64,000 nt of DNA. It comes from Candidatus Abyssobacteria bacterium SURF_5 (GTDB lineage Bacteria > Abyssobacteria > SURF-5). A program made the position numbers and the translations under genes. The notes beneath the pieces are model-generated. The model was not told the origin of the DNA and searched no databases. It worked only from the letters and a program-made list of their open reading frames with translations. Below, piece by piece: positions 1 through 64,000 of the stretch. The DNA is taken from assembly GCA_003598085.1 (NCBI GenBank), contig QZKU01000145.1:9123-73122 (forward strand). The letters are read 5' to 3'. How positions within the stretch are numbered: position 1 is the first letter of the stretch; the number at the start of each line of letters is the position of its first letter.

Positions 1-1034
1 CCGAAATCGATGCCGGGCGCGATCCCGACGCCGGCATTTTCGAGTACCTCAAAGGCAAACGCCAACGAATCCCGCGTGAATCGCCTCGCATTCGCCAACA
101 CATAGAATGCGCCGGTGGGCTCCTTCACCACCTTGAAACCAATTTCCCTGATTCGGCGGAGGATAAGCTTGCGGCGCTCATTGAAACATGCCACCATCCG
201 GTCGACGTCCGGCTGAGCCTCCTTCAGAGCCGCAACGCCCGCCCACTGAACAAACGTATTCGCAGCGATGAAGAAATTCTGCTGCATCTTCTGGATCAGT
301 CGCTGGTATTTCATGGGGGTGATGATATAACCGAGCCGCCAGCCGGTCATCGAGTACAATTTCGAGAAGCCGTTCAGAACAAATGCGTCATCCGTGTATT
401 CGAGCGCCGTGTGTTCTTTCCCCTTATAAACGAGGCCGTGGTATATCTCGTCGGAGACAACAACTGGCCCGACCGAAGCAAGCTGCCGGATCACCTCTCC
501 GTCCATTACATGGCCTGTCGGGTTGGCCGGCGAATTGAGAAGAACGGCTCTGGTTTTGGGACGGACCCGCCGGCGCACGAGTCCCGGCTCGAGCTCATAA
601 CCGGTCTCTTCTTTGACGTCGACGAAGGCGGGAGCGCCGCCAGCATACTTGATGAATTGCGGATAGCAGGCGTAATGGGGATTGGGGAGAATAACCTCAT
701 CGCGCTCTTGCAGGATGCAGGAAAGCACGAGCAGAAAGCCGGGAGACGTTCCCGAAGTGACGACGACGCGATCGGGAGAAATATCGACGCCATAGCGCGC
801 ACGATAGGATTCGCAGACTGCCTCACGCAGCGGCAGGATCCCCACGCTTGCCGAATAATGAGTCCTCTCGTCTCGCAAAGCTTTGACGGCGGCCTCTTTG
901 ATGCATTCCGGCGTCGGGAAATCCGGCTCGCCCACCTCAAGATGAATGATATGGCGTCCCTGTCGCTCGAGTTCCTGCGCGCGTTCGAGCACTTCCATCA
1001 CCAGGAACGGCGGAATATCTATAGGACGTTTCAT
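1..1034 (-). CDS. Class I/II (fold-type I) PLP aminotransferase, aspartate/aromatic-aminotransferase-like; 3' end runs off window start
   Basis: Minus-strand frame starts ATG at 1032-1034 (MKRPIDIPPFLVMEVLERAQE...). It continues NSPANPTG...NGFSKLYSMTGWRLGY, which carries the PLP-lysine SK motif, to position 1 with no stop. It is absent from the ORF track because it lacks an in-window stop. Confidence 0.8.
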   Translation of the reverse strand, partial: MKRPIDIPPFLVMEVLERAQELERQGRHIIHLEVGEPDFPTPECIKEAAVKALRDERTHYSASVGILPLREAVCESYRARYGVDISPDRVVVTSGTSPGFLLVLSCILQERDEVILPNPHYACYPQFIKYAGGAPAFVDVKEETGYELEPGLVRRRVRPKTRAVLLNSPANPTGHVMDGEVIRQLASVGPVVVSDEIYHGLVYKGKEHTALEYTDDAFVLNGFSKLYSMTGWRLGYIITPMKYQRLIQKMQQNFFIAANTFVQWAGVAALKEAQPDVDRMVACFNERRKLILRRIREIGFKVVKEPTGAFYVLANARRFTRDSLAFAFEVLENAGVGIAPGIDF

Positions 1035-1091
1035 GGAGTCACCGGAAAAACCGATTTCAGGGGAAGCGGGCACATCGCTACGGGTACGATA

Positions 1092-2021
1092 TTATACGAC
1101 CGAAAACGGCATCGGCACGAATGTCACGATGAAAATCACGGCCGCGGCCGCGCCAATCAGTTTTCGCCTGCCGTCAAGTGGAACATGGGGATGAGTCGGC
1201 GGGGGATGACGCAGACCGAACGCCATATTGAGCATGCCCCATATGGCCCAGCCGAACCAGCCGTAAATGCCCATCACCAGTAAAACGACAACGACTGCGA
1301 CCGAAATATGATAATGCCGCCTGCCAAACAATGCGTAGGAGATGTGGCCGCCGTCCATCATGCCAACCGGCAGCAGATTCATCATCGTCACCAGCAAGCC
1401 GATCCATCCGGCAAGCGCTATCGGATGCAGATTTATCGCGTAGCCGTCCGGTATCGAGGAAAAGAAAATGCCGGCGAGAACCTCCAGCAGAATCGACGAC
1501 CCAAAATTGATCCCGCCGGTGATATCCGGTACCGGATATGACAACTCGAACCCGATTACCAGCGCCGGAATCGAGAACAGGAACCCGATGATTGGGCCGG
1601 AGGCCCCGATATCCAGAAGCGCGCGCCGGTCTGGAACATTCGAGTTCACCTTGATTACCGCCCCAAAGGTACCGACGAAGGTTGGAGCGGGGATGAAATA
1701 CGGAAGAGTCGCATCGACGTTGTGGCGCCGCGACATGAGGTAATGGCCCAGCTCGTGTGAGAGCAAAATACCCATCAGAGTCAGCGAGAACGGGATCCCG
1801 CGGTAGAGCAGATGAGGATGAGTGACCGGATTGACTTCCGCAAGCATTGCGCCCGCAAAAATGGTGGTGAACAGCGTGGCGATAAACAGGATGATGTTCG
1901 TCGATATCTTTCGGCGCACCCGCGCCAGGGATGGGGCGTGCTCGTATCCATTAGCCGGACTAAAGACTTCCGGCTCTATCCCCCCAGCAGACTCTATACG
2001 CCCATTATCATTCATTTGCAA
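1092..2021 (-). CDS. Site-2 protease family (M50) membrane metalloprotease
   Basis: 309 aa. HExxH (HELGHY) and LLPVGMMDGGH (LDG motif) sit in a multi-TM hydrophobic protein. Confidence 0.85.
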   Translation of the reverse strand: MQMNDNGRIESAGGIEPEVFSPANGYEHAPSLARVRRKISTNIILFIATLFTTIFAGAMLAEVNPVTHPHLLYRGIPFSLTLMGILLSHELGHYLMSRRHNVDATLPYFIPAPTFVGTFGAVIKVNSNVPDRRALLDIGASGPIIGFLFSIPALVIGFELSYPVPDITGGINFGSSILLEVLAGIFFSSIPDGYAINLHPIALAGWIGLLVTMMNLLPVGMMDGGHISYALFGRRHYHISVAVVVVLLVMGIYGWFGWAIWGMLNMAFGLRHPPPTHPHVPLDGRRKLIGAAAAVIFIVTFVPMPFSVV

Positions 2022-2167
2022 AATTCCTTGCGACGAAGCATCTTTGAGCTAATTCTAGCATACAGGCGAGAAGGCCTGCAAGAACACCTCTGGAGGAAAC
2101 CGATGGGGACGTGAGCAACTCGCCCGGCCTGCGCCAATGAGAAGCTATGACCCAGCACCCTCGGCAC

Positions 2168-2200
2168 AAAAAAAGCAGGCCCGGCATTTTACCAGGCCTG
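2168..2200 (-). terminator. Intrinsic terminator-like hairpin on the minus strand (GCAGGCC-13 nt loop-GGCCTGC followed by T7 when read on minus strand)
   Basis: The plus strand reads AAAAAAA GCAGGCC cggcattttacca GGCCTGC. The reverse complement gives a stem followed by TTTTTTT. No minus-strand gene lies upstream of it in the window. Confidence 0.4.
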
Positions 2201-2665
2201 CGCCTGCTTGGGTCGGGCTGGTCAACGGCGGTCGGAGAGAGCCAGACCCTCTGGAAAAGAGACGCTGCGTCTTCGGCGATACAGGCGTAACGTCCTTCTT
2301 GAAATCGCAGTCGCGCAACATGCAAATTAGATGCCAGCTGACCGGAAATTGAATTGCATTGCATGGTGCGCTTATCGAGATGACCCATCATCGAACGGAT
2401 GCTCCGCGTTTTCGGGACAAATCTGCGCGAACGAGCACGCGTTTTTCCCTCAAAAAGTTTTGGGCGATCCAACATCCGCGGTCGAAGCTCCAACAGGAAT
2501 CCGGTCGACGCCCTTTTAGCTCCCTAAAAAGGACCGATATGGAGTTTTTTGAGAAAGAAGATATCCAGGCTCCGCCGCACACGATTGTCTTTCTTGACAA
2601 CAAACGCAAGCGCTTGATACGGTATTGCCGAATAGTTGGCGGCTTTATATAAAGGCATGTATTTT

Positions 2666-4189
2666 ATGGCATTAATGCTCGGACTGGATATTGGAACGAC
2701 CGGAGTCAAAGCGCTTGCGGTCAGGCCGGATGGCGCGGTCGCGTTCGAAAGTTTTTCCAGTTGCGAGATATCTTCTCCTCAACCGAAATGGGCCGAACAG
2801 AATCCGGAGGACTGGTGGCGGGCTTTTTGCCGATCCACAAGCCAGCTCTTGGCCGCGGGGCTGAAACCCGGTGAAATCGCCGCCGTGGGCCTGTCCGGCC
2901 AAATGCATTCGTCCGTATTTCTGGATTCACAACTGCGGGTGTTCCGGCCGGCCATCCTGTGGTGCGACGTTCGCACCACGCGGCAGTGCCGGGAGATAAC
3001 CGAGCGGGCCGGTCTCGATCTTTTGCGAAATGAGGCCTCAAATCCGGCGCTCGAGGGATTCACCGCACCCAAAGTCCTCTGGCTGCGAGAGCACGAACCG
3101 GCGCATTTTGAGCAACTGCAACACCTTCTCCTGGCAAAGGATTACATCCGTTTTCGCTTGACCGGCGAACTCGCGACTGATTTTTCCGATGCGGCCGGAA
3201 CACTATTGTTCGATGTGGGCGCGAGAAAATGGTCGCGTCGCATCCTGTCGGCGCTCAACCTTGATCCCGCCATCCTTCCACCCGTCATCGCTTCGCAACA
3301 GATTTCCGGCACAATCACGCATCACGCGGCGGAGGAGACCGGACTCCGCGCCGGAACCCCTGTTGTCGGCGGGGGCGCCGACAACGCGTGCGCCGCCGTC
3401 GGCGCAGGCATCGTCGAGGAGGGCGTAGCGCAGGCAAGCATCGGCTCCTCGGGGGTCTTCCTGGCAGCGTTGTCCTCTCATCGCGCGGACGAGCATATGC
3501 GGCTCCATTGCATGAATCACGCGGCCCCAGACATGTGGTACCTGATGGGGGTGATGCTGACGGCTGGCCTCTCGCTGAAATGGTTCAAGGAAGCTTTCTG
3601 CAACGAAGAAGCGGAGCAGGCGCGGCGCGAGGGCCGCGACGTCTATGATCTTCTTTCGGAATCAGCCGCTTCCGTGCCGGCAGGATCCGAAGGCCTGATC
3701 TTCCTGCCGTATCTCAACGGCGAGCGCACGCCGCATGCGGATTCGGGCGCGCGCGGCCTGCTGTGCGGCCTGACGCTCCGGCATCAGAAAGCCCACATGG
3801 TCCGGGCGATCATGGAGGGGATCGCGTTCGGCCTGCGCGACAGCCTGGAACTGGTGCGCCAACTCGGCATCGAGGTTCACGAGATCATCCTTGCAGGCGG
3901 TGGAGCGAAAAGCCCTCTGTGGCGCCAAATCCAGGCCGACGTGTTCGGGCAACCAGTCCGCACGCTCAAGGTGTCGGATGCCGCCCCCTTCGGAGCGGCG
4001 CTCTTGGCCGGGGTGGGCGCCGGCATCTTCGCGGATTGCGCGCAGGCGACGCTGGCCACTGTCCGAAAAGCCGAACAGGTCGCCCCTGTCCCTGAGCATG
4101 TGCGCGTATATAATGATCATTATCCCCTATATAAGAAACTCTATGCCCTAAACCGGGACGTTTTCCACCGCCTCGGGACCATGACGTAG
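2666..4189 (+). CDS. FGGY-family carbohydrate kinase, xylulokinase-like
   Basis: MALMLGLDIGTTGVKA is the N-terminal ATPase motif of FGGY kinases. Length is about 510 aa. The ORF track starts at 2636; an internal ATG at 2666 or 2675 is more likely, with a TTGCCG-17-TATAAA promoter-like element at 2624-2652. Confidence 0.8.
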   Translation: MALMLGLDIGTTGVKALAVRPDGAVAFESFSSCEISSPQPKWAEQNPEDWWRAFCRSTSQLLAAGLKPGEIAAVGLSGQMHSSVFLDSQLRVFRPAILWCDVRTTRQCREITERAGLDLLRNEASNPALEGFTAPKVLWLREHEPAHFEQLQHLLLAKDYIRFRLTGELATDFSDAAGTLLFDVGARKWSRRILSALNLDPAILPPVIASQQISGTITHHAAEETGLRAGTPVVGGGADNACAAVGAGIVEEGVAQASIGSSGVFLAALSSHRADEHMRLHCMNHAAPDMWYLMGVMLTAGLSLKWFKEAFCNEEAEQARREGRDVYDLLSESAASVPAGSEGLIFLPYLNGERTPHADSGARGLLCGLTLRHQKAHMVRAIMEGIAFGLRDSLELVRQLGIEVHEIILAGGGAKSPLWRQIQADVFGQPVRTLKVSDAAPFGAALLAGVGAGIFADCAQATLATVRKAEQVAPVPEHVRVYNDHYPLYKKLYALNRDVFHRLGTMT

Positions 4190-4313
4190 GGCGCGGCCAC
4201 GAAATTTTCTTCCGGTTCTAAGACCCCAAGCACTCGCCCTTGTCTAATTGAATAATTCACCGGCGACAAACCCGAATTTGCGTGTTATATTTAAAGATAA
4301 AAGGGAGAAGGCT

Positions 4314-4349
4314 CTGTCCGACCTGTCCGACGCGTCCGATCTGTCCGAC
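4314..4349. repeat. Four tandem 9-bp direct repeats CTGTCCGAC / CTGTCCGAC / GCGTCCGAT / CTGTCCGAC in the intergenic region upstream of the HMGL-family gene
   Basis: Read directly from the sequence. A partial inverted copy CCGGACA lies at 4389-4395. The array sits about 75-110 bp upstream of an extended -10 element. Confidence 0.75.
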
Positions 4350-4421
4350 AAGTCACCGGCTCATTGGCAGTTGTTTTATGCCCCCAAACCGGACAAAAAA
4401 GCTCTTATTTGGCGGCCGTTA

Positions 4422-4430
4422 TGATATAAT
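4422..4430 (+). promoter_or_regulatory. Extended -10 promoter element TGATATAAT
   Basis: TGnTATAAT at 4422-4430, about 75 nt upstream of the ATG at 4505. A GGGAG ribosome-binding site precedes that ATG. Confidence 0.35.
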
Positions 4431-4504
4431 GAAGCACATGCTCTACAGCAAAAAGCGTATCTAATACGTATGTGGGCCCCTCGGGAAGGCGGGAGTGAAA
4501 GAAG

Positions 4505-5896
4505 ATGCCGAAGAAAAGAAGATTAAAGCTGAGCAAAAAAACGTATGTACTTGAGCAGGACTATTATCATTATGAGCTGCGCGATGTGACGGAGCCGAAT
4601 CTTCATCGCACCATTTTCTCTTATGAAGATATTCCGAAAATCCCTTTTAATCACCGGCACGTTCCCATAGCAATGCCGAATGAAATCTGGATAACGGATA
4701 CCACCTTCCGCGACGGACAACAAGCGCGGCCGCCGTACACGGTCGAGCAGATCGTTCAGCTTTACAAGTTTCTTCACCGCCTGGGCGGCGCCAAGGGGAA
4801 AATCCGGCAGACCGAGTTTTTCCTTTATACGGAGAAGGACCGCGAGGCCGTCCGCAGATGTCAGGAGCTTGATTACAAGTTTCCGGAGATAACCGGCTGG
4901 ATTCGCGCAAACCGCAAAGATCTTGAACTTGTGAGAGAGATGGGCCTGAAAGAGACCGGCATCCTCACGTCCTGCTCGGATTACCACATTTTTCTCAAGC
5001 TCCACAAAACGCGGAAACAGGCGCTCGAGGATTATCTGGACGTCGTCAAGGCCACGCTCGACATGGGGATAATCCCGCGCTGCCATTTCGAGGATGCCAC
5101 GCGCGCCGATTTCCTGGGGTTCGTGATCCCGTTTGCGCAGGAATTGATGAAGCTGTCGAAGCAGTACGGCATTCCGGTCAAGATCCGCATCTGCGACACG
5201 ATGGGCTACGGCGTTCCCTACGACGGAGTATCGACGCCGCGCGGGGTTCAGCAGATTCTGTACAACATGCTCAACTACGGCGGAATCCCGAGCGAGTATC
5301 TGGAGTGGCACGGTCACAACGATTTCCACAAGGTGCTCATCAACGCATCGACTGCCTGGCTATATGGCTGTGCCGCCGCTAATGGAACTCTGCTTGGGAT
5401 TGGCGAACGCACGGGGAATCCGCCGCTCGAGGCGCTGGTGCTCGAGTATGCGGCGCTTCGCGGCGACCTCGACGGCATGCACACACCGGTGATCACCGAG
5501 ATCGGCCATTATTATCGTTCCGAACTTGGCTACAATATTCCGGCGAATTTCCCATTTGTCGGGGCCGAATTCAATACCACGCGCGCGGGCATCCACGCCG
5601 ACGGCGCCCTCAAGAACGAGGAAATATACAACATTTTCAATACCGAGAAGTTTCTGCACCGTCCGCTCGTCGTCGCGATCAACGACAAGAGCGGGCTCGC
5701 CGGCGTCGCGTTCTGGGTCAACTCGATGCTCGATCTGAAGGGTGATAAACGGCTCGACAAACAGGATGAGGGTGTGAAGAAACTCTACGATTGGGTGATG
5801 GCGCAGTATGAGAACGGTCGCACCACCGAAATCTCCAGCGACGAAATGCTGCACGCCGCCCAGCAAATCATGCCCAAAAGGTTCAGGAAGTTCTGA
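4505..5896 (+). CDS. HMGL-like (DRE-TIM metallolyase) synthase of the homocitrate / 2-isopropylmalate / Re-citrate synthase family
   Basis: ITDTTFRDGQQ motif and EWHGHNDF (HxH metal site). Length is 463 aa. Assignment within the family (possibly Re-citrate synthase, as described in Clostridium kluyveri and Syntrophus) is inference. Confidence 0.75.
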   Translation: MPKKRRLKLSKKTYVLEQDYYHYELRDVTEPNLHRTIFSYEDIPKIPFNHRHVPIAMPNEIWITDTTFRDGQQARPPYTVEQIVQLYKFLHRLGGAKGKIRQTEFFLYTEKDREAVRRCQELDYKFPEITGWIRANRKDLELVREMGLKETGILTSCSDYHIFLKLHKTRKQALEDYLDVVKATLDMGIIPRCHFEDATRADFLGFVIPFAQELMKLSKQYGIPVKIRICDTMGYGVPYDGVSTPRGVQQILYNMLNYGGIPSEYLEWHGHNDFHKVLINASTAWLYGCAAANGTLLGIGERTGNPPLEALVLEYAALRGDLDGMHTPVITEIGHYYRSELGYNIPANFPFVGAEFNTTRAGIHADGALKNEEIYNIFNTEKFLHRPLVVAINDKSGLAGVAFWVNSMLDLKGDKRLDKQDEGVKKLYDWVMAQYENGRTTEISSDEMLHAAQQIMPKRFRKF

Positions 5897-5932
5897 GTCT
5901 CGCGCTTTTCAATTGAACTGGCAGAGAAGTTC

Positions 5933-6688
5933 TCATCCCTCCTGGCCGGCTTTCAGATACTTCAACTGGAATTTGCCGTCGACATATTCGAGGTACGAGA
6001 ACTGTTCCTGCATGTCGCCGACGTTGAAGTAGCGCCTGGCTTTTCCATCGATCGAGATGGTTTCGTCGTGCGGCATGTGCGAATGGCCGGCGATCACGAT
6101 ATCAAATCCTTCCTCAAGCTTCCGGCGCGCATATTGCTGAATGCCCTCATCCTCTCGCAGTTTGCCCGCAACCGACGTGCTTTGCCGGCTGAACCGCGAA
6201 AACCGCTTCGCAATCCGCAGCAGCAAGTCCGGGTGGACCCAGCGTACGAACCACAGGATCGCCCGATTTCTTATGATTGCCTTCAGCACCAAGTAGCCGC
6301 GGTCGTATTCGTTAAGGCCGTCGCCGTGACAAATAAAAATGCGCCGCCCGTCCAACTCGATCTCTATCGGCGCATAATGTATCTTCATGCCGATGGTGTT
6401 TCTGAGAAAGTCGCCCGCCCAGTAGTCGTGGTTGCCGACGATCAGATGAACCTCGATTCCGCTCTTGACCGCTCCCGAAAGCGCAGTGAGGAAATGGAAA
6501 TAGCGAGACAGAATGACCGACTCGTACTCGAACCAAAAATCGAAGAGGTCGCCGAGAATATAAAGCGTGGACACCCCCCTCTGGGGCATCCGATCGATGA
6601 AATCCGACAGCACCCTGCCTTTCAACTCCTCGTTTGTGCCGGAGCCCAGGTGTGCGTCACAGAGAAATAGAATCTTTTTTCCTCTCAT
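5933..6688 (-). CDS. lpxH: UDP-2,3-diacylglucosamine hydrolase (calcineurin-like phosphoesterase)
   Basis: MRGKKILFLCDAHLG...LGDLFDFW...GNHDYW...ICHGD...AGHSHMP are metallophosphoesterase motifs typical of LpxH, at the expected length of about 250 aa. Confidence 0.75.
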   Translation of the reverse strand: MRGKKILFLCDAHLGSGTNEELKGRVLSDFIDRMPQRGVSTLYILGDLFDFWFEYESVILSRYFHFLTALSGAVKSGIEVHLIVGNHDYWAGDFLRNTIGMKIHYAPIEIELDGRRIFICHGDGLNEYDRGYLVLKAIIRNRAILWFVRWVHPDLLLRIAKRFSRFSRQSTSVAGKLREDEGIQQYARRKLEEGFDIVIAGHSHMPHDETISIDGKARRYFNVGDMQEQFSYLEYVDGKFQLKYLKAGQEG

Positions 6689-6712
6689 GTCTCCCACAGG
6701 TTACCATGCATG

Positions 6713-9700
6713 TTACTTCGTTTCCTCAAGCTCCTTCATCATCTCGACGAACACGCGATGCGACCGCTGGACGTGCAAGTGCAGCGTATCCAGGAGCATT
6801 TCGGCCGGGTCCCGGTCGGCCGCGGCCCGAATCCCTAGTCGAAGCGCCAGCTTGTTCAGCGCGTCCACCTCCGCCGGCAGCTCCTTGAGCGGGCGGTCGT
6901 GCATCAGGCGCAAGCGGTTCTCGATGCGCCGGAGAAAAACCAGGCCGGCGATCAGGTCATCGTGTGCTTGCCGCGGGATCCTGCCGGTGCGGGCGAGCCG
7001 ATCGAGCGCCTCGAGCGTATTCGGCGTCCGCAGTTCCGGCAGACCGTCCCCATATTTGATCTGCAAGAGCTGAACGAGAAACTCGATTTCGATGATGCCG
7101 CCTTCTGCATTTTTTATTTGTACGCCCTCGTGCTCCTCTGTTCGCGCGTTCGCGAAGATCTTCGACAGCATTTGGGCGGCATCTCTCACAACATCCGCCG
7201 AAAAGAAACCAGGCTGATAGATGAGCGCTTGCACAAATTCCTTCAGGCGCTCGCCAAGGTGCGCATCGCCGGCCACCGGACGCAATTTTGTCATGGCCCT
7301 CTTTTCCCAGAGGGCGCTCTTTCGGCGATGGTATTCCATGAAAGCATCGGCCGAAACAGCCAGCAGTCCCTGCTCGCCATCAGGTCTCAGCCGCGCATCC
7401 AGTTTATATAGATAGCCATAGGGATTCACTTCCGCCATCCTTTTCATTATACGCGCGGCCAGCGCATTAAAGAACTGCTGATTCGATATGGCGTCGGCAG
7501 TACCACCGCCAGTACCGCCGTCAGCCGAATAGACGAAAATAATATCAAGATCGGACGCATAGTTTATCTCGCCGCCGCCCAGCTTGCCTAATCCGAGAAT
7601 CGCCAGCGTGGCAGGGCGGTTATCATCCGCTCGCGGCTGGCCGAAACGCGCCAACTCCTCCGCAAGACATTGCCGATAGACGCGTTCGAGCATGACTTCG
7701 GCGACCGAGGACAGCTCTCGGATCACCTCGGCGATATCCGCCAGCCCGAGAATATCGCGTAATCCGATCCGCAAAATTTCACCGTTCTTGAATCGCTGGA
7801 TCGATTCGTAGAAGTTGGGGTTGATCTCCAGAAATTTTCCCAAGGCCCTGTCGATCAGCTCGCGCGAACTTTCTTCTTCCAGAATTCTCGTGCTCATGAG
7901 GAAATCGAGCACGCCGGGATCATTCACGAACAATCGGATGAGATAATCGCTATACGATGCAAGCGCCACGAACAATTCGATGGATTTCGGGCTGGTCGAG
8001 AGTACTTCATACAGATTCGACGGCGCCCCCATCGCCGTTATGCATTGCTGGAGATTGGTGAGTCCCATGTCGGGATCAGGCGATTGCGACAGATACTGGA
8101 TCAAAAGGGGGGCGATACTCGAGAAGAAGGTGCGCGCGCGGGAGGTGTATGGCGATTGCGGCGGGCCATCCGCAAGAAATCGCAGATTGACATATGCGAC
8201 GGACGGATTGCGAAATCCATAGCGGGAAAGCGCGCTCCGAATTTCCTCCTGGTCAGGCTCGGGATTCATCATCAGATCGACCACAGGCGAGACATGTTCA
8301 TCCGCTGAGAACAGCTTGCTGAAGAACTTGTTGAAAAGCTCGCGCACGCGGCCTGTCTGCCGCCGGTGTTCGTCGGCCAGCGCCTCGCCTGCCGATTTTG
8401 CCGGTTGATCCCGATACCCGAGGCTGCGTGCTATCACCTGAAGGGATTCGGCATCCGTTGGCAAAACGTGCAATTGCCGGTTCTGCATGATTTGCAGCCG
8501 ATTCTCAAGCCGGCGCAAGAACTTGTAGGCATCCACGAGAGAGGAGAACTCGGCGGACGTCAGGTACCCGATCTGTTCCAGTTTTCTGAGAACCGTCAGC
8601 GTATTAACACCCCGCAGCTGTTCGTTCTTCCCGCCGTGCAACAATTGGAGGAACTGAACAATGAACTCGATATCCCGGATCCCGCCTCGCCCGAGTTTTA
8701 CCTCGGTCAGCGTCCGGCCGTGCTTGTCAACCTCGATCTCGCTCCGGCGCTTGAGATTCTGAATCTCGCGAATCCCGCGGTGGTCGAGGTATTTTGGATA
8801 TACAAAAGGCCTGATCTCCGTGAGGAAGGCCTGCGCGAGCGCCAGGTCTCCCGCCACCGGCCGCGTCTTCAGGAGGGCCTGCCGCTCCCACGTCTCCCCG
8901 AAAATCTCATAATAATTCAGATGGCTTTCGAGCGAACTCACCAGCGGTCCTTTGCTTCCCATCGGGCGCAGGCGCATGTCCACTCGATACAGATGGCCCC
9001 GATCGGTCACGCGCGACAGCAAGTCGATGCACTTCTCGGCCACCTTCGAGAAGAACTGATGATTGGAAATCGGCTCGATCCGTTGATCAGGCGCCCCGGC
9101 GCGGGTCTCGCCTTCGTTCGAATACATGAACATCAGATCGATGTCGGAACTATAATTCAATTCCTCGCCGCCGAGTTTTCCGAAGGCCAGTACGACGGCA
9201 GCAGCACGGCGGTTTGTTTCATTTTCTCCAGGAATTCCGTGCCGCCGCAACACTTCCGACTGCGCGCTCTCGAAGGCAGCCTCGATACAGATATCCGCGA
9301 GAGCGGTCGTTTCTTTCAAGATTGCCTCGACATCCACTTTTCCGCATATGTCTCGCGCCCCGATGTGGAGCATCTGTCGCTGGTTGAATTCGCGCAGCAC
9401 ATCCAGTTTCCCAAGATAATCGGGCGCATCCTCGAGGCGCTCGGATAATTCCGATCGCAAACTTTCACGATCTGCGGGCGTATCTGCGAAATCGTCCGAA
9501 AGAATGCTCAGAAAAAGATGCGGCTGGCGAATCAGAATATCGGAGAGGTATTGACTCGCGCCGAGAATTTTGAGCAGGACGCCCAGCACCCGCGGTTTTG
9601 CCGCCAGATAATTGAAATGCGATTCCCGGTCGCGGATTACCTCCACAAGGCGCTCCCAGTTGTTCAACGCCATATCCGGATCGGCCGCTGAACTCAGCTC

Positions 9701-9895
9701 CTGCAGAACATCCGGCAGAATCCGGCAGAACAACTCGTAGCCGGGACCGTGGCCAGCCAAGAGCTTCAAATTCTTATCCGCCGTAACCGGATCGCGAATA
9801 CCGGCGCCGGTCAGAACGCGGCGGACGGAGTCGAACGGAATCTTTTCAGTGAAGAAGATTTCCGCAAGTCGCTCGTGCTCTTGCAAATGAGACAA
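6713..9895 (-). CDS. glnE: Bifunctional glutamine synthetase adenylyltransferase/adenylyl-removing enzyme
   Basis: 1060 aa with two nucleotidyltransferase halves (GKLGGEELNYSSDIDLMF and GLGKLGGGEINYASDLDIIFVY). This is the GlnE architecture. Confidence 0.9.
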   Translation of the reverse strand: MSHLQEHERLAEIFFTEKIPFDSVRRVLTGAGIRDPVTADKNLKLLAGHGPGYELFCRILPDVLQELSSAADPDMALNNWERLVEVIRDRESHFNYLAAKPRVLGVLLKILGASQYLSDILIRQPHLFLSILSDDFADTPADRESLRSELSERLEDAPDYLGKLDVLREFNQRQMLHIGARDICGKVDVEAILKETTALADICIEAAFESAQSEVLRRHGIPGENETNRRAAAVVLAFGKLGGEELNYSSDIDLMFMYSNEGETRAGAPDQRIEPISNHQFFSKVAEKCIDLLSRVTDRGHLYRVDMRLRPMGSKGPLVSSLESHLNYYEIFGETWERQALLKTRPVAGDLALAQAFLTEIRPFVYPKYLDHRGIREIQNLKRRSEIEVDKHGRTLTEVKLGRGGIRDIEFIVQFLQLLHGGKNEQLRGVNTLTVLRKLEQIGYLTSAEFSSLVDAYKFLRRLENRLQIMQNRQLHVLPTDAESLQVIARSLGYRDQPAKSAGEALADEHRRQTGRVRELFNKFFSKLFSADEHVSPVVDLMMNPEPDQEEIRSALSRYGFRNPSVAYVNLRFLADGPPQSPYTSRARTFFSSIAPLLIQYLSQSPDPDMGLTNLQQCITAMGAPSNLYEVLSTSPKSIELFVALASYSDYLIRLFVNDPGVLDFLMSTRILEEESSRELIDRALGKFLEINPNFYESIQRFKNGEILRIGLRDILGLADIAEVIRELSSVAEVMLERVYRQCLAEELARFGQPRADDNRPATLAILGLGKLGGGEINYASDLDIIFVYSADGGTGGGTADAISNQQFFNALAARIMKRMAEVNPYGYLYKLDARLRPDGEQGLLAVSADAFMEYHRRKSALWEKRAMTKLRPVAGDAHLGERLKEFVQALIYQPGFFSADVVRDAAQMLSKIFANARTEEHEGVQIKNAEGGIIEIEFLVQLLQIKYGDGLPELRTPNTLEALDRLARTGRIPRQAHDDLIAGLVFLRRIENRLRLMHDRPLKELPAEVDALNKLALRLGIRAAADRDPAEMLLDTLHLHVQRSHRVFVEMMKELEETK

Positions 9896-10152
9896 CCTTT
9901 TCTTTTCCGGAAGTTGTTCAACCTGGCTTATTATAACATGTTCGCCTCAAACGCCGGGGCGCAAAATGCCTTCGAGGAATCGCCCGGTCTGCCGCGATGG
10001 CGGCTATCGGCTCGCTCGGCGAAACCCGCCGGCGAGCACCAAGCGCCCCTCCTTTTTTGAAAGTGAGAGGGGCTGTGTTTCGCAGTTTCGGCAAACCGCC
10101 GCCTGCAGTAAAGACAAGCGAGCAGAAGAGTTGCCGCACTGCACTCATTGGC

Positions 10153-10181
10153 TTGACTGCAAATTTTCCACACTGTATAAT
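10153..10181 (+). promoter_or_regulatory. Sigma-70 promoter, TTGACT-17 bp-TATAAT (consensus)
   Basis: -35 at 10153-10158, a 17-nt spacer, and -10 TATAAT at 10176-10181. It lies about 115 nt upstream of the ABC ATPase start. Confidence 0.55.
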
Positions 10182-10297
10182 GAGATATTCGATTATCGGG
10201 GGCCGCTTCTACATAGGCCGCCATTGGAGTATCCGCAGCTGTTATCCTGACAGGACCAGCGGGGAGCATCAATTGTCTACAGGGGGAGAAGTTTTCT

Positions 10298-11260
10298 ATG
10301 CCGCCTGCCATTGAAATCAACGGTTTGACTAAAACGTACCGCACACTGTTCGGCCTCCGACAAGTGACCGCGGTTGACGACCTGAACCTGACGGTTGAGG
10401 AAGGAGAAGTCTTCGGTTTTCTCGGTCCGAACGGGGCGGGCAAAACGACGACGATCAAAATCTTGCTCGGAATCATTTATCCCACCGCCGGCGAGTGCAA
10501 GCTCTTTGGGGAACGGTTCGCCTCCAATTTTGCATTCGCTCCGGAATCCGCCAACAGCAGGTTGAAGGCCAACATTGGTTATCTTCCCGAAGGTCCGTAT
10601 TTCCATGAGTTCCTTTCCGGCCGGGAGGTGCTCTCGTTCTACGGCAAGTTGTACGGCCTGCGCGGAAATCATTTGAAGAGCCGGATCGATGAGACGCTCG
10701 ATATTGTGGGAATGCAGTACGCAGCCGACCGGCTTGTGCAGCATTACTCGAAGGGAATGCGCCAGCGAATTGGATTGGCGCAGGCTCTGCTGAGCGATCC
10801 AAAGCTGATGATCCTTGACGAGCCGACGGTCGGCCTCGACCCGATAGCTCGCCGCGAGATACGCGACCTGATGATCAAATTGAGGAATCTGGGGAAGACG
10901 CTGTTCGTGTGTTCGCATGAATTGAGCGAAGTCGAGATGATCTGCAACAAGATTGCAATTATCAACCGCGGAAAGATGGTCACGCATGGAAAACTCCTCG
11001 ATCTGATGCTGCAAGACCGCGCCGTGGAAATCGACGTGACCAATCTCCAGGAAGCTGTGTGGAAGAAACTGGAGACAGAAGGCTGTTTTGTCGGGAAGGC
11101 GGAGACCGGGCTGACTATGGTCCGCCTGCCCGAAAACCGCAGCCTTTACCAGATATTGGACATTCTAAAGGCTGACGCGACCGAGATAGTCGCGATCAGA
11201 CCAAAAAAAGAATCTTTGGAGGATTTGTTCATTCGATCTGTGAAGGAGGAAGTCGCGTGA
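10298..11260 (+). CDS. ABC transporter ATP-binding protein (ABC-2 type exporter ATPase)
   Basis: Walker A GPNGAGKTT, signature YSKGMRQR, Walker B ILDEPT. The stop overlaps the next gene. Confidence 0.9.
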   Translation: MPPAIEINGLTKTYRTLFGLRQVTAVDDLNLTVEEGEVFGFLGPNGAGKTTTIKILLGIIYPTAGECKLFGERFASNFAFAPESANSRLKANIGYLPEGPYFHEFLSGREVLSFYGKLYGLRGNHLKSRIDETLDIVGMQYAADRLVQHYSKGMRQRIGLAQALLSDPKLMILDEPTVGLDPIARREIRDLMIKLRNLGKTLFVCSHELSEVEMICNKIAIINRGKMVTHGKLLDLMLQDRAVEIDVTNLQEAVWKKLETEGCFVGKAETGLTMVRLPENRSLYQILDILKADATEIVAIRPKKESLEDLFIRSVKEEVA

Positions 11261-12054
11261 ATTCGCTGGTAATCGGGATGAACGCATATCGGGAATCGAT
11301 ACGGCGCAAAACCCTCATCGCTTTCTTGTTGTTCGCCATGCTCGTCATCGGCAGTTCCACGTTTTTGACCGTGCTCTCGCCGGGCGAGGAAATCAAGATG
11401 GTCAAAGATGTCTGCCTGAGCTGCATCTCCTTTTTCGGCATGTTGATCGCGGTATTTTCCGCCGGCGCCCTGCTTCCGGGGGAGACCGATAACAGGACCA
11501 TTCACACGATCCTGTCAAAACCGCTGAAGCGCGTGACTTATCTGGCGGGCAAGTACTTGGGAGCCCAGTTCACCATCCTGTTGAATATCGGATTAATGGC
11601 CGTCCTGTTCCTCGTCCTGCTGTATCTGCAATCCCGCAGATACGTTGACGAGACAGCGCCTTCGTTTTCCGTTACCGCGCTGGTCGCCTCAAAAGCCATG
11701 CTGCTGGTCTACTTCGAATTGCTCGTGCTCTCGGCGCTCGCGTTTGCCGTCTCCACCATGTCCACCTCGGCAACTCTTCCCGTGATCGGCGGCATCTTCA
11801 TTTATATCGTCGGCCATTCGGTCAATTACCTGAAGAACCTGAGCGAGCACGCCTCCTCCGAGATGATGTCGTTCATCATCAGGCAGTTTTACCTGATCCT
11901 GCCGAACTTCAGCAACTTCTACTTGAGAAATCAGTTGATCCATAACGACCCGTACGTGCCGCAGGGAATCGCAAAACTGTTTGTTTACGCCCTGCTCTAT
12001 GCCGGGTTCGGAATGCTGATTGCCTACATCTTGTTCCGAAAGAAGGATGTGTAA
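11257..12054 (+). CDS. ABC-2 family transporter permease
   Basis: 265 aa with six predicted TM segments. The ATGA overlap with the upstream ATPase indicates translational coupling. Confidence 0.75.
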   Translation: MNSLVIGMNAYRESIRRKTLIAFLLFAMLVIGSSTFLTVLSPGEEIKMVKDVCLSCISFFGMLIAVFSAGALLPGETDNRTIHTILSKPLKRVTYLAGKYLGAQFTILLNIGLMAVLFLVLLYLQSRRYVDETAPSFSVTALVASKAMLLVYFELLVLSALAFAVSTMSTSATLPVIGGIFIYIVGHSVNYLKNLSEHASSEMMSFIIRQFYLILPNFSNFYLRNQLIHNDPYVPQGIAKLFVYALLYAGFGMLIAYILFRKKDV

Positions 12055-12058
12055 GCGC

Positions 12059-13138
12059 ATGAGCAAGTTGAAGGAAAAAGCCATCTTCGGAGTTGTCGCC
12101 TTAGCTTTCCTGATTCCGATCTCGCTTGTCCAATCGGACATCGAGAGCGACACAGGAAGAATCACTTTCCTGCGATGGGTGGATAATCAAGAGGCTTACA
12201 GCCAGCAGGTGATCCAGCGCATCATCGTCGAACAGGACGAGCGCGACCCTGCGGAAACAGCCCTCTTTAATCAGGTAACGGAGCTCGGCCGCTCGTTAAA
12301 TCCCGATTTTTCGGAGCTTCCGGTGCCCGCTAAGTGGAAACTGATTAATCGGCCGGAATTCAACCCCTTATACATGCAATTCGTTGAATTGATCAGGCAG
12401 TCCAAGGCCTCCCTGATCGAGGGTGGAATCGAGTGGAGCAATCCCGATGTCAGCGCAAATGTCGGCGCCCTCGTGCTGGGGTTCAGAAAACTGGTTGCCG
12501 ATATGTTGTGGCTCAAGGTCGACGAGTACTGGCATCGCGGACAGGTGCAAAGAATGCTCCCAATGATGGAGACAGTGACCACGCTCGACCCCCATTTCAT
12601 CGAGGCGTACGCACTTGGGGCGTGGCACCTGGCCTATAACGTGACGGTCATGTTCCACTCCGCTGAAGAAAGAATGAAATATATCGAGCAGGGGGTCAGT
12701 CTCCTCAAGAAGGGCATCAAGAACAATCCCCGGAGCTCCAAGCTGTATGCGGAAATGGGATTCACCATTTACTTCCGCAAGCTCTCCGATTGGGAAAAGG
12801 CCGCGTATTATCTGGGCGAAGCGACAAAGTACGAGCACGAACCCTGGGTGGAGCGGGCATACGCCCTCTCGCTCGAGCGCTTGCGAGAAGAAGAAAAGGC
12901 GTTTGCGCTCCTGGAAGATTACGACCGCAGGCATCCGGACTTCAAGATGCAGAAGCTCACTATGAAGCGTCTGGAAAAGAAGCTCGAGGCCCGCAAGTTG
13001 GAGCGCGAAGGCGATCTTGAGGCTGCTTTCGAATTATGGCGGTTCCTGAAGGATGACGATCCCTCTGATTTCATCGCCCCGCAGGAATACCTGCGACTAA
13101 AAATGGAATTAGAGAAGGCTAACGGCCTCACGTCGTGA
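12059..13138 (+). CDS. Secreted/periplasmic hypothetical protein with TPR-like helical repeats, third gene of the ABC-2 operon
   Basis: The signal peptide KAIFGVVALAFLIPISLVQS follows the ATG at 12059, 5 nt after the permease stop. The repeated helical W/Y-rich segments are TPR-like. The ORF-track start at 12020 overlaps the upstream gene. Confidence 0.6.
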   Translation: MSKLKEKAIFGVVALAFLIPISLVQSDIESDTGRITFLRWVDNQEAYSQQVIQRIIVEQDERDPAETALFNQVTELGRSLNPDFSELPVPAKWKLINRPEFNPLYMQFVELIRQSKASLIEGGIEWSNPDVSANVGALVLGFRKLVADMLWLKVDEYWHRGQVQRMLPMMETVTTLDPHFIEAYALGAWHLAYNVTVMFHSAEERMKYIEQGVSLLKKGIKNNPRSSKLYAEMGFTIYFRKLSDWEKAAYYLGEATKYEHEPWVERAYALSLERLREEEKAFALLEDYDRRHPDFKMQKLTMKRLEKKLEARKLEREGDLEAAFELWRFLKDDDPSDFIAPQEYLRLKMELEKANGLTS

Positions 13139-13160
13139 ATCGCACCGAACAATTTTGAAG

Positions 13161-13210
13161 AACCCCCGGCCTCCTCAGCGCCGGTTGGAAGCCGGCAACG
13201 GGGGTTTTTC
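13161..13210 (+). terminator. Rho-independent terminator (nested GC hairpins then T5)
   Basis: AACCCCCG...GCCGGttggaaGCCGGC...CGGGGG TTTTT lies 25 nt after the stop at 13138. Confidence 0.6.
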
Positions 13211-13259
13211 CTCTTTCCACAGCCGGATCGGCTTCTGTTTTTACCGATATTAAGAGGAT

Positions 13260-13952
13260 ATGCGGTTCGTCATGAGCATTCAGTCGAACCTGGAGAACCT
13301 CCGCCGGCGGATTTCCGACGCCGCTCAACGAGCAGGCCGCAACCCAGCCGATATCAAATTGTGCGTCGTAACAAAGACTATTCCCGTTGCGAGAATACAA
13401 GAGGCAATCGCCTGCGGTGTCAGCATCATCGGAGAAAACCGCGTGCATGAGGCTACGCAAAAACAACCGGCGCTCGGGCGTTCGGTCGAGTGGCACATGA
13501 TAGGCCACCTGCAGTCAAGAAAGGCCAGACAGGCGGTAGAATTGTTTGACATGGTGCAGTCGGTCGATTCCGTCTCAACGGCGGCCGCGCTGGAGAAACG
13601 CTGTGCGGAAATCGATCGCCCAATGCGGGTTCTCATCGAGGTCAACACCTCTCATGAGGAACAAAAGTACGGAGCGCCGCCCGCCGATGCGGAACGCCTG
13701 GTGCGCCAATTAGGGAAAATGGGACATCTGCGAATCGAGGGGCTGATGACCATGGCGCCCCTCGTTTCAGATCCCGAACTGGCGCGGCCCTGCTTCCGGG
13801 AACTGCGGCAAACCGCGCAACGGCTGCGGGAACAGGATTTTCCGGGCGCCTCGTTTGATGTCCTGTCAATGGGCATGAGCAATGACTTTGAAGTGGCTGT
13901 CGAAGAGGGGGCCACTCTGCTGAGAATAGGAAGCGCCGTATTCGCGAAATGA
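13260..13952 (+). CDS. yggS: YggS-family pyridoxal phosphate homeostasis protein (alanine racemase N-terminal fold)
   Basis: 230 aa. KLCVVTKT carries the PLP-lysine, followed by IGENRVHEA and HMIGHLQSRKA. Confidence 0.85.
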   Translation: MRFVMSIQSNLENLRRRISDAAQRAGRNPADIKLCVVTKTIPVARIQEAIACGVSIIGENRVHEATQKQPALGRSVEWHMIGHLQSRKARQAVELFDMVQSVDSVSTAAALEKRCAEIDRPMRVLIEVNTSHEEQKYGAPPADAERLVRQLGKMGHLRIEGLMTMAPLVSDPELARPCFRELRQTAQRLREQDFPGASFDVLSMGMSNDFEVAVEEGATLLRIGSAVFAK

Positions 13953-13967
13953 ACGAGAAAGAAAACC

Positions 13968-14984
13968 ATGGAACAGCAACTTGAGAAACTTCGAGCGGAT
14001 GCGCTCGAAAAAGTGGGACAGGCTTCTGATTTATCACAATTGTCGCAGGTCCAAACCGAGTTCCTGGGACGCAAGGGAGAGCTGACAAAACTGCTCCGCC
14101 TGATGGGCTCATTGCCACCCGACCAACGCCCTGCTTTCGGCCAGAGCGCCAACCGAGTCAAACAGGAAATCCAGGACGCGATCGATCACAAGAAGAGCCT
14201 CTTCGAGCGGGAAGAGCGCGAGAAAAAACTGAAAAAAGAAAGCATCGACGTCACTCTTCCGGGTCTCAGGCCACCCATCGGCCATCTGCATCCGATCACG
14301 ATCGTCTTTGAGGAAATCCGGAGAATTTTCGAGGGACTTGGCTTCCAGGTGGCTACTGGGCCGGAAGTGGAAACAGATTATCATAATTTTGAGGCCCTCA
14401 ATTTCCCGAAGGATCACCCGTCTCGCGATATGCAGGCCACCTTCTTCATCAATGATGACGTGCTGCTGCGCACGCACACTTCTCCCGTTCAGATTCGCGC
14501 AATGACCGCACAGAGACCGCCGCTGAGAATTATTGCCCCCGGGAAAGTCTTCCGCCGCGACGACGATATCACGCACAGCCCCATGTTTCACCAGGTTGAG
14601 GGGCTTGTGGTGGACGAACAGATAACCCTCGGGGACCTGAAGGGCGTGCTTGAAGCCTTCATTCACCGCCTCTACGGCCCGCAGACCGCTCTGCGGTTCC
14701 GCCCCAGCTTCTTCCCGTTCACCGAACCGAGCGCGGAAGTCGATGTCCAGTGTGTCATCTGCGGCGGGAGCGGTTGCCGCACGTGCAAACAGTCAGGATG
14801 GCTCGAGGTATTAGGCTCTGGTATGGTGCATCCGAACGTTTTTCGCGCAGTCGGCTATGATCCCGAAGAGTATACCGGGTTTGCCTTCGGCCTGGGAGTC
14901 GACCGGCTCGCAATGCTGAAATACGGCATCGACGATATCCGCACATTATATGAGAACGACATCAGATTCCTCGAGCAATTTTAG
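13968..14984 (+). CDS. pheS: Phenylalanine--tRNA ligase alpha subunit
   Basis: FEALNFPKDHPSRDMQATFF and the class II aaRS motifs. Length is 338 aa. Confidence 0.95.
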   Translation: MEQQLEKLRADALEKVGQASDLSQLSQVQTEFLGRKGELTKLLRLMGSLPPDQRPAFGQSANRVKQEIQDAIDHKKSLFEREEREKKLKKESIDVTLPGLRPPIGHLHPITIVFEEIRRIFEGLGFQVATGPEVETDYHNFEALNFPKDHPSRDMQATFFINDDVLLRTHTSPVQIRAMTAQRPPLRIIAPGKVFRRDDDITHSPMFHQVEGLVVDEQITLGDLKGVLEAFIHRLYGPQTALRFRPSFFPFTEPSAEVDVQCVICGGSGCRTCKQSGWLEVLGSGMVHPNVFRAVGYDPEEYTGFAFGLGVDRLAMLKYGIDDIRTLYENDIRFLEQF

Positions 14985-15005
14985 GTGGATTGGAGAATGT
15001 AACGC

Positions 15006-17405
15006 ATGCGCGTTTCACTGAATTGGCTCAAAGAATTCGTTGCCGTACGCCTCTCACCCGCCGATCTCGCTCACAAATTGACTATGACCGGCACCGAGGT
15101 GGATAGCGTACAGATCATAAAGTCCGCCTTTGAAAAGGTAACCGTTGGGCGCATACTGAAGATTCGGCGGCATCCCAACGCCGACAAGCTGGTCCTGTGC
15201 GAAGTCGACGTCGGCAATTCGTCACCGCTGAAGATCGTTTGCGGCGCACCCAATATCAAAGAGGGCGACATCGTGCCCGTCGCTGTATCCGGCGCGAAGC
15301 TGGCGGGCGGCTTCTCGGTGCATAAAACCAAAATCAGGGGCGAATCTTCGGAAGGAATGCTCTGCTCGGAGCGCGAGCTCGGCATCAGCGAGGACCACAG
15401 CGGCATCATGATTCTGCCGCCCGACCTGCCGACCGGCGTCCCTCTTGACGAAGCGCTCCAGCTTTCCGACGCGTTGCTCGAGCTCGGCGTGACGCCGAAC
15501 CGGCCCGACTGCCTCAGCATATTCGGAACGGCTCGCGAGGTCGCCGCGATAACCGGCGAAAAGACAAGGCTGCCCGACATCCGGATGCGCGAAGCGGGCG
15601 CACAGATAGAATCCCTCACGTCGGTCACAATCGAAGACGAAAAAGGCTGCCCCCGCTATGCCGCGCGCGTCGTGTCCGGCGTCACGATCGGAGCATCCCC
15701 CGCATGGATGCAACAGCGGCTCCTGAAGGCGGGCCTGCGGCCGATTAATAATGTCGTCGACATAACGAATTATGTGCTGCTTGAACTCGGTCACCCGCTG
15801 CACGCGTTCGATTACCACAAGCTTTTCGAGAACAGAATCGTCGTCAGGCGCGCACTCCCGAAGGAGTCGATCGTGACCCTGGACGGAGCCAATCGCGGCC
15901 TGACCGAACAGATGCTGGTCATCGCCGACGCCGAAAAACCGGTTGCGATCGCCGGCGTCATGGGCGGAGCGAATTCAGAAGTGACCGAGCAGACGAAGAC
16001 TGTCCTTATCGAATCCGCATATTTCGACCCCGTTACGATCAGGCGCACATCGAAAGCGCTCGGGTTGTCCACGGAAGCTTCGTTCCGATTTGAGCGTGGC
16101 GCCGACCCGCAAATGCTGACGGTCGCGCTCGACCGCGCCGCCGCACTCATGGCCGAAGTTGCGGGAGGCACTGTCGCCGCCGGAAGCGTCGACCAGTACC
16201 CGCACCCGTTCAGCCCGAAGGAAATCTCGGTGCGCCATGAGCGGATCAGACGGATTCTCGGCATCCGGGTTCCACCTGACAAAGCGATATCCATTCTCGA
16301 TGCGCTCGGATTCGAAATTGTTTCCACCACCGGCGAGTCGGTCCGCGTGCGCGTGCCGAGTTACCGGCCCGACGTGGGCGAGGAAATCGATCTAATCGAA
16401 GAGGTTGCGCGCGTCTACGGATATGAAAACATTATTGCGACGTATCCCGAGGACAGGGCGCTCATGACGCGAGGACTGCCGGCAAAGTCGGCCGAAGAGG
16501 AAGTGAAAGCCCTGTTGAAGGGATGCGGTTTCACCGAGATCATCACGTTCAGCTTCGGGGACCCGGAAGAGATGAAGGATTTTTCGGGCGACGGCTATCC
16601 GGCTGCGCCGATCCGAATGAGGAATCCGCTGGCCGAGGACGAAAGCGTTTTGCGGACAACCCTTATGCCCGGACTGCTCGGAACAATCCGCAGCAATATC
16701 AATATCGGGAGGAAAAACCTGAAACTCTTCGAGGTCGGCAAGATTTTCTGGCCGGCTCCCGGAGAAACGCTGCCGGATGAACACGTGTCCGCCTGCGGCG
16801 CGGCGACCGGGCTGAGGAACTCTCTCCACTGGAAAGAGCAGCCTGCCGAGGTCGATTTCTTCGACTTGAAAGGCGTAGTTGAGACGTTGCTCGATTCTCT
16901 CGGTTTCGACGCGAGAGCTGTCAAATCTGCAAGACCCGGATTTCATCCGGGCAAATGCGCCGATATCGAAGTGGCGGGAAAAACGGTCGGCCGGGTGGGA
17001 GAGATTCACCCCGATATCATTCAGAAATATGAATTAAAACAAAAGACCTTCCTTTTCGAATTGGACCTTTCAACGCTTCTCTCGTGCCCGAAAACGGAAA
17101 AGGAATACCTGAGCGTTTCCCGCTTCCCGTACTCCGATCGCGATATGGCTGTCGTGGTCGATGAGAACATCGAAGCAGCCAAGCTGGTTTCCGCCATCAC
17201 AGAGGCCGGAGAAGAGATCTTGAGGCGGGTGCTCCTGTTCGACGTCTATCGAGGTGCGCAAGTGGAAAGCGGAAAGAAAAGCCTCGCTTTCAGCCTCAGG
17301 TTCCAAAGCGTTCAGCGAACACTGACCGATGAGGAAATCACCGCCGCGTTCAATAAAATCGTCCAGTCCGTCCAAACGCGCTTCGGCGCCCAATTGAGAA
17401 AGTAA
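15006..17405 (+). CDS. pheT: Phenylalanine--tRNA ligase beta subunit
   Basis: 799 aa. An N-terminal tRNA-binding domain and the B3/B4 and B5 domains are present. It immediately follows pheS. Confidence 0.95.
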   Translation: MRVSLNWLKEFVAVRLSPADLAHKLTMTGTEVDSVQIIKSAFEKVTVGRILKIRRHPNADKLVLCEVDVGNSSPLKIVCGAPNIKEGDIVPVAVSGAKLAGGFSVHKTKIRGESSEGMLCSERELGISEDHSGIMILPPDLPTGVPLDEALQLSDALLELGVTPNRPDCLSIFGTAREVAAITGEKTRLPDIRMREAGAQIESLTSVTIEDEKGCPRYAARVVSGVTIGASPAWMQQRLLKAGLRPINNVVDITNYVLLELGHPLHAFDYHKLFENRIVVRRALPKESIVTLDGANRGLTEQMLVIADAEKPVAIAGVMGGANSEVTEQTKTVLIESAYFDPVTIRRTSKALGLSTEASFRFERGADPQMLTVALDRAAALMAEVAGGTVAAGSVDQYPHPFSPKEISVRHERIRRILGIRVPPDKAISILDALGFEIVSTTGESVRVRVPSYRPDVGEEIDLIEEVARVYGYENIIATYPEDRALMTRGLPAKSAEEEVKALLKGCGFTEIITFSFGDPEEMKDFSGDGYPAAPIRMRNPLAEDESVLRTTLMPGLLGTIRSNINIGRKNLKLFEVGKIFWPAPGETLPDEHVSACGAATGLRNSLHWKEQPAEVDFFDLKGVVETLLDSLGFDARAVKSARPGFHPGKCADIEVAGKTVGRVGEIHPDIIQKYELKQKTFLFELDLSTLLSCPKTEKEYLSVSRFPYSDRDMAVVVDENIEAAKLVSAITEAGEEILRRVLLFDVYRGAQVESGKKSLAFSLRFQSVQRTLTDEEITAAFNKIVQSVQTRFGAQLRK

Positions 17406-17409
17406 TGAA

Positions 17410-17694
17410 ATGGACGAGAAGCTGGCCAGACTCGAAGAACAGATGAAGCGCTTGGTCAGCAGCTTCCGCGACGCCTGCGAGAAAAACGAGCACCTCCGGC
17501 GCCAGAACGAACGCCTGCTGAATGAGCTCCTGGAGAAAACGCGGCAGATGGAAGTGCTCGAAGAGCGCGGCGAACTGCTGCTTGAAGCGCAGGCGGAAAA
17601 GAAAAAGCTCGAAGCGCAGCGCGAACAGATCCGAAAAGAAATCAACGCCCTGCTCGAGCGAGTGCGTGCGCTGAAGGGCGAACAACACAGATAG
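17410..17694 (+). CDS. Small coiled-coil protein, ZapB-like
   Basis: 94 aa, entirely heptad coiled coil (LEEQMKRL...LLNELLEKTRQMEVLEE). It starts 5 nt after pheT and precedes zapA. Confidence 0.5.
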   Translation: MDEKLARLEEQMKRLVSSFRDACEKNEHLRRQNERLLNELLEKTRQMEVLEERGELLLEAQAEKKKLEAQREQIRKEINALLERVRALKGEQHR

Positions 17695-17804
17695 ACAAGA
17701 TGGGGACGGAAAATCTTCCCCCAGTTGTGCAGACGTCTTGAAAAAACTGTACGGTCTCTGTTGTCTTTAAGTTCTCCTTTGGTTTTCGAAAGGCGAAGAC
17801 GATC

Positions 17805-18116
17805 ATGAACCGACCCGCCGCCGTGACGGTCACCGTTCTCGGGACCGAGCTCAGTTTCAGAACCGAAGACCCCGAGTACATCAAACAGTTAGCCGCTTTT
17901 GTTGAAAACGAAATCCGCACAGTCGTGGATTCCGGAAAAATATCATCACAGACCAAGGCGGTTATCCTCGCGGCCTTTACCATGGCCGATGAATTGTTTC
18001 GGCTGCGCAAGGAAAAGGAACAGGTCTCCAAGCGAATCGAATCGATGCTTGAGATGGCATCAAATATGCACTGGGAGACTCCGGCGGCGCCGCCACATCC
18101 GGCCACGGAAATCTGA
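17805..18116 (+). CDS. zapA: Cell division protein ZapA-like
   Basis: 103 aa. VTVLGTELSFRTEDPEYIKQLAAFVENEI is ZapA-family sequence, and it is syntenic with the upstream coiled-coil gene. Confidence 0.65.
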   Translation: MNRPAAVTVTVLGTELSFRTEDPEYIKQLAAFVENEIRTVVDSGKISSQTKAVILAAFTMADELFRLRKEKEQVSKRIESMLEMASNMHWETPAAPPHPATEI

Positions 18117-18242
18117 GGAACACGGGAGCGATTCCACTCCGGAATCTCTTGCCGTCGCCAATTCGTTCGTACGGAATTTCGCTTTTCTTGCACCGAAATG
18201 TTCAAACAAGACTTATTCGCTTCAACCAGTGCAGGGAGAAAC

Positions 18243-19133
18243 ATGATCGAGATCGCCGACCGCATCTACTTCATCGAGTCCGAAAACAGAGGGCGCTATC
18301 CGAACTCGCACTCGCTGTTTGTCGATGACGATTTGGGTATGGTTATCGACCCGGCCTGCCGCGAAGAATTGATGCTTGAACTGGCTGCGAGTCATAAGAC
18401 GAGTATCATCCTCAACACTCACTACCACGAAGACCACAGGATCTACAATTACTGCTTCACCCGCGCACAGCTTTACACACATGAGCTCGATGCCCGCGGC
18501 TACGGCTCAATCGAGGACTTCATGCAGGATTTCTCGGTTGTCAACAGCGATACGCTCAAGAACTTCTGGCGCGATTTTCTGCTCGACAACTGCAAATACC
18601 GCCCCTATACAGTCGCTCAGACTTTTTCCGACGGCTTCCAGATCGACCTCGGACATACCGTTGTCAAAACGATTCATACCCCCGGCCACTCCGCAGGCCA
18701 CAGTTGCTTTTATTTCCCCAAGGAACAGGTGCTGTACCTGGGCGATATCGACCTCACCTCCTTCGGGCCATGGTACGCCAGCCGGAATTCCGATATCGAC
18801 GCCTGGCTGACCTCGATCGAGCGCGTCCGCCGGTTGAAACCTAAAATCGTGGTTACCTCGCATGGCGACGGCCTGGTGACTGAGAACCTCGACGCCCGAA
18901 TCCAGACGTATGCTAATACAATTCATCAGCGCGATAACCGCATCCTCGAGTTCCTGCAGCGCCCCCGCACAAAAGAGGAGATTCTGGACCTCGAAATCGT
19001 CTACCGGCGCAATCATAAATCACCCGACTCTTTCTTCTACTGGGATGACCGTATGATGATAGAAATGCACATTTTTCGGCTGGAACGGCAGGGTCGATTG
19101 AAAAGACTTGACAGAAATTATGTTATAGGATAA
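18243..19133 (+). CDS. MBL-fold metallo-hydrolase
   Basis: HYHEDH (HxHxDH) and the downstream H and D ligands are present. The start was moved to the ATG at 18243, which has a GGGAG ribosome-binding site; the ORF-track start at 18198 has none. Confidence 0.8.
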   Translation: MIEIADRIYFIESENRGRYPNSHSLFVDDDLGMVIDPACREELMLELAASHKTSIILNTHYHEDHRIYNYCFTRAQLYTHELDARGYGSIEDFMQDFSVVNSDTLKNFWRDFLLDNCKYRPYTVAQTFSDGFQIDLGHTVVKTIHTPGHSAGHSCFYFPKEQVLYLGDIDLTSFGPWYASRNSDIDAWLTSIERVRRLKPKIVVTSHGDGLVTENLDARIQTYANTIHQRDNRILEFLQRPRTKEEILDLEIVYRRNHKSPDSFFYWDDRMMIEMHIFRLERQGRLKRLDRNYVIG

Positions 19134-19198
19134 AATGTTCACTGATAACCTATATCCTGAGGCGGGGCTTCTTTCCTCGGTTACTCTCGGCAATTTTC

Positions 19199-19227
19199 TT
19201 GACATCGAATCAAAAAGGAAGTAAAAT
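19199..19227 (+). promoter_or_regulatory. Sigma-70 promoter TTGACA-17 bp-TAAAAT with a roughly 200-nt leader before the KAS gene
   Basis: -35 TTGACA at 19199-19204, a 17-nt spacer, and -10 TAAAAT at 19222-19227. The leader contains the hairpin CCGCTGT...ACAGCGG at about 19347-19379. Confidence 0.5.
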
Positions 19228-19437
19228 GTCTCATAAAAGGGGAGGGACGTAAAGTTTGGCCGCTGGTCGGTAGCAAAGAGGTACTTGATTTTTTGATGTA
19301 ATTACTTGCAGATACGCCACTTATAACCGGAGAATGTTTTCAGTCCCGCTGTCTAAGCACCCTCGCATGGAACAGCGGATCGATCCGGACCCGGCGGACA
19401 CATGGGACCGGGTAATCAGGGAGAAGGAGTAGGAGCG

Positions 19438-20730
19438 GTGAACAGGCGTTGCGTAGTGACAGGACTGGGCGTGGTTTCATCGGTGGGGATCGGCAAGGAA
19501 GCGTTTTGGGATTCACTCGTTCATGGACGTTCGGGCGTTTCCTATATTACGCGCTTCGATACATCAAAACTGCCGGTTCATCATGGCGGCGAAGTAAAGA
19601 ACTTCAATCCCACAGACTATATGGACGAACTCCGGGCGCAAATGTCCGGCCGTTACGTTCATTTTGCCGTTGCGGGCACAAAATTGGCGCTCGAGGACGC
19701 CGGCATCGAGCCTGATATGTATGACCGGTCCAGAATGGTCATGTATGGCGGCTCGACCGCGCCGGCGGCTGATTCTATCGAGAGCCACCTTCGAATCGCA
19801 ATCACCGACGACCCGTTCAATGCGCCCCCCTATGCGCTTGCCTCTATCGCAATGCATTCCGCCATAGGAGAAGCCGCCCAGACCGCAAATGTTTTCGATT
19901 CCTCGACCACAATCTCCACACACTGCACTTCCGGCCTGAACGCCATAGGGTTCGGACTCGATGAGATTCGCAAGGGTCGAAAGGATATTGTGGTGGCCGG
20001 CGCAACCGATTGTACGCTCACCTACTACGCTTTCATCAGCTATATCCTCGCGGGTCTGCTGGTGCCGGAGGAAGGGGTTCCACCCGAGAAGATCATGCGC
20101 CCGTATGACAAGAACCGTCGCGGCGGCGTGATGGCGGAGGGAGCGGGATTCCTCGTGCTTGAGGACCTGGAACATGCGCGCGCTCGCGGGGCTCACATTT
20201 ACGGCGAAATCATTGGACACGGGTATAAAGATAAAATCAACCTGTCGAAGTCGACAATGCTGACAATGTCCAGCGCCATCAGGGCGGCGCTTGCCAACGC
20301 ACGAGTAAGACCAACCGACGTGGACTACGTTCTGGCGAACGGCAATTCAACTATCGTGCAAGATAAGATGGAGACAAGGACCCTGAAGGAGGTATTCGGC
20401 GAGCACGCTTATCGATTGCCCGTGAGCGCCATAAAGTCAACGATTGGCATACCGAATTCAGCCATCGGTCCGATGCAGGTGATCGCTGCTTGCCTCGCGT
20501 TTGAATCCAACCTGATCCCTCCCACGATCAATTATGAAACCCCCGACCCCGAATGCGACCTCGACTACGTCCCAAATCACGCGCGGTTCAATCGGGTGAA
20601 TATGGCGGTTGTCAATAATTATGGCATGGACGGCGCCTGCGCCGCCGTACTCGTTAAGAGATACGGCAACGGGGAGGCCGTCTCATTTGGCGGCAGAGAC
20701 GGCGCATGCAAAAGTGACGGCGACAGCTGA
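19438..20730 (+). CDS. Beta-ketoacyl-ACP synthase II (FabF)-like protein with Cys retained but both catalytic His replaced
   Basis: VNRRCVVTGLG matches the FabF N-terminus, and a GAAGGAG ribosome-binding site precedes the GTG at 19438. The active-site Cys sits in STHCTSG (codon 19924-19926). The AHGTST His is replaced in ANGNST (Asn at 20338-20340). The KSMTGH His is replaced in KSTIGIPN (Ile at 20449-20451). The VPPTIN..CDLDYVP motifs are intact. Confidence 0.85.
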   Translation: MNRRCVVTGLGVVSSVGIGKEAFWDSLVHGRSGVSYITRFDTSKLPVHHGGEVKNFNPTDYMDELRAQMSGRYVHFAVAGTKLALEDAGIEPDMYDRSRMVMYGGSTAPAADSIESHLRIAITDDPFNAPPYALASIAMHSAIGEAAQTANVFDSSTTISTHCTSGLNAIGFGLDEIRKGRKDIVVAGATDCTLTYYAFISYILAGLLVPEEGVPPEKIMRPYDKNRRGGVMAEGAGFLVLEDLEHARARGAHIYGEIIGHGYKDKINLSKSTMLTMSSAIRAALANARVRPTDVDYVLANGNSTIVQDKMETRTLKEVFGEHAYRLPVSAIKSTIGIPNSAIGPMQVIAACLAFESNLIPPTINYETPDPECDLDYVPNHARFNRVNMAVVNNYGMDGACAAVLVKRYGNGEAVSFGGRDGACKSDGDS

Positions 20731-23277
20731 ATGGATCCGAAACCGATAAGCATTCTCGTTACTGCACTTTTCATTTTCATTCTCGGCACCTATGTCTTCG
20801 CCAAGAATTCCAAAAAGATCATTAATATCTCCTTCCTTGGCCTCGCCTATAGCTGCGGCCTGTGGGCGCTCGCGCTGTTCACCATCAGTATCGAAACCCG
20901 CTATGAGGTGTTGAAGTTTGCGGGCCATATGGCATTCGCCACCGGCGCGCTCCTCACCTGCAATTTCCTTCTGTTCGCGTATGTGTTCCCGGATAAAAGA
21001 GATGAATTCCCGCCGCTGCGAACACTGCTCATCATCTGTGCGCCGGGCGCTCTCATGGCGCTGCTCAGTTTTACGCCTTTTATCATGAAAGATATTGCGT
21101 ACGAAGGCGAGAAGGTCAGGCCGGTATACGGGGCCGGCATCTACATATTGATGTTGTACCACGTCGCCTGCGCCTTCATCGGTTTTTTCCTGCTGGCGCG
21201 GAAATTCCTCAAAACGAAAGTCCGCTTTGAGAGGGTGCAACTGAAATACACCTTCTGGGGAACCCTGCTTTCGGCCATCGGAATCGTCACGTTTGCGCTG
21301 CTTCTGCCCATTGCCGGCGTCTCTCAGTATTCGGGTCCCTTGAGCGCAGTCTTTATCGTGATTGCCAGCGCAAGCCTATCATACGCCATCGTGCGGCACC
21401 GCCTGATGGATCTGGGCGTGGTTTTCAGAAATGTCCTCATCTATATCGGAACGGTCGCGGCGCTTGGCGCCGTTATGGGACTGGTGACTCTCTTCACCCC
21501 TGTCCTGCGCCTGCAGCTCGAAGCAGTTGCCTTCCTCTCGGTTCTGGCGGCTTCGCTCCTGGTGTATCCTGTGCGCAACGGCATCGAGACGCTCGTGGAC
21601 AGGTTCTTCTTTCACGGCCGCTACAATTATCAGGCCGCCCTGACCGAGTTCAGCCATTCGATGACGAAAATCCTGGACCTCGAAGACCTGCAGAACCGGA
21701 TCGTCCATGAGGTGGCCTCCATCCTGCAGGTAAAAAGCGCCACCATCTTGCTTCACGAGACGGGCGAGAAGAAATACACGGTGAGAGCCGCGATACCCAT
21801 AGAACTTGCTGATGCTCACCATGAGATCGGCGCAGACAGCCTCATTATCCGGCAGATGATGCAGGATCACACGCTGCTCGTGAAAGAGGAAATGAAACGC
21901 TCGCTTCCGGTCTCCCGATTTCAGCCGATCGAGAGCGAGTTCGACCAGATACACGCAGAGGTGATCATCCCGCTGTTCTATCGCGAAGATCTGCTCGGAC
22001 TGCTCACATTGGGCGAGAAAATCTCGTCCGATATCTACTCGGTCGAGGACATCAATCTGCTCGTCACGCTCGGCAATCAGGCCGCCGTCGCGCTGGAGAA
22101 CGCACTGCTGCACCACACCGTCATCATGCTCAAGAATCACAACGACAACATCCTCAAGTACATGAGCAGCGGAGTCGTCGCCATCGACAAGAACCGGATG
22201 ATCAACACCTGCAACGACAAAGCCAGGGAAATTCTGCGACTCCCCCAGGACGGCGTCATCCATGGCAAGATCGATCTGCTTCCGTCTCCCCTGCGCGAGA
22301 TGCTTTCCGACACCCTCGCCGGCAAGAACCGGTACTCGAATCAGGAGGTGCAGATATTATCACCCAAAGGCTCGATCTGTTATCTGAGCGCAAGCACATC
22401 GCTGATCAAGGAAGAGAAGGGCGTCGTGACCGGCGCACTGCTGGTGGTAAACGACCTGACCGAGATCAGGATTCTTGAGGGCGAGATGTGGCGGGCAGAC
22501 AAGCTGGCCTCTCTGGGCACACTTGCCGCCGGCATGGCGCACGAAATCAAGAACCCGCTCGTCTCCATCAAGACCTTCGCCCAGTTGCTGCCCACCCGCT
22601 TCGAAGATACGGAATTCCGCGAAAAATTCTCATCCATAACGGTTGACGAGGTCGAGCGAATAAATTCTCTGGTGGAAAAACTCCTCGAATTCGCGCGACC
22701 GACGGCGCCGCTTTTTGAGACGGCTGACATCATCGACCTCATCGAAGAGGTCCTGCTCCTGCTCAGCAACGAGACGTCGAAGGTGGGCGTGACGGTCGTC
22801 CGTAATTTTGACGTCGATTCCGCTCCCATCGTCTGCGATAAGAGCCAGTTTAAGCAGGCCCTGCTCAATTTGTGCCTGAACGCGCTGCAGGCGATCGAGG
22901 CGTCCCGCAACAATTCCCATAAGGAATTGCGCGTCAGCGTCTCGCTCAGGAAAAGCAGATACTCCGGCGGGACTTCCCGCGACCAGGTCTCGGAGATGTT
23001 CTACGGCCTGGACATACCGGCCACCATCGATGACGCCCAGACCGTTGTCATCAAGGTGCGTGATTCAGGACAGGGCATCAGTCGCAAGAACCTCGGCAGG
23101 ATTTTCGATCCGTTCTTTACGACGAAAGAAAAAGGGCTGGGGCTGGGACTGGCCGTCGTTCACGGAATCATCAAGGAACACTCGGGCAGCATCACCGTAG
23201 ACAGCAAAGAGAATGTGGGGACCGAGTTCACCATCTCGCTGCCGGTGACACAGATATTCGCGAAGGAGAGGGCATGA
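20731..23277 (+). CDS. Sensor histidine kinase: N-terminal 7-8 TM sensor domain, GAF, PAS, HisKA, HATPase_c
   Basis: 848 aa. The first 270 aa or so are polytopic. The H-box reads MAHEIKNPL, and G1 (DSGQGI) and G2 (GLGLGLAVV) boxes are present. Its ATG at 20731 abuts the KAS stop (TGAATG). Confidence 0.9.
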   Translation: MDPKPISILVTALFIFILGTYVFAKNSKKIINISFLGLAYSCGLWALALFTISIETRYEVLKFAGHMAFATGALLTCNFLLFAYVFPDKRDEFPPLRTLLIICAPGALMALLSFTPFIMKDIAYEGEKVRPVYGAGIYILMLYHVACAFIGFFLLARKFLKTKVRFERVQLKYTFWGTLLSAIGIVTFALLLPIAGVSQYSGPLSAVFIVIASASLSYAIVRHRLMDLGVVFRNVLIYIGTVAALGAVMGLVTLFTPVLRLQLEAVAFLSVLAASLLVYPVRNGIETLVDRFFFHGRYNYQAALTEFSHSMTKILDLEDLQNRIVHEVASILQVKSATILLHETGEKKYTVRAAIPIELADAHHEIGADSLIIRQMMQDHTLLVKEEMKRSLPVSRFQPIESEFDQIHAEVIIPLFYREDLLGLLTLGEKISSDIYSVEDINLLVTLGNQAAVALENALLHHTVIMLKNHNDNILKYMSSGVVAIDKNRMINTCNDKAREILRLPQDGVIHGKIDLLPSPLREMLSDTLAGKNRYSNQEVQILSPKGSICYLSASTSLIKEEKGVVTGALLVVNDLTEIRILEGEMWRADKLASLGTLAAGMAHEIKNPLVSIKTFAQLLPTRFEDTEFREKFSSITVDEVERINSLVEKLLEFARPTAPLFETADIIDLIEEVLLLLSNETSKVGVTVVRNFDVDSAPIVCDKSQFKQALLNLCLNALQAIEASRNNSHKELRVSVSLRKSRYSGGTSRDQVSEMFYGLDIPATIDDAQTVVIKVRDSGQGISRKNLGRIFDPFFTTKEKGLGLGLAVVHGIIKEHSGSITVDSKENVGTEFTISLPVTQIFAKERA

Positions 23278-23278
23278 T

Positions 23279-25288
23279 ATGGATGTAGTCGTCATTGCAT
23301 CAAATGAAAACAGCATTCAGGAATCTCTCCGGATGCTGCTCGGCGAACGATACATGGTTCTGGTGGCGCGCTCGCTCCCGCAGCTCATCAATATCGTAAA
23401 CGATCACCCGGTTGATGTGGTCATTCTCGATGAGTTCCTTGGGGCGGAGAACTGCGCCTGGGCGTTCGACCAACTGCGCTCGGTTTCGCCCGAGATTACC
23501 TGCATCGTGCTGGCGCTCCAGACCATATCCGAGGCGGCCAGCGAGCTGCGCGCCAAAGGCGCATACGATATCGTGAGCAAACCCTTTGACCGCGAGGTCC
23601 TCCTGACCGTTATCTCGCGGGCGGTCGAAAGATCGCGCCTGATGGCGCGGCTGGCGGCGGCAAAACAACCCGTCCGCACCACCGAACCGCTCCCCTTCGA
23701 CGCCGTCGAACCGTCGAGCGAGCGAAAGGAGATGCTCGATTCGCTGCGACGATTCCTGCGGGCCGTCACCGACGTGCTTGCGCCCGAGCGCCTGCATGCC
23801 CTCGTGCTCGATGCGGTCGTCGAGATGTTCTCGCTCAATAAGGCCGTCCTGCTCCTCTGGAACGAGGAAAAACAGCGGATGGTGATGAAGGCGGCGGTGG
23901 GCCTCCAGGTGACCGGCCTCGAAGGGTACGAGGCGCCGTGGAAAAGCCTGATGCAGTGGCTCCACCGGCACGACCAGATTCTCAATCTTGACGACCCGGC
24001 GCGGGAGGCCGAGCCGGGCGAGATGCTCGAAGTGCGGAAAGAAATGGCCCTGCTCCAAGGCCGCCTGTGCGTGCCGCTGACGGCAAAAGGAAAAATGAGC
24101 GGCGTGCTCGTGCTGGGCAGGAAGATAACCGGAAAACGCCTCTCGGACGTCGAGATCGAGTTCCTGTACCTGCTTTCCCAGCAGATCGCCGCAATCATCG
24201 AAAATGCCCGGCATCATCGCGCTGTCCTCGTACAGAAGGAACGATACAAAGACATCCTGCAGGGCGTTACTTCCGGCCTCATCGCGACCGATGCCGCCGG
24301 CAGGCTCCTTCTTCTGAATAAGGCGGCCGAGCAAATCCTGAAAGTAAAGGCGGCGGATGTCACCGGACATGACGTCCAGCGGATCGGCTCGATGTTCGCC
24401 GATATCGTCAATCGCACGTTGCGCGAAGGAAAATCGTTTTGCAGGCATGAGGTGACCGACCCGGCCACCAAAGCGCTCCTCGGCATCAGCACCTCGGTCT
24501 TGACCGACGACGCCGGGAAACCCGTCGGTGCGGTCGCGCTCTTCACCGATCTGTCCACCGTCAAGTCCCACGCCGGAATGGATGTCGATGAAGCATGGCA
24601 ACGCTGCGCGCTGTGCATGGCGCAGGAGATCAAGAACCCGCTGGTCGCCATCCGGACCTTCACCCAATTGTTTCCACAGAATTATGCGGACGAAAAATTC
24701 CGAACAGAATTTGCTCAAATTGCGCTCAAGGAGATAGATAAGCTCGATGCCGTCGTCGAGAAACTCCTTAAATTCTCTCAGCCGCTGCAACTTCGTCCGG
24801 AACAGGGCAACATCAATAACCTTATCGAAGAGGCCCTCAACCAGGCCCTGCAGGATGCGGACAAGCCAAACGTGGTGATTAACAAAAATTTCGAGACGGC
24901 CAACGGCATTGGAATGTTCGACAGGAATCTGCTCGGCGAGGCTTTTGTCCAGGTATTCCGGAATGCGCTGGATTCGATGCCTTCGGGCGGAACCCTGAAC
25001 ATCTCGGCTGCAACTCGAACCGGCGAGACCTCCGCCGCCGGCGCCCAGGGAAATGGGTCCTCGGTGCCGACCGTCACGGAAATTTGTATTTCCGACTCCG
25101 GCTCCGGAATCGCACCGGAGGATATGGGCAACCTGTTCAAGCCGTTCTATTCCAAGAAGGTCAAAGGGATGGGCCTCGGCCTGGCGATATCCCGGAAGAT
25201 CATTCAGGGTCATAAAGGCGACATAAGCGTCTTGAGCGAACCGAACCGAGGGACGACCGTGAAGGTAGTTTTACCACATGGAGCATAA
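23279..25288 (+). CDS. Histidine-kinase-like protein lacking the phospho-acceptor His (H-box MAQEIKNPL): degenerate N-terminal receiver, GAF, PAS, DHp-like, intact HATPase_c
   Basis: 669 aa. The receiver acidic pocket DD is replaced by SN (VVVIASNEN), but the Asp of ILDEF and the Lys of SKPF are retained. The DHp His is replaced by Gln. N-box, G1 and G2 are present. The start lies 2 nt after the upstream kinase stop. Confidence 0.85.
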   Translation: MDVVVIASNENSIQESLRMLLGERYMVLVARSLPQLINIVNDHPVDVVILDEFLGAENCAWAFDQLRSVSPEITCIVLALQTISEAASELRAKGAYDIVSKPFDREVLLTVISRAVERSRLMARLAAAKQPVRTTEPLPFDAVEPSSERKEMLDSLRRFLRAVTDVLAPERLHALVLDAVVEMFSLNKAVLLLWNEEKQRMVMKAAVGLQVTGLEGYEAPWKSLMQWLHRHDQILNLDDPAREAEPGEMLEVRKEMALLQGRLCVPLTAKGKMSGVLVLGRKITGKRLSDVEIEFLYLLSQQIAAIIENARHHRAVLVQKERYKDILQGVTSGLIATDAAGRLLLLNKAAEQILKVKAADVTGHDVQRIGSMFADIVNRTLREGKSFCRHEVTDPATKALLGISTSVLTDDAGKPVGAVALFTDLSTVKSHAGMDVDEAWQRCALCMAQEIKNPLVAIRTFTQLFPQNYADEKFRTEFAQIALKEIDKLDAVVEKLLKFSQPLQLRPEQGNINNLIEEALNQALQDADKPNVVINKNFETANGIGMFDRNLLGEAFVQVFRNALDSMPSGGTLNISAATRTGETSAAGAQGNGSSVPTVTEICISDSGSGIAPEDMGNLFKPFYSKKVKGMGLGLAISRKIIQGHKGDISVLSEPNRGTTVKVVLPHGA

Positions 25289-25289
25289 G

Positions 25290-26885
25290 ATGCATAAAAT
25301 TCTTGTGGTCGATGACGAATTAAGCGTGCGCGAAGCGTTGCGCATCATCTTGAAGGACAACTTCGAGGTTATCCTGAAGGATTCCGCCGAAGCGGGACTC
25401 GAATACTTGAATTTCAATGAAGTGGATCTCGTGTTTCTCGATATCCTGATGCCGGGGATGTCGGGGCTCGAGGCGCTCAAGATCATCAAAACGCGGCCGC
25501 AGCCGCCGGAGGTAGTCATCGTTACGGCGACGCGTACCGTAAAGAACGCCGTCGAGGCGATGAAGCACGGCGCATTCGAATACGTAACCAAGCCCTTCGA
25601 CGTCGATGAGATCAAGTTGATCGCCGAGCGCGGAATCGAAAATCATCACCTCGTCCTTGAGTGCTCATCGCTCAGGCAGCAGATGGAAAACGAGAAGGAG
25701 CGGTTTTACAAGGAGCTCGAGGGCAAGGTGCGCGAGCGGACGGCGGAGCTCGAGGAAGCCAACCGGAAACTGCGGGAGACACATGAGCAGCTGGTGCGGT
25801 CGGAAAAACTGGCGTCTCTCGGCGAGTTGGTCGCAGGGGTCGCCCACGAACTCAACAATAAGCTGCTGCCCGTCCTCGCGTACGCGCAACTGCTGAAAGA
25901 GCAGAAATTCCCCGACGGCATCCTGCGCTACGTCGATACCATTGAGCGTTCGGCCTCGGCCGCGGCCTCGGTCGTCAGTTCGCTGCTGAATTTCTCGCGT
26001 CCCTCAAGCGCCACCAGAAACCCGGTGGACCTGAACGCGACCATGCGGGAAACCCTTTCTTTGCTCGATTACAAGATCAAGGCCGGCCGCGTGCGCGTCA
26101 AAGTCGAGCTCGAGGAAAGGATTCCGCTTACCATGGCGGATGAAAAGCAGATCGCCCAGGTGTTCCTCAACATCATCAATAATGCGTTTCAGGCGATGGA
26201 GCCGAACGGAGGCGAACTGAACATTCGCTCCACGCGAAAAGGCGACAACATCTTCTTCACGTTCACCGATACCGGCTGCGGGATTTCCGAGGAACACATG
26301 CTGAAAATCTTCGACCCCTTCTTCTCAACGAAAGGCAGCGGAGGCACCGGCCTCGGCCTCAGCGTCTCGCACGGATTGATTAGCGCCCACAAGGGCGAGA
26401 TCACCGTAAAAAGCAAAGTGGGCAAGGGGACCACGTTCACCATTCGACTTCCCATCACGAGAGTCATGGAAGAAAGCGCTGTCAAGGAGGAACCGATCCG
26501 CTATACTCCTCAGAGGACAAAGCCCCGCGTTCTCGTCGCGGAGGATGATCCCGATTGCATGCTGGCGATCACCGATATTCTGAAGGCCGAACATGAGGTT
26601 ATTTCGGTGTGCAATGGCCAGGAGGCGGTGAAAAACCTGAAGAAGGAGAATTTCGACCTCCTGATTGTGGATTGCAGAATGCCGGGCTTGAACGGGGTGG
26701 AATTGTATCGGTGGCTCATCGAGAACAAGAGCGAGCTCCAGCGGCGCGTCATCTTCATGACCGGCGATATTTTCGTGCCCGAAATCAAGTCCTTCCTAGA
26801 GAAATCCGGCTGTCCGTACATCACGAAACCGTTCGTTATGGATGACTTCAAGCGAACGATTACCGCCGCTCTCACGGCGCCATAG
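25290..26885 (+). CDS. Hybrid histidine kinase REC-HisKA-HATPase_c-REC
   Basis: The N-terminal receiver carries DxxMPGMSG. The H-box reads VAHELNNKL. The C-terminal receiver carries LLIVDCRMPGLNG. The start was taken at the ATG at 25290, which has a GGAG ribosome-binding site and lies 2 nt after the upstream stop; the track start at 25278 overlaps. Confidence 0.9.
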   Translation: MHKILVVDDELSVREALRIILKDNFEVILKDSAEAGLEYLNFNEVDLVFLDILMPGMSGLEALKIIKTRPQPPEVVIVTATRTVKNAVEAMKHGAFEYVTKPFDVDEIKLIAERGIENHHLVLECSSLRQQMENEKERFYKELEGKVRERTAELEEANRKLRETHEQLVRSEKLASLGELVAGVAHELNNKLLPVLAYAQLLKEQKFPDGILRYVDTIERSASAAASVVSSLLNFSRPSSATRNPVDLNATMRETLSLLDYKIKAGRVRVKVELEERIPLTMADEKQIAQVFLNIINNAFQAMEPNGGELNIRSTRKGDNIFFTFTDTGCGISEEHMLKIFDPFFSTKGSGGTGLGLSVSHGLISAHKGEITVKSKVGKGTTFTIRLPITRVMEESAVKEEPIRYTPQRTKPRVLVAEDDPDCMLAITDILKAEHEVISVCNGQEAVKNLKKENFDLLIVDCRMPGLNGVELYRWLIENKSELQRRVIFMTGDIFVPEIKSFLEKSGCPYITKPFVMDDFKRTITAALTAP

Positions 26886-26890
26886 GCGGA

Positions 26891-29224
26891 ATGCGACCTG
26901 CACATATGATTGCAAACCTCGTCAGCAAGCGCCCGTGGTATATCCTCATGTTTTCCGTTCTTGTCACTCTTGTGCTCGCAGTCGGAATACCCCGCCTCAA
27001 AATGCGCCCTTTCTTCGAGGGAGATCTCCCGGCCACCGATCCCGTCCTCGTCGCCAACGAGCACTATAGCTCCATATTCGGCAAGGACGAGGTGGCTTAT
27101 CTGGCGCTGGTGAGGGATGATTCCATTTATCACGCCGACACGCTCGAAAAAATCGCCGCAATTACAGAAGAATTGAATTCGCTCGATCATGTGCTGGCCG
27201 AGCAAACGCTCAGCCTGGCCACCGCACGGAAAGTGACCTGGCGCGATTGGGGGCTCGACGTGCGAAAACACCTGTCGCCGCCGCCCGAATCGTCCGATGA
27301 CATCGAGCGCCTGCGCCAGGACGTGCGACACGATCCCGATATCTACGACCGGCTCGTTTCGAAGGACGAAAAGGCGACGCTCCTTATCATCAGGCTCCAG
27401 CCGGGCTATAACCAGCGGCAGTTGTATCGGTCGCTTCATGCAATCGCAGATGAGTATGCCGGACCCGAGCGGATTTATCCTTTCGGACACCAGGTTATGA
27501 ATGAAGAGGCGAATCTGGGAATCCTCCACGATGCCCGCGTCCTCGGTCCTGCGGCGCTGCTGCTCATGGCGGTCGGCATCTCGATTTTCTTCCGGTCGCC
27601 CCGCCTGGCGATCGGACCGGTGCTGATGGTGACCATGAGCATCGTGTGGACGATCGGCTTCATGCATTACATCCGCTTCCCCATGTCGGTGCTCAGCTCT
27701 TCGATACCTGCAATGCTGATAGCGATCGGCAGTTCTTACATGATCCACGTGATTTACAGCTACATCGAGCAGTCATCGAAGGGAAACGCGGCGGAAGCGA
27801 TGGCGCAGGGGATTCGAAAGGTGGGTCCGCCGATCCTGCTTGCAGCCGTAACCTCAATGGTCGGCTTCCTCACCTTGATCGTTTTCAAGATTCTCACCAT
27901 ACGCGAGTTTGGGGTCACGGTGGCGATCGGCGTGGGGTTTTGCGCGCTCCTCGCCCTCATGGTGCTGCCGTCGATTATTATCTTGCAGAAGAAGTCCGTT
28001 CCACCTCGATCCATTAAGAACATGGATGTTCTCGATAGATTTCTGGCGTGGATCGGGCACGTCGGGGTGAACCATCGATACCGGGTGGCGATCGCGGGGT
28101 TGGCGCTTTTGATAGTATCCGGCCTGGGCGTATCTCGCATCAAGATCGGATACGCTCCCGAGGAGATTTTCCCGGAGAATCACCCGGCGCGCACCGTCGT
28201 CTCCCTCTTCATCAACGAGTTCAACGGGCCGTACTCGATCAACGTGATGTTTTCGACTACCGAAGTCGACGGGCTGAAGTCGCCCGACGTTCTGCGGCGG
28301 ATTGACGATTTTCAGGCGTTCGCCGAGAGCCTGTCGAAGGTCAAACATTCGACCTCGATCGTCAATATCGTGAAAAAGATGAACCGCATCCTCAACGAGG
28401 ATGATCCTGCTCACGACAAGGTTCCTGAAAGCAGAGAAATGGTGGCGCAGTTGTTGCTGCTCCACTCGATGACACAGGACCCCGTGCAATTCGAGAACCT
28501 GGTGGACTACGATATTCAGCGCTGCAAAGTCGCAATTGCCACGACCGCCATCGACAGCATGCAGCTCGAAGCCATCTTTGATCGGCTTGCCGAATATTGC
28601 AGCACGCACTTCGGCGAAGATGTAACGGTCTCTTTCGGCGGACGCAGCCTGATCTGGATGGCGATGAACGATTACATCATCCGCGGCAAGATCATGAATA
28701 TCATCATGAATACCGTGCTCATCTGGATCATCTGCGCAGTCGCCTTCCGTTCGGTCCGATTTGGACTTGTCGGAATCATGCCGCTCACGCTGGCGACTCT
28801 CGCAACTTTTGGGCTGATGGGGCATCTTGGAATCAGGCTCGATACGGCCACCGCGGTTTTAACCGGCATCTCGGTTGGTGTCGGAGTTGATTTCGCCATC
28901 CATTTCATTTCTCGCCTGCGAAGCGAGGCGCGCACAGCTCAAACACTGAATGACGCGGTCGGGGTTACCGTTATCAAAAGCGGACGCGCCATCGTCTTTG
29001 ACGCTGCTTCTAATATCCTCGGGTTCATGACGTTCATCTTTTCCGGCTTTGGGCCGGTGCGCAACCTGGGCATCCTGATGTGCTTCACCATGGTGGCGTG
29101 CCTCCTGCTCACCCTCCTCCTTATTCCAACCCTCCTTGCGCTCTTCCCGATACCGTTCCGCCGTTTACGGGAAGAAACGCTCTTTCTCCGGCCCGTCTCC
29201 GTCGAAGCAACACGGCCTGATTGA
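26891..29224 (+). CDS. MMPL/RND-superfamily exporter (sterol-sensing-domain type, 12 TM with two periplasmic loops)
   Basis: 777 aa. The topology has two hydrophobic 6-TM blocks separated by large soluble loops. It is the last gene of the KAS-kinase operon. Confidence 0.85.
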   Translation: MRPAHMIANLVSKRPWYILMFSVLVTLVLAVGIPRLKMRPFFEGDLPATDPVLVANEHYSSIFGKDEVAYLALVRDDSIYHADTLEKIAAITEELNSLDHVLAEQTLSLATARKVTWRDWGLDVRKHLSPPPESSDDIERLRQDVRHDPDIYDRLVSKDEKATLLIIRLQPGYNQRQLYRSLHAIADEYAGPERIYPFGHQVMNEEANLGILHDARVLGPAALLLMAVGISIFFRSPRLAIGPVLMVTMSIVWTIGFMHYIRFPMSVLSSSIPAMLIAIGSSYMIHVIYSYIEQSSKGNAAEAMAQGIRKVGPPILLAAVTSMVGFLTLIVFKILTIREFGVTVAIGVGFCALLALMVLPSIIILQKKSVPPRSIKNMDVLDRFLAWIGHVGVNHRYRVAIAGLALLIVSGLGVSRIKIGYAPEEIFPENHPARTVVSLFINEFNGPYSINVMFSTTEVDGLKSPDVLRRIDDFQAFAESLSKVKHSTSIVNIVKKMNRILNEDDPAHDKVPESREMVAQLLLLHSMTQDPVQFENLVDYDIQRCKVAIATTAIDSMQLEAIFDRLAEYCSTHFGEDVTVSFGGRSLIWMAMNDYIIRGKIMNIIMNTVLIWIICAVAFRSVRFGLVGIMPLTLATLATFGLMGHLGIRLDTATAVLTGISVGVGVDFAIHFISRLRSEARTAQTLNDAVGVTVIKSGRAIVFDAASNILGFMTFIFSGFGPVRNLGILMCFTMVACLLLTLLLIPTLLALFPIPFRRLREETLFLRPVSVEATRPD

Positions 29225-29325
29225 TTGTTCTACAGCTATTGCGGAATTGGATCAAGATCTTCCTGAAAAGTACGGGTATGAAGGGGCGTGCGGGAGAGTG
29301 CTATCTCCAGATGGCGGAATGAAAT

Positions 29326-30426
29326 CTAAGATATGTTTTGACTGCCGATCCTTTTACCCGTGCCTTCCTCGAACAGGAGCAGCTTATCTTGTGGAATCGA
29401 ATAGGCAACGCGACTGCCCGGCGCCAAATCCAGGAACCCGAGCGACCTCGCGCAAAAGCTAATGCTCCCATCTTCGAGGTGAATGACTGTCTCGCCGGCC
29501 ATTGGTTCTATCAAATGCACCAGCGCCGTCCCTGACAACGAAGCATTTTCTCCGGCGTTGCCAAGCAAAACATCTTCCGGCCGGAAGGCAAGACTGATGC
29601 GAGGCGGCACCGGCGAAACGTCCAATTGGAACTTCTTTCCTTCGTCATTTCCGCAGACAAGCTCGGTGCGGCCGTTCTTCATTTCGGCGCGGCACTCGAC
29701 GAAATTGATCGGCGGGGTTCCCAGAAAGCCGGCAACAAACAGGTTCCCGGGGCGGCAGTACAAATCGGACGGCGTCCCCACTTGTTCCAGCACGCCCGCT
29801 CGCAAAATTGCGACGCGCCGCCCGATGAGCATGGCCTCGTGCTGGTCGTGCGTAACATAAACGACTGTCGCTCCGAGCGCGTCATGAATCTGCTTGATCT
29901 CCTGGCGCAGCTGCACCCGCAGGGCCGGATCGAGATTGCTCAGCGGCTCATCGAAAAGAAACACCTTCGGCTTTCGCACCAGCGCCCGTCCGAGCGCCAC
30001 CCGCTGGCGCTGGCCGCCCGATAATTCTTTTGGTTTGCGTTCGAGCAGCCCATCGATCCCCAGCATCCGCGCGGTCTCCAGAACACGGGCCTGAATCTCG
30101 CTCTTGGGAACGCGGCGCATTTTCAGGCCGAACCCGAGATTTTGCGCAACGTTGAAGTGCGGGTACAGCGCGTAGTCCTGGAACACCATCGCGATGTCGC
30201 GCTCGCGCGGCGGCGTGTGCGTTGCCGGTTTTCCGCCGATAAAGATTTCGCCTGAACTCGGTTTGTCGAGGCCGGCGATCAGGCGCAATATCGTGGATTT
30301 TCCGCTGCCCGACGGCCCAAGAATGACCAACAGTTCGCCCTCATCGACTTCAAGACAGACTCTGTCGAGGGCGACAACTTTATTATCGAACACTTTGGTC
30401 AGACTTTTTAGCACCAGCGCAGACAT
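29326..30426 (-). CDS. ABC transporter ATP-binding protein, MalK/UgpC/PotA-type with C-terminal TOBE domain
   Basis: Walker A GPSGSGKST, signature LSGGQRQRVALGRAL, Walker B FLFDEPLSNLD. No permease or binding protein is adjacent. Confidence 0.9.
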   Translation of the reverse strand: MSALVLKSLTKVFDNKVVALDRVCLEVDEGELLVILGPSGSGKSTILRLIAGLDKPSSGEIFIGGKPATHTPPRERDIAMVFQDYALYPHFNVAQNLGFGLKMRRVPKSEIQARVLETARMLGIDGLLERKPKELSGGQRQRVALGRALVRKPKVFLFDEPLSNLDPALRVQLRQEIKQIHDALGATVVYVTHDQHEAMLIGRRVAILRAGVLEQVGTPSDLYCRPGNLFVAGFLGTPPINFVECRAEMKNGRTELVCGNDEGKKFQLDVSPVPPRISLAFRPEDVLLGNAGENASLSGTALVHLIEPMAGETVIHLEDGSISFCARSLGFLDLAPGSRVAYSIPQDKLLLFEEGTGKRIGSQNIS

Positions 30427-30430
30427 CGAT

Positions 30431-30949
30431 TCATCCCATCAATTCCGAAATCTTTTTGTTCAGCTTCCGCCGGCGGCGCACGTTTGAGCCGAGAAGAACA
30501 GTCCACCGCAACACGTAGTAAGCGACGATTCCCAGAAACGCGCCATAGAGCGCTCCCCACATGATGTCCGGCGTCGCGCCCACGAGCGCGCCCGTCACCT
30601 TGAAGGCGGTATTCGCATCATCGACTCGCTTCGACAGGTCCTCGCCGAGCACGATCCTGAGGGAATCGCCCAACCGCTGCTCTTCGCCGATCAGCGGATA
30701 TAACGCCTTTGCGGCCTGATATTCAGCGCCGGCTATCAAGCCTATGAAGGGCGCTCCATAGCGCAGGACGAATCCGCTCGCTCCCGAAAACAGCCTGCCG
30801 GCCAACGAGCGCCTCCGCAATGGACCGTAGCGGCGGGCCATCTCACGCACCTCGTCACGGTCGATTGTGGCAGGAAGATAATCAAGCTCCCGGTCGAGCA
30901 ACTGGTTCCGCGCAATGTTCCGCTTCAATCGCTTTCCAACCGTCCCCAT
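30431..30949 (-). CDS. Hypothetical protein (172 aa, C-terminal TM helix), immediately upstream of and co-oriented with the orphan ABC ATPase
   Basis: It is the only long ORF in this span on either strand and lies 4 bp from the next gene. I recognise no domain. Confidence 0.45.
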   Translation of the reverse strand: MGTVGKRLKRNIARNQLLDRELDYLPATIDRDEVREMARRYGPLRRRSLAGRLFSGASGFVLRYGAPFIGLIAGAEYQAAKALYPLIGEEQRLGDSLRIVLGEDLSKRVDDANTAFKVTGALVGATPDIMWGALYGAFLGIVAYYVLRWTVLLGSNVRRRRKLNKKISELMG

Positions 30950-31324
30950 TACTTCTCCCTCCGATCAAAGATGCAGCGGCCTTTGGAGGATCTCTCTAGT
31001 TATGGTAGTTTAACCGACCGCTTCTGTCAACCCGCTCAGCCAGAGCGATCCGGGCACCTGCGATTCTTGACTTGTCGCCTCCGCCGACTTTATAGTGACA
31101 GTGAATTTGTCCAACGGTCGCGATGAGAACTGCCCAATGCAGTGGGGACTGACACCACATACGGAAGTGCGAAGGGACCGGCTCCGGGAAGTGATGCCTT
31201 TTTGAATTCGCAGGATGGCGCCTGTCCCCAAAGCAAGAACAGCCGTCCAACCGTCGGACAGTCTCGCAGTCACACTTCGGCGGATTAACGAGGCGCATCA
31301 GACAGAGAGGAAAGGAGCGGCTAC

Positions 31325-32059
31325 ATGGACTACAGCCATTACAAGGATATTGCCGTCGAGCGCAAAGGCCGGATTTTGTCGTTGACCCTGAATCGACCCG
31401 AAAGTCTTAACGCCGTTACGCCCGCCATGCATGCGGAGCTTGCCGCTATTTTCAGCGACATTCGAAAGGACGATGAGGCTGACGTGGTGACGCTGACCGG
31501 CGCGGGCAGGGGCTTTTGCGCAGGAGCCGATCTGAAGCATCCGATCCCCGACAAGGAAACCGCCGACCGGATATTCGTTGAAGGAAAGGAAATCATTCTG
31601 AATATCCTCGAGATCGACAAGCCGATCATCACCGGCGTGAACGGCCCGGCGGCCGGCCTCGGCGCCACGCTTGCCGTGTTCGGCGATATCGTCATAGCGT
31701 CTGATCGCGCCCGCATCGGCGACACGCACGTGAAAGTCGGGCTGGCAGCCGGTGACGGAGGCGCCGTCATCTGGCCGATTCTGGTCGGCGTGAACAAAGC
31801 GAAGGAGCTGCTGATGACCGGCGAGGTGATCGACGCTCAGGAAGCCCTGCGGATCGGGCTCGTCAATCATGTGGTTCCGCACGAGAAACTGAATGAGACC
31901 GTCATGGAGATGGCGCAACGGCTCGCTTCCGGCGATACCATGGCCATCCGTAACACCAAGAAAGCGGTCAACCTGTACGTGAAATGGATGATGAACCAGG
32001 TATTCGAGTATTCGCTCCTTCTGGAATACCAATGCGCAATGAGAGTTTTCGGGCGCTGA
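31325..32059 (+). CDS. Enoyl-CoA hydratase/isomerase (crotonase) family protein
   Basis: GAGRGFCAGADLK is the oxyanion-hole motif. Length is 244 aa. Confidence 0.9.
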   Translation: MDYSHYKDIAVERKGRILSLTLNRPESLNAVTPAMHAELAAIFSDIRKDDEADVVTLTGAGRGFCAGADLKHPIPDKETADRIFVEGKEIILNILEIDKPIITGVNGPAAGLGATLAVFGDIVIASDRARIGDTHVKVGLAAGDGGAVIWPILVGVNKAKELLMTGEVIDAQEALRIGLVNHVVPHEKLNETVMEMAQRLASGDTMAIRNTKKAVNLYVKWMMNQVFEYSLLLEYQCAMRVFGR

Positions 32060-32063
32060 ACTG

Positions 32064-33014
32064 CTATTCGTGCGTTACGCTCGATTTGACCTGGTAATAA
32101 AGAACTCCATCCCGAAGGACTTGGTGCAGGAGATTTTCTTCGAGGAGTTTCTGCAGATGTTTCACTGCTTCATTTCGGTGAATTCCGAGCCCTTTCGAGA
32201 TGTCTTCGAGCGTGCATGGACGGCGTCGCAACAGAGCAAGCACTTCCTCAGTCACCCTTTGCTGCTCCGGCTCGGCCGGATGCCGGCCATATGGCGTTAT
32301 TACCTCAGCATTCTCAAAAAAATCGCAGATACGCGCCATTTCAGCGTCGGGCACCCTCTCGGCCCAGCCTTCCGCGGGCGGACGGATCACCGTGTTCAGT
32401 TGGAGCTTGTCCGCAACAATTCGCTCCGCACATTTTTTTATTCGATCAAGGGCGGGTGCGGACGTGTTGATGTTATTGACCAGAAACACTTCAAGCCATA
32501 GTTGTCCGGAATATTCCTTTCGGAAGAGAGAAAGTCCTTCAACGACCTGATCGAATTTCAATTCGGGAGCGGGCCGATTGATCTTCTGGAAAAGAGCTTC
32601 GTCGCCCGCATCGAGCGAGGGCACCACAAGGTCGGCCGGCAGAAGGTCCGCCCGCACCGCCTCATCCCATAAGAGCGATCCGTTCGTGAGGACGGCAACA
32701 GGAATCGCGCTCTTGTGCTTGATCGCTTTGATGAGCTTGCCGATTTCCGAGTGAAGCGTCGGTTCTCCCGAACCCGAAAGCGTTATATAGTCCGGCCGCT
32801 CGCCTCCTTCAAGCTTCCGCCAGAGCTGGCTCAAGATGTCCGAAAGCGGAACGTATTCTTTACGAGCAATGGTTCGACAAGTTGTCCGGCCTAGCTGACA
32901 GTATATGCAATCGAAGCTGCATGTCTTGAAGGGAACCAGATCAAGCCCCAGAGAGCGCCCCAACCGCCTCGAGGGAACCGGCCCAAAAACGTACCTGCAG
33001 TTTGGCTTCGTCAT
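32064..33014 (-). CDS. Radical SAM enzyme (CX3CX2C) with C-terminal winged-helix-like domain
   Basis: MTKPNCRYVFGPVPSRRLGRSLGLDLVPFKTCSFDCIYCQ carries the CxxxCxxC cluster, followed by SGSGEPT and LDAGDE. The C-terminal 60 aa or so are helix-turn-helix-like (CTLEDISKGLGIHRNEAVKHLQKLLEENLL). The start was taken at the ATG at 33014, which has a GGAGAG ribosome-binding site; the ORF track uses the GTG at 33038. Confidence 0.85.
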   Translation of the reverse strand: MTKPNCRYVFGPVPSRRLGRSLGLDLVPFKTCSFDCIYCQLGRTTCRTIARKEYVPLSDILSQLWRKLEGGERPDYITLSGSGEPTLHSEIGKLIKAIKHKSAIPVAVLTNGSLLWDEAVRADLLPADLVVPSLDAGDEALFQKINRPAPELKFDQVVEGLSLFRKEYSGQLWLEVFLVNNINTSAPALDRIKKCAERIVADKLQLNTVIRPPAEGWAERVPDAEMARICDFFENAEVITPYGRHPAEPEQQRVTEEVLALLRRRPCTLEDISKGLGIHRNEAVKHLQKLLEENLLHQVLRDGVLYYQVKSSVTHE

Positions 33015-33113
33015 CTCTCTCCGTAGTTGGGTGACCACCGACTATGAAATGGCCGCCTGAGCACAAGCGGCGCCCTCACCAGCCGGTTGGCTTCGCCAAC
33101 CCTGCCCCCTCGC

Positions 33114-33314
33114 TTACTGCTCCCTCGCCATAACCGAGCCGCACTTCGGACATTTGACCTGATAGCATGGCACTCCCCGCTCGTGAGTCGCTTTATGGCC
33201 GCAGTTGGGGCACACGCAATTGCCGCCGGGTCCCAGCCGGAAACCGCCGCCTCTTCCCATCCCGCCGCCCATCCCGCCGCCGCCTCCGCGGCGTCCCGAA
33301 CCTGTTCCAGTCAT
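33114..33314 (-). CDS. 66-aa glycine-rich protein with C-terminal C4 zinc-ribbon (CVCPNCG...CPKCG)
   Basis: A perfect AGGAGGA Shine-Dalgarno sits 5 nt upstream of the ATG at 33314. Translation is MTGTGSGRRGGGGGMGGGMGRGGGFRLGPGGNCVCPNCGHKATHERGVPCYQVKCPKCGSVMAREQ. It lies 100 nt upstream of the radical SAM gene on the same strand. The ORF track extends it to a TTG at 33347 that has no ribosome-binding site. Confidence 0.55.
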   Translation of the reverse strand: MTGTGSGRRGGGGGMGGGMGRGGGFRLGPGGNCVCPNCGHKATHERGVPCYQVKCPKCGSVMAREQ

Positions 33315-33455
33315 CTCAGTTCCTCCTCGCATACTTGGGTAACCCAAATGCTTGTTTAAAAGTTGCCGAGGCGTCCCTATATCAGCTTAACCTTCCCATC
33401 CAAAATTGAATAACGCCTCAGTCCGGCACATCGTTCTCCACTCACTCTCGTTCTG

Positions 33456-33471
33456 AGCATCAATAATGCCA
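33456..33471 (-). promoter_or_regulatory. Candidate sigma-54 promoter (minus strand TGGCAT-N5-GATGCT) upstream of the Gly-rich peptide gene
   Basis: The reverse complement of 33456-33471 is TGGCATTATTGATGCT. GG and GC are correctly spaced. The -12 element is ATGC rather than TTGC. Confidence 0.3.
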
Positions 33472-33865
33472 ACGAAAAAGACTCTCCGCTTGCCAAGTCG
33501 CAAGGCATTGACAACACGTGCTTTAAATCCTTGCCTGTTGAGCTTTTGTCAACGCCACGAGGAATGGGGATTGCAGCCGCGCAAAACAATGTCTCTTCTC
33601 AATTGCACTCTTGCAAAAGAATTGGGCGATCTCGCTCACAACGAACTGCGGGAATGTATCCGTGCGGATATGTAGAGGATATGGATTGGATGGTGCGGAA
33701 CAACGCGCTCGATATATTTTCCACCGCATTGGCGGCCGTATGATCATAAAACGAGCAGGATTGTCCATCGGAAACGTCTCTTCCGTTGATTCGGGTGGAG
33801 CGACCACCGATAGGGGAAGCCTCTATCGCGCGCGTGTTTCGCTGTCAGCGCAGGACGAATAAAGT

Positions 33866-34258
33866 TTAGGAAGCCTCCTCACGAGGACATGCCAGCGCTT
33901 CCTCTACCGCCGCGAGAAATTTATCCGGATCGACGGGCTTATCAAACACCGCGGCCGGTTTTCTGACGGCGAGGTCGCGCCCGGCAAGGCCGCTGACCAC
34001 GATGATGGGCGTATGCTTCAGCTCCTTGTCTCTGGATAACTTGCGCGCGAAATCCGTGCCGGTCCTCTTCGGCATCAGAAGGTCGAGAATCACAAGATCC
34101 GGCTTTTCGCGGCGAGCCGCTTCGTAGGCCTCCTCCACGTTGTACGTCGGAATCGGTTGGTAGCCGTTCTTTCGCAAGAGCGTCTCGAAGAAGACCACTA
34201 CGTGTTTCTCGTCATCCAGAATCAGAATCTTCTTCTTTTCTTGATCGCCGTTCTTCAT
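33866..34258 (-). CDS. Stand-alone response regulator receiver protein
   Basis: 130 aa. ILILDDEKH, LDLLMPKRTG, IIVVSG and K are all present. It is a close paralog of the receiver at 48096-48659. Confidence 0.85.
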   Translation of the reverse strand: MKNGDQEKKKILILDDEKHVVVFFETLLRKNGYQPIPTYNVEEAYEAARREKPDLVILDLLMPKRTGTDFARKLSRDKELKHTPIIVVSGLAGRDLAVRKPAAVFDKPVDPDKFLAAVEEALACPREEAS

Positions 34259-34414
34259 TCGTTTATCCTTTCGTATGACCGGCAGCTCAGACCGGTTGAT
34301 GCCGAGTGATGATCTTTTGTCATGTTGCTCCTCCTCGAAGCCTTCCTTTCGCTGATCTCATGCCGATTCGTTTGCGATTGGGCGCACGGCGGAAATCCCG
34401 CCAGTTCTTGGATG

Positions 34415-35404
34415 TCACACTTCTTTCAGAATATCGTTTATGTAGTACTTGGAGTACAGAGCGCTCACCGGATTGTTTGCGAGCGACTTGTCTTTTACGA
34501 ACAGGGTGGACATGGGCGCCTCGCTGTATCGCGCGAAAATGCAGTCGCATCCCACGCACAGTCCCACCGCCGCGTTGATATCCGTCTTCAGGCTGTTCAG
34601 TACGCGCGCCTGCCCGATCGGATTGCAGCACATCCCTTCGACGGCCGTTATGGCATCATGCTGCGTCTGCCCCCCGATTCTGCAGCACACAGTGCTCACC
34701 TTGAAAAAGCGCCGGAGCAGGCGCGTGAGTATCTCGACTTCCTGAAACATCTCCACGCAGAAAGCGATCCCGATATGTTTGTATTCCATGCCGAGGCAGT
34801 AATAAATAAACTCGGCAATGCGACACAGCTTCCTGTCTGTCTCCGCGGATATATCCGCAGTGACTTCCATCGAATGCCGAAGGTCAGAGTACTCGTCCGC
34901 CAAGAAAAGGTCCTTCGTGTCATTCGTGCAACTCTTGTTCTCCATGCACGGACGATCGATACATTCCACACAATCGATCCTGTCCTTCTTCTGCGCGGAT
35001 TCTTCTACCGGCTCCCTGTCGAGCAGGATCGCCCTCACGCTCGAAGCAAGCGCGCCGGCCTGGTTCGATAATCCGAACCCTGTCTCCAAACGGCCGCTGA
35101 GAAGGGCGGAAAGGATATCCTCTACTTCAGCCGCCACGTTGTAAATGACTCTTATCCCGAATGAATCCGCCCTCTCGATAAAATCCTCTTCTATTGCGCC
35201 GCAGATGAAGAGATCGATGCGCAGATTTACCAGTTGCGCGAGCCGTTCTTCATCACTCATGCCGCCTGTATCTATGATTTTCCTCGAGACCACTTCATTG
35301 TCTTTAATGCTGACGAGCAACATCTGGTCCGAATAGATACACCGGGGAGATACCCGCGTGCCGAATAAGGGGATTGCAACTCTCACAATCTGGTTCCTGT
35401 TCAT
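34415..35404 (-). CDS. Fusion protein: N-terminal NifX/NifB-C-like (dinitrogenase FeMo-cofactor-binding fold) domain plus C-terminal cysteine-rich domain (DUF1847-like)
   Basis: The N-terminal 110 aa (RVAIPLFGTRVSP...IDLFICGAIEEDFIERADSFGIRVI) match the NifX-family fold pattern. The C-terminal 200 aa carry at least 14 Cys in CxxC/CC/CxC clusters (CVECIDRPC, CCRIGGQ, MCCNPIGQ, GLCVGCDC). The DUF1847 label is from memory and is not verified. Confidence 0.7.
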   Translation of the reverse strand: MNRNQIVRVAIPLFGTRVSPRCIYSDQMLLVSIKDNEVVSRKIIDTGGMSDEERLAQLVNLRIDLFICGAIEEDFIERADSFGIRVIYNVAAEVEDILSALLSGRLETGFGLSNQAGALASSVRAILLDREPVEESAQKKDRIDCVECIDRPCMENKSCTNDTKDLFLADEYSDLRHSMEVTADISAETDRKLCRIAEFIYYCLGMEYKHIGIAFCVEMFQEVEILTRLLRRFFKVSTVCCRIGGQTQHDAITAVEGMCCNPIGQARVLNSLKTDINAAVGLCVGCDCIFARYSEAPMSTLFVKDKSLANNPVSALYSKYYINDILKEV

Positions 35405-35500
35405 TCCCTCAGCGCGCGAAGCGCATGTCCTCCAACCGAATGAATTGCCGGCGCACTCGCTCTTCTCTTGCCCGCCGGAATTCCTTCCAAAAACAATTCG

Positions 35501-35516
35501 GGCAATAACTGTGCCA
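35501..35516 (-). promoter_or_regulatory. Sigma-54 promoter (minus strand TGGCACAGTTATTGCC) for the NifX-like/receiver operon
   Basis: The reverse complement of 35501-35516 is TGGCAC-N5-TTGC with exact -24/-12 spacing. It lies about 95 nt upstream of the ATG at 35404. A TCCGC-N5-GCGGA inverted repeat at 35590-35604 lies about 75 nt further upstream and is a candidate enhancer site. Confidence 0.6.
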
Positions 35517-35807
35517 AACCCCCGCGCCGTTGTTTCCGTCGCGGACGGAGCGGCAACATGCCCCCTTTATCGACGTTCACTGCATCTTCTCCGCAAAAAG
35601 CGGAGCGCTCGGGGACGCCGCCGGTGTTACATCGGGTGCTGCATGCAGCGCTGCACCGCAATAGTTCTTGATCGCGCGCTGCCCGCCCGCCCGTAAGACT
35701 GCGGCAACCCGTAAGCCGCCTTCGAAAAATTTTCTTTAGCGGAGCGACAGCCAGTGTCGATGTATTCCGCGGCATGACCTGCCGCGGCCGTGCGGAGCAT
35801 TTGACGG

Positions 35808-35823
35808 TGGCATAGTTTTTGCC
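35808..35823 (+). promoter_or_regulatory. Sigma-54 promoter TGGCATAGTTTTTGCC for the Hdr-like operon
   Basis: TGGCAT-N5-TTGC with exact spacing. It lies about 100 nt upstream of the ATG at 35922, which has an AGGAGG ribosome-binding site. An 8-bp-arm inverted repeat CCGCGGCA-tgacc-TGCCGCGG sits 20 bp upstream at 35767-35787. A TGCATGCA/GCAGCGCTGC palindrome pair sits at 35640-35654. Confidence 0.6.
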
Positions 35824-35921
35824 CAACTAAAAGACGGTGGTGGCATCCGACGCCATGAGGAAACGGCGAGCGAGCATTGAGCCGCCCCGCAAATGGAGCT
35901 TGAGAACAGGAGGTTCTTCAT

Positions 35922-37061
35922 ATGGCTTCTGTTTCCCCGATGCTTGAAATAACCGACGCCATCATGGAGGTCGGCGGCAAGACTCTGAAGGTATGCATGC
36001 AGTGCGGCACGTGCACGGGAGTATGTCCCTGGAATCTGGTGGACGAATTCAGCCCGAGGCTCTTGATCCGGCTGGTCAGCCTGGGCATCGAAGGATATGA
36101 ACAGGACAGCCTGTGGAATTGCGTCACCTGCGCCACGTGCGTCACCCGGTGCCCCCGTGGAATCGATATCATCGATGTCATCAGATCGACGCGGAGCGTC
36201 ATGCTCGAGAGCGGAATCGTGCCGCCGGCCTATCGCGTGCCTCTCGCAAGCCTGCGCAATGAGGGGAATCCGTGGAGCTCTCCCCGCTCGGAACGCGCGG
36301 ATTGGGCGGCAAAATTGAATATTCCCGAGTTCTCCGAGGCGACCGAACATCTGCTTTTCGCCTGCTGCACCCATGCGTATGACGCCCGAAACAGGAAGGT
36401 CCTGAAGGAGACGGCCGAACTGCTTCTAAAAGGAGGCGCCTCCGTCGGCATTATCGGAACCGAGGAAAGCTGCTGCGGCGACCAGGCGCATAAATGCGGC
36501 GCTCTGGAAACATATACGGCGCTGCAGGAAGCCAATACCGAGCTTTTTGCCGCTCGCGGAGTCAGAAAGATCATCACCACGTCTCCTCATTGCCTGAATC
36601 TGTTCATCAAGGAGTATAAAGGCGAGTTCGATGCAGTCCATTACACGCAAGTCTTCGCGAAGCTCATCAAGGAGAAAAAGCTTGTTCCTGCAAAACCGGT
36701 CCCATTGAAGGTCGCCTATCACGATCCCTGCTACCTGGGCCGCCACAACAACATTTATGATGAGCCGAGAGACGTTCTCCGCAGCATTCCCGCACTGGAG
36801 TACGTGGAACTTCCCCGATGCAAGCAAAGGAGCCTGTGCTGCGGCGGAGGCGGAGGCGGCATCTGGTCTGAAATCGAAGTCGAAAAACGTTTCAGCGTGC
36901 TGCGCATACGGGAGGCGAAGGAAGCCGGCGCAAACGTGATAGCCACCGCGTGCCCGTTCTGCATGATCATGCTCGAGGACGGCCTGAAGGCTTCAGGCAT
37001 CGATGAGAGCGAGATGAAGATTCTCGATGTGAGCGAGTTACTCTATGAATCGGTCGAATAA
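35922..37061 (+). CDS. HdrD-like (Fe-S)-binding protein with two 4Fe-4S ferredoxin motifs and two CCG domains
   Basis: CMQCGTCTGVCP and CVTCATCVTRCP ferredoxin motifs. The CCG motifs are CCG...C and CCGGGGGG...CPFC. Confidence 0.85.
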   Translation: MASVSPMLEITDAIMEVGGKTLKVCMQCGTCTGVCPWNLVDEFSPRLLIRLVSLGIEGYEQDSLWNCVTCATCVTRCPRGIDIIDVIRSTRSVMLESGIVPPAYRVPLASLRNEGNPWSSPRSERADWAAKLNIPEFSEATEHLLFACCTHAYDARNRKVLKETAELLLKGGASVGIIGTEESCCGDQAHKCGALETYTALQEANTELFAARGVRKIITTSPHCLNLFIKEYKGEFDAVHYTQVFAKLIKEKKLVPAKPVPLKVAYHDPCYLGRHNNIYDEPRDVLRSIPALEYVELPRCKQRSLCCGGGGGGIWSEIEVEKRFSVLRIREAKEAGANVIATACPFCMIMLEDGLKASGIDESEMKILDVSELLYESVE

Positions 37062-37076
37062 AACGGCGGGGAAATC

Positions 37077-40000
37077 ATGAGCAGAGAATTTCCATTAAGA
37101 GAGGAACGAATCGGTTTCTATATCTGTCATTGCGGTATCAATATCGCATTCAAGGTCAGATGCGCTGAAGTAGCCGAGTATATCGGAACATTGCCCGGCG
37201 TCGCCGTCTCGCGCGATTACCTGTTCATGTGCTCTGATCCCGGGCAGGAGATTATCGAGAAAGACATCAGGGAGCTCGACCTGACGCGCGTGGTGGTCGC
37301 TTCCTGCTCCCCCCGCATGCACGAGCATACCTTCAGGGCGGCATGCGCGCGAGCCGGCCTCAACCCCTTCCGGGCATTTCATCATGTCTGCGTCCGGGAG
37401 CATGTATCCTGGGTCACTCTCGACGAAGACCAGGCCACCGAGAAAGCAAAACTGCTCGCTCGCGCCGGCATCAGGCGCGTGCGATATCAATCCGACCTCT
37501 TTCCCAAAACCTTCCCCGTCAATCCCAACACGCTCGTGGTCGGCGGCGGAATCACCGGAATGCAAGCGTCGCTTGACGTCGCAAAGGCAGGTTACAAGGT
37601 GTATCTCGTCGAGCGGCAGGCCACTATCGGCGGCCACATGCTCCAATACGACAAGACCTTCCCGACCATGGACTGCGCCGCCTGCATCGGTACGCCCAAG
37701 ATGGTCGCCGTCGGCCAGAATCCGAACATCGAAATTCTCTCCCTGAGCGAGGTCGAAGAGATCAGCGGTTTCGTCGGCAACTTCAAGGTCAAAGTGAGAA
37801 AGCACGCCCGCTACGTGAAAGCTGACAAGTGCACAGGCTGCGCCGAATGCACCAAGTATTGTCCCATCATCGTGCCGAATGAATGGGATGTGAACACGAA
37901 GCAGCGCAACGCCGTGTACCGGCCGTTCCCGCAAGCGGTCCCCATCACGTTCGCCATCGATAAAAAGGACAGGGGCCCCTGCGTCCAGACGTGTCCCGCC
38001 GGCACCAATGTGCAAGGCTACGTCACGATGATCCGAGAGGGCAAATACAAGGAAGCCCTCAAGATAATCATGGAAAACCTCCCGCTCCCGGGCGTGCTCG
38101 GCAGAGTCTGTCCGGCCCCATGCGAAAAAGAGTGCAGGAGAGGCGAAGTCGATGAGCCGGTTTCAATCCGGAACCTGAAGCGCTTCGCCGCCGACCAGGC
38201 GGATTGGGAAACGCTCGAACTGCCCGAAATCGATATGAAGCCGCCTGAGGAAAAGGTGGCGATCGTGGGATCGGGCCCGGCAGGCCTTGCCTGCGCGTAT
38301 TTCCTCGCCCGAAAAGGATATCATCCGACCGTCTTCGAGGCCTTGCCGGAGGTCGGCGGCATGCTGCGGGCCGGCATCCCCGATTACCGCCTGCCGCCCG
38401 AGGTGCTCAATCGCGAAGTGAATTATATCCGCCGCCTGGGAGTCGAGATCAAGACCAACGCTCCCATCGGCGGAGAAACAACAATCGAGAGCCTCCTCGC
38501 CAATGGCTTCAAGGCAGTGTTCTTGTCGACCGGCGCCCACAACGAATTCAAACTCGGTGTCGAGGGCGAAGACGCCGCAGGCGTGCTGAAAGGAATCTCG
38601 TTCCTGCGCGACGTGAATTTCTGCGCGAATGGAGAGGTGGGCAAGAAGGCCGTCGTTATCGGCGGCGGCGCGGTCGCCATGGACGTGGCCCGCGTCGCTC
38701 GGCGCAAGGGCGCCTCGGAAGTGCACGTCTATTGCCTTGAGAAGCGACACGAAATGCCCGCGTGGGTCGAGGAGATCGAAGCCGCCGAGGCCGAAGGAAT
38801 CGAGATTCATAATGCATGGGGCGTCAAACGGATATTGACGAACGACGCGAAAGTCAAGGGCATCGAGTTCAAGCGATGTACCGCGGTATTTGACGAAAAC
38901 AAGAGATTCAGTCCGCAGTACGATGATTCTGAAACCATAACCGAAAACTGCAATACGGTTCTGGTTGCAATCGGCCAGAGACCTGATCTGTCCTGCCTCA
39001 ACGGCTCGAAGGATGTCCAGCTTACCCGAAGAGGCCTTATTGCCGCCGATCCGGTCACCTTGCAGACCAGCAAGCCCGGCGTTTTTGCGGGCGGCGAAAT
39101 GTATTCCGGGCCCTCGCTTGTGGTGCAGGCGGTGGCGACCGGCAAGGAGGCCGCCATTTCCATCGAGCGCTACTTGAAGAGCGAAGACCTTGTTCTCGAC
39201 AGGCCCGAGCGTCCAAAGGGCGAGAACTGGGCCCCCATCCCTGAAGACGTCCAGAAGGCCGCTCGTGCGAAAATGCCCGAACTCGCGCCCGCTGACAGAG
39301 TGAACGGCTTCGTCGAAGTCGAGACGGGCTTCACCGAGGAGCAAGCCAGAGCCGAAGCCGCCCGCTGTCTCTCGTGCGGCGTGTGCTGCGAGTGCAAGCA
39401 GTGCGTGCCCGCTTGCGAGGCGAAGGCAATCGACCACGATGCCAAGGACGAAATCGTCACGCTCGACGTGGGCTCAATTATCCTGGCCACCGGCTTCGAC
39501 ATCATGGACCCGACGCCGATGCAGGAGTACGGCTACGGCAAATACCGCAATGTTCTGACAAGCTTGGAATTCGAGCGCCTCTCCAACGCCACGGGTCCCA
39601 CCTCCGGCAAAATCCTTCTCCGGGACCCGAACGACAGGTGGAACCACACCCGGCCCCCCAAGAGCGTCGCATTCCTGCACTGCGTCGGCAGCCGCGACAA
39701 AAACTATCACGACTATTGCTCGCGAACCTGCTGTATGTACGCGCTGAAAATGGCGCACCTGGTTAAGGACAAGTGCGGCCATGACACGCAGGTGTTCAAT
39801 TTCTACATCGATATGCGGTGCTTCGGAAAAGGACAGGAGGAGTTTTACCGCCGCATCCAGGATGAGGGCGTGAGGATGGTCCGGGGCAAGGCCGTCGAGG
39901 TGACCGATAAGGCGGAGGACCCGAGCGAAGAAGGAATGCTCATCGTACGGGCGGAAGACTCGCTGATCGGCAAAATGCTGAGGGTGCCGGTCGAGATGGT

Positions 40001-40508
40001 GGTTCTGTGCACGGCCATGGAACCGCGGCCGGACGCCCTGGAGGTGGCCAGAATCTTCGGCCTATCACTCAGCGCCGACGGCTTCTTCATGGAAGAACAT
40101 CCGAAGCTCGAGCCGGTCTCGACCCCAACCTCCGGCGTCTTCCTCGCCGGCGCTTGCCAGGGTCCGAAGGACATAACTGATTCAGTCGCGCAGGCAAAAG
40201 CGGCCGCCAGCGAAGCGCAGGCGCTTTCCACCCTGGGGAAAGTGATCGTCCCGCCGATGATAAGCCATATCGACGAAGACATCTGCATCGGCTGTCAAGT
40301 CTGCATCGGGTTGTGCCCGTACTCTGCGATCGAATTCGACGAATTCAAAAAGGTTAGCGTGGTGAATGAGGCTGTTTGTAAAGGATGCGGGAGCTGCGCC
40401 GCCTACTGCCCGAGCGGCGCCGCCGACATACGCCATTTCACCCAAAAACAGATTTTCGGTGAAATCGAGGGAATCCTCGTAGGAGCCAAGGAGACACGCG
40501 ATGAGTAA
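37077..40508 (+). CDS. Large HdrA-like flavoprotein fused to a GltD/NfnB-like NAD(P)H-binding FAD domain (HdrL-like)
   Basis: 1143 aa. The N-terminal HdrA FAD fold is VVGGGITGMQASLDVAKAGYKVYLVE, with several 4Fe-4S motifs. An internal glutamate-synthase-small-subunit-like region reads VAIVGSGPAGLACAYFLARKGYHPTVFEALPEVGGML. The C-terminal HdrA ferredoxin part follows. Confidence 0.85.
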   Translation: MSREFPLREERIGFYICHCGINIAFKVRCAEVAEYIGTLPGVAVSRDYLFMCSDPGQEIIEKDIRELDLTRVVVASCSPRMHEHTFRAACARAGLNPFRAFHHVCVREHVSWVTLDEDQATEKAKLLARAGIRRVRYQSDLFPKTFPVNPNTLVVGGGITGMQASLDVAKAGYKVYLVERQATIGGHMLQYDKTFPTMDCAACIGTPKMVAVGQNPNIEILSLSEVEEISGFVGNFKVKVRKHARYVKADKCTGCAECTKYCPIIVPNEWDVNTKQRNAVYRPFPQAVPITFAIDKKDRGPCVQTCPAGTNVQGYVTMIREGKYKEALKIIMENLPLPGVLGRVCPAPCEKECRRGEVDEPVSIRNLKRFAADQADWETLELPEIDMKPPEEKVAIVGSGPAGLACAYFLARKGYHPTVFEALPEVGGMLRAGIPDYRLPPEVLNREVNYIRRLGVEIKTNAPIGGETTIESLLANGFKAVFLSTGAHNEFKLGVEGEDAAGVLKGISFLRDVNFCANGEVGKKAVVIGGGAVAMDVARVARRKGASEVHVYCLEKRHEMPAWVEEIEAAEAEGIEIHNAWGVKRILTNDAKVKGIEFKRCTAVFDENKRFSPQYDDSETITENCNTVLVAIGQRPDLSCLNGSKDVQLTRRGLIAADPVTLQTSKPGVFAGGEMYSGPSLVVQAVATGKEAAISIERYLKSEDLVLDRPERPKGENWAPIPEDVQKAARAKMPELAPADRVNGFVEVETGFTEEQARAEAARCLSCGVCCECKQCVPACEAKAIDHDAKDEIVTLDVGSIILATGFDIMDPTPMQEYGYGKYRNVLTSLEFERLSNATGPTSGKILLRDPNDRWNHTRPPKSVAFLHCVGSRDKNYHDYCSRTCCMYALKMAHLVKDKCGHDTQVFNFYIDMRCFGKGQEEFYRRIQDEGVRMVRGKAVEVTDKAEDPSEEGMLIVRAEDSLIGKMLRVPVEMVVLCTAMEPRPDALEVARIFGLSLSADGFFMEEHPKLEPVSTPTSGVFLAGACQGPKDITDSVAQAKAAASEAQALSTLGKVIVPPMISHIDEDICIGCQVCIGLCPYSAIEFDEFKKVSVVNEAVCKGCGSCAAYCPSGAADIRHFTQKQIFGEIEGILVGAKETRDE

Positions 40509-40929
40509 GGAGTTCGAACCCACAATTGTTGCTTTCCTCTGCAACTGGTGCACGTTCACCGCTGCGGACCTCGCCGGCACGTCGCGCCTCAGTTATCCCG
40601 AGAACGTCAAGATAATCCGCATGATGTGCAGCGGCATGGTCGATCCGCTCTATGTTCTCAAAGCCTTCATGGAGGGGGCGGACGGCGTTTTCATCGGAGG
40701 ATGCTGGCCCGGCGACTGCCATTATATCAACGGCAACCTGAAGGCGCGCCGGCGAGTGGCGTTGCTTACGGAAATTCTGAAGCAGTTCGGAATCGAGGAG
40801 GACAGGTTCTGGCTGCGCTGGGTTGCCGCCAGCGACGGCGTCATGTTCCAGGAGTTCTCCAAACAGATGACTGAAAAGCTCCGACAAATGGGGCCGAGCC
40901 CGCTCAGTGTCAATCAAACAATCGCGTGA
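40501..40929 (+). CDS. MvhD-like (methyl-viologen-reducing hydrogenase delta subunit family) protein
   Basis: 142 aa with the MvhD-type Cys pattern (CNWC...C..GC...C). It overlaps the HdrL stop by 8 nt. Confidence 0.8.
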   Translation: MSKEFEPTIVAFLCNWCTFTAADLAGTSRLSYPENVKIIRMMCSGMVDPLYVLKAFMEGADGVFIGGCWPGDCHYINGNLKARRRVALLTEILKQFGIEEDRFWLRWVAASDGVMFQEFSKQMTEKLRQMGPSPLSVNQTIA

Positions 40930-40951
40930 GGATTCGCTGAGGAGAATTGAG

Positions 40952-42088
40952 ATGACGGAATACAGCAAACTGGTTGCTCAAGATGGTTCGATAAACAAAT
41001 CGCTGGCCTCTTTTTTCAGGACCATGCTCGAGAAGAATGTCGTGGACGCCGTCCTCGTGCCGGCCCACCAGAATCCAAAGGGAGTCATGCAGACGCTGAT
41101 TACCGCCCCGGAAGCGCTCGATGCCGTTGACCCCTTCGCGCCTGTAGCGCCGACGAATTCGGCAAGACTCGTGACCCGGCTCACGAACGTCCCCTCCGGG
41201 AGGCCGGTGGCGGTGGTGATGCGGTCGTGCGAGATACGGGCGCTCCTCGAACTGGTCAAACTCAAGCAGGCGAACGTCGACGACCTCCTTTTGATCGGAA
41301 TTGACTGTCTCGGCAGATACGAAAATGCCGATTACTTGAAATACGAACAAGGCGGCGCCACGACCGAGGACTTCCTCAAAGCCGCTTGCGGAGACAAAGG
41401 AACCAAAAGCGCCGACGGGTTCGACGTTGCCGTCGCCTGCCGGATCTGCGAATATCCGGCGGCAGACAATGCGGATGTCCGCCTCTGCGTCATTGGCGCC
41501 TCTCCGGGCGAGGTCTTTGTCGAGTGGGCCACGGAGAAAGGGCTGAATGCACGCAAGGCGATGGGACTCGAAGCGGAAGCAGGCCCGGCCGGCCGCGACG
41601 CGGCGGTGCAACAGATCAAGAAAACGAGAACCGCGCAACGAGACAAGGTGTTCTCCGATATGTATGAGCACGTCGGGAGCATGGAGAAGCTGCGGGATCA
41701 TCTGGCTGGTTGCATAAATTGCTATAACTGCCGCGCGGCCTGCCCCGTCTGTTATTGCAAAGAATGCGTCTTCGTCACCGATACCTTCCGCCACCCCGGC
41801 GACCAATACCTCTCATGGGGCGATAAGCGCGGCTTCATGAAGATGCCAACCGAGACAGTGCTGTTCCACCTGACTCGCATGACTCACATGAGCGCGCTGT
41901 GCGTGGGCTGCGGCCAGTGCTCGAGCGCGTGCCCGAATGATATCCATGTGACCGAGCTTTTCAGGTCGGTCGCCAACAGGACTCAGGCCAGATTCGACTA
42001 CCATCCGGGCAGATCGCTCGATGAGCCTCAGCCGCTGGCGGTGTTCTATGCGGAAGAGCTTACGGAAGTAACCGGACAAGTTAAGTAG
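40952..42088 (+). CDS. FrhB/FdhB-family flavin/Fe-S protein (coenzyme F420 hydrogenase beta-subunit-like)
   Basis: A C-terminal 4Fe-4S dicluster (CINCYNCRAACP, CVGCGQCSSACP) follows an N-terminal FrhB-like fold. The start was taken at the ATG at 40952, which has a GAGGAG ribosome-binding site; the track start at 40907 overlaps mvhD. Confidence 0.7.
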   Translation: MTEYSKLVAQDGSINKSLASFFRTMLEKNVVDAVLVPAHQNPKGVMQTLITAPEALDAVDPFAPVAPTNSARLVTRLTNVPSGRPVAVVMRSCEIRALLELVKLKQANVDDLLLIGIDCLGRYENADYLKYEQGGATTEDFLKAACGDKGTKSADGFDVAVACRICEYPAADNADVRLCVIGASPGEVFVEWATEKGLNARKAMGLEAEAGPAGRDAAVQQIKKTRTAQRDKVFSDMYEHVGSMEKLRDHLAGCINCYNCRAACPVCYCKECVFVTDTFRHPGDQYLSWGDKRGFMKMPTETVLFHLTRMTHMSALCVGCGQCSSACPNDIHVTELFRSVANRTQARFDYHPGRSLDEPQPLAVFYAEELTEVTGQVK

Positions 42089-42097
42089 GAGAAACCA

Positions 42098-45000
42098 ATG
42101 ACTGAGGAAAACGCTGTCGGAACAGTGCTCGTCGTGGGCGCCGGCATCGCCGGAATCAAATCCGCCCTCGAATTGGCCGAGACGGGTTATAAAGTTATCC
42201 TTACCGACAATTCGCCTTCTGTCGGCGGCATCCTGCAAAAGCTCGACCATCAGTTCCCAACCGACCACTGCGGAATGTGCAGGATGCTGCCGCTGGTCGG
42301 ACGCGAACACGCGTCGCAGCACTGCATGCGCAAAAGCCTGTTCCATGACAACATCGAGATTCTTCCGTTCACCGAGATCACATCCGTTAAAGGAGACGCA
42401 GGCGCCTACACAGTGGAGCTGCTCAGACGGGCGCGGCATGTCAATACCGATATCTGCAACGGACTCGGCAAGTGCATCGACGTGTGCCCGGTGGAAGCGC
42501 CCGACGAATTCAATCAGGGCCTTACCCGGCGCAAAGCCATCTACAAGCCTGTCCCTCATAATGTCCCCCAAATGCTGCTCATAGATATGCAAGCCTGCAC
42601 CAGGTGCGGCGAGTGCGTGAAGGCGTGTCCGGTGAACGCGATCGACCTGGAGGCGCAGGACGAAGCGAGCCTGGTCGAGGTGAATGCAATAATACTCGCG
42701 GCCGGCGCGACTCTCTATGATCCCGCCACAGATGATGACGCGAAAGCATATGCGGTCTCGCCCGACGTCGTCAGCTCGTTGGCCTTCGAGCGCATCTTGA
42801 GCGGATCGGGCCTCTACGACGGGACGATCCGCCGCCCGTCGGATGGCAAGCCCGCCAAACGCATTGCCTGGATTCAATGCGTCGGCTCCCGCAACCGCAG
42901 GAAGGGCCGAGATTATTGCTCGTCCATTTGCTGCATGTTCGCGCTCAAAGAGGCGGTGCTCGCCCATGAAAAGGGAGGGCCGGACACCGAGACAACCATC
43001 TTTTACATGGATATGCGCACCTTCGGGAAGGAGTTTTATCAGTACCGCGAGCGGGCCGAACGCGAATACGGCGTGCGCCTTGTTCGCTGCCGCGTTCAGA
43101 GCGTGTTGCGGGAGGCCGACGGCTCGCTGCTGGTCCGATACCTCGATCAGAAAACCGGAGAATTTGTCGAAGACTCCTATGACATGGTGGTGCTTTCGAC
43201 CGGTCAGGCGCCTTTCGAAGACCATCGCAGGCTCGCCGAATTGCTCGGCTTGGATCGCGCGCCCTCGGGACTGCTCCCCCTGCTCGACTTCGAGAAAGTG
43301 AAGCTGGTGAAGCCGGGAATCTTTATCTGCGGCTCGCTGATGGGGCTCACCGACATCAGCGAGGCCATCACCAGCGGGATCGCAGCGGCAGGTGAAACAT
43401 CGAAAATGCTTCTTGCCTCCGGGATCAAAAGGCTGGAAGACGAGCCGGCTCCGGAACGGCCGGTGGACAAACAGGCTCCGCTTGTATCGGTCGTTCTGTG
43501 CAGTTGTAAAGGAGTCAAGGCGCCCGAAGGGCTCGACCTCGAGCCGCTGATCTCGACCATCAAGAAATATCCCGGAGTGGGTGAAGCTCATCTCGTGGAG
43601 GCGCTGTGCCGGGAAGAGGGAGAGCAGGAGCTTAAGGAAATCCTCGAGCAGACAAAATGCAACCGGCTCATCATCGGAGCCTGCCTCCCGTACGTGTACC
43701 GGCAGCGGTTCAGGAAGCTGGCTCAAACCGCAGGTTTCAATCCGGCCCTGGTGGAGATATTTGATCTGTTGAGCGCGGCGAGACATGGCCTGCCGGAGAC
43801 AAACGGGACCGATTGGGTGCAGTTGGCTTTAGAGGAAATGAGCGCGCTGCTCGAAAAACTTAAGCTGGCGCAGGCGCTTCACTCTCATGCTCTGCCCATC
43901 CATCAGACGGCGCTCGTGGTCGGCGGCGGCGTCGCAGGTATGCGAGCCGCCCTCTCCCTTGCCGATCGAGGGATCAAAACACACCTGGTGGAAAAATCCG
44001 ACCGGCTCGGCGGGCATGCGGCCAATGGATTGCATTACACGATTGACGGATTAGACCCCGCCGGCCTGGTCTCCGAACTGAACCGGAAAATCGAGGAGCA
44101 GCGGAACCTGACAGTCCATTTGAACAGCGAGATTATTGGCTCCAAGGGTGCGCTCGGACGCTTCACTACCGAAATCCGCAGCAGCGACAGCAACCAAAAA
44201 CTCGAGCACGGCGCGGTGATCATAGCCACCGGCGGTCATGAAGCCAAAACCACTGAATACGCCTACGGCCAGAGCGAGCGCGTTGTGACCCAGGTTGAAC
44301 TGGAGGAGCGACTGACAGCCGGGGAACTCGATGCGGCAACTCTGGAGAACGTGGTGATGATTCAATGCGTCGGCTCGCGGGAGAAAGGCGCGCGCGAGTA
44401 CTGCAGCCGCATCTGCTGCGCGGCCGCATTGAAGAACGCATTCAAGATCCTTGAGAAGAATCCTGCGGCCCGCATCTACATCCTCAATCGGGACATGATG
44501 ACCTACGGCTTCCTCGAGAAATACTATACCAGGGCGCGAGGCGAAGGGATCATGTTCATCAATTATGAACTCGATCAGAAGCCGCAGGTGGAGATCGTTG
44601 ACGACAAGCCGCTCGTGAAATTCACCGATCCGGTCCTCCAGATGCCGCTCGAGGTGACCGCCGATCTGCTGGCGCTCGCCACCGGCATACAGCCCCCTTC
44701 ATCCAACGAACAGCTTGCCCAAAGCTTCGGCTTGCCGCTCACGTCGGAAGGCTTCTTTCAGGAGGCCGATTCGAAATGGCGGCCGGTCGAATTCAAGAAG
44801 CTGGGCGTCTTTCTCGCGGGCACGGCGCACAGCCCGCTGCCACTGAACGAATCGCTCATGCAGGCTGAGGCCGCGGCGCAGAAAGCCTACGCCCATATCT
44901 CCCGACGCACGATTCAAACGGCACGAGCCGTATCCAAAGTGCACGACGCCATCTGCGCCCGCTGCCAAATATGCGTGGAAATCTGCCCGTACAATGCGCG

Positions 45001-45199
45001 CGCGTTTGATCCTGAACAGAACTGCATCGTCGTCGACTCGGCAGCATGCCAGGCCTGCGGCCTGTGCGCGGTCGCTTGCCCGAACAAAGCCGCGGAAGTG
45101 CAGGGCTGGAGCGAGAAACAGACGCTGGCGATAATCGACGCGAAGCTGAGAAGCACCGGCCATTCGCGGCGGCGGGCCGGCAAGGAGGTAACAACGTGA
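42098..45199 (+). CDS. Tandem HdrA-like fusion (two HdrA FAD modules separated by an MvhD-like Cys insert)
   Basis: 1033 aa. The first HdrA start reads VLVVGAGIAGIKSALELAETGYKVIL. The second module, around residue 605, reads ALVVGGGVAGMRAALSLADRGIKTHLVE. Several CxxCxxCxxxCP motifs are present. The internal LCSCKGVKAP...IIGACLPYVY segment is MvhD/FlpD-like. Confidence 0.85.
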   Translation: MTEENAVGTVLVVGAGIAGIKSALELAETGYKVILTDNSPSVGGILQKLDHQFPTDHCGMCRMLPLVGREHASQHCMRKSLFHDNIEILPFTEITSVKGDAGAYTVELLRRARHVNTDICNGLGKCIDVCPVEAPDEFNQGLTRRKAIYKPVPHNVPQMLLIDMQACTRCGECVKACPVNAIDLEAQDEASLVEVNAIILAAGATLYDPATDDDAKAYAVSPDVVSSLAFERILSGSGLYDGTIRRPSDGKPAKRIAWIQCVGSRNRRKGRDYCSSICCMFALKEAVLAHEKGGPDTETTIFYMDMRTFGKEFYQYRERAEREYGVRLVRCRVQSVLREADGSLLVRYLDQKTGEFVEDSYDMVVLSTGQAPFEDHRRLAELLGLDRAPSGLLPLLDFEKVKLVKPGIFICGSLMGLTDISEAITSGIAAAGETSKMLLASGIKRLEDEPAPERPVDKQAPLVSVVLCSCKGVKAPEGLDLEPLISTIKKYPGVGEAHLVEALCREEGEQELKEILEQTKCNRLIIGACLPYVYRQRFRKLAQTAGFNPALVEIFDLLSAARHGLPETNGTDWVQLALEEMSALLEKLKLAQALHSHALPIHQTALVVGGGVAGMRAALSLADRGIKTHLVEKSDRLGGHAANGLHYTIDGLDPAGLVSELNRKIEEQRNLTVHLNSEIIGSKGALGRFTTEIRSSDSNQKLEHGAVIIATGGHEAKTTEYAYGQSERVVTQVELEERLTAGELDAATLENVVMIQCVGSREKGAREYCSRICCAAALKNAFKILEKNPAARIYILNRDMMTYGFLEKYYTRARGEGIMFINYELDQKPQVEIVDDKPLVKFTDPVLQMPLEVTADLLALATGIQPPSSNEQLAQSFGLPLTSEGFFQEADSKWRPVEFKKLGVFLAGTAHSPLPLNESLMQAEAAAQKAYAHISRRTIQTARAVSKVHDAICARCQICVEICPYNARAFDPEQNCIVVDSAACQACGLCAVACPNKAAEVQGWSEKQTLAIIDAKLRSTGHSRRRAGKEVTT

Positions 45200-45705
45200 C
45201 TGATCTTGCGACAGCGAATAAGGACCTGTGGCGGGACGTCTTCGACAGCGAAGACCTGCGCTATTGCTTCAATTGCAGCACCTGCATCTCCGGCTGTCCC
45301 GCATCCAATGCGAACCCGCCGCTTCTGATCAGGAGCCTTGTTCGCATGGTAATCCTCGGGCTGGAAGACGAATTGCTCGAGCAGGACACGCCGTGGACCT
45401 GTGTCACCTGTTCGCGGTGCGAGGAGTTCTGTCCCATGGATGTGAAACCGTTTGAGCTGTGCCTCGCGGTGCGCCGGTGGCAAAGCCGCAACGACGAGAC
45501 GCGCATCCCGCCGTCGATCGTCGAGATTTACAGCCGGGGCTACACGCAGGCGGTGGAACGAAACACTGAACAGAGAAAATCACTCGGTTTGCCCGAAAAA
45601 CTGCCGGTAATCACCGAATATCCGGAACTGCTGGAAAAGTTCCGGCAAATGCTCATGCAAACCAAGGTGATCAGCGATAACGCCTATATGTTCGAAGGGG
45701 TGTGA
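45196..45705 (+). CDS. HdrC-like 4Fe-4S dicluster subunit
   Basis: CFNCSTCISGCP and CVTCSRCEEFCP. The start was taken at the GTG at 45196, which has an AAGGAGG ribosome-binding site and overlaps the HdrA stop as GTGA; the track ORF at 45046 overlaps the upstream gene by 150 nt. Confidence 0.75.
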   Translation: MTDLATANKDLWRDVFDSEDLRYCFNCSTCISGCPASNANPPLLIRSLVRMVILGLEDELLEQDTPWTCVTCSRCEEFCPMDVKPFELCLAVRRWQSRNDETRIPPSIVEIYSRGYTQAVERNTEQRKSLGLPEKLPVITEYPELLEKFRQMLMQTKVISDNAYMFEGV

Positions 45706-45706
45706 A

Positions 45707-46585
45707 ATGGAATTCGGACTCTTTCTCGGATGTAATACCCCCGCAATCAGGCCGGACGTCGAGCGCGCAATCCGGCTCACCATGCCGAAGCTCGGAGTCG
45801 ATCTGATAGACCTCGAGGGCTACGTCTGCTGCCCGGCTTTCGGCACGTTTCCCTCAGCCGATGAAGACTCCCACCTGGCGGTCAGCGGTTGGAATCTCTC
45901 GCTCGCCGAGCAGAAGGGGCTCGATCTGCTGGTCGAATGCGGCTCGTGCTACAGCTCATTGCGGATGGGGAGGGAACACATCCTCCATGATGAAAAGAAA
46001 AGGGCGCGCGTGAACGAACTGCTGCAGCCGGTGGGGAGGACGGTCGAGGGCAAAACGAAGGTGCGCCATATCAGCGACGTTCTCTACAACGACGTAGGCC
46101 TGGAGAAGATCGCCGCCAGCATCGACAAGAAACTCGAAGGATTGCACGCCGTCGTGCAATACCCCTGCCACACTCTGTTTCCCAGCGAACACGTGGGTTT
46201 TGACAGCCCGCCGGCGCGGCCCCATATCATGCGTGACCTCGTCGAGGCGCTGGGAGCGAAAGTCGACGCCTTCAGCCGCGAGTACCAATGCTGCGGCGGC
46301 GCTGGCGGCTTCCATGGAACTTCTTCCGCTGAAGCGCGCGCTTTTGCGCAAAGCAAATTCGACGCCATTAAAAAAGAGACGCAGGCGGATTTTATTGTCG
46401 TCTCCTGCATTACCTGCCTCATGTTCCTCGATAATGTTCAAAAAGAGTTGAATGAAGGCAACGGTAAATACAATCTTCCCGTTTTTGATTACAACCAGAT
46501 ACTGGCGCTCTGCATGGGCTTCGATCCGAAACAGGTGGCTCCCATCTGCAGCGTTCCAAGAGACACAATCATTAGCAGGCTCTGA
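45707..46585 (+). CDS. HdrB-like CCG-domain subunit
   Basis: Two CCG-type Cys-rich motifs (VCCPAFGTF and CCGGAGGFHG...CITCLM). It starts 2 nt after hdrC. Confidence 0.85.
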   Translation: MEFGLFLGCNTPAIRPDVERAIRLTMPKLGVDLIDLEGYVCCPAFGTFPSADEDSHLAVSGWNLSLAEQKGLDLLVECGSCYSSLRMGREHILHDEKKRARVNELLQPVGRTVEGKTKVRHISDVLYNDVGLEKIAASIDKKLEGLHAVVQYPCHTLFPSEHVGFDSPPARPHIMRDLVEALGAKVDAFSREYQCCGGAGGFHGTSSAEARAFAQSKFDAIKKETQADFIVVSCITCLMFLDNVQKELNEGNGKYNLPVFDYNQILALCMGFDPKQVAPICSVPRDTIISRL

Positions 46586-46618
46586 AGCCTGCTTGAGATT
46601 CATGGGAAACGTGATTTT

Positions 46619-48085
46619 ATGGTTGAAAGAGATTTTACGCAGTGGCTTCACGCCGAGCTTTTTGATCGGGTCCCGAGCAACGTCGCGATAATTAATCGAA
46701 AGTATCACATCATCGATGCCAACCAAAACTTCTCCGCCGAGTTCGGTGAGTGGAACGGCAAGTTCTGCTATGAGGTTTTCAGGGGACGCAAGACTCCGTG
46801 CCTCTCCTGCAAGGCGGACTTGACGTTCGCCGACGGCAAGGGGCGCGTGAGCGAAGAGCGGCGCCTGAACCGCAACGGCAAATATTCCTACTATGTCGTA
46901 TATTTTGAGCCGATCAAGAACAGCGCGGGCGACATCCTGTACGTGATCGAGATGTCCTCCGATATCACCGAGACGCGCCTGCTCCAGAGAGAGCACGACA
47001 TCATCTTTGACCGCGTCCCCTGTTATGTGGCCGTCATCGACAACGACATGACAATCTCCCGCAACAACGAGCTGTTCCGCAAGACCTTCGGCGAATCCAT
47101 CGGGAGAAAATGCTATGATATCTATCAGCACCGATCCGAGCCGTGCGAGGATTGCCCCGCCATGCAAACATTCACCGACGGTCAGACGCACGTCGCCAGC
47201 AAAACGGGTTTGGATAAAACCGGCCAGCCGGTTTATTATCACGTGACCACTGCTCCTCTCTCGCGGGAAGGTCGTGAGCCTTCGCACGTGATCGAAATGG
47301 CCCTGGACATCACCGAGGTAAAGCAACTGGAACGGGAAGTGCTCGAGGCCGAGCGGCTCGCGGCGGTCGGAGAGACAGTGGCCGGCCTGGCGCATGGCAT
47401 AAAAAACGTGCTCCAGGGCCTCGAGGGCGGCGTCTACGTGCTGAAGACCGCCATGGAAACCGATGACAAGGACCTCACAGGGCAAGGCTGGGACATGCTG
47501 GAGGAAAATGTCGACCGCATCAGCGCCTACGTGAAAGACTTCCTGAATTTCGCCAAAGGACACGCGCCGCACGTGGAGCGGGTCGATCCGGTGCAGGTGG
47601 CAAAAGCGGTTTATGACCTCTACAAGGATGTGGCCGACCGGAGCGGCGTAAAGCTGCTGTTCGACCCTCAGGAAGGCATCGATCCCGCCAACCTCGACCA
47701 CGAAGGTATTCACGTGTGCCTCTCGAACCTGATCTCCAACGCCGTCGACGCCTGTGAAATGAGCGACAATCCGCATTGCGAGGTTCGGCTCTCGGTGTTC
47801 GAGCGAAACGGCAGTCTGATCTATGAGGTCGCCGACGACGGCTGCGGAATGGACTACGAAGTCAAAAAAAAGGTGTTTACGACCTTCTTTTCCACCAAAG
47901 GAACCGCCAGGGGAACGGGTCTGGGATTGCTCGTCACCCGCAGGATCACCCAGCAGCACGGGGGGAAGGTCGTCTTCGAATCAATCGAGGGTGAAGGCTC
48001 CATTTTCCGACTGAAGTTCCCGCGAAATCGGCTGCCCGAATTGTCCCAGCCGCAGCCGGACAACGGGGAAGCCGCTGATCAATGA
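46619..48085 (+). CDS. Cytoplasmic PAS-domain sensor histidine kinase
   Basis: 488 aa with two PAS-like segments containing Cys pairs (CLSCKAD, CEDCPAMQ). The H-box reads LAHGIKNVL. HATPase_c carries DDGCGM and GTGLGL. Confidence 0.9.
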   Translation: MVERDFTQWLHAELFDRVPSNVAIINRKYHIIDANQNFSAEFGEWNGKFCYEVFRGRKTPCLSCKADLTFADGKGRVSEERRLNRNGKYSYYVVYFEPIKNSAGDILYVIEMSSDITETRLLQREHDIIFDRVPCYVAVIDNDMTISRNNELFRKTFGESIGRKCYDIYQHRSEPCEDCPAMQTFTDGQTHVASKTGLDKTGQPVYYHVTTAPLSREGREPSHVIEMALDITEVKQLEREVLEAERLAAVGETVAGLAHGIKNVLQGLEGGVYVLKTAMETDDKDLTGQGWDMLEENVDRISAYVKDFLNFAKGHAPHVERVDPVQVAKAVYDLYKDVADRSGVKLLFDPQEGIDPANLDHEGIHVCLSNLISNAVDACEMSDNPHCEVRLSVFERNGSLIYEVADDGCGMDYEVKKKVFTTFFSTKGTARGTGLGLLVTRRITQQHGGKVVFESIEGEGSIFRLKFPRNRLPELSQPQPDNGEAADQ

Positions 48086-48095
48086 AAAGGAGGGT

Positions 48096-48659
48096 ATGCC
48101 GGTGACGCAACCTTCGGAAAAAACCGTTCTCGTGGTTGATGATGAAAAAAACGTGAGGCTCTTTCTGAAGACCGTTCTCGAGAAGGCCGGTTTCAGAGTC
48201 GAGACCGCCGCCGACGGTCTCGAGGCGCTGGAAAAGGTGAAGGCGAATCCTCCGGATGTGATTTCGCTTGACCTCGTGATGCCAAAGAAATCGGGAGCCA
48301 CATTTCTGCTCGAAATCCGCAAAGACAAGGAACTGCAGAACATCCCGGTAGTCTTGGTCACCGCCCACGCAAAGGATGCCTTAGGCAAGGAAGATTTTGA
48401 TACGATCATGTCCGGCGAAACGATCCGAAGCCCGGAGTCGTACCTGACAAAACCGGTCAAGGCCGAAACCTATCTCAACAGCATAAAGCGCGCGCTCGAC
48501 ACCAAACACATCAAGACGCTGGTGACCGCCGGAGTCACCGGGTCAACATCAAAGAATATCAAAGATGAAATCAAAGAACTGCTCGATGAAGCGGATCCGG
48601 CCAAACTGCAAGAGGCGCTTCGCATCCTGAAGGAAAGAAAACAAGGCGAAGAAAAGTAA
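48096..48659 (+). CDS. Response regulator receiver protein with a short C-terminal extension
   Basis: VLVVDDEKN, LDLVMPKKSG, VVLVTA and K are present. No DNA-binding domain is evident. Confidence 0.85.
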   Translation: MPVTQPSEKTVLVVDDEKNVRLFLKTVLEKAGFRVETAADGLEALEKVKANPPDVISLDLVMPKKSGATFLLEIRKDKELQNIPVVLVTAHAKDALGKEDFDTIMSGETIRSPESYLTKPVKAETYLNSIKRALDTKHIKTLVTAGVTGSTSKNIKDEIKELLDEADPAKLQEALRILKERKQGEEK

Positions 48660-48771
48660 CGGCTTCCTCATCGCGCCGGCCTCATGTGCTCCGCCCGGCA
48701 AAAGCAACACGACCATCGCTTCCCCCGATTCAGCTAACGCGCCCCCCATGGCGCAAGCGCTCGAACCACTC

Positions 48772-50151
48772 TTAAGATGGGGGCATACTCTCTGCGGTTT
48801 CGCCGTTATTGGCCAGAATGCCGTACTTCGACATTTTCCTCCAGAGCGTAACGCGATGCATGCCGAGCTCGCGGGCTGACCTGCTGCAGTTGCCTCCGTT
48901 CCGAATCAGCGCCTCTCGAATGATTGCTTCTTCTGAACTGTTCCCATTGAACGAGCCATTATGGCCGTTCTCGACGTTTTGCACCGCCTCCAGTATCCTC
49001 TGAGGGAGGTGCTCTGCCTCTATCACATTCCCCTCGCAAATCACAAACGCGTGCTCGATGGCGTTCTCCAGTTCCCGCACGTTTCCCGGGAAATCGTGCT
49101 TTCTCAGAAGATTCAATGCTCCATCGGATACCCGGCGGATGTCCTTCTTGCGCTTCCCCCGAAATTTCCTGATGAAGTGCTCAATGAGAATCGGCAAATC
49201 CTCCAGCCGCTCCCGGAGCGGAGGAACCACGATACTGATGACGTTAATACGATAATACAGATCCTCCCGAAACGCGCCCTGCTCGACCATGTGCTTGATA
49301 TCCTGATTTGTGGACGTGATTATCCGGGCGTCCGCCTGCAGCATGCGCGTCGATCCCAGGGGTTGGTATTCCCCGTTATTCAACACCCTCAGCAGCTTCA
49401 CCTGCAGCGAAAGCGGCATATCTCCGATCTCATCCAGAAGCAGCGTGCCGCCTTGAGCCAAATAAAACATTCCCGGCTTGTCCCGCTTCGCATCGGTGAA
49501 AGCTCCCCGCGCATACCCGAACAGCTCCGATTCCAGCAACGTCTCCGGCAGCGCGGCGCAGTTGATGCGGATGTACGCGTTATGTTTGCGCGGACTCATG
49601 TTATGAAGCGCCTGCGCCAACAGCTCCTTCCCCGACCCGCTGGGGCCCTGGATCACCACGTTGCATTCCGACTCGGCAATGTTGGGCAACAGCTTGAAGA
49701 TGTGTTGCATCTTCTCATTGCAACTGACGATGTTCTCCAACCCCCGCAGCTTGCTGATCCTGTTCTGCAGGTTCTCGATTTCCGAAAGATCGCGAAAAAA
49801 TTCCACCGCGCCGACACAACGATCGGAACCGTCCCGCAACAGCGTCGTGCTGACACTGACCGGAAGCTTGCGACCATCCCGCCTGATGATGGTCACGCGT
49901 ACGTTGCTCGCGGACTTCCCGTTCTCCAGCGTGCTCCGCAACGCGCAGCCTCTCTGACACAGGTCCGTCCTGAATATGTCAAAACAGTACTTCCCAATGA
50001 CCTCCTCCCGCGTGAATCCCGATATCCTTTCCGCCGACCGGTTCAGCGATGTGATTCGGCACTCCTTGTCCGTCGTGAATACGCCCTCATCGATGCTGTC
50101 AAAGATAATCTGCGAAATGCCCTTCTGTTCACGGTCTTCTATTGTTGTCAT
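48772..50151 (-). CDS. Sigma-54-dependent transcriptional activator (bEBP) with N-terminal PAS sensor and C-terminal Fis-type HTH; no receiver domain
   Basis: The AAA+ sigma-54 interaction domain carries GPSGSGKE, GAFTDA and ESELFGY (a GAFTGA variant), and PGNVRELEN. The PAS segment contains CFDIFRTDLCQRGC. Confidence 0.95.
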   Translation of the reverse strand: MTTIEDREQKGISQIIFDSIDEGVFTTDKECRITSLNRSAERISGFTREEVIGKYCFDIFRTDLCQRGCALRSTLENGKSASNVRVTIIRRDGRKLPVSVSTTLLRDGSDRCVGAVEFFRDLSEIENLQNRISKLRGLENIVSCNEKMQHIFKLLPNIAESECNVVIQGPSGSGKELLAQALHNMSPRKHNAYIRINCAALPETLLESELFGYARGAFTDAKRDKPGMFYLAQGGTLLLDEIGDMPLSLQVKLLRVLNNGEYQPLGSTRMLQADARIITSTNQDIKHMVEQGAFREDLYYRINVISIVVPPLRERLEDLPILIEHFIRKFRGKRKKDIRRVSDGALNLLRKHDFPGNVRELENAIEHAFVICEGNVIEAEHLPQRILEAVQNVENGHNGSFNGNSSEEAIIREALIRNGGNCSRSARELGMHRVTLWRKMSKYGILANNGETAESMPPS

Positions 50152-50198
50152 TGCTCCTCACCAAAAATATCTCTCCTTGCCTCTTTCAGAAAGATAAC

Positions 50199-50214
50199 TG
50201 CATCGATCGTGCCA
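50199..50214 (-). promoter_or_regulatory. Sigma-54 promoter (minus strand TGGCACGATCGATGCA) upstream of the bEBP gene
   Basis: The reverse complement of 50199-50214 gives TGGCACG-N4-ATGC with exact spacing. It lies about 50 nt upstream of the ATG at 50151, which has a GGTGAGGAG ribosome-binding site. Confidence 0.5.
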
Positions 50215-50522
50215 TGTTGGACCAACAATGGACAGCCTCCTCTAACTCATTCGTAATCAATACGATACGGATGACAACAGCACAGCTCAGTAACAAGTCC
50301 GCAACCCGCAAATAGTAGAAATGCAATAGTCGGTGTAACACGGCTGTTGCATCCCTGCAGCATTCTGCTCCAGCGGAAGGCATTGCTTCCCTCCGACCTG
50401 CCCGACGGAAACCTTGTTTCGCGGTCGACTTTCAGCGGGAAATCAGAGAGGACGAGAAACGGCAACTGGAGGGTTTGCATCCTGCAGAAAAGCACGCAAC
50501 GGCTGAATATTCGACCACCAGC

Positions 50523-51848
50523 CTACGCGCCGAGCTTGAGGAGATATCTCAACACGAACAGGAACGCAAAAGTATAGACGAACGCATTTACTTCCCTGCC
50601 GCGCCCGCTCATCAGCTTCAGCAGGGCATAGGCGATGAAGCCGAAGGCGATTCCGTCGGTAATGCTGAAAGTCAGCGGCATGACGATCAGCGTCAGGAAC
50701 GCGGGCAGCGACTCGGTGTAGTCCTCCCATTTGATCGATCTCACGCTGGTCATCATCATGCTGCCGACGATAATCAGCGGGGGAGCTATGACCGGGTAAA
50801 GGGGAATGCCTCCATACTCGACCGCGCCTCCAACCATCCGGGTCAGCGGATAAAAGAAAAGGGCGAGCAGGAAGAGGCCCGCCGTCACCATGTTGGCCAG
50901 CCCGGTGCGCGCCCCCGCCGTGACTCCCGCAGCGCTCTCGATATAGCTGGTGACAGTCGACGTGCCGAGCAGCGTTCCGCTGACCGTTCCGATTGCGTCC
51001 GACAACAGCGCCTGCCCCGCCCGCGGCAGTTTCCCATTGACCAGGAAACCGGCCCGTTCGCTGATACCGATAAGGGTGCCGACCGTGTCGAACAGATCGA
51101 GGAAGAAGAACACGAAAATGATCGCCAGCAGATTCGACAGCCCTTGATCCCTGAATAATCCAAGGATATCCAGCTTCAAAAAGGTCGGCGCAATCGATGG
51201 CGGACGTCCGATGATCCCCTGAAATTCTATCAGGTGAAAAATCCATCCGAGCAGGGTGGTCACGAGGATTCCAATCAGAATGGCGCCGCGCACACGAAGC
51301 GCAAGAAGACCCGAGATAACCAGAATCCCGAACAGCGACAACAGGACTGGCGGGCTATGCAGATCGCCCAGCCCCACCAGTGTCCCTTCCCGCGCCACGA
51401 CCAGGCCCGACCACTCCATCCCCACCATCGCGATCAGGAGCCCGATTCCGACAGCTATCGCGCTCTTGAGCGACTGCGGAATCGCCTCCATGATCCGGAC
51501 GCGGAACTTGACAGTGGATAAGATGATGAACAACGTGCCCGAAATGCAATTCGCGGCGAGCGCTTGCTGCCAGGTGTAACCCATGAATTGGCATACGGTG
51601 AAGACAAAGAAGAAGTTGTGACCCATTGCCGGCGCGAGCGCGACGGGATAGCCGGCCAGCACCCCCATCAGAAAGGTGGCCAATGCGCTCGAGAGACAGG
51701 TCGCGGCGAGGACGGCTCCGTGGTCCATCCCGCAGATGCTCAGCACCGTCGGTTGAACGAACACGATATAGGACATCGTCATGAAGGTGGTGGCGCCGCC
51801 CACAACTTCCGTCCGAATGTCGGCGCCTCTGAGCTGGAGGTTGAACAT
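50523..51848 (-). CDS. NCS2-family nucleobase permease (AzgA/adenine-guanine-hypoxanthine permease-like)
   Basis: 441 aa, polytopic. The N-terminus VVGGATTFMTMSYIVFVQP matches the AzgA-like family. Confidence 0.8.
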   Translation of the reverse strand: MFNLQLRGADIRTEVVGGATTFMTMSYIVFVQPTVLSICGMDHGAVLAATCLSSALATFLMGVLAGYPVALAPAMGHNFFFVFTVCQFMGYTWQQALAANCISGTLFIILSTVKFRVRIMEAIPQSLKSAIAVGIGLLIAMVGMEWSGLVVAREGTLVGLGDLHSPPVLLSLFGILVISGLLALRVRGAILIGILVTTLLGWIFHLIEFQGIIGRPPSIAPTFLKLDILGLFRDQGLSNLLAIIFVFFFLDLFDTVGTLIGISERAGFLVNGKLPRAGQALLSDAIGTVSGTLLGTSTVTSYIESAAGVTAGARTGLANMVTAGLFLLALFFYPLTRMVGGAVEYGGIPLYPVIAPPLIIVGSMMMTSVRSIKWEDYTESLPAFLTLIVMPLTFSITDGIAFGFIAYALLKLMSGRGREVNAFVYTFAFLFVLRYLLKLGA

Positions 51849-51913
51849 GAGGAGTCTCCTCTGTTCATAAAAGGGAGAGCGTCACATCAGCGAGCGTAAC
51901 GGGCGTTGAGGGT

Positions 51914-52408
51914 TTACTGTTCTCGCTGAACGTAGAATTTCTCTTTCAGCCTGCGCTCGACCACCTCGGGAACGAACGCGCTGATATCTCCGCCGAACTC
52001 TATCAGTTCTTTCACCAGGCTCGAGCTGATGAACGAATAGTTTTCATGTGTCATCAAGAAAATCGTCTCAAAGTTGTCATTCAATTTCCGATTCGTCAAG
52101 GCCATCTGGAATTCGAATTCAAAATCGGAAAATGCGCGCAGGCCCCGCACGACGCAGCACGCACCACATCTGCGCACGTAATCGACGAGCAGGCCGTCAA
52201 ACGAATCGACGCGCACCGTCGGATATTCCATGGTCAACTCGCGGATCATCTTCAGCCTTTCCTGAATCGAGAACAAGCCGGCTTTGCGAATATTATGGGC
52301 AACGGCGACAATAAGTTCGTCGAACAGACCCACGGCGCGCTCGATAAGATCGATATGGCCGTAGGTGATAGGGTCAAAACTGCCAGGATAGATAGCCGTT
52401 CGCTTCAT
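51914..52408 (-). CDS. coaD: Phosphopantetheine adenylyltransferase
   Basis: IYPGSFDPITYGHIDLIERA (the nucleotidyltransferase H/T-x-G-H motif). Length is 164 aa. Confidence 0.9.
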   Translation of the reverse strand: MKRTAIYPGSFDPITYGHIDLIERAVGLFDELIVAVAHNIRKAGLFSIQERLKMIRELTMEYPTVRVDSFDGLLVDYVRRCGACCVVRGLRAFSDFEFEFQMALTNRKLNDNFETIFLMTHENYSFISSSLVKELIEFGGDISAFVPEVVERRLKEKFYVQREQ

Positions 52409-53592
52409 GCCAAATCTCCTAAATCCCTTCTTGCCGCATATTTTGCCGCGTCATAAACCGCCTTCAGAGGTATGTTCCGATTCCGGGCAAGCGCCTTGCA
52501 ATCTTCGAATTCCGGCGACACCGAAAGCGTCCGTTCCTGTCCCGTTCCGATCTTCACCCTCACCTTCCCCCATTCGGTCTCCACCTCGATCACCCGCCGG
52601 TGCAGTTTCAGCCGCGCCTCACGATGATAGCGGATGCCGAAGGTTGTGGATTCGGAAAAAATGATCTCGGCCATCGCAGCGGTTCGGGACGGCTCGCACA
52701 ATATGGTGAGCAGCGTACCCGGTCGCGTCTTTTTCGACTGCGTCCCGGAAAGATAAACCTCGAGGGCTCCGTTCTCGAACAGCCGCTCCATGAGGTATTC
52801 GAAATTTTCAGGATTCATGTCGTCTATGGTGGTGTTCATGACCACAATGTCATCCGCGGCGTACGCATCCGCCGGCTCGGCAATGAGAGCGCGCAACAGG
52901 TTCGGCCAATCCGGGAAATCATTCTTGCCGGCGCCATAACCCTGTGCGAGCACCGTCTGCGGAGGAATCGGGCCGAAGCCGGACGCCAGCGATCGCAAAA
53001 GGACCGCCCCCGTCGGCGTCGCCAACTCCGCCTGTGGTCCTCTGGAATAGATAGGTATTCCCTCGAGCAGTTTCATTGTCGCCGGAGCGGGAACCGGCAG
53101 AACGCCGTGCCTGCACTCCACGAAACCGCCGCCGACGTTCACCGGCGAGGCCTGTACCTCCTGGATCCCCAATTTGTCCAGGGCAATCAGAGTGCCGACC
53201 ACGTCCACAATAGCGTCTATGGCGCCGACTTCATGAAAATGGATTTTATCCGGAGTAGTGGCATGAAGCGCCGCTTCCGTTTCGGCCAGGAACGAGAAAA
53301 TCCGCTTTGCCTTCTCCACAATCGGCTCGGCAAGCGAGCTGCGATCGAGAAGGCTCTGAATCTGGTGGAGTCCGCGCTCGCCCGGCCGTTCTTCGTCCAC
53401 GTGAACGAAGAAGTTGGTAGCGCTTAGATGTCGCCGCATCGTCTTCTCGGCATGCAGATGATATCCTTCAAGCGGCACGAGCCGAAGGCCTTCGCGCAGG
53501 GCATCGAGTTCCAGACCGGCATCGATCAACGAGCCGAGAATCATGTCTCCGCTGACGCCGGAAAAACAGTCAAGGTACAGGCAGCGGCGCAC
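52405..53592 (-). CDS. larC: LarC-family nickel insertion protein (DUF111)
   Basis: The N-terminus LYLDCFSGVSGDMILGSLIDAGL is characteristic of LarC. Length is 395 aa. It overlaps coaD by 4 nt. Confidence 0.8.
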   Translation of the reverse strand: MRRCLYLDCFSGVSGDMILGSLIDAGLELDALREGLRLVPLEGYHLHAEKTMRRHLSATNFFVHVDEERPGERGLHQIQSLLDRSSLAEPIVEKAKRIFSFLAETEAALHATTPDKIHFHEVGAIDAIVDVVGTLIALDKLGIQEVQASPVNVGGGFVECRHGVLPVPAPATMKLLEGIPIYSRGPQAELATPTGAVLLRSLASGFGPIPPQTVLAQGYGAGKNDFPDWPNLLRALIAEPADAYAADDIVVMNTTIDDMNPENFEYLMERLFENGALEVYLSGTQSKKTRPGTLLTILCEPSRTAAMAEIIFSESTTFGIRYHREARLKLHRRVIEVETEWGKVRVKIGTGQERTLSVSPEFEDCKALARNRNIPLKAVYDAAKYAARRDLGDLA

Positions 53593-53623
53593 GTGTTACA
53601 TTCTCCGTGAGGTCACACGACCC

Positions 53624-54373
53624 CTATTTTTGCCGGGCGATAAGGCTGGCGAAGTAACCGGCGCCAAACCCGTTGTCGATGTTCACCACCGCAACGCCGG
53701 GCGAACAGGTATTCAGCATTCCCAGGAGCGCGGCCAGCCCATCAAAACTCGCGCCGTACCCAACGCTCGTGGGAACGGCGACTACAGGGCATTCTACCAG
53801 ACCGCCCACCACGCTTGCAAGCGCGCCCTCCATTCCGGCCGCCACCACCAACGCGTCCGCCTTCGCTATCTCTTTCCTGCGGTCGAAAAGCCGGTGGATG
53901 CCGGCCACGCCCACGTCGAAGATGCGCCTGACGCGGCAGCCCATCATCTCAGAGGTCAAGGCAGCCTCCTCGGCGACCGGAATGTCCGAGGTGCCCGCCG
54001 TTATGACCGTGACTGCCCCCTTTTTCCGCTTGATCGGATGCAGAATGATGGTCATCACGCGCGCGTCCTGATGGTAAACCGCCGTGGGGTGCACCTGGCG
54101 GACCGCCTCATAGATTTCGCGCGAAACCCGTGTCGCCAGCACGTTTCCATCGCGTTCGATCATCTTCCCCGTGATCGCCACCACCTGCTCCTTGGTTTTC
54201 CTTTCGCACAAGATGACTTCCGGAAAGCCCCTTCTCAAATGGCGGTGATGGTCGAGCTTGGCGAAACCGAGGTCCTCATACGGGAGCGACTTCAACGCGG
54301 AAACCGCCTCTTCAACGCTCACCTCGCCGCGTGACACTGCGGCAATAAGAGAGCGCAGTTTATCTGGATGCAT
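53624..54373 (-). CDS. larB: LarB-like (PurE-fold) nickel-pincer-cofactor biosynthesis carboxylase/hydrolase
   Basis: The C-terminal half, VTVITAGTSDIPVAEEA...VVAAGMEGALASVVGGLVECPVVAVPTS, is the PurE/AIR-carboxylase fold. The N-terminal extension is as in LarB. Confidence 0.75.
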   Translation of the reverse strand: MHPDKLRSLIAAVSRGEVSVEEAVSALKSLPYEDLGFAKLDHHRHLRRGFPEVILCERKTKEQVVAITGKMIERDGNVLATRVSREIYEAVRQVHPTAVYHQDARVMTIILHPIKRKKGAVTVITAGTSDIPVAEEAALTSEMMGCRVRRIFDVGVAGIHRLFDRRKEIAKADALVVAAGMEGALASVVGGLVECPVVAVPTSVGYGASFDGLAALLGMLNTCSPGVAVVNIDNGFGAGYFASLIARQK

Positions 54374-54388
54374 GTATGGCCCTCTCCG

Positions 54389-57300
54389 TCAGATTTTCTT
54401 TTTGCTGGCTCTTTTGACGGCGGCGCCGAAGATCGGCTCCTTTTTGTACTTCTTCGACATACCGATCATCAGCAGGATATCCCGCCCCAGAACCTCATCT
54501 ATTATAGCGCGAAGATATCCGAATGTGGAAGAGGGCAGTTTGGTGACGCTGTCGCAGTCGTCGATGAGGATCACATGCGACTTGATCAGCCGGTTCAGCA
54601 GGCCGTTCCAGTCGAACGCCTGCTTTTTCGAGAGAACCGTCACAAGCCGCTCGATCGAGAGGGAGGAAACCGGCCCGGTGAATACGCCTTGCAGCCGGTG
54701 GGCCAACGCATTGAAGAAGTGGTTGCGGCGCTGGCGGTCGTCTTCCATGACCAGCAAAGGAAACTTGTTGCGCCAGCGCTTGTTGGGGTTCTTGAAAATC
54801 TCCTCGAATTCCTCGAACAGCTCTTTCCCCTGGAAATTGGCGCTTGTCAACGCGGTATTCGCCTGCAGGAACTCCTCGAAGAAATCTTTTTTCACCTCCG
54901 GGGCGGCCGGCTCCGGCGAAGGCGCCGTCTCCGCCGCACGCGTCTCAGCTTCCTGTTTTTCCTGCTGTCCGGCGAACGGAATCCGGGCAACATGAACGAA
55001 AGCCTCAATCGCTTCCTTCTGCTCTTCTTGCACTTGAGCATCAACCTCCAGTTTTGCCAACAGTCCAGCCTCAATAAAATGCAGCATGCTTTCCTCGATA
55101 CTCTGCATCTTTATCGGAGGCACTTCCGAAGCAATGACTATCTGGGTCCCGCTCTTCAGCATCGCGGAGAGCAATCCGTATAGAGATGCCTGTATCTCCC
55201 GGGGAACATCGGAAATCTCGAAATCGTCTAGAATGAGCAGCCGCAGGCTCCTCGGCCATTTCTCCAGATTCTCGCGCTCCCTTTTCATGCGCTCGATAAG
55301 CGAGCCGAGCGAAATTACCACGGCGCTCAATTTCGGGTTCTGTTTGGTGGCCAGTAATCCGAGCGCGTGCATGATATGCGTCTTTCCCGCGCCGGACTGC
55401 CCGTATATGCAAAGCGGGTTATACAGCGTTCCGGGACTCTTGGCTATTTTCTCCGCCATCGTTATCGTGAAACTGTTCGCCTCGCTGCCCCTGAATCCCG
55501 CAAAATCATGCAACCATTCCACCGGCTCGAACTGCACGTCGCCGGCCGGTTCTTCCGGCTCAGCCTGCGCGTCGCTCGCATCGGCAGCCGGCTCTTCCGC
55601 CGATGCCGGAGGAGGCGAAACGTCGGCCTCCTGCTCCGCCGCCGTCGGGAGTTTGGCGCTGTCAGGCTGAGACGCCTGTTCATGCTCGAGCGTGGTGAGA
55701 CGCCCGCGCAGGACATCGTTTTCCTTTCGCTGCCGGAGTAGGAGCTCTTCATACTCCTGCCGCACCTTCGCGAGTTGGGCGTCGGCGGTTTGAGCATGCT
55801 CTTCCAGAGATCTGGCGGCTTCCTTTTGCGCGGCGGACAGGCGCTCTATTTCCTTATCCTTCGAAGCGACTATCTCCCGGGCCGACTCCCGACCGCGTTG
55901 TTCCGCCGCTTGCAGCATATCGTCTTTTTTAGCGGTAATCCGCTCCAGTTCCTGAATGCGGGCAAGAGCGCCTGCATCCTCTTGCTCGACTTGCGCCCGC
56001 AGCTTCGTCAGTTCTTCTTGCAACGCCTTGATCTGATCGTCGCGAGACTTGAGCGCCTGCTCTGTCTTTTTCTTCTCCGACTGCAGCTTGCTTCCGCTCT
56101 TCTCGGCCTTGACCATTTCGGCTCTCAGTTTGTCGTAGTCGACTTGAAGCTCCGAATAATCGTGGCGTACCGCCGCCAGCGCGCGCTCCTTGGCCGTCAA
56201 TTCTTTCTCCAGCGCTGAAAAATGGCCCTGCGCCTCCGCCCCTTGAGCGGTGCTTTGCGAAAAACTCTCCCGCAACGCCTCAAGCGCCTTTTGCGACTCG
56301 GCCACGCGCAGGTCTTTCTCCTCGATCAGGGTCGCCAGCCGCGCCGCATCCTGCTCGGCCAGCTCCCGCAGTTCGACCTGTCTTTCCAGGTCCTGCTGCG
56401 CCTCGTTCATCTTCTTCTTTAACTTCTGCACCTGTTCGGATAGCGACTTCATCTCGAGCTCGGCGGCGCTACTTGCGTCGGAATGCGCCTTCTCGCGCGC
56501 GGTCGATTCCAGCCGCTGGCGCTCGAGTCGTTCGGTCAATGCAGCCTTTTCCTGCTCGAATCGCGACAGTAACTCGCCTTCGCGCGCCTGCGCCTCTCTC
56601 AGTTGAACGCGAGCCTCCTGCAGACGCTCTCCGGCCGCCTGGACCGCAGCTTCCGCCTCGTGCGTAACCTCCTCCACCCGTGCGGCAACTTCCTGTTCTT
56701 TGGCGGCGAGCGAAGCCTTTTCGTTTTCAGCGGCGGCGAGTTCAGCCCGCAGCGCCGCCAGCGCCTCCTCGCTCGATTGTATCCGCCGCTCATAGTCGCC
56801 GAGCCGACTTTCGAATTCCCGAACCTGTTCGTTCCGCTGAGTCAACTGCGTCTCGAGCTCGCTCGCGCGCTCCCTGGCTTCCTGTATCTGCTTATCGAAC
56901 AGATCCCGCGCGGCCGCGGACGAATCTTCCGCCTGCTGCCTCTCTTCCTTTACGGCCGCCAGCTCGTGCGCGAGTTCCGAGACTCGCCGCTCGAACTCAT
57001 CGCCGCGCTCGTTTGCCGCCACAATATCTTCGAACGTTTTCTGCAGCTCATCGTTCCGGCGTTTCAGCTCGTCTTTCAGCTTCAGGATATGCTCGGCCTC
57101 GCCCTTTTCCTTCGCATCCAAAAGCTGATCGCGCTGGCGCACGCGGTCCTCGAGATCAGAAACGTGGGTCTTTAATCGCTTAATGATGCCGGCCGATTCC
57201 TGAACTTCGCGCTGTGAGGCGGCGATTTTTTCCGCGAGATCCTTCTCATGCAAGGCGAGCTCGTCGCGTTGTCGCTCGAGGCGTTCCTCCCAACTCTTCT

Positions 57301-59533
57301 GCGCTTCCTCAAATTGTCTTCCTATTTCCTCCGCGCGCGCTTCGGCCTCTTCCGCTTCCGCTTTTGCCTGGTTCAGAATCTCTTCGTTCCTTTGCAGCTT
57401 GGCGGTGGCTTCCTCGAGCGATTTCGAGAGGTTCTGCTCAGAAGCCTCTTTCTCTTTCAGGACAGCCTTCAACTGTTCGATCTCGTCGTTCAGCTCGGCC
57501 GCCAGCATCTTCCGTTGCTCGCGTGTCTCCTTCAGGACCGCTTCCTGCTTCTTGCGTTCCAACTCCGCCGCATGCAACTCGTCATCCAGCTTCTTCACCT
57601 GCTCATGAAACGCTCGAATACGCTCTGCATCCTCTCGTTCCTTGAGCAGGAGAGCCTGCTCGCGTTCCGACACATGATTCTGCAGCTTCAGGTTTTCGGA
57701 AGCCAATTCCTCAAGTTTCTTGCTTTTTTCGCCGATCTCCCGTTCATGCTGCTCCACCATCGATTTCGAGGAAGCGAGTTCCGCAGTGATTTCCGAGAGG
57801 TCCTGTTTCATCTTCTCGCGTTCGGAGCGCACTCGCTCGAGCTCCTCGCGCGCGCGCTGATGGTTCTGAGAGACTTCTTTCAGGCGCTCCTCGATCTCAG
57901 CACTAGCGGATTCCGCCGCACTCGCGCGCTTCGACAGCGTGGCGTTTTTTTGTTCCCGCGATTGGGAAAGTGCGCGTTCGGCCTCGAGCGCCTGCGAGAG
58001 AGCGTTGATCTCCTCCTGCAACTGCTGCTCCCGAGCGGCCGCCTCCGAGAGCTTGGCGGAACTCTCCTCCGTCCTCTGCGCCCGAATGTGTTCAAGGTTG
58101 TCCTCGAGTTCCTTGATGCGAGCGTTTAATTGCTCCGCCGCCTTCTTGAGCAGCTCGTTCTCTTCGCGCGTCTCTGCATAGCTATCCTCGAGGTCCAACT
58201 TCTCTCTTTGCTCCTTCGAGCTGCGCTTTTCACGCTCCTCTCGAAGCAGCACAAGTTTTTCGTCTTTGTCCTCGAGCTGGATTTTCAGGGCGAGCAGATC
58301 ATCTTCTTTTTCTTTCTGCAGTTGCTCGATTCGGGCTTGCAGGGCCTGCAATTTCTGCTCCGCCTGCTTCTGGTGGTCTGCGTGGAGGGCAAGATCGCTG
58401 AAATTCTTTTTCAGCAGTTGCTCCAGCTCCGAAATTCGTGCTTCTTTTTCCGACAGAGCCGCGTCGCGATCCCTCAGGGCCTCCTCGGCGCGCTCTTCCC
58501 GCTCTTTCAGCTCCTTCGACAACTGGGCGATTTCGCTCGAGATAACCTTGCCCTGTGATTTCAGCAGATTATTTTTCTCGTCAAGCTCTCCCTTGATCTT
58601 CTTTAATCTCAAGGTGAGCGAAGCATTGTCAGCGGCAGTCGCCTTCTCACGAGCCGCAAGTTCTTCAATCTGGCGCTGCATCTGCTGAACGATTTCATCA
58701 TGCGAGCTCAATTTCTGCTCGTACTCGCGCAAGGTGACCTGGAGACCGTCCTCGTGTTTCTTCGCCTGGCGCTGCATCCACGTGCTGAGAATCTCCTCCG
58801 TCGTGGCAGTATCCTTCTGCTCGCCCGCCTGCTCGCGAATGGCGGATAGAAATTCCGCCACCTTCTCCTTCGTGAGGGGCTGGCGATTGAGCGTGGAGAA
58901 GGTCTTGAGGTGGCCGGGCAACCGTTTCAGGTAAGCCGAATTCTTCCCGGCCTCCTTCATCAGCATCTGCATAACATCGAGATCAAGCTCCAGGTCCAGA
59001 CGAGCACACTCGCTCTTCAAAATCTTGAGGCGCGTTTCCGGAAGCGGCGGCACGAGGTGCGCGTCGATTCCGCCGCGGAGCCTGCTGAGAAACCGCTTGT
59101 CGAACCCGCGCAGGTCCTTGATCGGAACCGAAGACGCCAGCAGAATCTGCTTTCCGCTGTCTACAAAGGAATTGAAGAGGGAAGAAAACTTGTCTTTGGC
59201 GGCGGGAACATCCAGAATCCGCTCGAAATCATCGACAATCAGAAAGTCCTTTCGAACGAGTTCACGGGCCAACGCTTCATCGGAAGACGCACCGTTTCCG
59301 AATACCTGCTCGACCGTGTCTTCTTCAGATACAAAAAGCAGGGATATCTCGGGATGCGCCCGGGACAATTCGGTGCTTACCGCGGTAAGCAGATGCGTTT
59401 TTCCGGAACCCGCCTCGCCGTGGATCAGCAGAGGCGAGTATCCTTTTTCGAGATTGACGACCGCTTTACACAGAGCGACGGCAAATTTGTTGGAATCGTC
59501 GACCTCGAATGAATCAAGCATAACTTCAGGCAC
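54389..59533 (-). CDS. Giant (about 1715 aa) protein: N-terminal DnaA-type AAA+ module, about 1000-aa coiled coil, second DnaA-type AAA+ module and a third degenerate one at the C-terminus
   Basis: N-terminal module: LLIHGEAGSGKTHLL (Walker A), FLIVDDFERI (Walker B), and RFLSRLRGGIDAHLVPPLPETRLKILK, which matches the DnaA box VI-VII region. Residues 270-1300 or so are E/K/L/Q-rich heptads. Second module: Walker A CIYGQSGAGKTHIM at about 55376-55402, then LLILDDFE. The C-terminal segment LVMEDD...VILIDDCDSV has no P-loop. The start was taken at the GTG at 59533, which has a GGAGGA ribosome-binding site; the track start at 59629 overlaps tldD by about 100 nt. Confidence 0.85.
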   Translation of the reverse strand: MPEVMLDSFEVDDSNKFAVALCKAVVNLEKGYSPLLIHGEAGSGKTHLLTAVSTELSRAHPEISLLFVSEEDTVEQVFGNGASSDEALARELVRKDFLIVDDFERILDVPAAKDKFSSLFNSFVDSGKQILLASSVPIKDLRGFDKRFLSRLRGGIDAHLVPPLPETRLKILKSECARLDLELDLDVMQMLMKEAGKNSAYLKRLPGHLKTFSTLNRQPLTKEKVAEFLSAIREQAGEQKDTATTEEILSTWMQRQAKKHEDGLQVTLREYEQKLSSHDEIVQQMQRQIEELAAREKATAADNASLTLRLKKIKGELDEKNNLLKSQGKVISSEIAQLSKELKEREERAEEALRDRDAALSEKEARISELEQLLKKNFSDLALHADHQKQAEQKLQALQARIEQLQKEKEDDLLALKIQLEDKDEKLVLLREEREKRSSKEQREKLDLEDSYAETREENELLKKAAEQLNARIKELEDNLEHIRAQRTEESSAKLSEAAAREQQLQEEINALSQALEAERALSQSREQKNATLSKRASAAESASAEIEERLKEVSQNHQRAREELERVRSEREKMKQDLSEITAELASSKSMVEQHEREIGEKSKKLEELASENLKLQNHVSEREQALLLKEREDAERIRAFHEQVKKLDDELHAAELERKKQEAVLKETREQRKMLAAELNDEIEQLKAVLKEKEASEQNLSKSLEEATAKLQRNEEILNQAKAEAEEAEARAEEIGRQFEEAQKSWEERLERQRDELALHEKDLAEKIAASQREVQESAGIIKRLKTHVSDLEDRVRQRDQLLDAKEKGEAEHILKLKDELKRRNDELQKTFEDIVAANERGDEFERRVSELAHELAAVKEERQQAEDSSAAARDLFDKQIQEARERASELETQLTQRNEQVREFESRLGDYERRIQSSEEALAALRAELAAAENEKASLAAKEQEVAARVEEVTHEAEAAVQAAGERLQEARVQLREAQAREGELLSRFEQEKAALTERLERQRLESTAREKAHSDASSAAELEMKSLSEQVQKLKKKMNEAQQDLERQVELRELAEQDAARLATLIEEKDLRVAESQKALEALRESFSQSTAQGAEAQGHFSALEKELTAKERALAAVRHDYSELQVDYDKLRAEMVKAEKSGSKLQSEKKKTEQALKSRDDQIKALQEELTKLRAQVEQEDAGALARIQELERITAKKDDMLQAAEQRGRESAREIVASKDKEIERLSAAQKEAARSLEEHAQTADAQLAKVRQEYEELLLRQRKENDVLRGRLTTLEHEQASQPDSAKLPTAAEQEADVSPPPASAEEPAADASDAQAEPEEPAGDVQFEPVEWLHDFAGFRGSEANSFTITMAEKIAKSPGTLYNPLCIYGQSGAGKTHIMHALGLLATKQNPKLSAVVISLGSLIERMKRERENLEKWPRSLRLLILDDFEISDVPREIQASLYGLLSAMLKSGTQIVIASEVPPIKMQSIEESMLHFIEAGLLAKLEVDAQVQEEQKEAIEAFVHVARIPFAGQQEKQEAETRAAETAPSPEPAAPEVKKDFFEEFLQANTALTSANFQGKELFEEFEEIFKNPNKRWRNKFPLLVMEDDRQRRNHFFNALAHRLQGVFTGPVSSLSIERLVTVLSKKQAFDWNGLLNRLIKSHVILIDDCDSVTKLPSSTFGYLRAIIDEVLGRDILLMIGMSKKYKKEPIFGAAVKRASKKKI

Positions 59534-60908
59534 TGGTTCCTCCGACCGTAATCCCTCGTATCCGAAGCGTCGGCTGTGCGTCGGAAACCGGGGCCCCCTG
59601 CCCGTCTTTTCCGCACGTTCCGAGGCCAAAACCGAGATCGTTGGCCACCATGTCTATTCCCGATAAAACCTTGAGCGAGTTTCCGATCAAAGACGCACCC
59701 CGAACCGGTTCCTTGATTTCCCCATTGCGGATCAGGTAGCCCTCGCTTACCTCAAACATGAAATCCCCGCTCACCGTGTTCACCTGTCCGCCGCCCATCC
59801 GCCGCACGAACAGACCTTTGTCGGTCGCTGATATGACATCCTCCGGGCGCGCACCGCCGGGAACAATCAAGGTGTTCGTCATGCGGGGGATCGGCCGGTG
59901 GCGGTACGACTCGCGACGTCCGTTGCCCGTGGAGGCACGGCCCTCCTTGCGCGCGCCAATGACGTCGTACAGGTAGCTCTTCAAAACTCCATTCTCCACG
60001 AGCACCGTGCGCTCGGCCGGCGTCCCCTCGTCGTCCACCTTGAACGTGCCCCGCCTCCGCGGGATCGTGGCATCGTCGTGCACCGAAACCGATTCCGAAG
60101 CGATCCGCTGTCCGATCTTGCCCGCAAACACCGAGAGACCCTTCTGCACCAGGTCGGCCTCAAGACCGTGCCCGACCGCCTCGTGGATCATCGTTCCGCC
60201 GGCTTCGGCGCCGACAACAACGGGCATGATACCCGTCGGCGCCGGCGATGCGTCCAGCATTCGCAGCGCCTGCTCGGCCGCTGTTCGCGCCACCTTCGCG
60301 GGGGTCGTATCTTCAAACATCTCGAATCCCATTGTCCCGCCGACCGGCTCGTAGCCCGTCTGAATAAGGTCTCCTCGCTTTGCGACCGAATGCACAAGAA
60401 AGATGATGTGGTCGCGCTCATCGGTCACGAGCAGACCGCTGGAGTTCGCGATGATGACGCGCTGCCGCGAGTCACCATACCGAACGAGTACCTGCACAAC
60501 CTCTTTGCCGGCGCTCCATGCGGTTTCGTTCGCTTCCAGCACCTTCGAGACTTTTTCACTCGCAGGAACCGCCGACGGATACTTTATCCTCTTCTTCTCG
60601 AAGCTCACCTTGACGGCTTCGGGAAAGGTGTATTTTTGAACCGGCGCACGGATGCCTTTGCTCACCCGCTCGGCCAGATCCCGCAAGGCCGCCGCCGTCA
60701 ACTGGTTGGTGGAAGCATATGCGGTCATATCTCCCACAACCACACGCAGACCGGCGCCACGATCGGTTCCGCTGATTACGCGCTCTATCTTGTTCGCTTC
60801 ACAACCGATCGAAACGGAAAACCGTTCCTCAATGAAAAGCTCTGCAAAATCTCCGCCATTTTTCAGCGCTAACTGCAAAATCTTTGGAATTTCCCGAACT
60901 ATTTTCAT
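59526..60908 (-). CDS. tldD: TldD-family metalloprotease
   Basis: 460 aa. HEAVGHGLE (HExxxH) is typical of TldD rather than PmbA. An AAGGAG ribosome-binding site is present. Confidence 0.85.
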   Translation of the reverse strand: MKIVREIPKILQLALKNGGDFAELFIEERFSVSIGCEANKIERVISGTDRGAGLRVVVGDMTAYASTNQLTAAALRDLAERVSKGIRAPVQKYTFPEAVKVSFEKKRIKYPSAVPASEKVSKVLEANETAWSAGKEVVQVLVRYGDSRQRVIIANSSGLLVTDERDHIIFLVHSVAKRGDLIQTGYEPVGGTMGFEMFEDTTPAKVARTAAEQALRMLDASPAPTGIMPVVVGAEAGGTMIHEAVGHGLEADLVQKGLSVFAGKIGQRIASESVSVHDDATIPRRRGTFKVDDEGTPAERTVLVENGVLKSYLYDVIGARKEGRASTGNGRRESYRHRPIPRMTNTLIVPGGARPEDVISATDKGLFVRRMGGGQVNTVSGDFMFEVSEGYLIRNGEIKEPVRGASLIGNSLKVLSGIDMVANDLGFGLGTCGKDGQGAPVSDAQPTLRIRGITVGGTSA

Positions 60909-60942
60909 ATGCGGTTACTCCTTTTTGGGATGGTAATGGTCA

Positions 60943-60971
60943 ATTATAGAAACGCTTCTTCGGGAAGTCAA
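60943..60971 (-). promoter_or_regulatory. Sigma-70 promoter (minus strand TTGACT-17 bp-TATAAT) driving tldD and downstream genes
   Basis: Reverse complement: -35 TTGACT at 60971-60966, a 17-nt spacer, and -10 TATAAT at 60948-60943. It lies about 35 nt upstream of the tldD ATG. Confidence 0.55.
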
Positions 60972-61143
60972 GATAACCACCCTTGCTTCATGTATAACTC
61001 TCGCATGCTTATAGTCTTATGAGGCAAAGGGCTCATGAAGAAGGCGGCTCCTCAGATCGACTACCATAGTTTAACACCGCGCCCCCGCCGTAAATACGTG
61101 AGGGGCAAAAAATGCCTAATTTCCGGGCACTGCCGGAATCTGC

Positions 61144-61172
61144 TTGACATAAAAGGGCTTCTGCGGTAAAAA
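61144..61172 (+). promoter_or_regulatory. Sigma-70-like promoter TTGACA-17 bp-TAAAAA upstream of ilvD
   Basis: -35 TTGACA at 61144-61149 and -10 TAAAAA at 61167-61172, with a roughly 125-nt leader. Confidence 0.4.
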
Positions 61173-61298
61173 TTGTACGAAATTGTTTTCCAAAGTGTAT
61201 CCTCAGGCGCACGGTTTGCCGATACTCCTCCTTCTCTTCATGGGGCCGTTTTGCCCTCTTCAGTGGGGGAGGGATGCCCCGGCGAAAGGGATAATCTG

Positions 61299-62915
61299 AT
61301 GGTGAAGAAGAGACAGAGCAGCGTCCTCCTCGAGAATGTCGATCGGACGGCGACCGCACTCGTGCGCCGCGAGCTCCTGAAATGTATCGGACTGACCGAA
61401 GAAGAGATGAAGCGTCCGCTTGTCGGGGTCGTGAATTCCTGGACCGAGTTGACCCCCGGCCATCTTCACCTGCGCGAGGTGGCCGAGGCAGTCAAAGCGG
61501 GCGTTCGCATCGGAGGCGGAACGCCGCTTGAATTCAATACGCCGGCCCCGTGCGACGGGTACGGCAACGGCCTCGATGGGATGAAGTATGTCTTGCCACT
61601 GCGCGACCTGATCGCCGATTCCGTCGAGACAATGGTGCTCGCGCATCATCTGGATGCCCTCGTATTTATCTCCTCATGCGACAAGATCGTGCCGGCCCAC
61701 CTCCTTGCAGCGGCCCGGCTGGATCTGCCCTCCGTATTCGTTACCGGCGGCCCGATGCTCCCCTTCGACCTGTTCTTGCCGAAGGACGCGCCCCGAATTC
61801 TCAGCCAACTGGTCTGCCCGTCCTCCGGCGCATGTCCCGGAATGGGAACCGCCAATACCATGCAGTTTCTGGTCGAAGCCCTGGGAATGAGCCTTCCGGC
61901 CTCCGCGACAACCCATGCCGTGCAATCCGAGAAAATCGTGCAGGCCAAGCAGAGCGGAATGCTGGTGATGAAGGCGCTCGAAGCCGGCCTCAGCCCGCGC
62001 GCCGTCATGACGCGGCAGGCCCTTGAAAACGCGGTCTCCGTGCAGATGGCCTCCGGCGGATCGACCAACGCCGTCCTGCACGTGCTCGCGCTCGCCGATG
62101 AGCTCGGAATCGAATTCGATATCTCGGAATATAACCTCTTCTCACAACGCGTGCCGCATATCTGCGGAGGACTGCCGTCCGGACCGTATTCGATTCTGGA
62201 TATTCACAAGGCCGGCGGCGTGCCGGCTATCATGATTCAGCTTGGCGACCTGATTCACGGCGACGCGCTCACGGTAACCGGAAGAACAGTAGCCGACAAC
62301 CTGGTGGGCAAATGGGCGCTTGATGAGGAAGTCATCCGCCCGCGCTCGAACCCATTTCATGCCGAGGGCGGAATCGCCATTTTGCGGGGCAATCTGGCGC
62401 CCGACAGCGCCGTCGTCAAACAAAGCGGCGTGCCGGAATCGATGCTGGTTTTTCGGGGACCTGCGCGCATTTTCGAGAATGAGGCCGAATCGGTTGAGGC
62501 CGCGCTGAATCGCGTGTTCCAGCCCGGCGAAGTCATCGTCATCCGCAACGAAGGCCCGAGGGGCGGGCCGGGCATGCGCGAGATACTCACCGTGACCGAA
62601 CAGTTATTCCAGATGGGACTCGAGGAGCAGGTCGCAATCATCACCGACGCCCGCTTCTCGGGTTTCACCCGCGGCCCCGCCATCGGACACGTTTGTCCCG
62701 AGGCCTACGAAGGCGGGCCGCTGGCCGCCGTCAGAAACGGCGACTTCATTAAAATCGATATACCGGCGCGGACCGTCGATGTCGAGATATCGCGAGAGGA
62801 GATGGATAAGCGGCTGCGCCAATGGAAAAGGCCGGAGAGGAATCTGAAGGGCTATCTCGCAAAATATGCTGCCCTCGTTTCGCCCGCATATCGAGGAGCG
62901 GTGGTAAAGGTCTGA
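61299..62915 (+). CDS. ilvD: IlvD/EDD-family dehydratase, most likely dihydroxy-acid dehydratase
   Basis: NSWTELTPGHLHL, SSCDKIVPA (the Fe-S Cys), and the CPGMGTANT and SGG motifs. The start was taken at the ATG at 61299 (MVKKRQ...) rather than the track's upstream ATG at 61173. Confidence 0.85.
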   Translation: MVKKRQSSVLLENVDRTATALVRRELLKCIGLTEEEMKRPLVGVVNSWTELTPGHLHLREVAEAVKAGVRIGGGTPLEFNTPAPCDGYGNGLDGMKYVLPLRDLIADSVETMVLAHHLDALVFISSCDKIVPAHLLAAARLDLPSVFVTGGPMLPFDLFLPKDAPRILSQLVCPSSGACPGMGTANTMQFLVEALGMSLPASATTHAVQSEKIVQAKQSGMLVMKALEAGLSPRAVMTRQALENAVSVQMASGGSTNAVLHVLALADELGIEFDISEYNLFSQRVPHICGGLPSGPYSILDIHKAGGVPAIMIQLGDLIHGDALTVTGRTVADNLVGKWALDEEVIRPRSNPFHAEGGIAILRGNLAPDSAVVKQSGVPESMLVFRGPARIFENEAESVEAALNRVFQPGEVIVIRNEGPRGGPGMREILTVTEQLFQMGLEEQVAIITDARFSGFTRGPAIGHVCPEAYEGGPLAAVRNGDFIKIDIPARTVDVEISREEMDKRLRQWKRPERNLKGYLAKYAALVSPAYRGAVVKV

Positions 62916-62936
62916 ATACCATAAAGGAGACAACGA

Positions 62937-63218
62937 ATGGAACTGAAAAAAGTACTCGCCGGATGGAATAAAGTTTGCCCCGGTTGTAATATCGCCCGAA
63001 AATATCCAAAATCCTTTATCGGCCGAAAGGTGCGCGCTCACTGGGAGAACGGATGCCCGGTGCATGACGCGTACGTGGAGGTCTACGGCGCGAACGAGCC
63101 TACTTCGAAAAAGAAGGCATCAAGGAAAAACGCGCCGAAGAAAAAAGTCGCGGCCAAGGCCGGCGCCGGCAATCCGGGCAAACCACAGGCAAAAGGTGGA
63201 CAGAAGAAAAAGAAATGA
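62937..63218 (+). CDS. Small basic protein: N-terminal Cys/His metal-binding-like motif (CPGC...HWENGCPVH) plus lysine-rich histone-H1-like tail
   Basis: 93 aa. A GGAGA ribosome-binding site is present. The tail reads KKKASRKNAPKKKVAAKAGAGNPGKPQAKGGQKKKK. It lies 22 nt after ilvD. Confidence 0.55.
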   Translation: MELKKVLAGWNKVCPGCNIARKYPKSFIGRKVRAHWENGCPVHDAYVEVYGANEPTSKKKASRKNAPKKKVAAKAGAGNPGKPQAKGGQKKKK

Positions 63219-63251
63219 TTACCCTGACGTAAGGGGGAGAATTCGCAAGGT

Positions 63252-63270
63252 CTCGCCCGTTTCCCAGACG
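63252..63270. terminator. Hairpin GCCCGT-ttcccag-ACGGGC between convergent genes (possible bidirectional terminator, no clear U-tract)
   Basis: Seen directly in the sequence between the stop at 63218 and the convergent stop at 63276. Confidence 0.3.
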
Positions 63271-63275
63271 GGCCC

Positions 63276-64000
63276 TTAGAGAAAATCCTCGAGGCCCCGC
63301 TTCTTCAGTTCATCGACGACTCGGCGGACGTCGGGCGCGCGCTCCTTCTTGCATACCAGCAGCGCGTCCTCCGTCTCGATGATAACGATGTCTTCGAGCC
63401 CGATGACCGCCACCAGCTTCTTGGTGCTGTGAATGATGTTTCCGGTGGATTCAATTGAAACGACCTTGGCGTCGAGGAAATTGTTGTCCTTATCCTTCGG
63501 CCAGATCTGCTCCATCGCAGCCCAACTGCCGATATCGTTCCAGCCGAAGTCGCCTTTGAGCAGAGCCACGTCGCTTGATTTTTCCATAACGCCGAAGTCG
63601 ATCGACTCGGCTTTGAGCGACGGATAAATCTTCTCGATCGTCTTTTCTTCGCTTCCCTTGCCGATCGCGCTCTCTATTTTCATCAGGCCCTCATACAGAT
63701 CGGGCAGGTGAACCTTGATCTGTTCGAGAATGACCGACACCTTCCACACGAACATGCCGCTGTTCCACATGTAGTGGCCGGTTTTCAAGAATTTTTGCGC
63801 CACCGCCTTGGTGGGTTTCTCGCGGAACGCGACAACCTTATAAATATTTTCCTCCTGCACCGAATCTATCTTGTGTCCGATCTGTATGTAACCGTAGCCG
63901 GTTTCGGGAAACGTGGGCTGGATGCCGATGGTAACCAGTTTGTCTTCCTTTTGCGCGAAAGCAACTGCGGCTCTTACTATTTTGCGGAACCGATCGGCGT
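63276..64000 (-). CDS. Mannose-1-phosphate guanylyltransferase-like nucleotidyltransferase, C-terminal part (N-terminus beyond window end)
   Basis: VVAFREKPTKAVAQKFLKTGHYMWNSGMFVWK is typical of the ManC/CpsB nucleotidyltransferase region. The frame stays open to position 64000. Confidence 0.75.
   Translation of the reverse strand, partial: ADRFRKIVRAAVAFAQKEDKLVTIGIQPTFPETGYGYIQIGHKIDSVQEENIYKVVAFREKPTKAVAQKFLKTGHYMWNSGMFVWKVSVILEQIKVHLPDLYEGLMKIESAIGKGSEEKTIEKIYPSLKAESIDFGVMEKSSDVALLKGDFGWNDIGSWAAMEQIWPKDKDNNFLDAKVVSIESTGNIIHSTKKLVAVIGLEDIVIIETEDALLVCKKERAPDVRRVVDELKKRGLEDFL

What the first reader, a model, noticed from the sequence alone, without database searches (positions are those of the whole stretch)
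54389..59533. Roughly 1715-aa protein with DnaA-type AAA+ modules at both ends bridged by about 1000 aa of coiled coil
The N-terminal module has the full DnaA domain-III signature. Walker A is GEAGSGKTHLL. Walker B is FLIVDDFERI. The box VI/VII-like segment is RFLSRLRGGIDAHLVPPLPETRLKILK (compare DnaA RLRSRFEWGL..IEPPELETRIAIL).

About 1030 residues of uninterrupted E/K/Q/L-rich heptad coiled coil follow, comparable in length to SMC or myosin rods. A second DnaA-like module comes next (CIYGQSGAGKTHIM, LLILDDFE), then a third P-loop-less copy (LVMEDD..VILIDDCDSV).

I know of no characterised protein with this architecture. The DnaA/Hda-like ATPase heads on a long rod suggest a nucleotide-dependent chromosome, replication-origin or cytoskeletal organiser. 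Alternatively it could be a large signalling scaffold.
Basis: partly seen in the sequence, partly recalled or inferred. Interest (0 to 1): 0.8.

Follow-up and report, generated by a model that had tools for sequence, protein, structure and literature searches.

The report
Giant DnaA-headed coiled-coil rod protein
A real, conserved 1714-residue protein of the uncultivated Abyssubacteria has ATPase modules of the replication initiator DnaA at both ends of a roughly 150-nm coiled-coil rod, an arrangement I found described in no paper and whose function is unknown.

Summary
Window 54389-59533 (minus strand, GTG start) encodes a 1714-aa protein with five parts:
- An N-terminal DnaA domain-III AAA+ module (base plus lid; Pfam PF00308, E 1.6e-25) with Walker A, Walker B and both box VII arginines.
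- A proline-free, heptad-periodic rod of about 1030 aa.
- A second DnaA-type AAA+ base (E 3.7e-24) without a lid.
- A conserved tail with net charge +8.

It is not DnaA, Hda or SMC. It has no DNA-binding domain IV, no domain I, no clamp-binding motif, no ABC heads and no hinge.

Full-length homologues (33-41% identical) occur in about a dozen Abyssubacteria-like metagenome genomes. A 1248-aa relative occurs in a more distant lineage. All of them lie directly upstream of larB-larC-coaD.

A full HMMER scan placed the family inside an undescribed wider class of non-initiator proteins with two DnaA modules, 480 to 1990 aa long.

Rod length varies freely (932-1205 aa) through duplication of 88-aa units, without matched changes in the two halves. 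Core residues fit a two-stranded parallel coil. Both points argue against an SMC-like fold-back.

The function is inferred only. My best reading is an ATP-gated long tether or polymer.

The parts
54389..59533 (-). Whole gene: 1714 codons plus stop. GTG start at 59533.
   Evidence: ORF list. Start context with GGAGG and an 8-nt overlap with the upstream stop. 100% identical to NCBI hypothetical protein C4520_22055 of Candidatus Abyssobacteria bacterium SURF_5.
58766..59533 (-). N-terminal DnaA domain-III module, aa 1-256: AAA+ base plus lid.
   Evidence: PF00308 at aa 5-156, E 1.6e-25. TIGR00362 model positions 108-353. 8bv3 DnaA, E 1.6e-22. 55-58% identical among homologues.
59396..59419 (-). 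N module Walker A, GEAGSGKT (aa 39-46).
   Evidence: G39, G42, G44, K45 and T46 are invariant in 9 homologues. Coordinates verified.
59228..59245 (-). N module Walker B, FLIVDD (aa 97-102), followed by the family-specific invariant E104-R105.
   Evidence: Aligned to DnaA DDIQ.
59075..59095 (-). N module box VII, RFLSRLR (aa 147-153). R147 and R151 align with B. subtilis DnaA R260 and R264 (the arginine finger).
   Evidence: Alignment to 8btg/8bv3. R147, R151 and R153 are invariant.
58925..58942 (-). Position of the DnaA sensor-II arginine in the N module lid (NSAYLK, aa 198-203). The arginine is replaced by A200, and the position varies across the family.
   Evidence: Alignment to B. subtilis DnaA NIREL. 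Family alignment.
55667..58765 (-). Coiled-coil rod, aa 257-1289.
   Evidence: No proline from 220 to 1289. Heptad contrast is about 13 SD above shuffles. Position a is L36/I16/A11/V7 % and position d is L39/A14/V5 %. Repeats at offsets of 177 and 251 aa.
56816..57037 (-). 74-aa rod insertion (aa 833-906) found only in the window's protein.
   Evidence: Alignment A1, columns 1068-1141. Interval table. Coordinates.
55517..55666 (-). Acidic, Pro/Ala/Glu-rich flexible linker, aa 1290-1339.
   Evidence: Sequence. Variable in the family alignment.
55010..55516 (-). Second DnaA-type AAA+ base, aa 1340-1508. It has no lid.
   Evidence: PF00308, E 3.7e-24. TIGR00362 positions 105-268 only. 2z4r, E 7e-20. 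hhalign against the N module gives 99.3% probability. The AlphaFold model shows the order b-a-b-(helical insert)-b-a-b-a-b.
55379..55402 (-). C module Walker A, GQSGAGKT (aa 1378-1385).
   Evidence: G1378, G1383, K1384 and T1385 are invariant. Coordinates.
55223..55240 (-). C module Walker B, LLILDD (aa 1432-1437).
   Evidence: L1432 and D1436 are invariant. Coordinates.
55058..55093 (-). C module box VII-like segment, ESMLHFIEAGLL (aa 1481-1492). The gapless alignment puts F1486 at the arginine-finger position. Residue 1485 is Arg in 8 of 9 homologues and in P0017, but His in the window's protein.
54893..55009 (-). Linker predicted to be disordered, aa 1509-1547.
   Evidence: pLDDT below 50 for model residues 175-214.
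54458..54892 (-). Third domain, aa 1548-1692: a degenerate DnaA-type AAA+ base. It has no P-loop (PLLVMEDDRQRRNHFF at nt 54713-54760) and a Walker-B-like VILIDDCDS (nt 54548-54574).
54392..54457 (-). Conserved polybasic C-terminal tail, SKKYKKEPIFGAAVKRASKKKI (aa 1693-1714).
   Evidence: The motif SKxYKKEPxFG..KK..KK is nearly invariant. Net charge is +7 to +8 over the last 26 aa in all 9 homologues. Hydrophobic moment is low, 0.13-0.30.
59526..60908 (-). Upstream tldD-like metalloprotease gene, whose stop overlaps the start of the large gene by 8 nt.
   Evidence: PmbA_TldD domains. NF008006 TldD scores 331 bits, below its cut-off. The same 8-nt overlap occurs in L001-L005. The gene is absent from L015.
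60943..60971 (-). Sigma-70-like promoter match, TTGACT-17-TATAAT (11 of 12), upstream of tldD. It is the likely operon promoter.
   Evidence: This is a consensus match only.
51914..54373 (-). Downstream larB (53624-54373), larC (52405-53592) and coaD (51914-52408). The gap between the large gene and larB is 15 nt.
   Evidence: The same order is found in every homologous locus, including the distant L015 and L019.

Best explanation
**Shown.**
- The gene encodes a lineage-specific paralogue of DnaA that is not a replication initiator.
- Its five parts, in order, are: a DnaA-type AAA+ head with a lid; a 930-1200-residue heptad coiled coil; an acidic flexible linker; a second DnaA-type AAA+ base fused to a P-loop-less pseudo-AAA+ base; and a polybasic tail.
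- It is inherited vertically as a core chromosomal gene and is co-transcribed with housekeeping genes.

**Inferred mechanism.**
- The rod is an extended, two-stranded, in-register coiled coil. At 0.15 nm per residue it would be about 140-180 nm long. It is not folded back, so the two kinds of head sit at opposite ends.
- The heads act as ATP-gated association modules, as DnaA-family AAA+ domains do. ATP bound at one P-loop is contacted by the box VII arginine of a neighbouring module.
- The N module keeps Walker A, Walker B and the arginine finger. It has lost the sensor-II arginine and the sensor-I aspartate. It therefore looks like an ATP-binding switch with slow hydrolysis.
- The C head keeps a P-loop but has no lid. 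It is followed in the same chain by the pseudo-module, which I infer caps one of its faces.
- ATP would thus control pairing of heads within a dimer, or head-to-tail joining of rods (N finger into C site), into long tethers or filaments.
- The +8 tail would anchor the C-terminal end to an anionic surface, either DNA or acidic membrane.
- The cellular role is most likely a long-range scaffold or tether for the nucleoid or envelope, not origin firing.
For: **Domain identity and boundaries.**

**Conservation pattern.**
- The invariant residues of the N module cluster in the P-loop, Walker B and box VII (R147, R151, R153).
- In the C module they cluster in the P-loop and Walker B. This is the nucleotide site and the interface between neighbouring modules, as expected for ATP-dependent association.

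**Lost motifs.**
- The sensor-II arginine aligns with the non-conserved A200.
- The sensor-I aspartate aligns with a small polar residue.

**The rod is a genuine two-stranded coil.**
- Heptad contrast is 13 SD above shuffles.
- Beta-branched residues sit at position a (I+V 23%) but not at position d (V 5%), with Leu at d.

**The rod is extended, not folded back.**
- Most rod segments have exactly the same length in 9 homologues.
- Three hot spots vary independently. L476-E571 spans 84-320 aa, L928-E1072 spans 55-144 aa, and the window alone has an extra 74 aa.
- The lengths N-terminal (529-733 aa) and C-terminal (350-531 aa) of the conserved central island are uncorrelated.
- Growth is by tandem duplication of 88-aa units (61% and 52% identical copies).
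- There is no hinge, no cysteine and no proline in the rod.

**The tail.** Net charge is +7 to +8 in all homologues, with a near-invariant motif that is also kept in the distant P0017.

**A core gene, not a mobile or defence gene.**
- Synteny is conserved in more than 10 loci.
- Neighbours are 67-85% identical and the heads 49-57% identical.
- There are no meaningful PADLOC hits.

**Not an initiator.** There is no Bac_DnaA_C or DnaA_N hit, and the scores are below the TIGR00362 and Hda cut-offs.
Against: - No experiment or direct computation shows ATP binding, oligomerisation, coil orientation, or DNA or membrane binding.
- The a/d residue signature and the indel argument are indirect. Alignment within a low-complexity rod is uncertain at the edges of indels.
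- The pTM of the two-domain AlphaFold model is only 0.48. There is therefore no support for any particular packing of module 2 against the pseudo-module.
- In the window's own protein the candidate arginine of the C module is His, and the gapless alignment places Phe at the finger position.
- The first helix of the N module's helical insert is replaced by a variable Gly/Asn-rich loop. The residue matching the ssDNA-contacting arginine of Aquifex DnaA is Lys in 7 of 9 homologues, but Ala in the window's protein. This rests on my reading and on residue numbers recalled from the literature. Canonical DnaA-like ssDNA binding is therefore doubtful.
- No charge periodicity of the kind that drives staggered filament packing was found.
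- Gene context gives no functional clue.
Confidence: 0.4

Rival explanations
1. SMC/Rad50-like fold-back. The rod folds into an antiparallel hairpin within one chain. The N module, the C module and the pseudo-module then meet and form one composite AAA+ assembly. In it the N-module arginine finger completes the ATP site of the C module, and ATP opens and closes a DNA-entrapping or DNA-bridging loop.
For: - The motifs are complementary. The N module has a strong arginine finger and a lid. The C module has a P-loop but no lid and a doubtful finger.
- A conserved island lies near the rod midpoint (aa ~790-830). Two further islands (aa ~407-435 and ~1072-1120) lie roughly symmetrically about aa ~760 in the window's protein.
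- There are weak coiled-coil-level hits to SMC models.
Against: - Arm lengths on either side of the central island are not matched and not correlated in 9 homologues. For example, they are 733 vs 455, 529 vs 439 and 681 vs 350 aa.
- Indels of 88-236 aa in one half have no counterpart in the other.
- In P0017 the spacing between the central island and the C-proximal island shrinks to about 50 aa, by my reading.
- There is no hinge domain, zinc hook, proline or Gly-rich turn in the rod.
- The rod grows by tandem unit duplication, which would shift any hairpin apex.
- Beta-branched residues at a but not d fit parallel two-stranded coils.
Confidence: 0.2
2. Regulator of replication initiation. The N module, and possibly the C module, co-assembles with the organism's own DnaA-ATP through the AAA+ interface. 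It either caps or sequesters DnaA filaments, or stimulates DnaA-ATP hydrolysis with its arginine finger as Hda does. The rod and basic tail tether the origin complex to the nucleoid or the membrane.
For: - Among solved structures and curated families, the heads are closest to DnaA itself (TIGR00362 141 bits for the N module, against 74 bits for Hda).
- The box VII arginines are invariant.
- From established knowledge, Hda shows that a DnaA-III-only protein can act on DnaA through this interface.
Against: - There is no clamp-binding motif at the N terminus. The protein starts directly at the domain III core.
- Replication genes (dnaA, dnaN, oriC-type context) are absent from all 11 loci whose gene content was examined here, and from the 64-kb window.
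- The nearest relatives by full HMMER scan are not initiators. They are other tandem DnaA-III proteins, some in pilus-type or bactofilin-containing neighbourhoods.
- A 150-nm rod has no obvious role in RIDA-like chemistry.
- I could not check whether these genomes contain a canonical dnaA.
Confidence: 0.15
3. Envelope or pilus-associated scaffold. The protein is a long cytoplasmic strut that organises an envelope machine, such as a type IV pilus or secretion ATPases. The basic tail binds acidic phospholipids.
For: - Related giant proteins P0020 and P0023 fuse a MshEN domain to the same plan of DnaA-III, long helical spacer and DnaA-III. P0020 sits in a cluster with prepilin peptidase, PilB/PilT-type ATPases, PilC and PilS.
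- The distant family member P0017 has two T2SSE ATPase genes about 8 kb downstream.
- P0018 lies near two bactofilin genes.
Against: - No pilus or secretion genes lie near the gene in the window or in the Abyssubacteria loci.
- The window's protein has no MshEN domain.
- The tail is polybasic but not amphipathic (hydrophobic moment 0.13-0.30).
- The relatives cited are only about 30% identical in the heads and differ in all other parts.
Confidence: 0.1
4. Artefact: a chimeric mis-assembly, a fusion of separate genes, or a decaying pseudogene.
For: In one Hydrogenedentota genome (JSV16) the gene appears only as separate 'partial' N- and C-terminal fragments. This shows that the repetitive rod can break assemblies.
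Against: - The same uninterrupted reading frame and the same order of parts appear in at least 12 independent assemblies from different samples and pipelines.
- The heads and tail are under clear purifying selection.
- The spacing of most rod segments is exactly conserved.
- Antisense ORFs within the gene have no family hits.
Confidence: 0.01

Closest known systems
DnaA, the bacterial replication initiator (domain III; PF00308 / TIGR00362; structures 1l8q, 2hcb, 2z4r, 8bv3, 8btg)
   Same: - All three globular modules have the DnaA/initiator-clade AAA+ fold.
- Modules 1 and 2 keep Walker A (GxxGxGKTH) and Walker B (DD).
- Module 1 keeps both box VII arginines and the lid domain.
   Different: - It has no domain I/II and no DNA-binding domain IV.
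- The sensor-II arginine and the sensor-I aspartate are lost in module 1.
- Module 2 has no lid, and module 3 has no P-loop.
- There are three modules in one chain, and a 1030-aa coiled coil lies between the first two.
- Scores fall below the DnaA equivalog cut-off (221 vs 343.9 bits).
Hda / HdaA, the DnaA-related regulator of RIDA (TIGR03420; 3bos, 3sc3)
   Same: Like Hda, it is a DnaA-III-type module without DNA-binding domain IV, and it keeps the arginine finger.
   Different: - It has no N-terminal clamp-binding motif.
- It is about seven times larger.
- It is closer to DnaA than to Hda by score (141 vs 74 bits for the N module).
- It scores below the Hda cut-off (110.8 vs 194.8).
SMC / MukB / Rad50, rod-shaped ABC ATPases
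   Same: The rod is of comparable length, with nucleotide-binding heads at the two chain termini. The overall logic of heads on a rod is shared.
   Different: - The heads are complete AAA+ modules, not the halves of one ABC head.
- There is no hinge or zinc hook.
- Arm lengths are not matched.
- The residue pattern fits a parallel, extended coil.
- Only coiled-coil-level similarity was found (50 bits against a 567-bit cut-off).
Undescribed tandem DnaA-III proteins from metagenomes, for example RMH68997.1 'AAA family ATPase' of Gemmatimonadota (P0018, 697 aa), the P0024 cluster (651 aa), and MshEN-DnaA-spacer-DnaA giants (P0020, 1990 aa; P0023, 1876 aa)
   Same: - They have two DnaA domain-III modules in one chain, separated by a helical spacer, with no domain I or IV.
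- They score higher against the N-module profile (145-219 bits) than the best-scoring protein with ordinary DnaA layout in the list (P0046, 142 bits; most score 122-140).
   Different: - In P0018, P0021 and P0024, the short members I read, both modules keep the lid and sensor II, and the spacer is only about 170 aa.
- They have no pseudo-module and no polybasic tail.
- Their gene contexts differ.
- None has been characterised. This is therefore a database neighbourhood, not a known family.
Long parallel coiled-coil rods with NTPase heads or repeat-built rods (myosin II, kinesin; bacterial coiled-coil-rich proteins such as Scy, FilP and crescentin)
   Same: It has a very long heptad rod built from duplicated units, with heads or ends that could control assembly.
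   Different: - Its heads are AAA+ modules, not myosin- or kinesin-type, and they sit at both ends.
- There is no myosin-like charge periodicity.
- There is no sequence relationship beyond the coiled-coil composition.

Membership tests
DnaA (chromosomal replication initiator) | AAA+ domain III (PF00308) with Walker A, Walker B and the box VII arginine finger | tested here: met
   Two PF00308 hits (E 1.6e-25 and 3.7e-24). The N module's R147 and R151 align with B. subtilis DnaA R260 and R264.
DnaA (chromosomal replication initiator) | C-terminal DNA-binding domain IV (PF08299, which recognises the DnaA box) | tested here: not met
   No PF08299 hit at E <= 1. The TIGR00362 alignment stops at model position 353 of 437 for the N module and at 268 for the C module.
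DnaA (chromosomal replication initiator) | N-terminal domain I (PF11638), and a whole-protein score above the TIGR00362 cut-off | tested here: not met
   The protein starts four residues before the domain III core. It scores 221.1 bits against a cut-off of 343.9.
DnaA (chromosomal replication initiator) | Sensor-II arginine in the lid (box VIII) | tested here: not met
   It aligns with A200, and this position varies (A/L/Q/D/K) among the 9 homologues. The C module has no lid at all.
Hda (DnaA regulatory inactivator) | TIGR03420 score above the cut-off, and a single-module protein of about 230 aa | tested here: not met
   110.8 bits against a cut-off of 194.8. The protein is 1714 aa with three modules.
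Hda (DnaA regulatory inactivator) | N-terminal beta-clamp-binding motif (QL[SP]LPL type, from established knowledge) | tested here: not met
   The N terminus reads MPEVMLDSFEVDD, which is the start of the domain III core. No such motif precedes it.
SMC / Rad50 / MukB | An ABC-type head formed by the N-terminal Walker A half and the C-terminal signature/Walker B half | tested here: not met
   Each end is a complete AAA+ module with its own Walker A and Walker B. TIGR02168 gives 50 bits against a cut-off of 567, and the match is to rod residues only.
SMC / Rad50 / MukB | A central hinge or zinc hook, and matched antiparallel arms | tested here: not met
   There is no proline, cysteine or globular insert in aa 220-1289. 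Arm lengths about the central island are uncorrelated across the 9 homologues.
IstB / DnaC / DnaI helicase-loader-type AAA+ | Score above the family cut-off | tested here: not met
   NF038214 gives 55.6 bits against 200. PF01695 gives 20.9-23.7 bits against 24.1. DnaA scores higher everywhere.
Initiator clade of AAA+ (structural class: DnaA, Orc/Cdc6, DnaC, IstB) | Helical insertion (the initiator-specific motif) between strands b2 and b3 of the AAA+ core | tested here: met
Three-module DnaA-rod family (unnamed; the Abyssubacteria proteins plus P0017) | In order: N module; long rod; acidic linker; C module; P-loop-less third domain; SK..K..FG..KK tail. The gene lies upstream of larB-larC-coaD. 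| tested here: met
   Alignments A1 and A5. Loci L001-L009, L015 and L019.
Anti-phage defence ATPases (STAND/AVAST, Lamassu, Wadjet) | A significant match to a defence-system model, or a defence-island context | tested here: not met
   PADLOC gives only E ~1e-4 coiled-coil-level hits to LmuB and JetC. The neighbours are housekeeping genes with conserved synteny.

The most novel reading that the evidence does not exclude
The protein is the founding member of a new class of nucleotide-gated bacterial polymer or tether. In this reading, parallel coiled-coil struts about 150 nm long have their ends joined, or pair, through DnaA-type AAA+ interfaces. The N-module arginine finger inserts into the ATP site of a C module of the next strut. 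The pseudo-module acts as a built-in cap, and the polybasic tail fixes the assembly to DNA or membrane. An ATPase fold known only from origin opening, helicase loading and transposition would then have been recruited as the assembly switch of a cytoskeleton-like or nucleoid-bridging structure. The wider set of tandem DnaA-III proteins would be shorter versions of the same principle.
Probability: 0.2. Interest if true: 0.85.

Novelty: new variant of a known kind. Interest (0 to 1): 0.65.

Why it matters
**DnaA modules outside replication.** The characterised members of the DnaA-type AAA+ group (DnaA, Hda, DnaC/DnaI, IstB, Orc/Cdc6) act in origin firing, its regulation, helicase loading or transposition. 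Here the same module is placed three times in one chain, at the two ends of a rod as long as that of SMC or myosin. The gene is kept under selection as a core gene of a whole candidate lineage. The module therefore also serves purposes outside initiation.

**A larger unrecognised class.** The full-database scan shows this protein is the extreme of a larger group. About 45 clusters at 50% identity among the top 150 hits are proteins with two DnaA modules and no DNA-binding domain. Some of them sit in pilus-type neighbourhoods.

**Annotation.** Such proteins are labelled 'chromosomal replication initiator protein DnaA' by automatic pipelines. This can mislead origin prediction and counts of replication genes in metagenome genomes.

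**If the ATP-gated tether idea is right,** it would add a new type of long-range structural element to bacterial cell biology. It would also give a tractable in vitro system, because the heads and the tail can be expressed separately.

Tried and rejected

2. **Searching for third-domain relatives outside the family.** The word-indexed search found only fragments of the same family. The genome-collection scan found 9 loci and the metagenome-contig scan found 2. No wider distribution was found.

3. **Gene context as a functional clue.** The neighbours are TldD-like, LarB, LarC, CoaD and a permease. There is no theme, and the tldD linkage is lost in the distant relative.

4. **Defence-system reading.** PADLOC was negative.

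5. **Amphipathic membrane-targeting helix in the tail.** The hydrophobic moment is low, so I describe the tail only as polybasic.

6. **Myosin-like charge periodicity in the rod.** None was found.

7. **blastp of the whole protein against itself for internal repeats.** It returned only the diagonal. I redid it with masked sliding windows.

8. **Final protein search with the N-module profile, to obtain named relatives and the lineage's own DnaA.** It returned only fragments. The presence of a canonical dnaA in these genomes was therefore not verified.

9. **Literature.** Six searches or reads found no description of this architecture.

10. **Foldseek against afdb50.** The library was unavailable.

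11. **AlphaFold on the rod.** I did not use a prediction job on it. With about 10 sequences, a monomer prediction could not distinguish a hairpin from a parallel dimer.

Full report
**1. Is it there?**

Yes. The window has an uninterrupted minus-strand ORF at 54389..59629. The probable start is the GTG at 59533.
- A GGAGG lies 5 nt upstream.
- The start overlaps the TGA of the upstream gene by 8 nt.
- The resulting N-terminus MPEV matches the MP[DE]L start of all homologues.

The product is 1714 aa. It is 100% identical, apart from the annotated start, to hypothetical protein C4520_22055 of the metagenome genome Candidatus Abyssobacteria bacterium SURF_5. The + strand over the gene shows a strong negative AT and GC skew. 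This is the signature of purine-rich Glu/Lys/Gln codons on the minus strand. The long antisense ORFs inside the gene have no family matches.

**2. The N-terminal head**

- Pfam PF00308 (Bac_DnaA) matches aa 5-156 (E 1.6e-25 for the isolated piece).
- TIGR00362 aligns aa 4-250 to model positions 108-353. That covers the AAA+ base and the lid.
- There is no hit to DnaA_N or Bac_DnaA_C, and all equivalog cut-offs are missed.
- Against solved structures the best match is B. subtilis DnaA domain III (8bv3, E 1.6e-22).
- In that alignment the Walker A and Walker B motifs and both box VII arginines are kept. R147 and R151 correspond to R260 and R264, and they are invariant in nine homologues.
- The sensor-II arginine aligns with A200, a variable position. 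The sensor-I aspartate aligns with a small polar residue.

I read this module as competent for nucleotide binding and for contact between neighbouring modules, but probably a poor hydrolase.

**3. The C-terminal head**

- PF00308 matches aa ~1343-1492 (E 3.7e-24). TIGR00362 covers only positions 105-268, so there is a base but no lid.
- It is clearly homologous to the N module (hhalign 99.3%) and to Thermotoga DnaA (2z4r, E 7e-20).
- The P-loop and Walker B are invariant.
- The arginine finger is doubtful. The gapless alignment puts the invariant F1486 there. The neighbouring residue 1485 is Arg in 8 of 9 homologues and in P0017, but His in this genome.

**4. The third domain**

- Sequence profiles do not prove it is a DnaA copy.
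- An AlphaFold model of aa 1548-1714 is confident (pLDDT 88.7, pTM 0.87).
- The domain has four strands in the AAA+ order, with the helical insert of the initiator clade.
- PLLVMEDDRQRRNHFF replaces the P-loop.
- The domain ends after the fourth strand in a conserved polybasic tail, so it has no box VII.

**5. The rod**

- Between residues 219 and 1290 there is no proline and no cysteine.
- Glu, Ala, Leu, Arg, Lys and Gln make up 71% of the rod.
- A heptad-contrast score is 0.73, against 0.47 +/- 0.02 for shuffled rods. Single-register runs reach 200 residues.
- Hydrophobic periodicity peaks at 3.5 and 2.33 residues.
- Over all nine homologues, position a is L36/I16/A11/V7 % and position d is L39/A14/V5 %. 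Glu, Arg and Lys occupy e and g. From established knowledge, beta-branched residues at a but not d, with Leu at d, are the classical pattern of two-stranded parallel coiled coils.

**6. Extended or folded back?**

I measured the distance between 18 invariant landmarks in nine homologues.
- Most intervals are identical to the residue in all nine.
- Length varies only at a few hot spots:

| Interval | Length (aa) |
|---|---|
| W252-E371 | 32-119 |
| L476-E571 | 84-320 |
| E809-L928 | 45 in eight homologues; 119 in the window (74 extra residues, aa 833-906) |
| L928-E1072 | 55-144 |

- The lengths on the two sides of the conserved central island (529-733 aa and 350-531 aa) are not correlated.
- For example, P0006 and P0008 differ by 236 aa at the main N-half hot spot (L476-E571; about 150 aa over the whole N half) but by only 16 aa in the C half.
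- The main hot spot grows by tandem duplication of 88-aa units (copies 61% and 52% identical). Older repeats at an offset of 177 aa run through the rod.
- There is no hinge.

In SMC, MukB and Rad50 the two arms must stay matched. That is not seen here. I therefore favour an extended rod. The span between the W252 and W1340 landmarks is 932-1205 residues, which includes the roughly 50-residue acidic linker. That is roughly 140-180 nm at 0.15 nm per residue. The argument is indirect, so I give the fold-back rival 0.2.

**7. Distribution**

- The word-indexed search found eight full-length homologues (33-38% identical by best BLASTP segment, 37-41% over the MAFFT alignment; 1567-1830 aa).
- The scan of 185,579 species genomes found nine loci. 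All are in Abyssubacteria-like metagenome genomes, including SURF_17 and one labelled Poribacteria.
- The metagenome-contig scan added two more.
- The exhaustive HMMER scan of 1.84 billion cluster representatives with the N-module profile returned the family first (446-532 bits).
- Next came P0017 (1248 aa, 219 bits). It has the same parts in the same order, with a shorter rod of roughly 600 aa and the same tail motif.
- After that came some 45 clusters of proteins with two matched stretches. Most are 480-710 aa; P0093 is 865 aa, and P0020 and P0023 are 1990 and 1876 aa.
- These score above the best-scoring hit with ordinary DnaA layout (P0046, 142 bits; most are 122-140).
- P0018, P0021 and P0024 are two complete DnaA domain-III modules joined by about 170 helical residues, with no domain I or IV.
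- P0020 and P0023 add a MshEN domain and a helical spacer of about 1200 aa.
- Other long hits fuse a single DnaA-III module to TPR repeats, DUF835 or a zinc ribbon.
- The only names the databases give these proteins are 'AAA family ATPase' and 'chromosomal replication initiator protein'.

**8. Gene context**

- In the window the order, all on the minus strand, is: a sigma-70-like promoter match (TTGACT-17-TATAAT at 60971-60943); a tldD-like gene; the large gene (8-nt overlap); larB (15-nt gap); larC; coaD; and a xanthine/uracil-family permease.
- The same block, with the identical 8-nt overlap, is found in L001-L005. The flanks outside the block differ.
- In the distant L015 (P0017), larB-larC-coaD again follow directly, but tldD is absent. 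L019 repeats the downstream order.
- Within Abyssubacteria the neighbours are 67-85% identical, the heads 49-57% and the whole protein 37-41%. In L015 the neighbours are 44-58% identical and the heads about 32%.
- The gene is therefore a vertically inherited core gene that evolves faster than its neighbours. The neighbours are unrelated housekeeping functions: a protease, nickel-pincer cofactor synthesis and CoA synthesis. They give no functional lead.
- The rest of the window is ordinary chromosome: GlnE, PheT, sensor kinases, an MMPL transporter and HdrA-like oxidoreductases.
- PADLOC gives nothing meaningful.

**9. What it most likely does (inference)**

- From established knowledge, DnaA-family AAA+ modules associate head to tail when ATP bound at one module is contacted by the box VII arginine of the next.
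- Here the most conserved residues are exactly the nucleotide site and box VII. The hydrolysis-tuning sensors have been lost.
- One end carries a complete head with a finger. The other end carries a P-loop head without a lid, followed by a nucleotide-free pseudo-module and a +8 tail.
- I therefore propose a two-stranded extended strut whose ends pair or join to other struts in an ATP-dependent way. The C-terminal end would be anchored electrostatically to DNA or acidic membrane. This makes it a long-range tether or polymer, not an initiator.
- Confidence is 0.4. Nothing about nucleotide binding, oligomeric state, orientation or ligand has been measured.
- A role in regulating DnaA (0.15) and an envelope or pilus scaffold role (0.1) are not excluded and are not mutually exclusive with the architecture. 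The pilus idea is suggested by the MshEN relatives in a pilus-type cluster.
- Canonical DnaA-like ssDNA binding is doubtful. The first helix of the N module's helical insert is replaced by a variable Gly/Asn-rich loop. The residue matching the ssDNA-contacting arginine is Ala in this protein. This is my reading, with residue identities recalled from the literature.

**10. Comparison and novelty**

- The protein fails the defining tests for DnaA (no domains I or IV, below the cut-off, no sensor II).
- It fails those for Hda (cut-off, clamp-binding motif, size).
- It fails those for SMC/Rad50 (ABC heads, hinge, matched arms).
- It fails those for IstB/DnaC (cut-offs).
- Structurally it belongs to the initiator clade of AAA+.
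- I found no paper describing it or the tandem class. The Abyssubacteria genome paper (PMC6121073) does not mention it.
- I rate it a new variant of a known kind. The building blocks are known and the arrangement is unprecedented, but without functional evidence I cannot call it categorically new.
- Interest is 0.65. It is surprising to a specialist in AAA+ proteins, replication or the cytoskeleton, and it opens a wider unrecognised class. It is, however, confined to uncultivated lineages and its function is unknown.

Noticed in passing
P0018, P0021, P0024 and about 40 further clusters; locus L017: There is a sizeable, apparently undescribed class of 480-710-aa proteins made of two complete DnaA domain-III modules (in the three sequences read: P0018, P0021, P0024). 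Both modules keep Walker A and B, RLRSRFEGGL and the sensor-II NxRELxG. A helical linker of about 170 aa joins them, and there is no domain I or IV. Pipelines label them 'chromosomal replication initiator protein' or 'AAA family ATPase'. The Gemmatimonadota example, RMH68997.1, lies downstream of two bactofilin genes.
   Followed up: partly
L018 (GCA_030620115.1), genes at 2359-13973; P0020 and P0023: Giant proteins have the plan MshEN domain, DnaA-III, about 1200 aa of helical repeats, DnaA-III. P0020 sits beside three more MshEN or MshEN+DnaA genes in a type IV pilus-like cluster with prepilin peptidase, PilB- and PilT-type ATPases, PilC and PilS.
   Followed up: partly
Rod hot spot: A1 columns 493-700; P0008 aa 354-430 vs 442-518; P0002 aa 439-510 vs 527-598: Rod length changes by recent tandem duplication of 88-aa units (61% and 52% identical copies). 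Older repeats at an offset of 177 aa occur in all homologues. In the window they appear as aa 708-788 vs 959-1039, an offset of 251 aa (177 plus the 74-aa insertion).
   Followed up: yes
window 56816-57037 (aa 833-906): A 74-residue coiled-coil insertion is present only in the SURF_5 protein. All eight other homologues have exactly 45 residues between the flanking landmarks.
   Followed up: partly
window 59521-59533: NCBI annotates the protein from the ATG at 59521 (1710 aa). The GTG at 59533 has a GGAGG 5 nt upstream, restores the conserved MP[DE]x N-terminus, and gives the same 8-nt overlap with the tldD stop as in the homologous loci L001-L005.
   Followed up: yes
window 54501-54529 (minus strand): A second sigma-70-like promoter match (TCCACA-17-TATAAT, 10 of 12) lies inside the 3' end of the large gene, about 130 nt upstream of larB. 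It may be an internal promoter for larB-larC-coaD. This is a consensus match only.
   Followed up: no
window 55079-55081 (codon for H1485): The window's protein has His at the one C-module position that could serve as an arginine finger. Eight of nine homologues and P0017 have Arg there.
   Followed up: partly
P0012 and P0177 (Candidatus Hydrogenedentota bacterium JSV16): In this genome the gene is present only as separate 'partial' C-terminal (337 aa) and N-terminal (452 aa) fragments. The repetitive rod evidently breaks assemblies, so the family is probably under-counted in metagenome genomes.
   Followed up: no
L015 9835-10008: In the distant relative's locus, a 57-aa ORF with no similarity to TldD overlaps the start of the large gene by the same 8 nt as tldD does in Abyssubacteria. 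Two T2SSE-type ATPase genes lie about 8 kb downstream.
   Followed up: partly
window 37077-45199: Two very large HdrA-like flavin/iron-sulfur oxidoreductase genes (1143 and 1033 aa) flank a ferredoxin-like gene. A run of hybrid sensor kinases lies at 20731-26885. These are ordinary for this lineage and unrelated to the finding.
   Followed up: no
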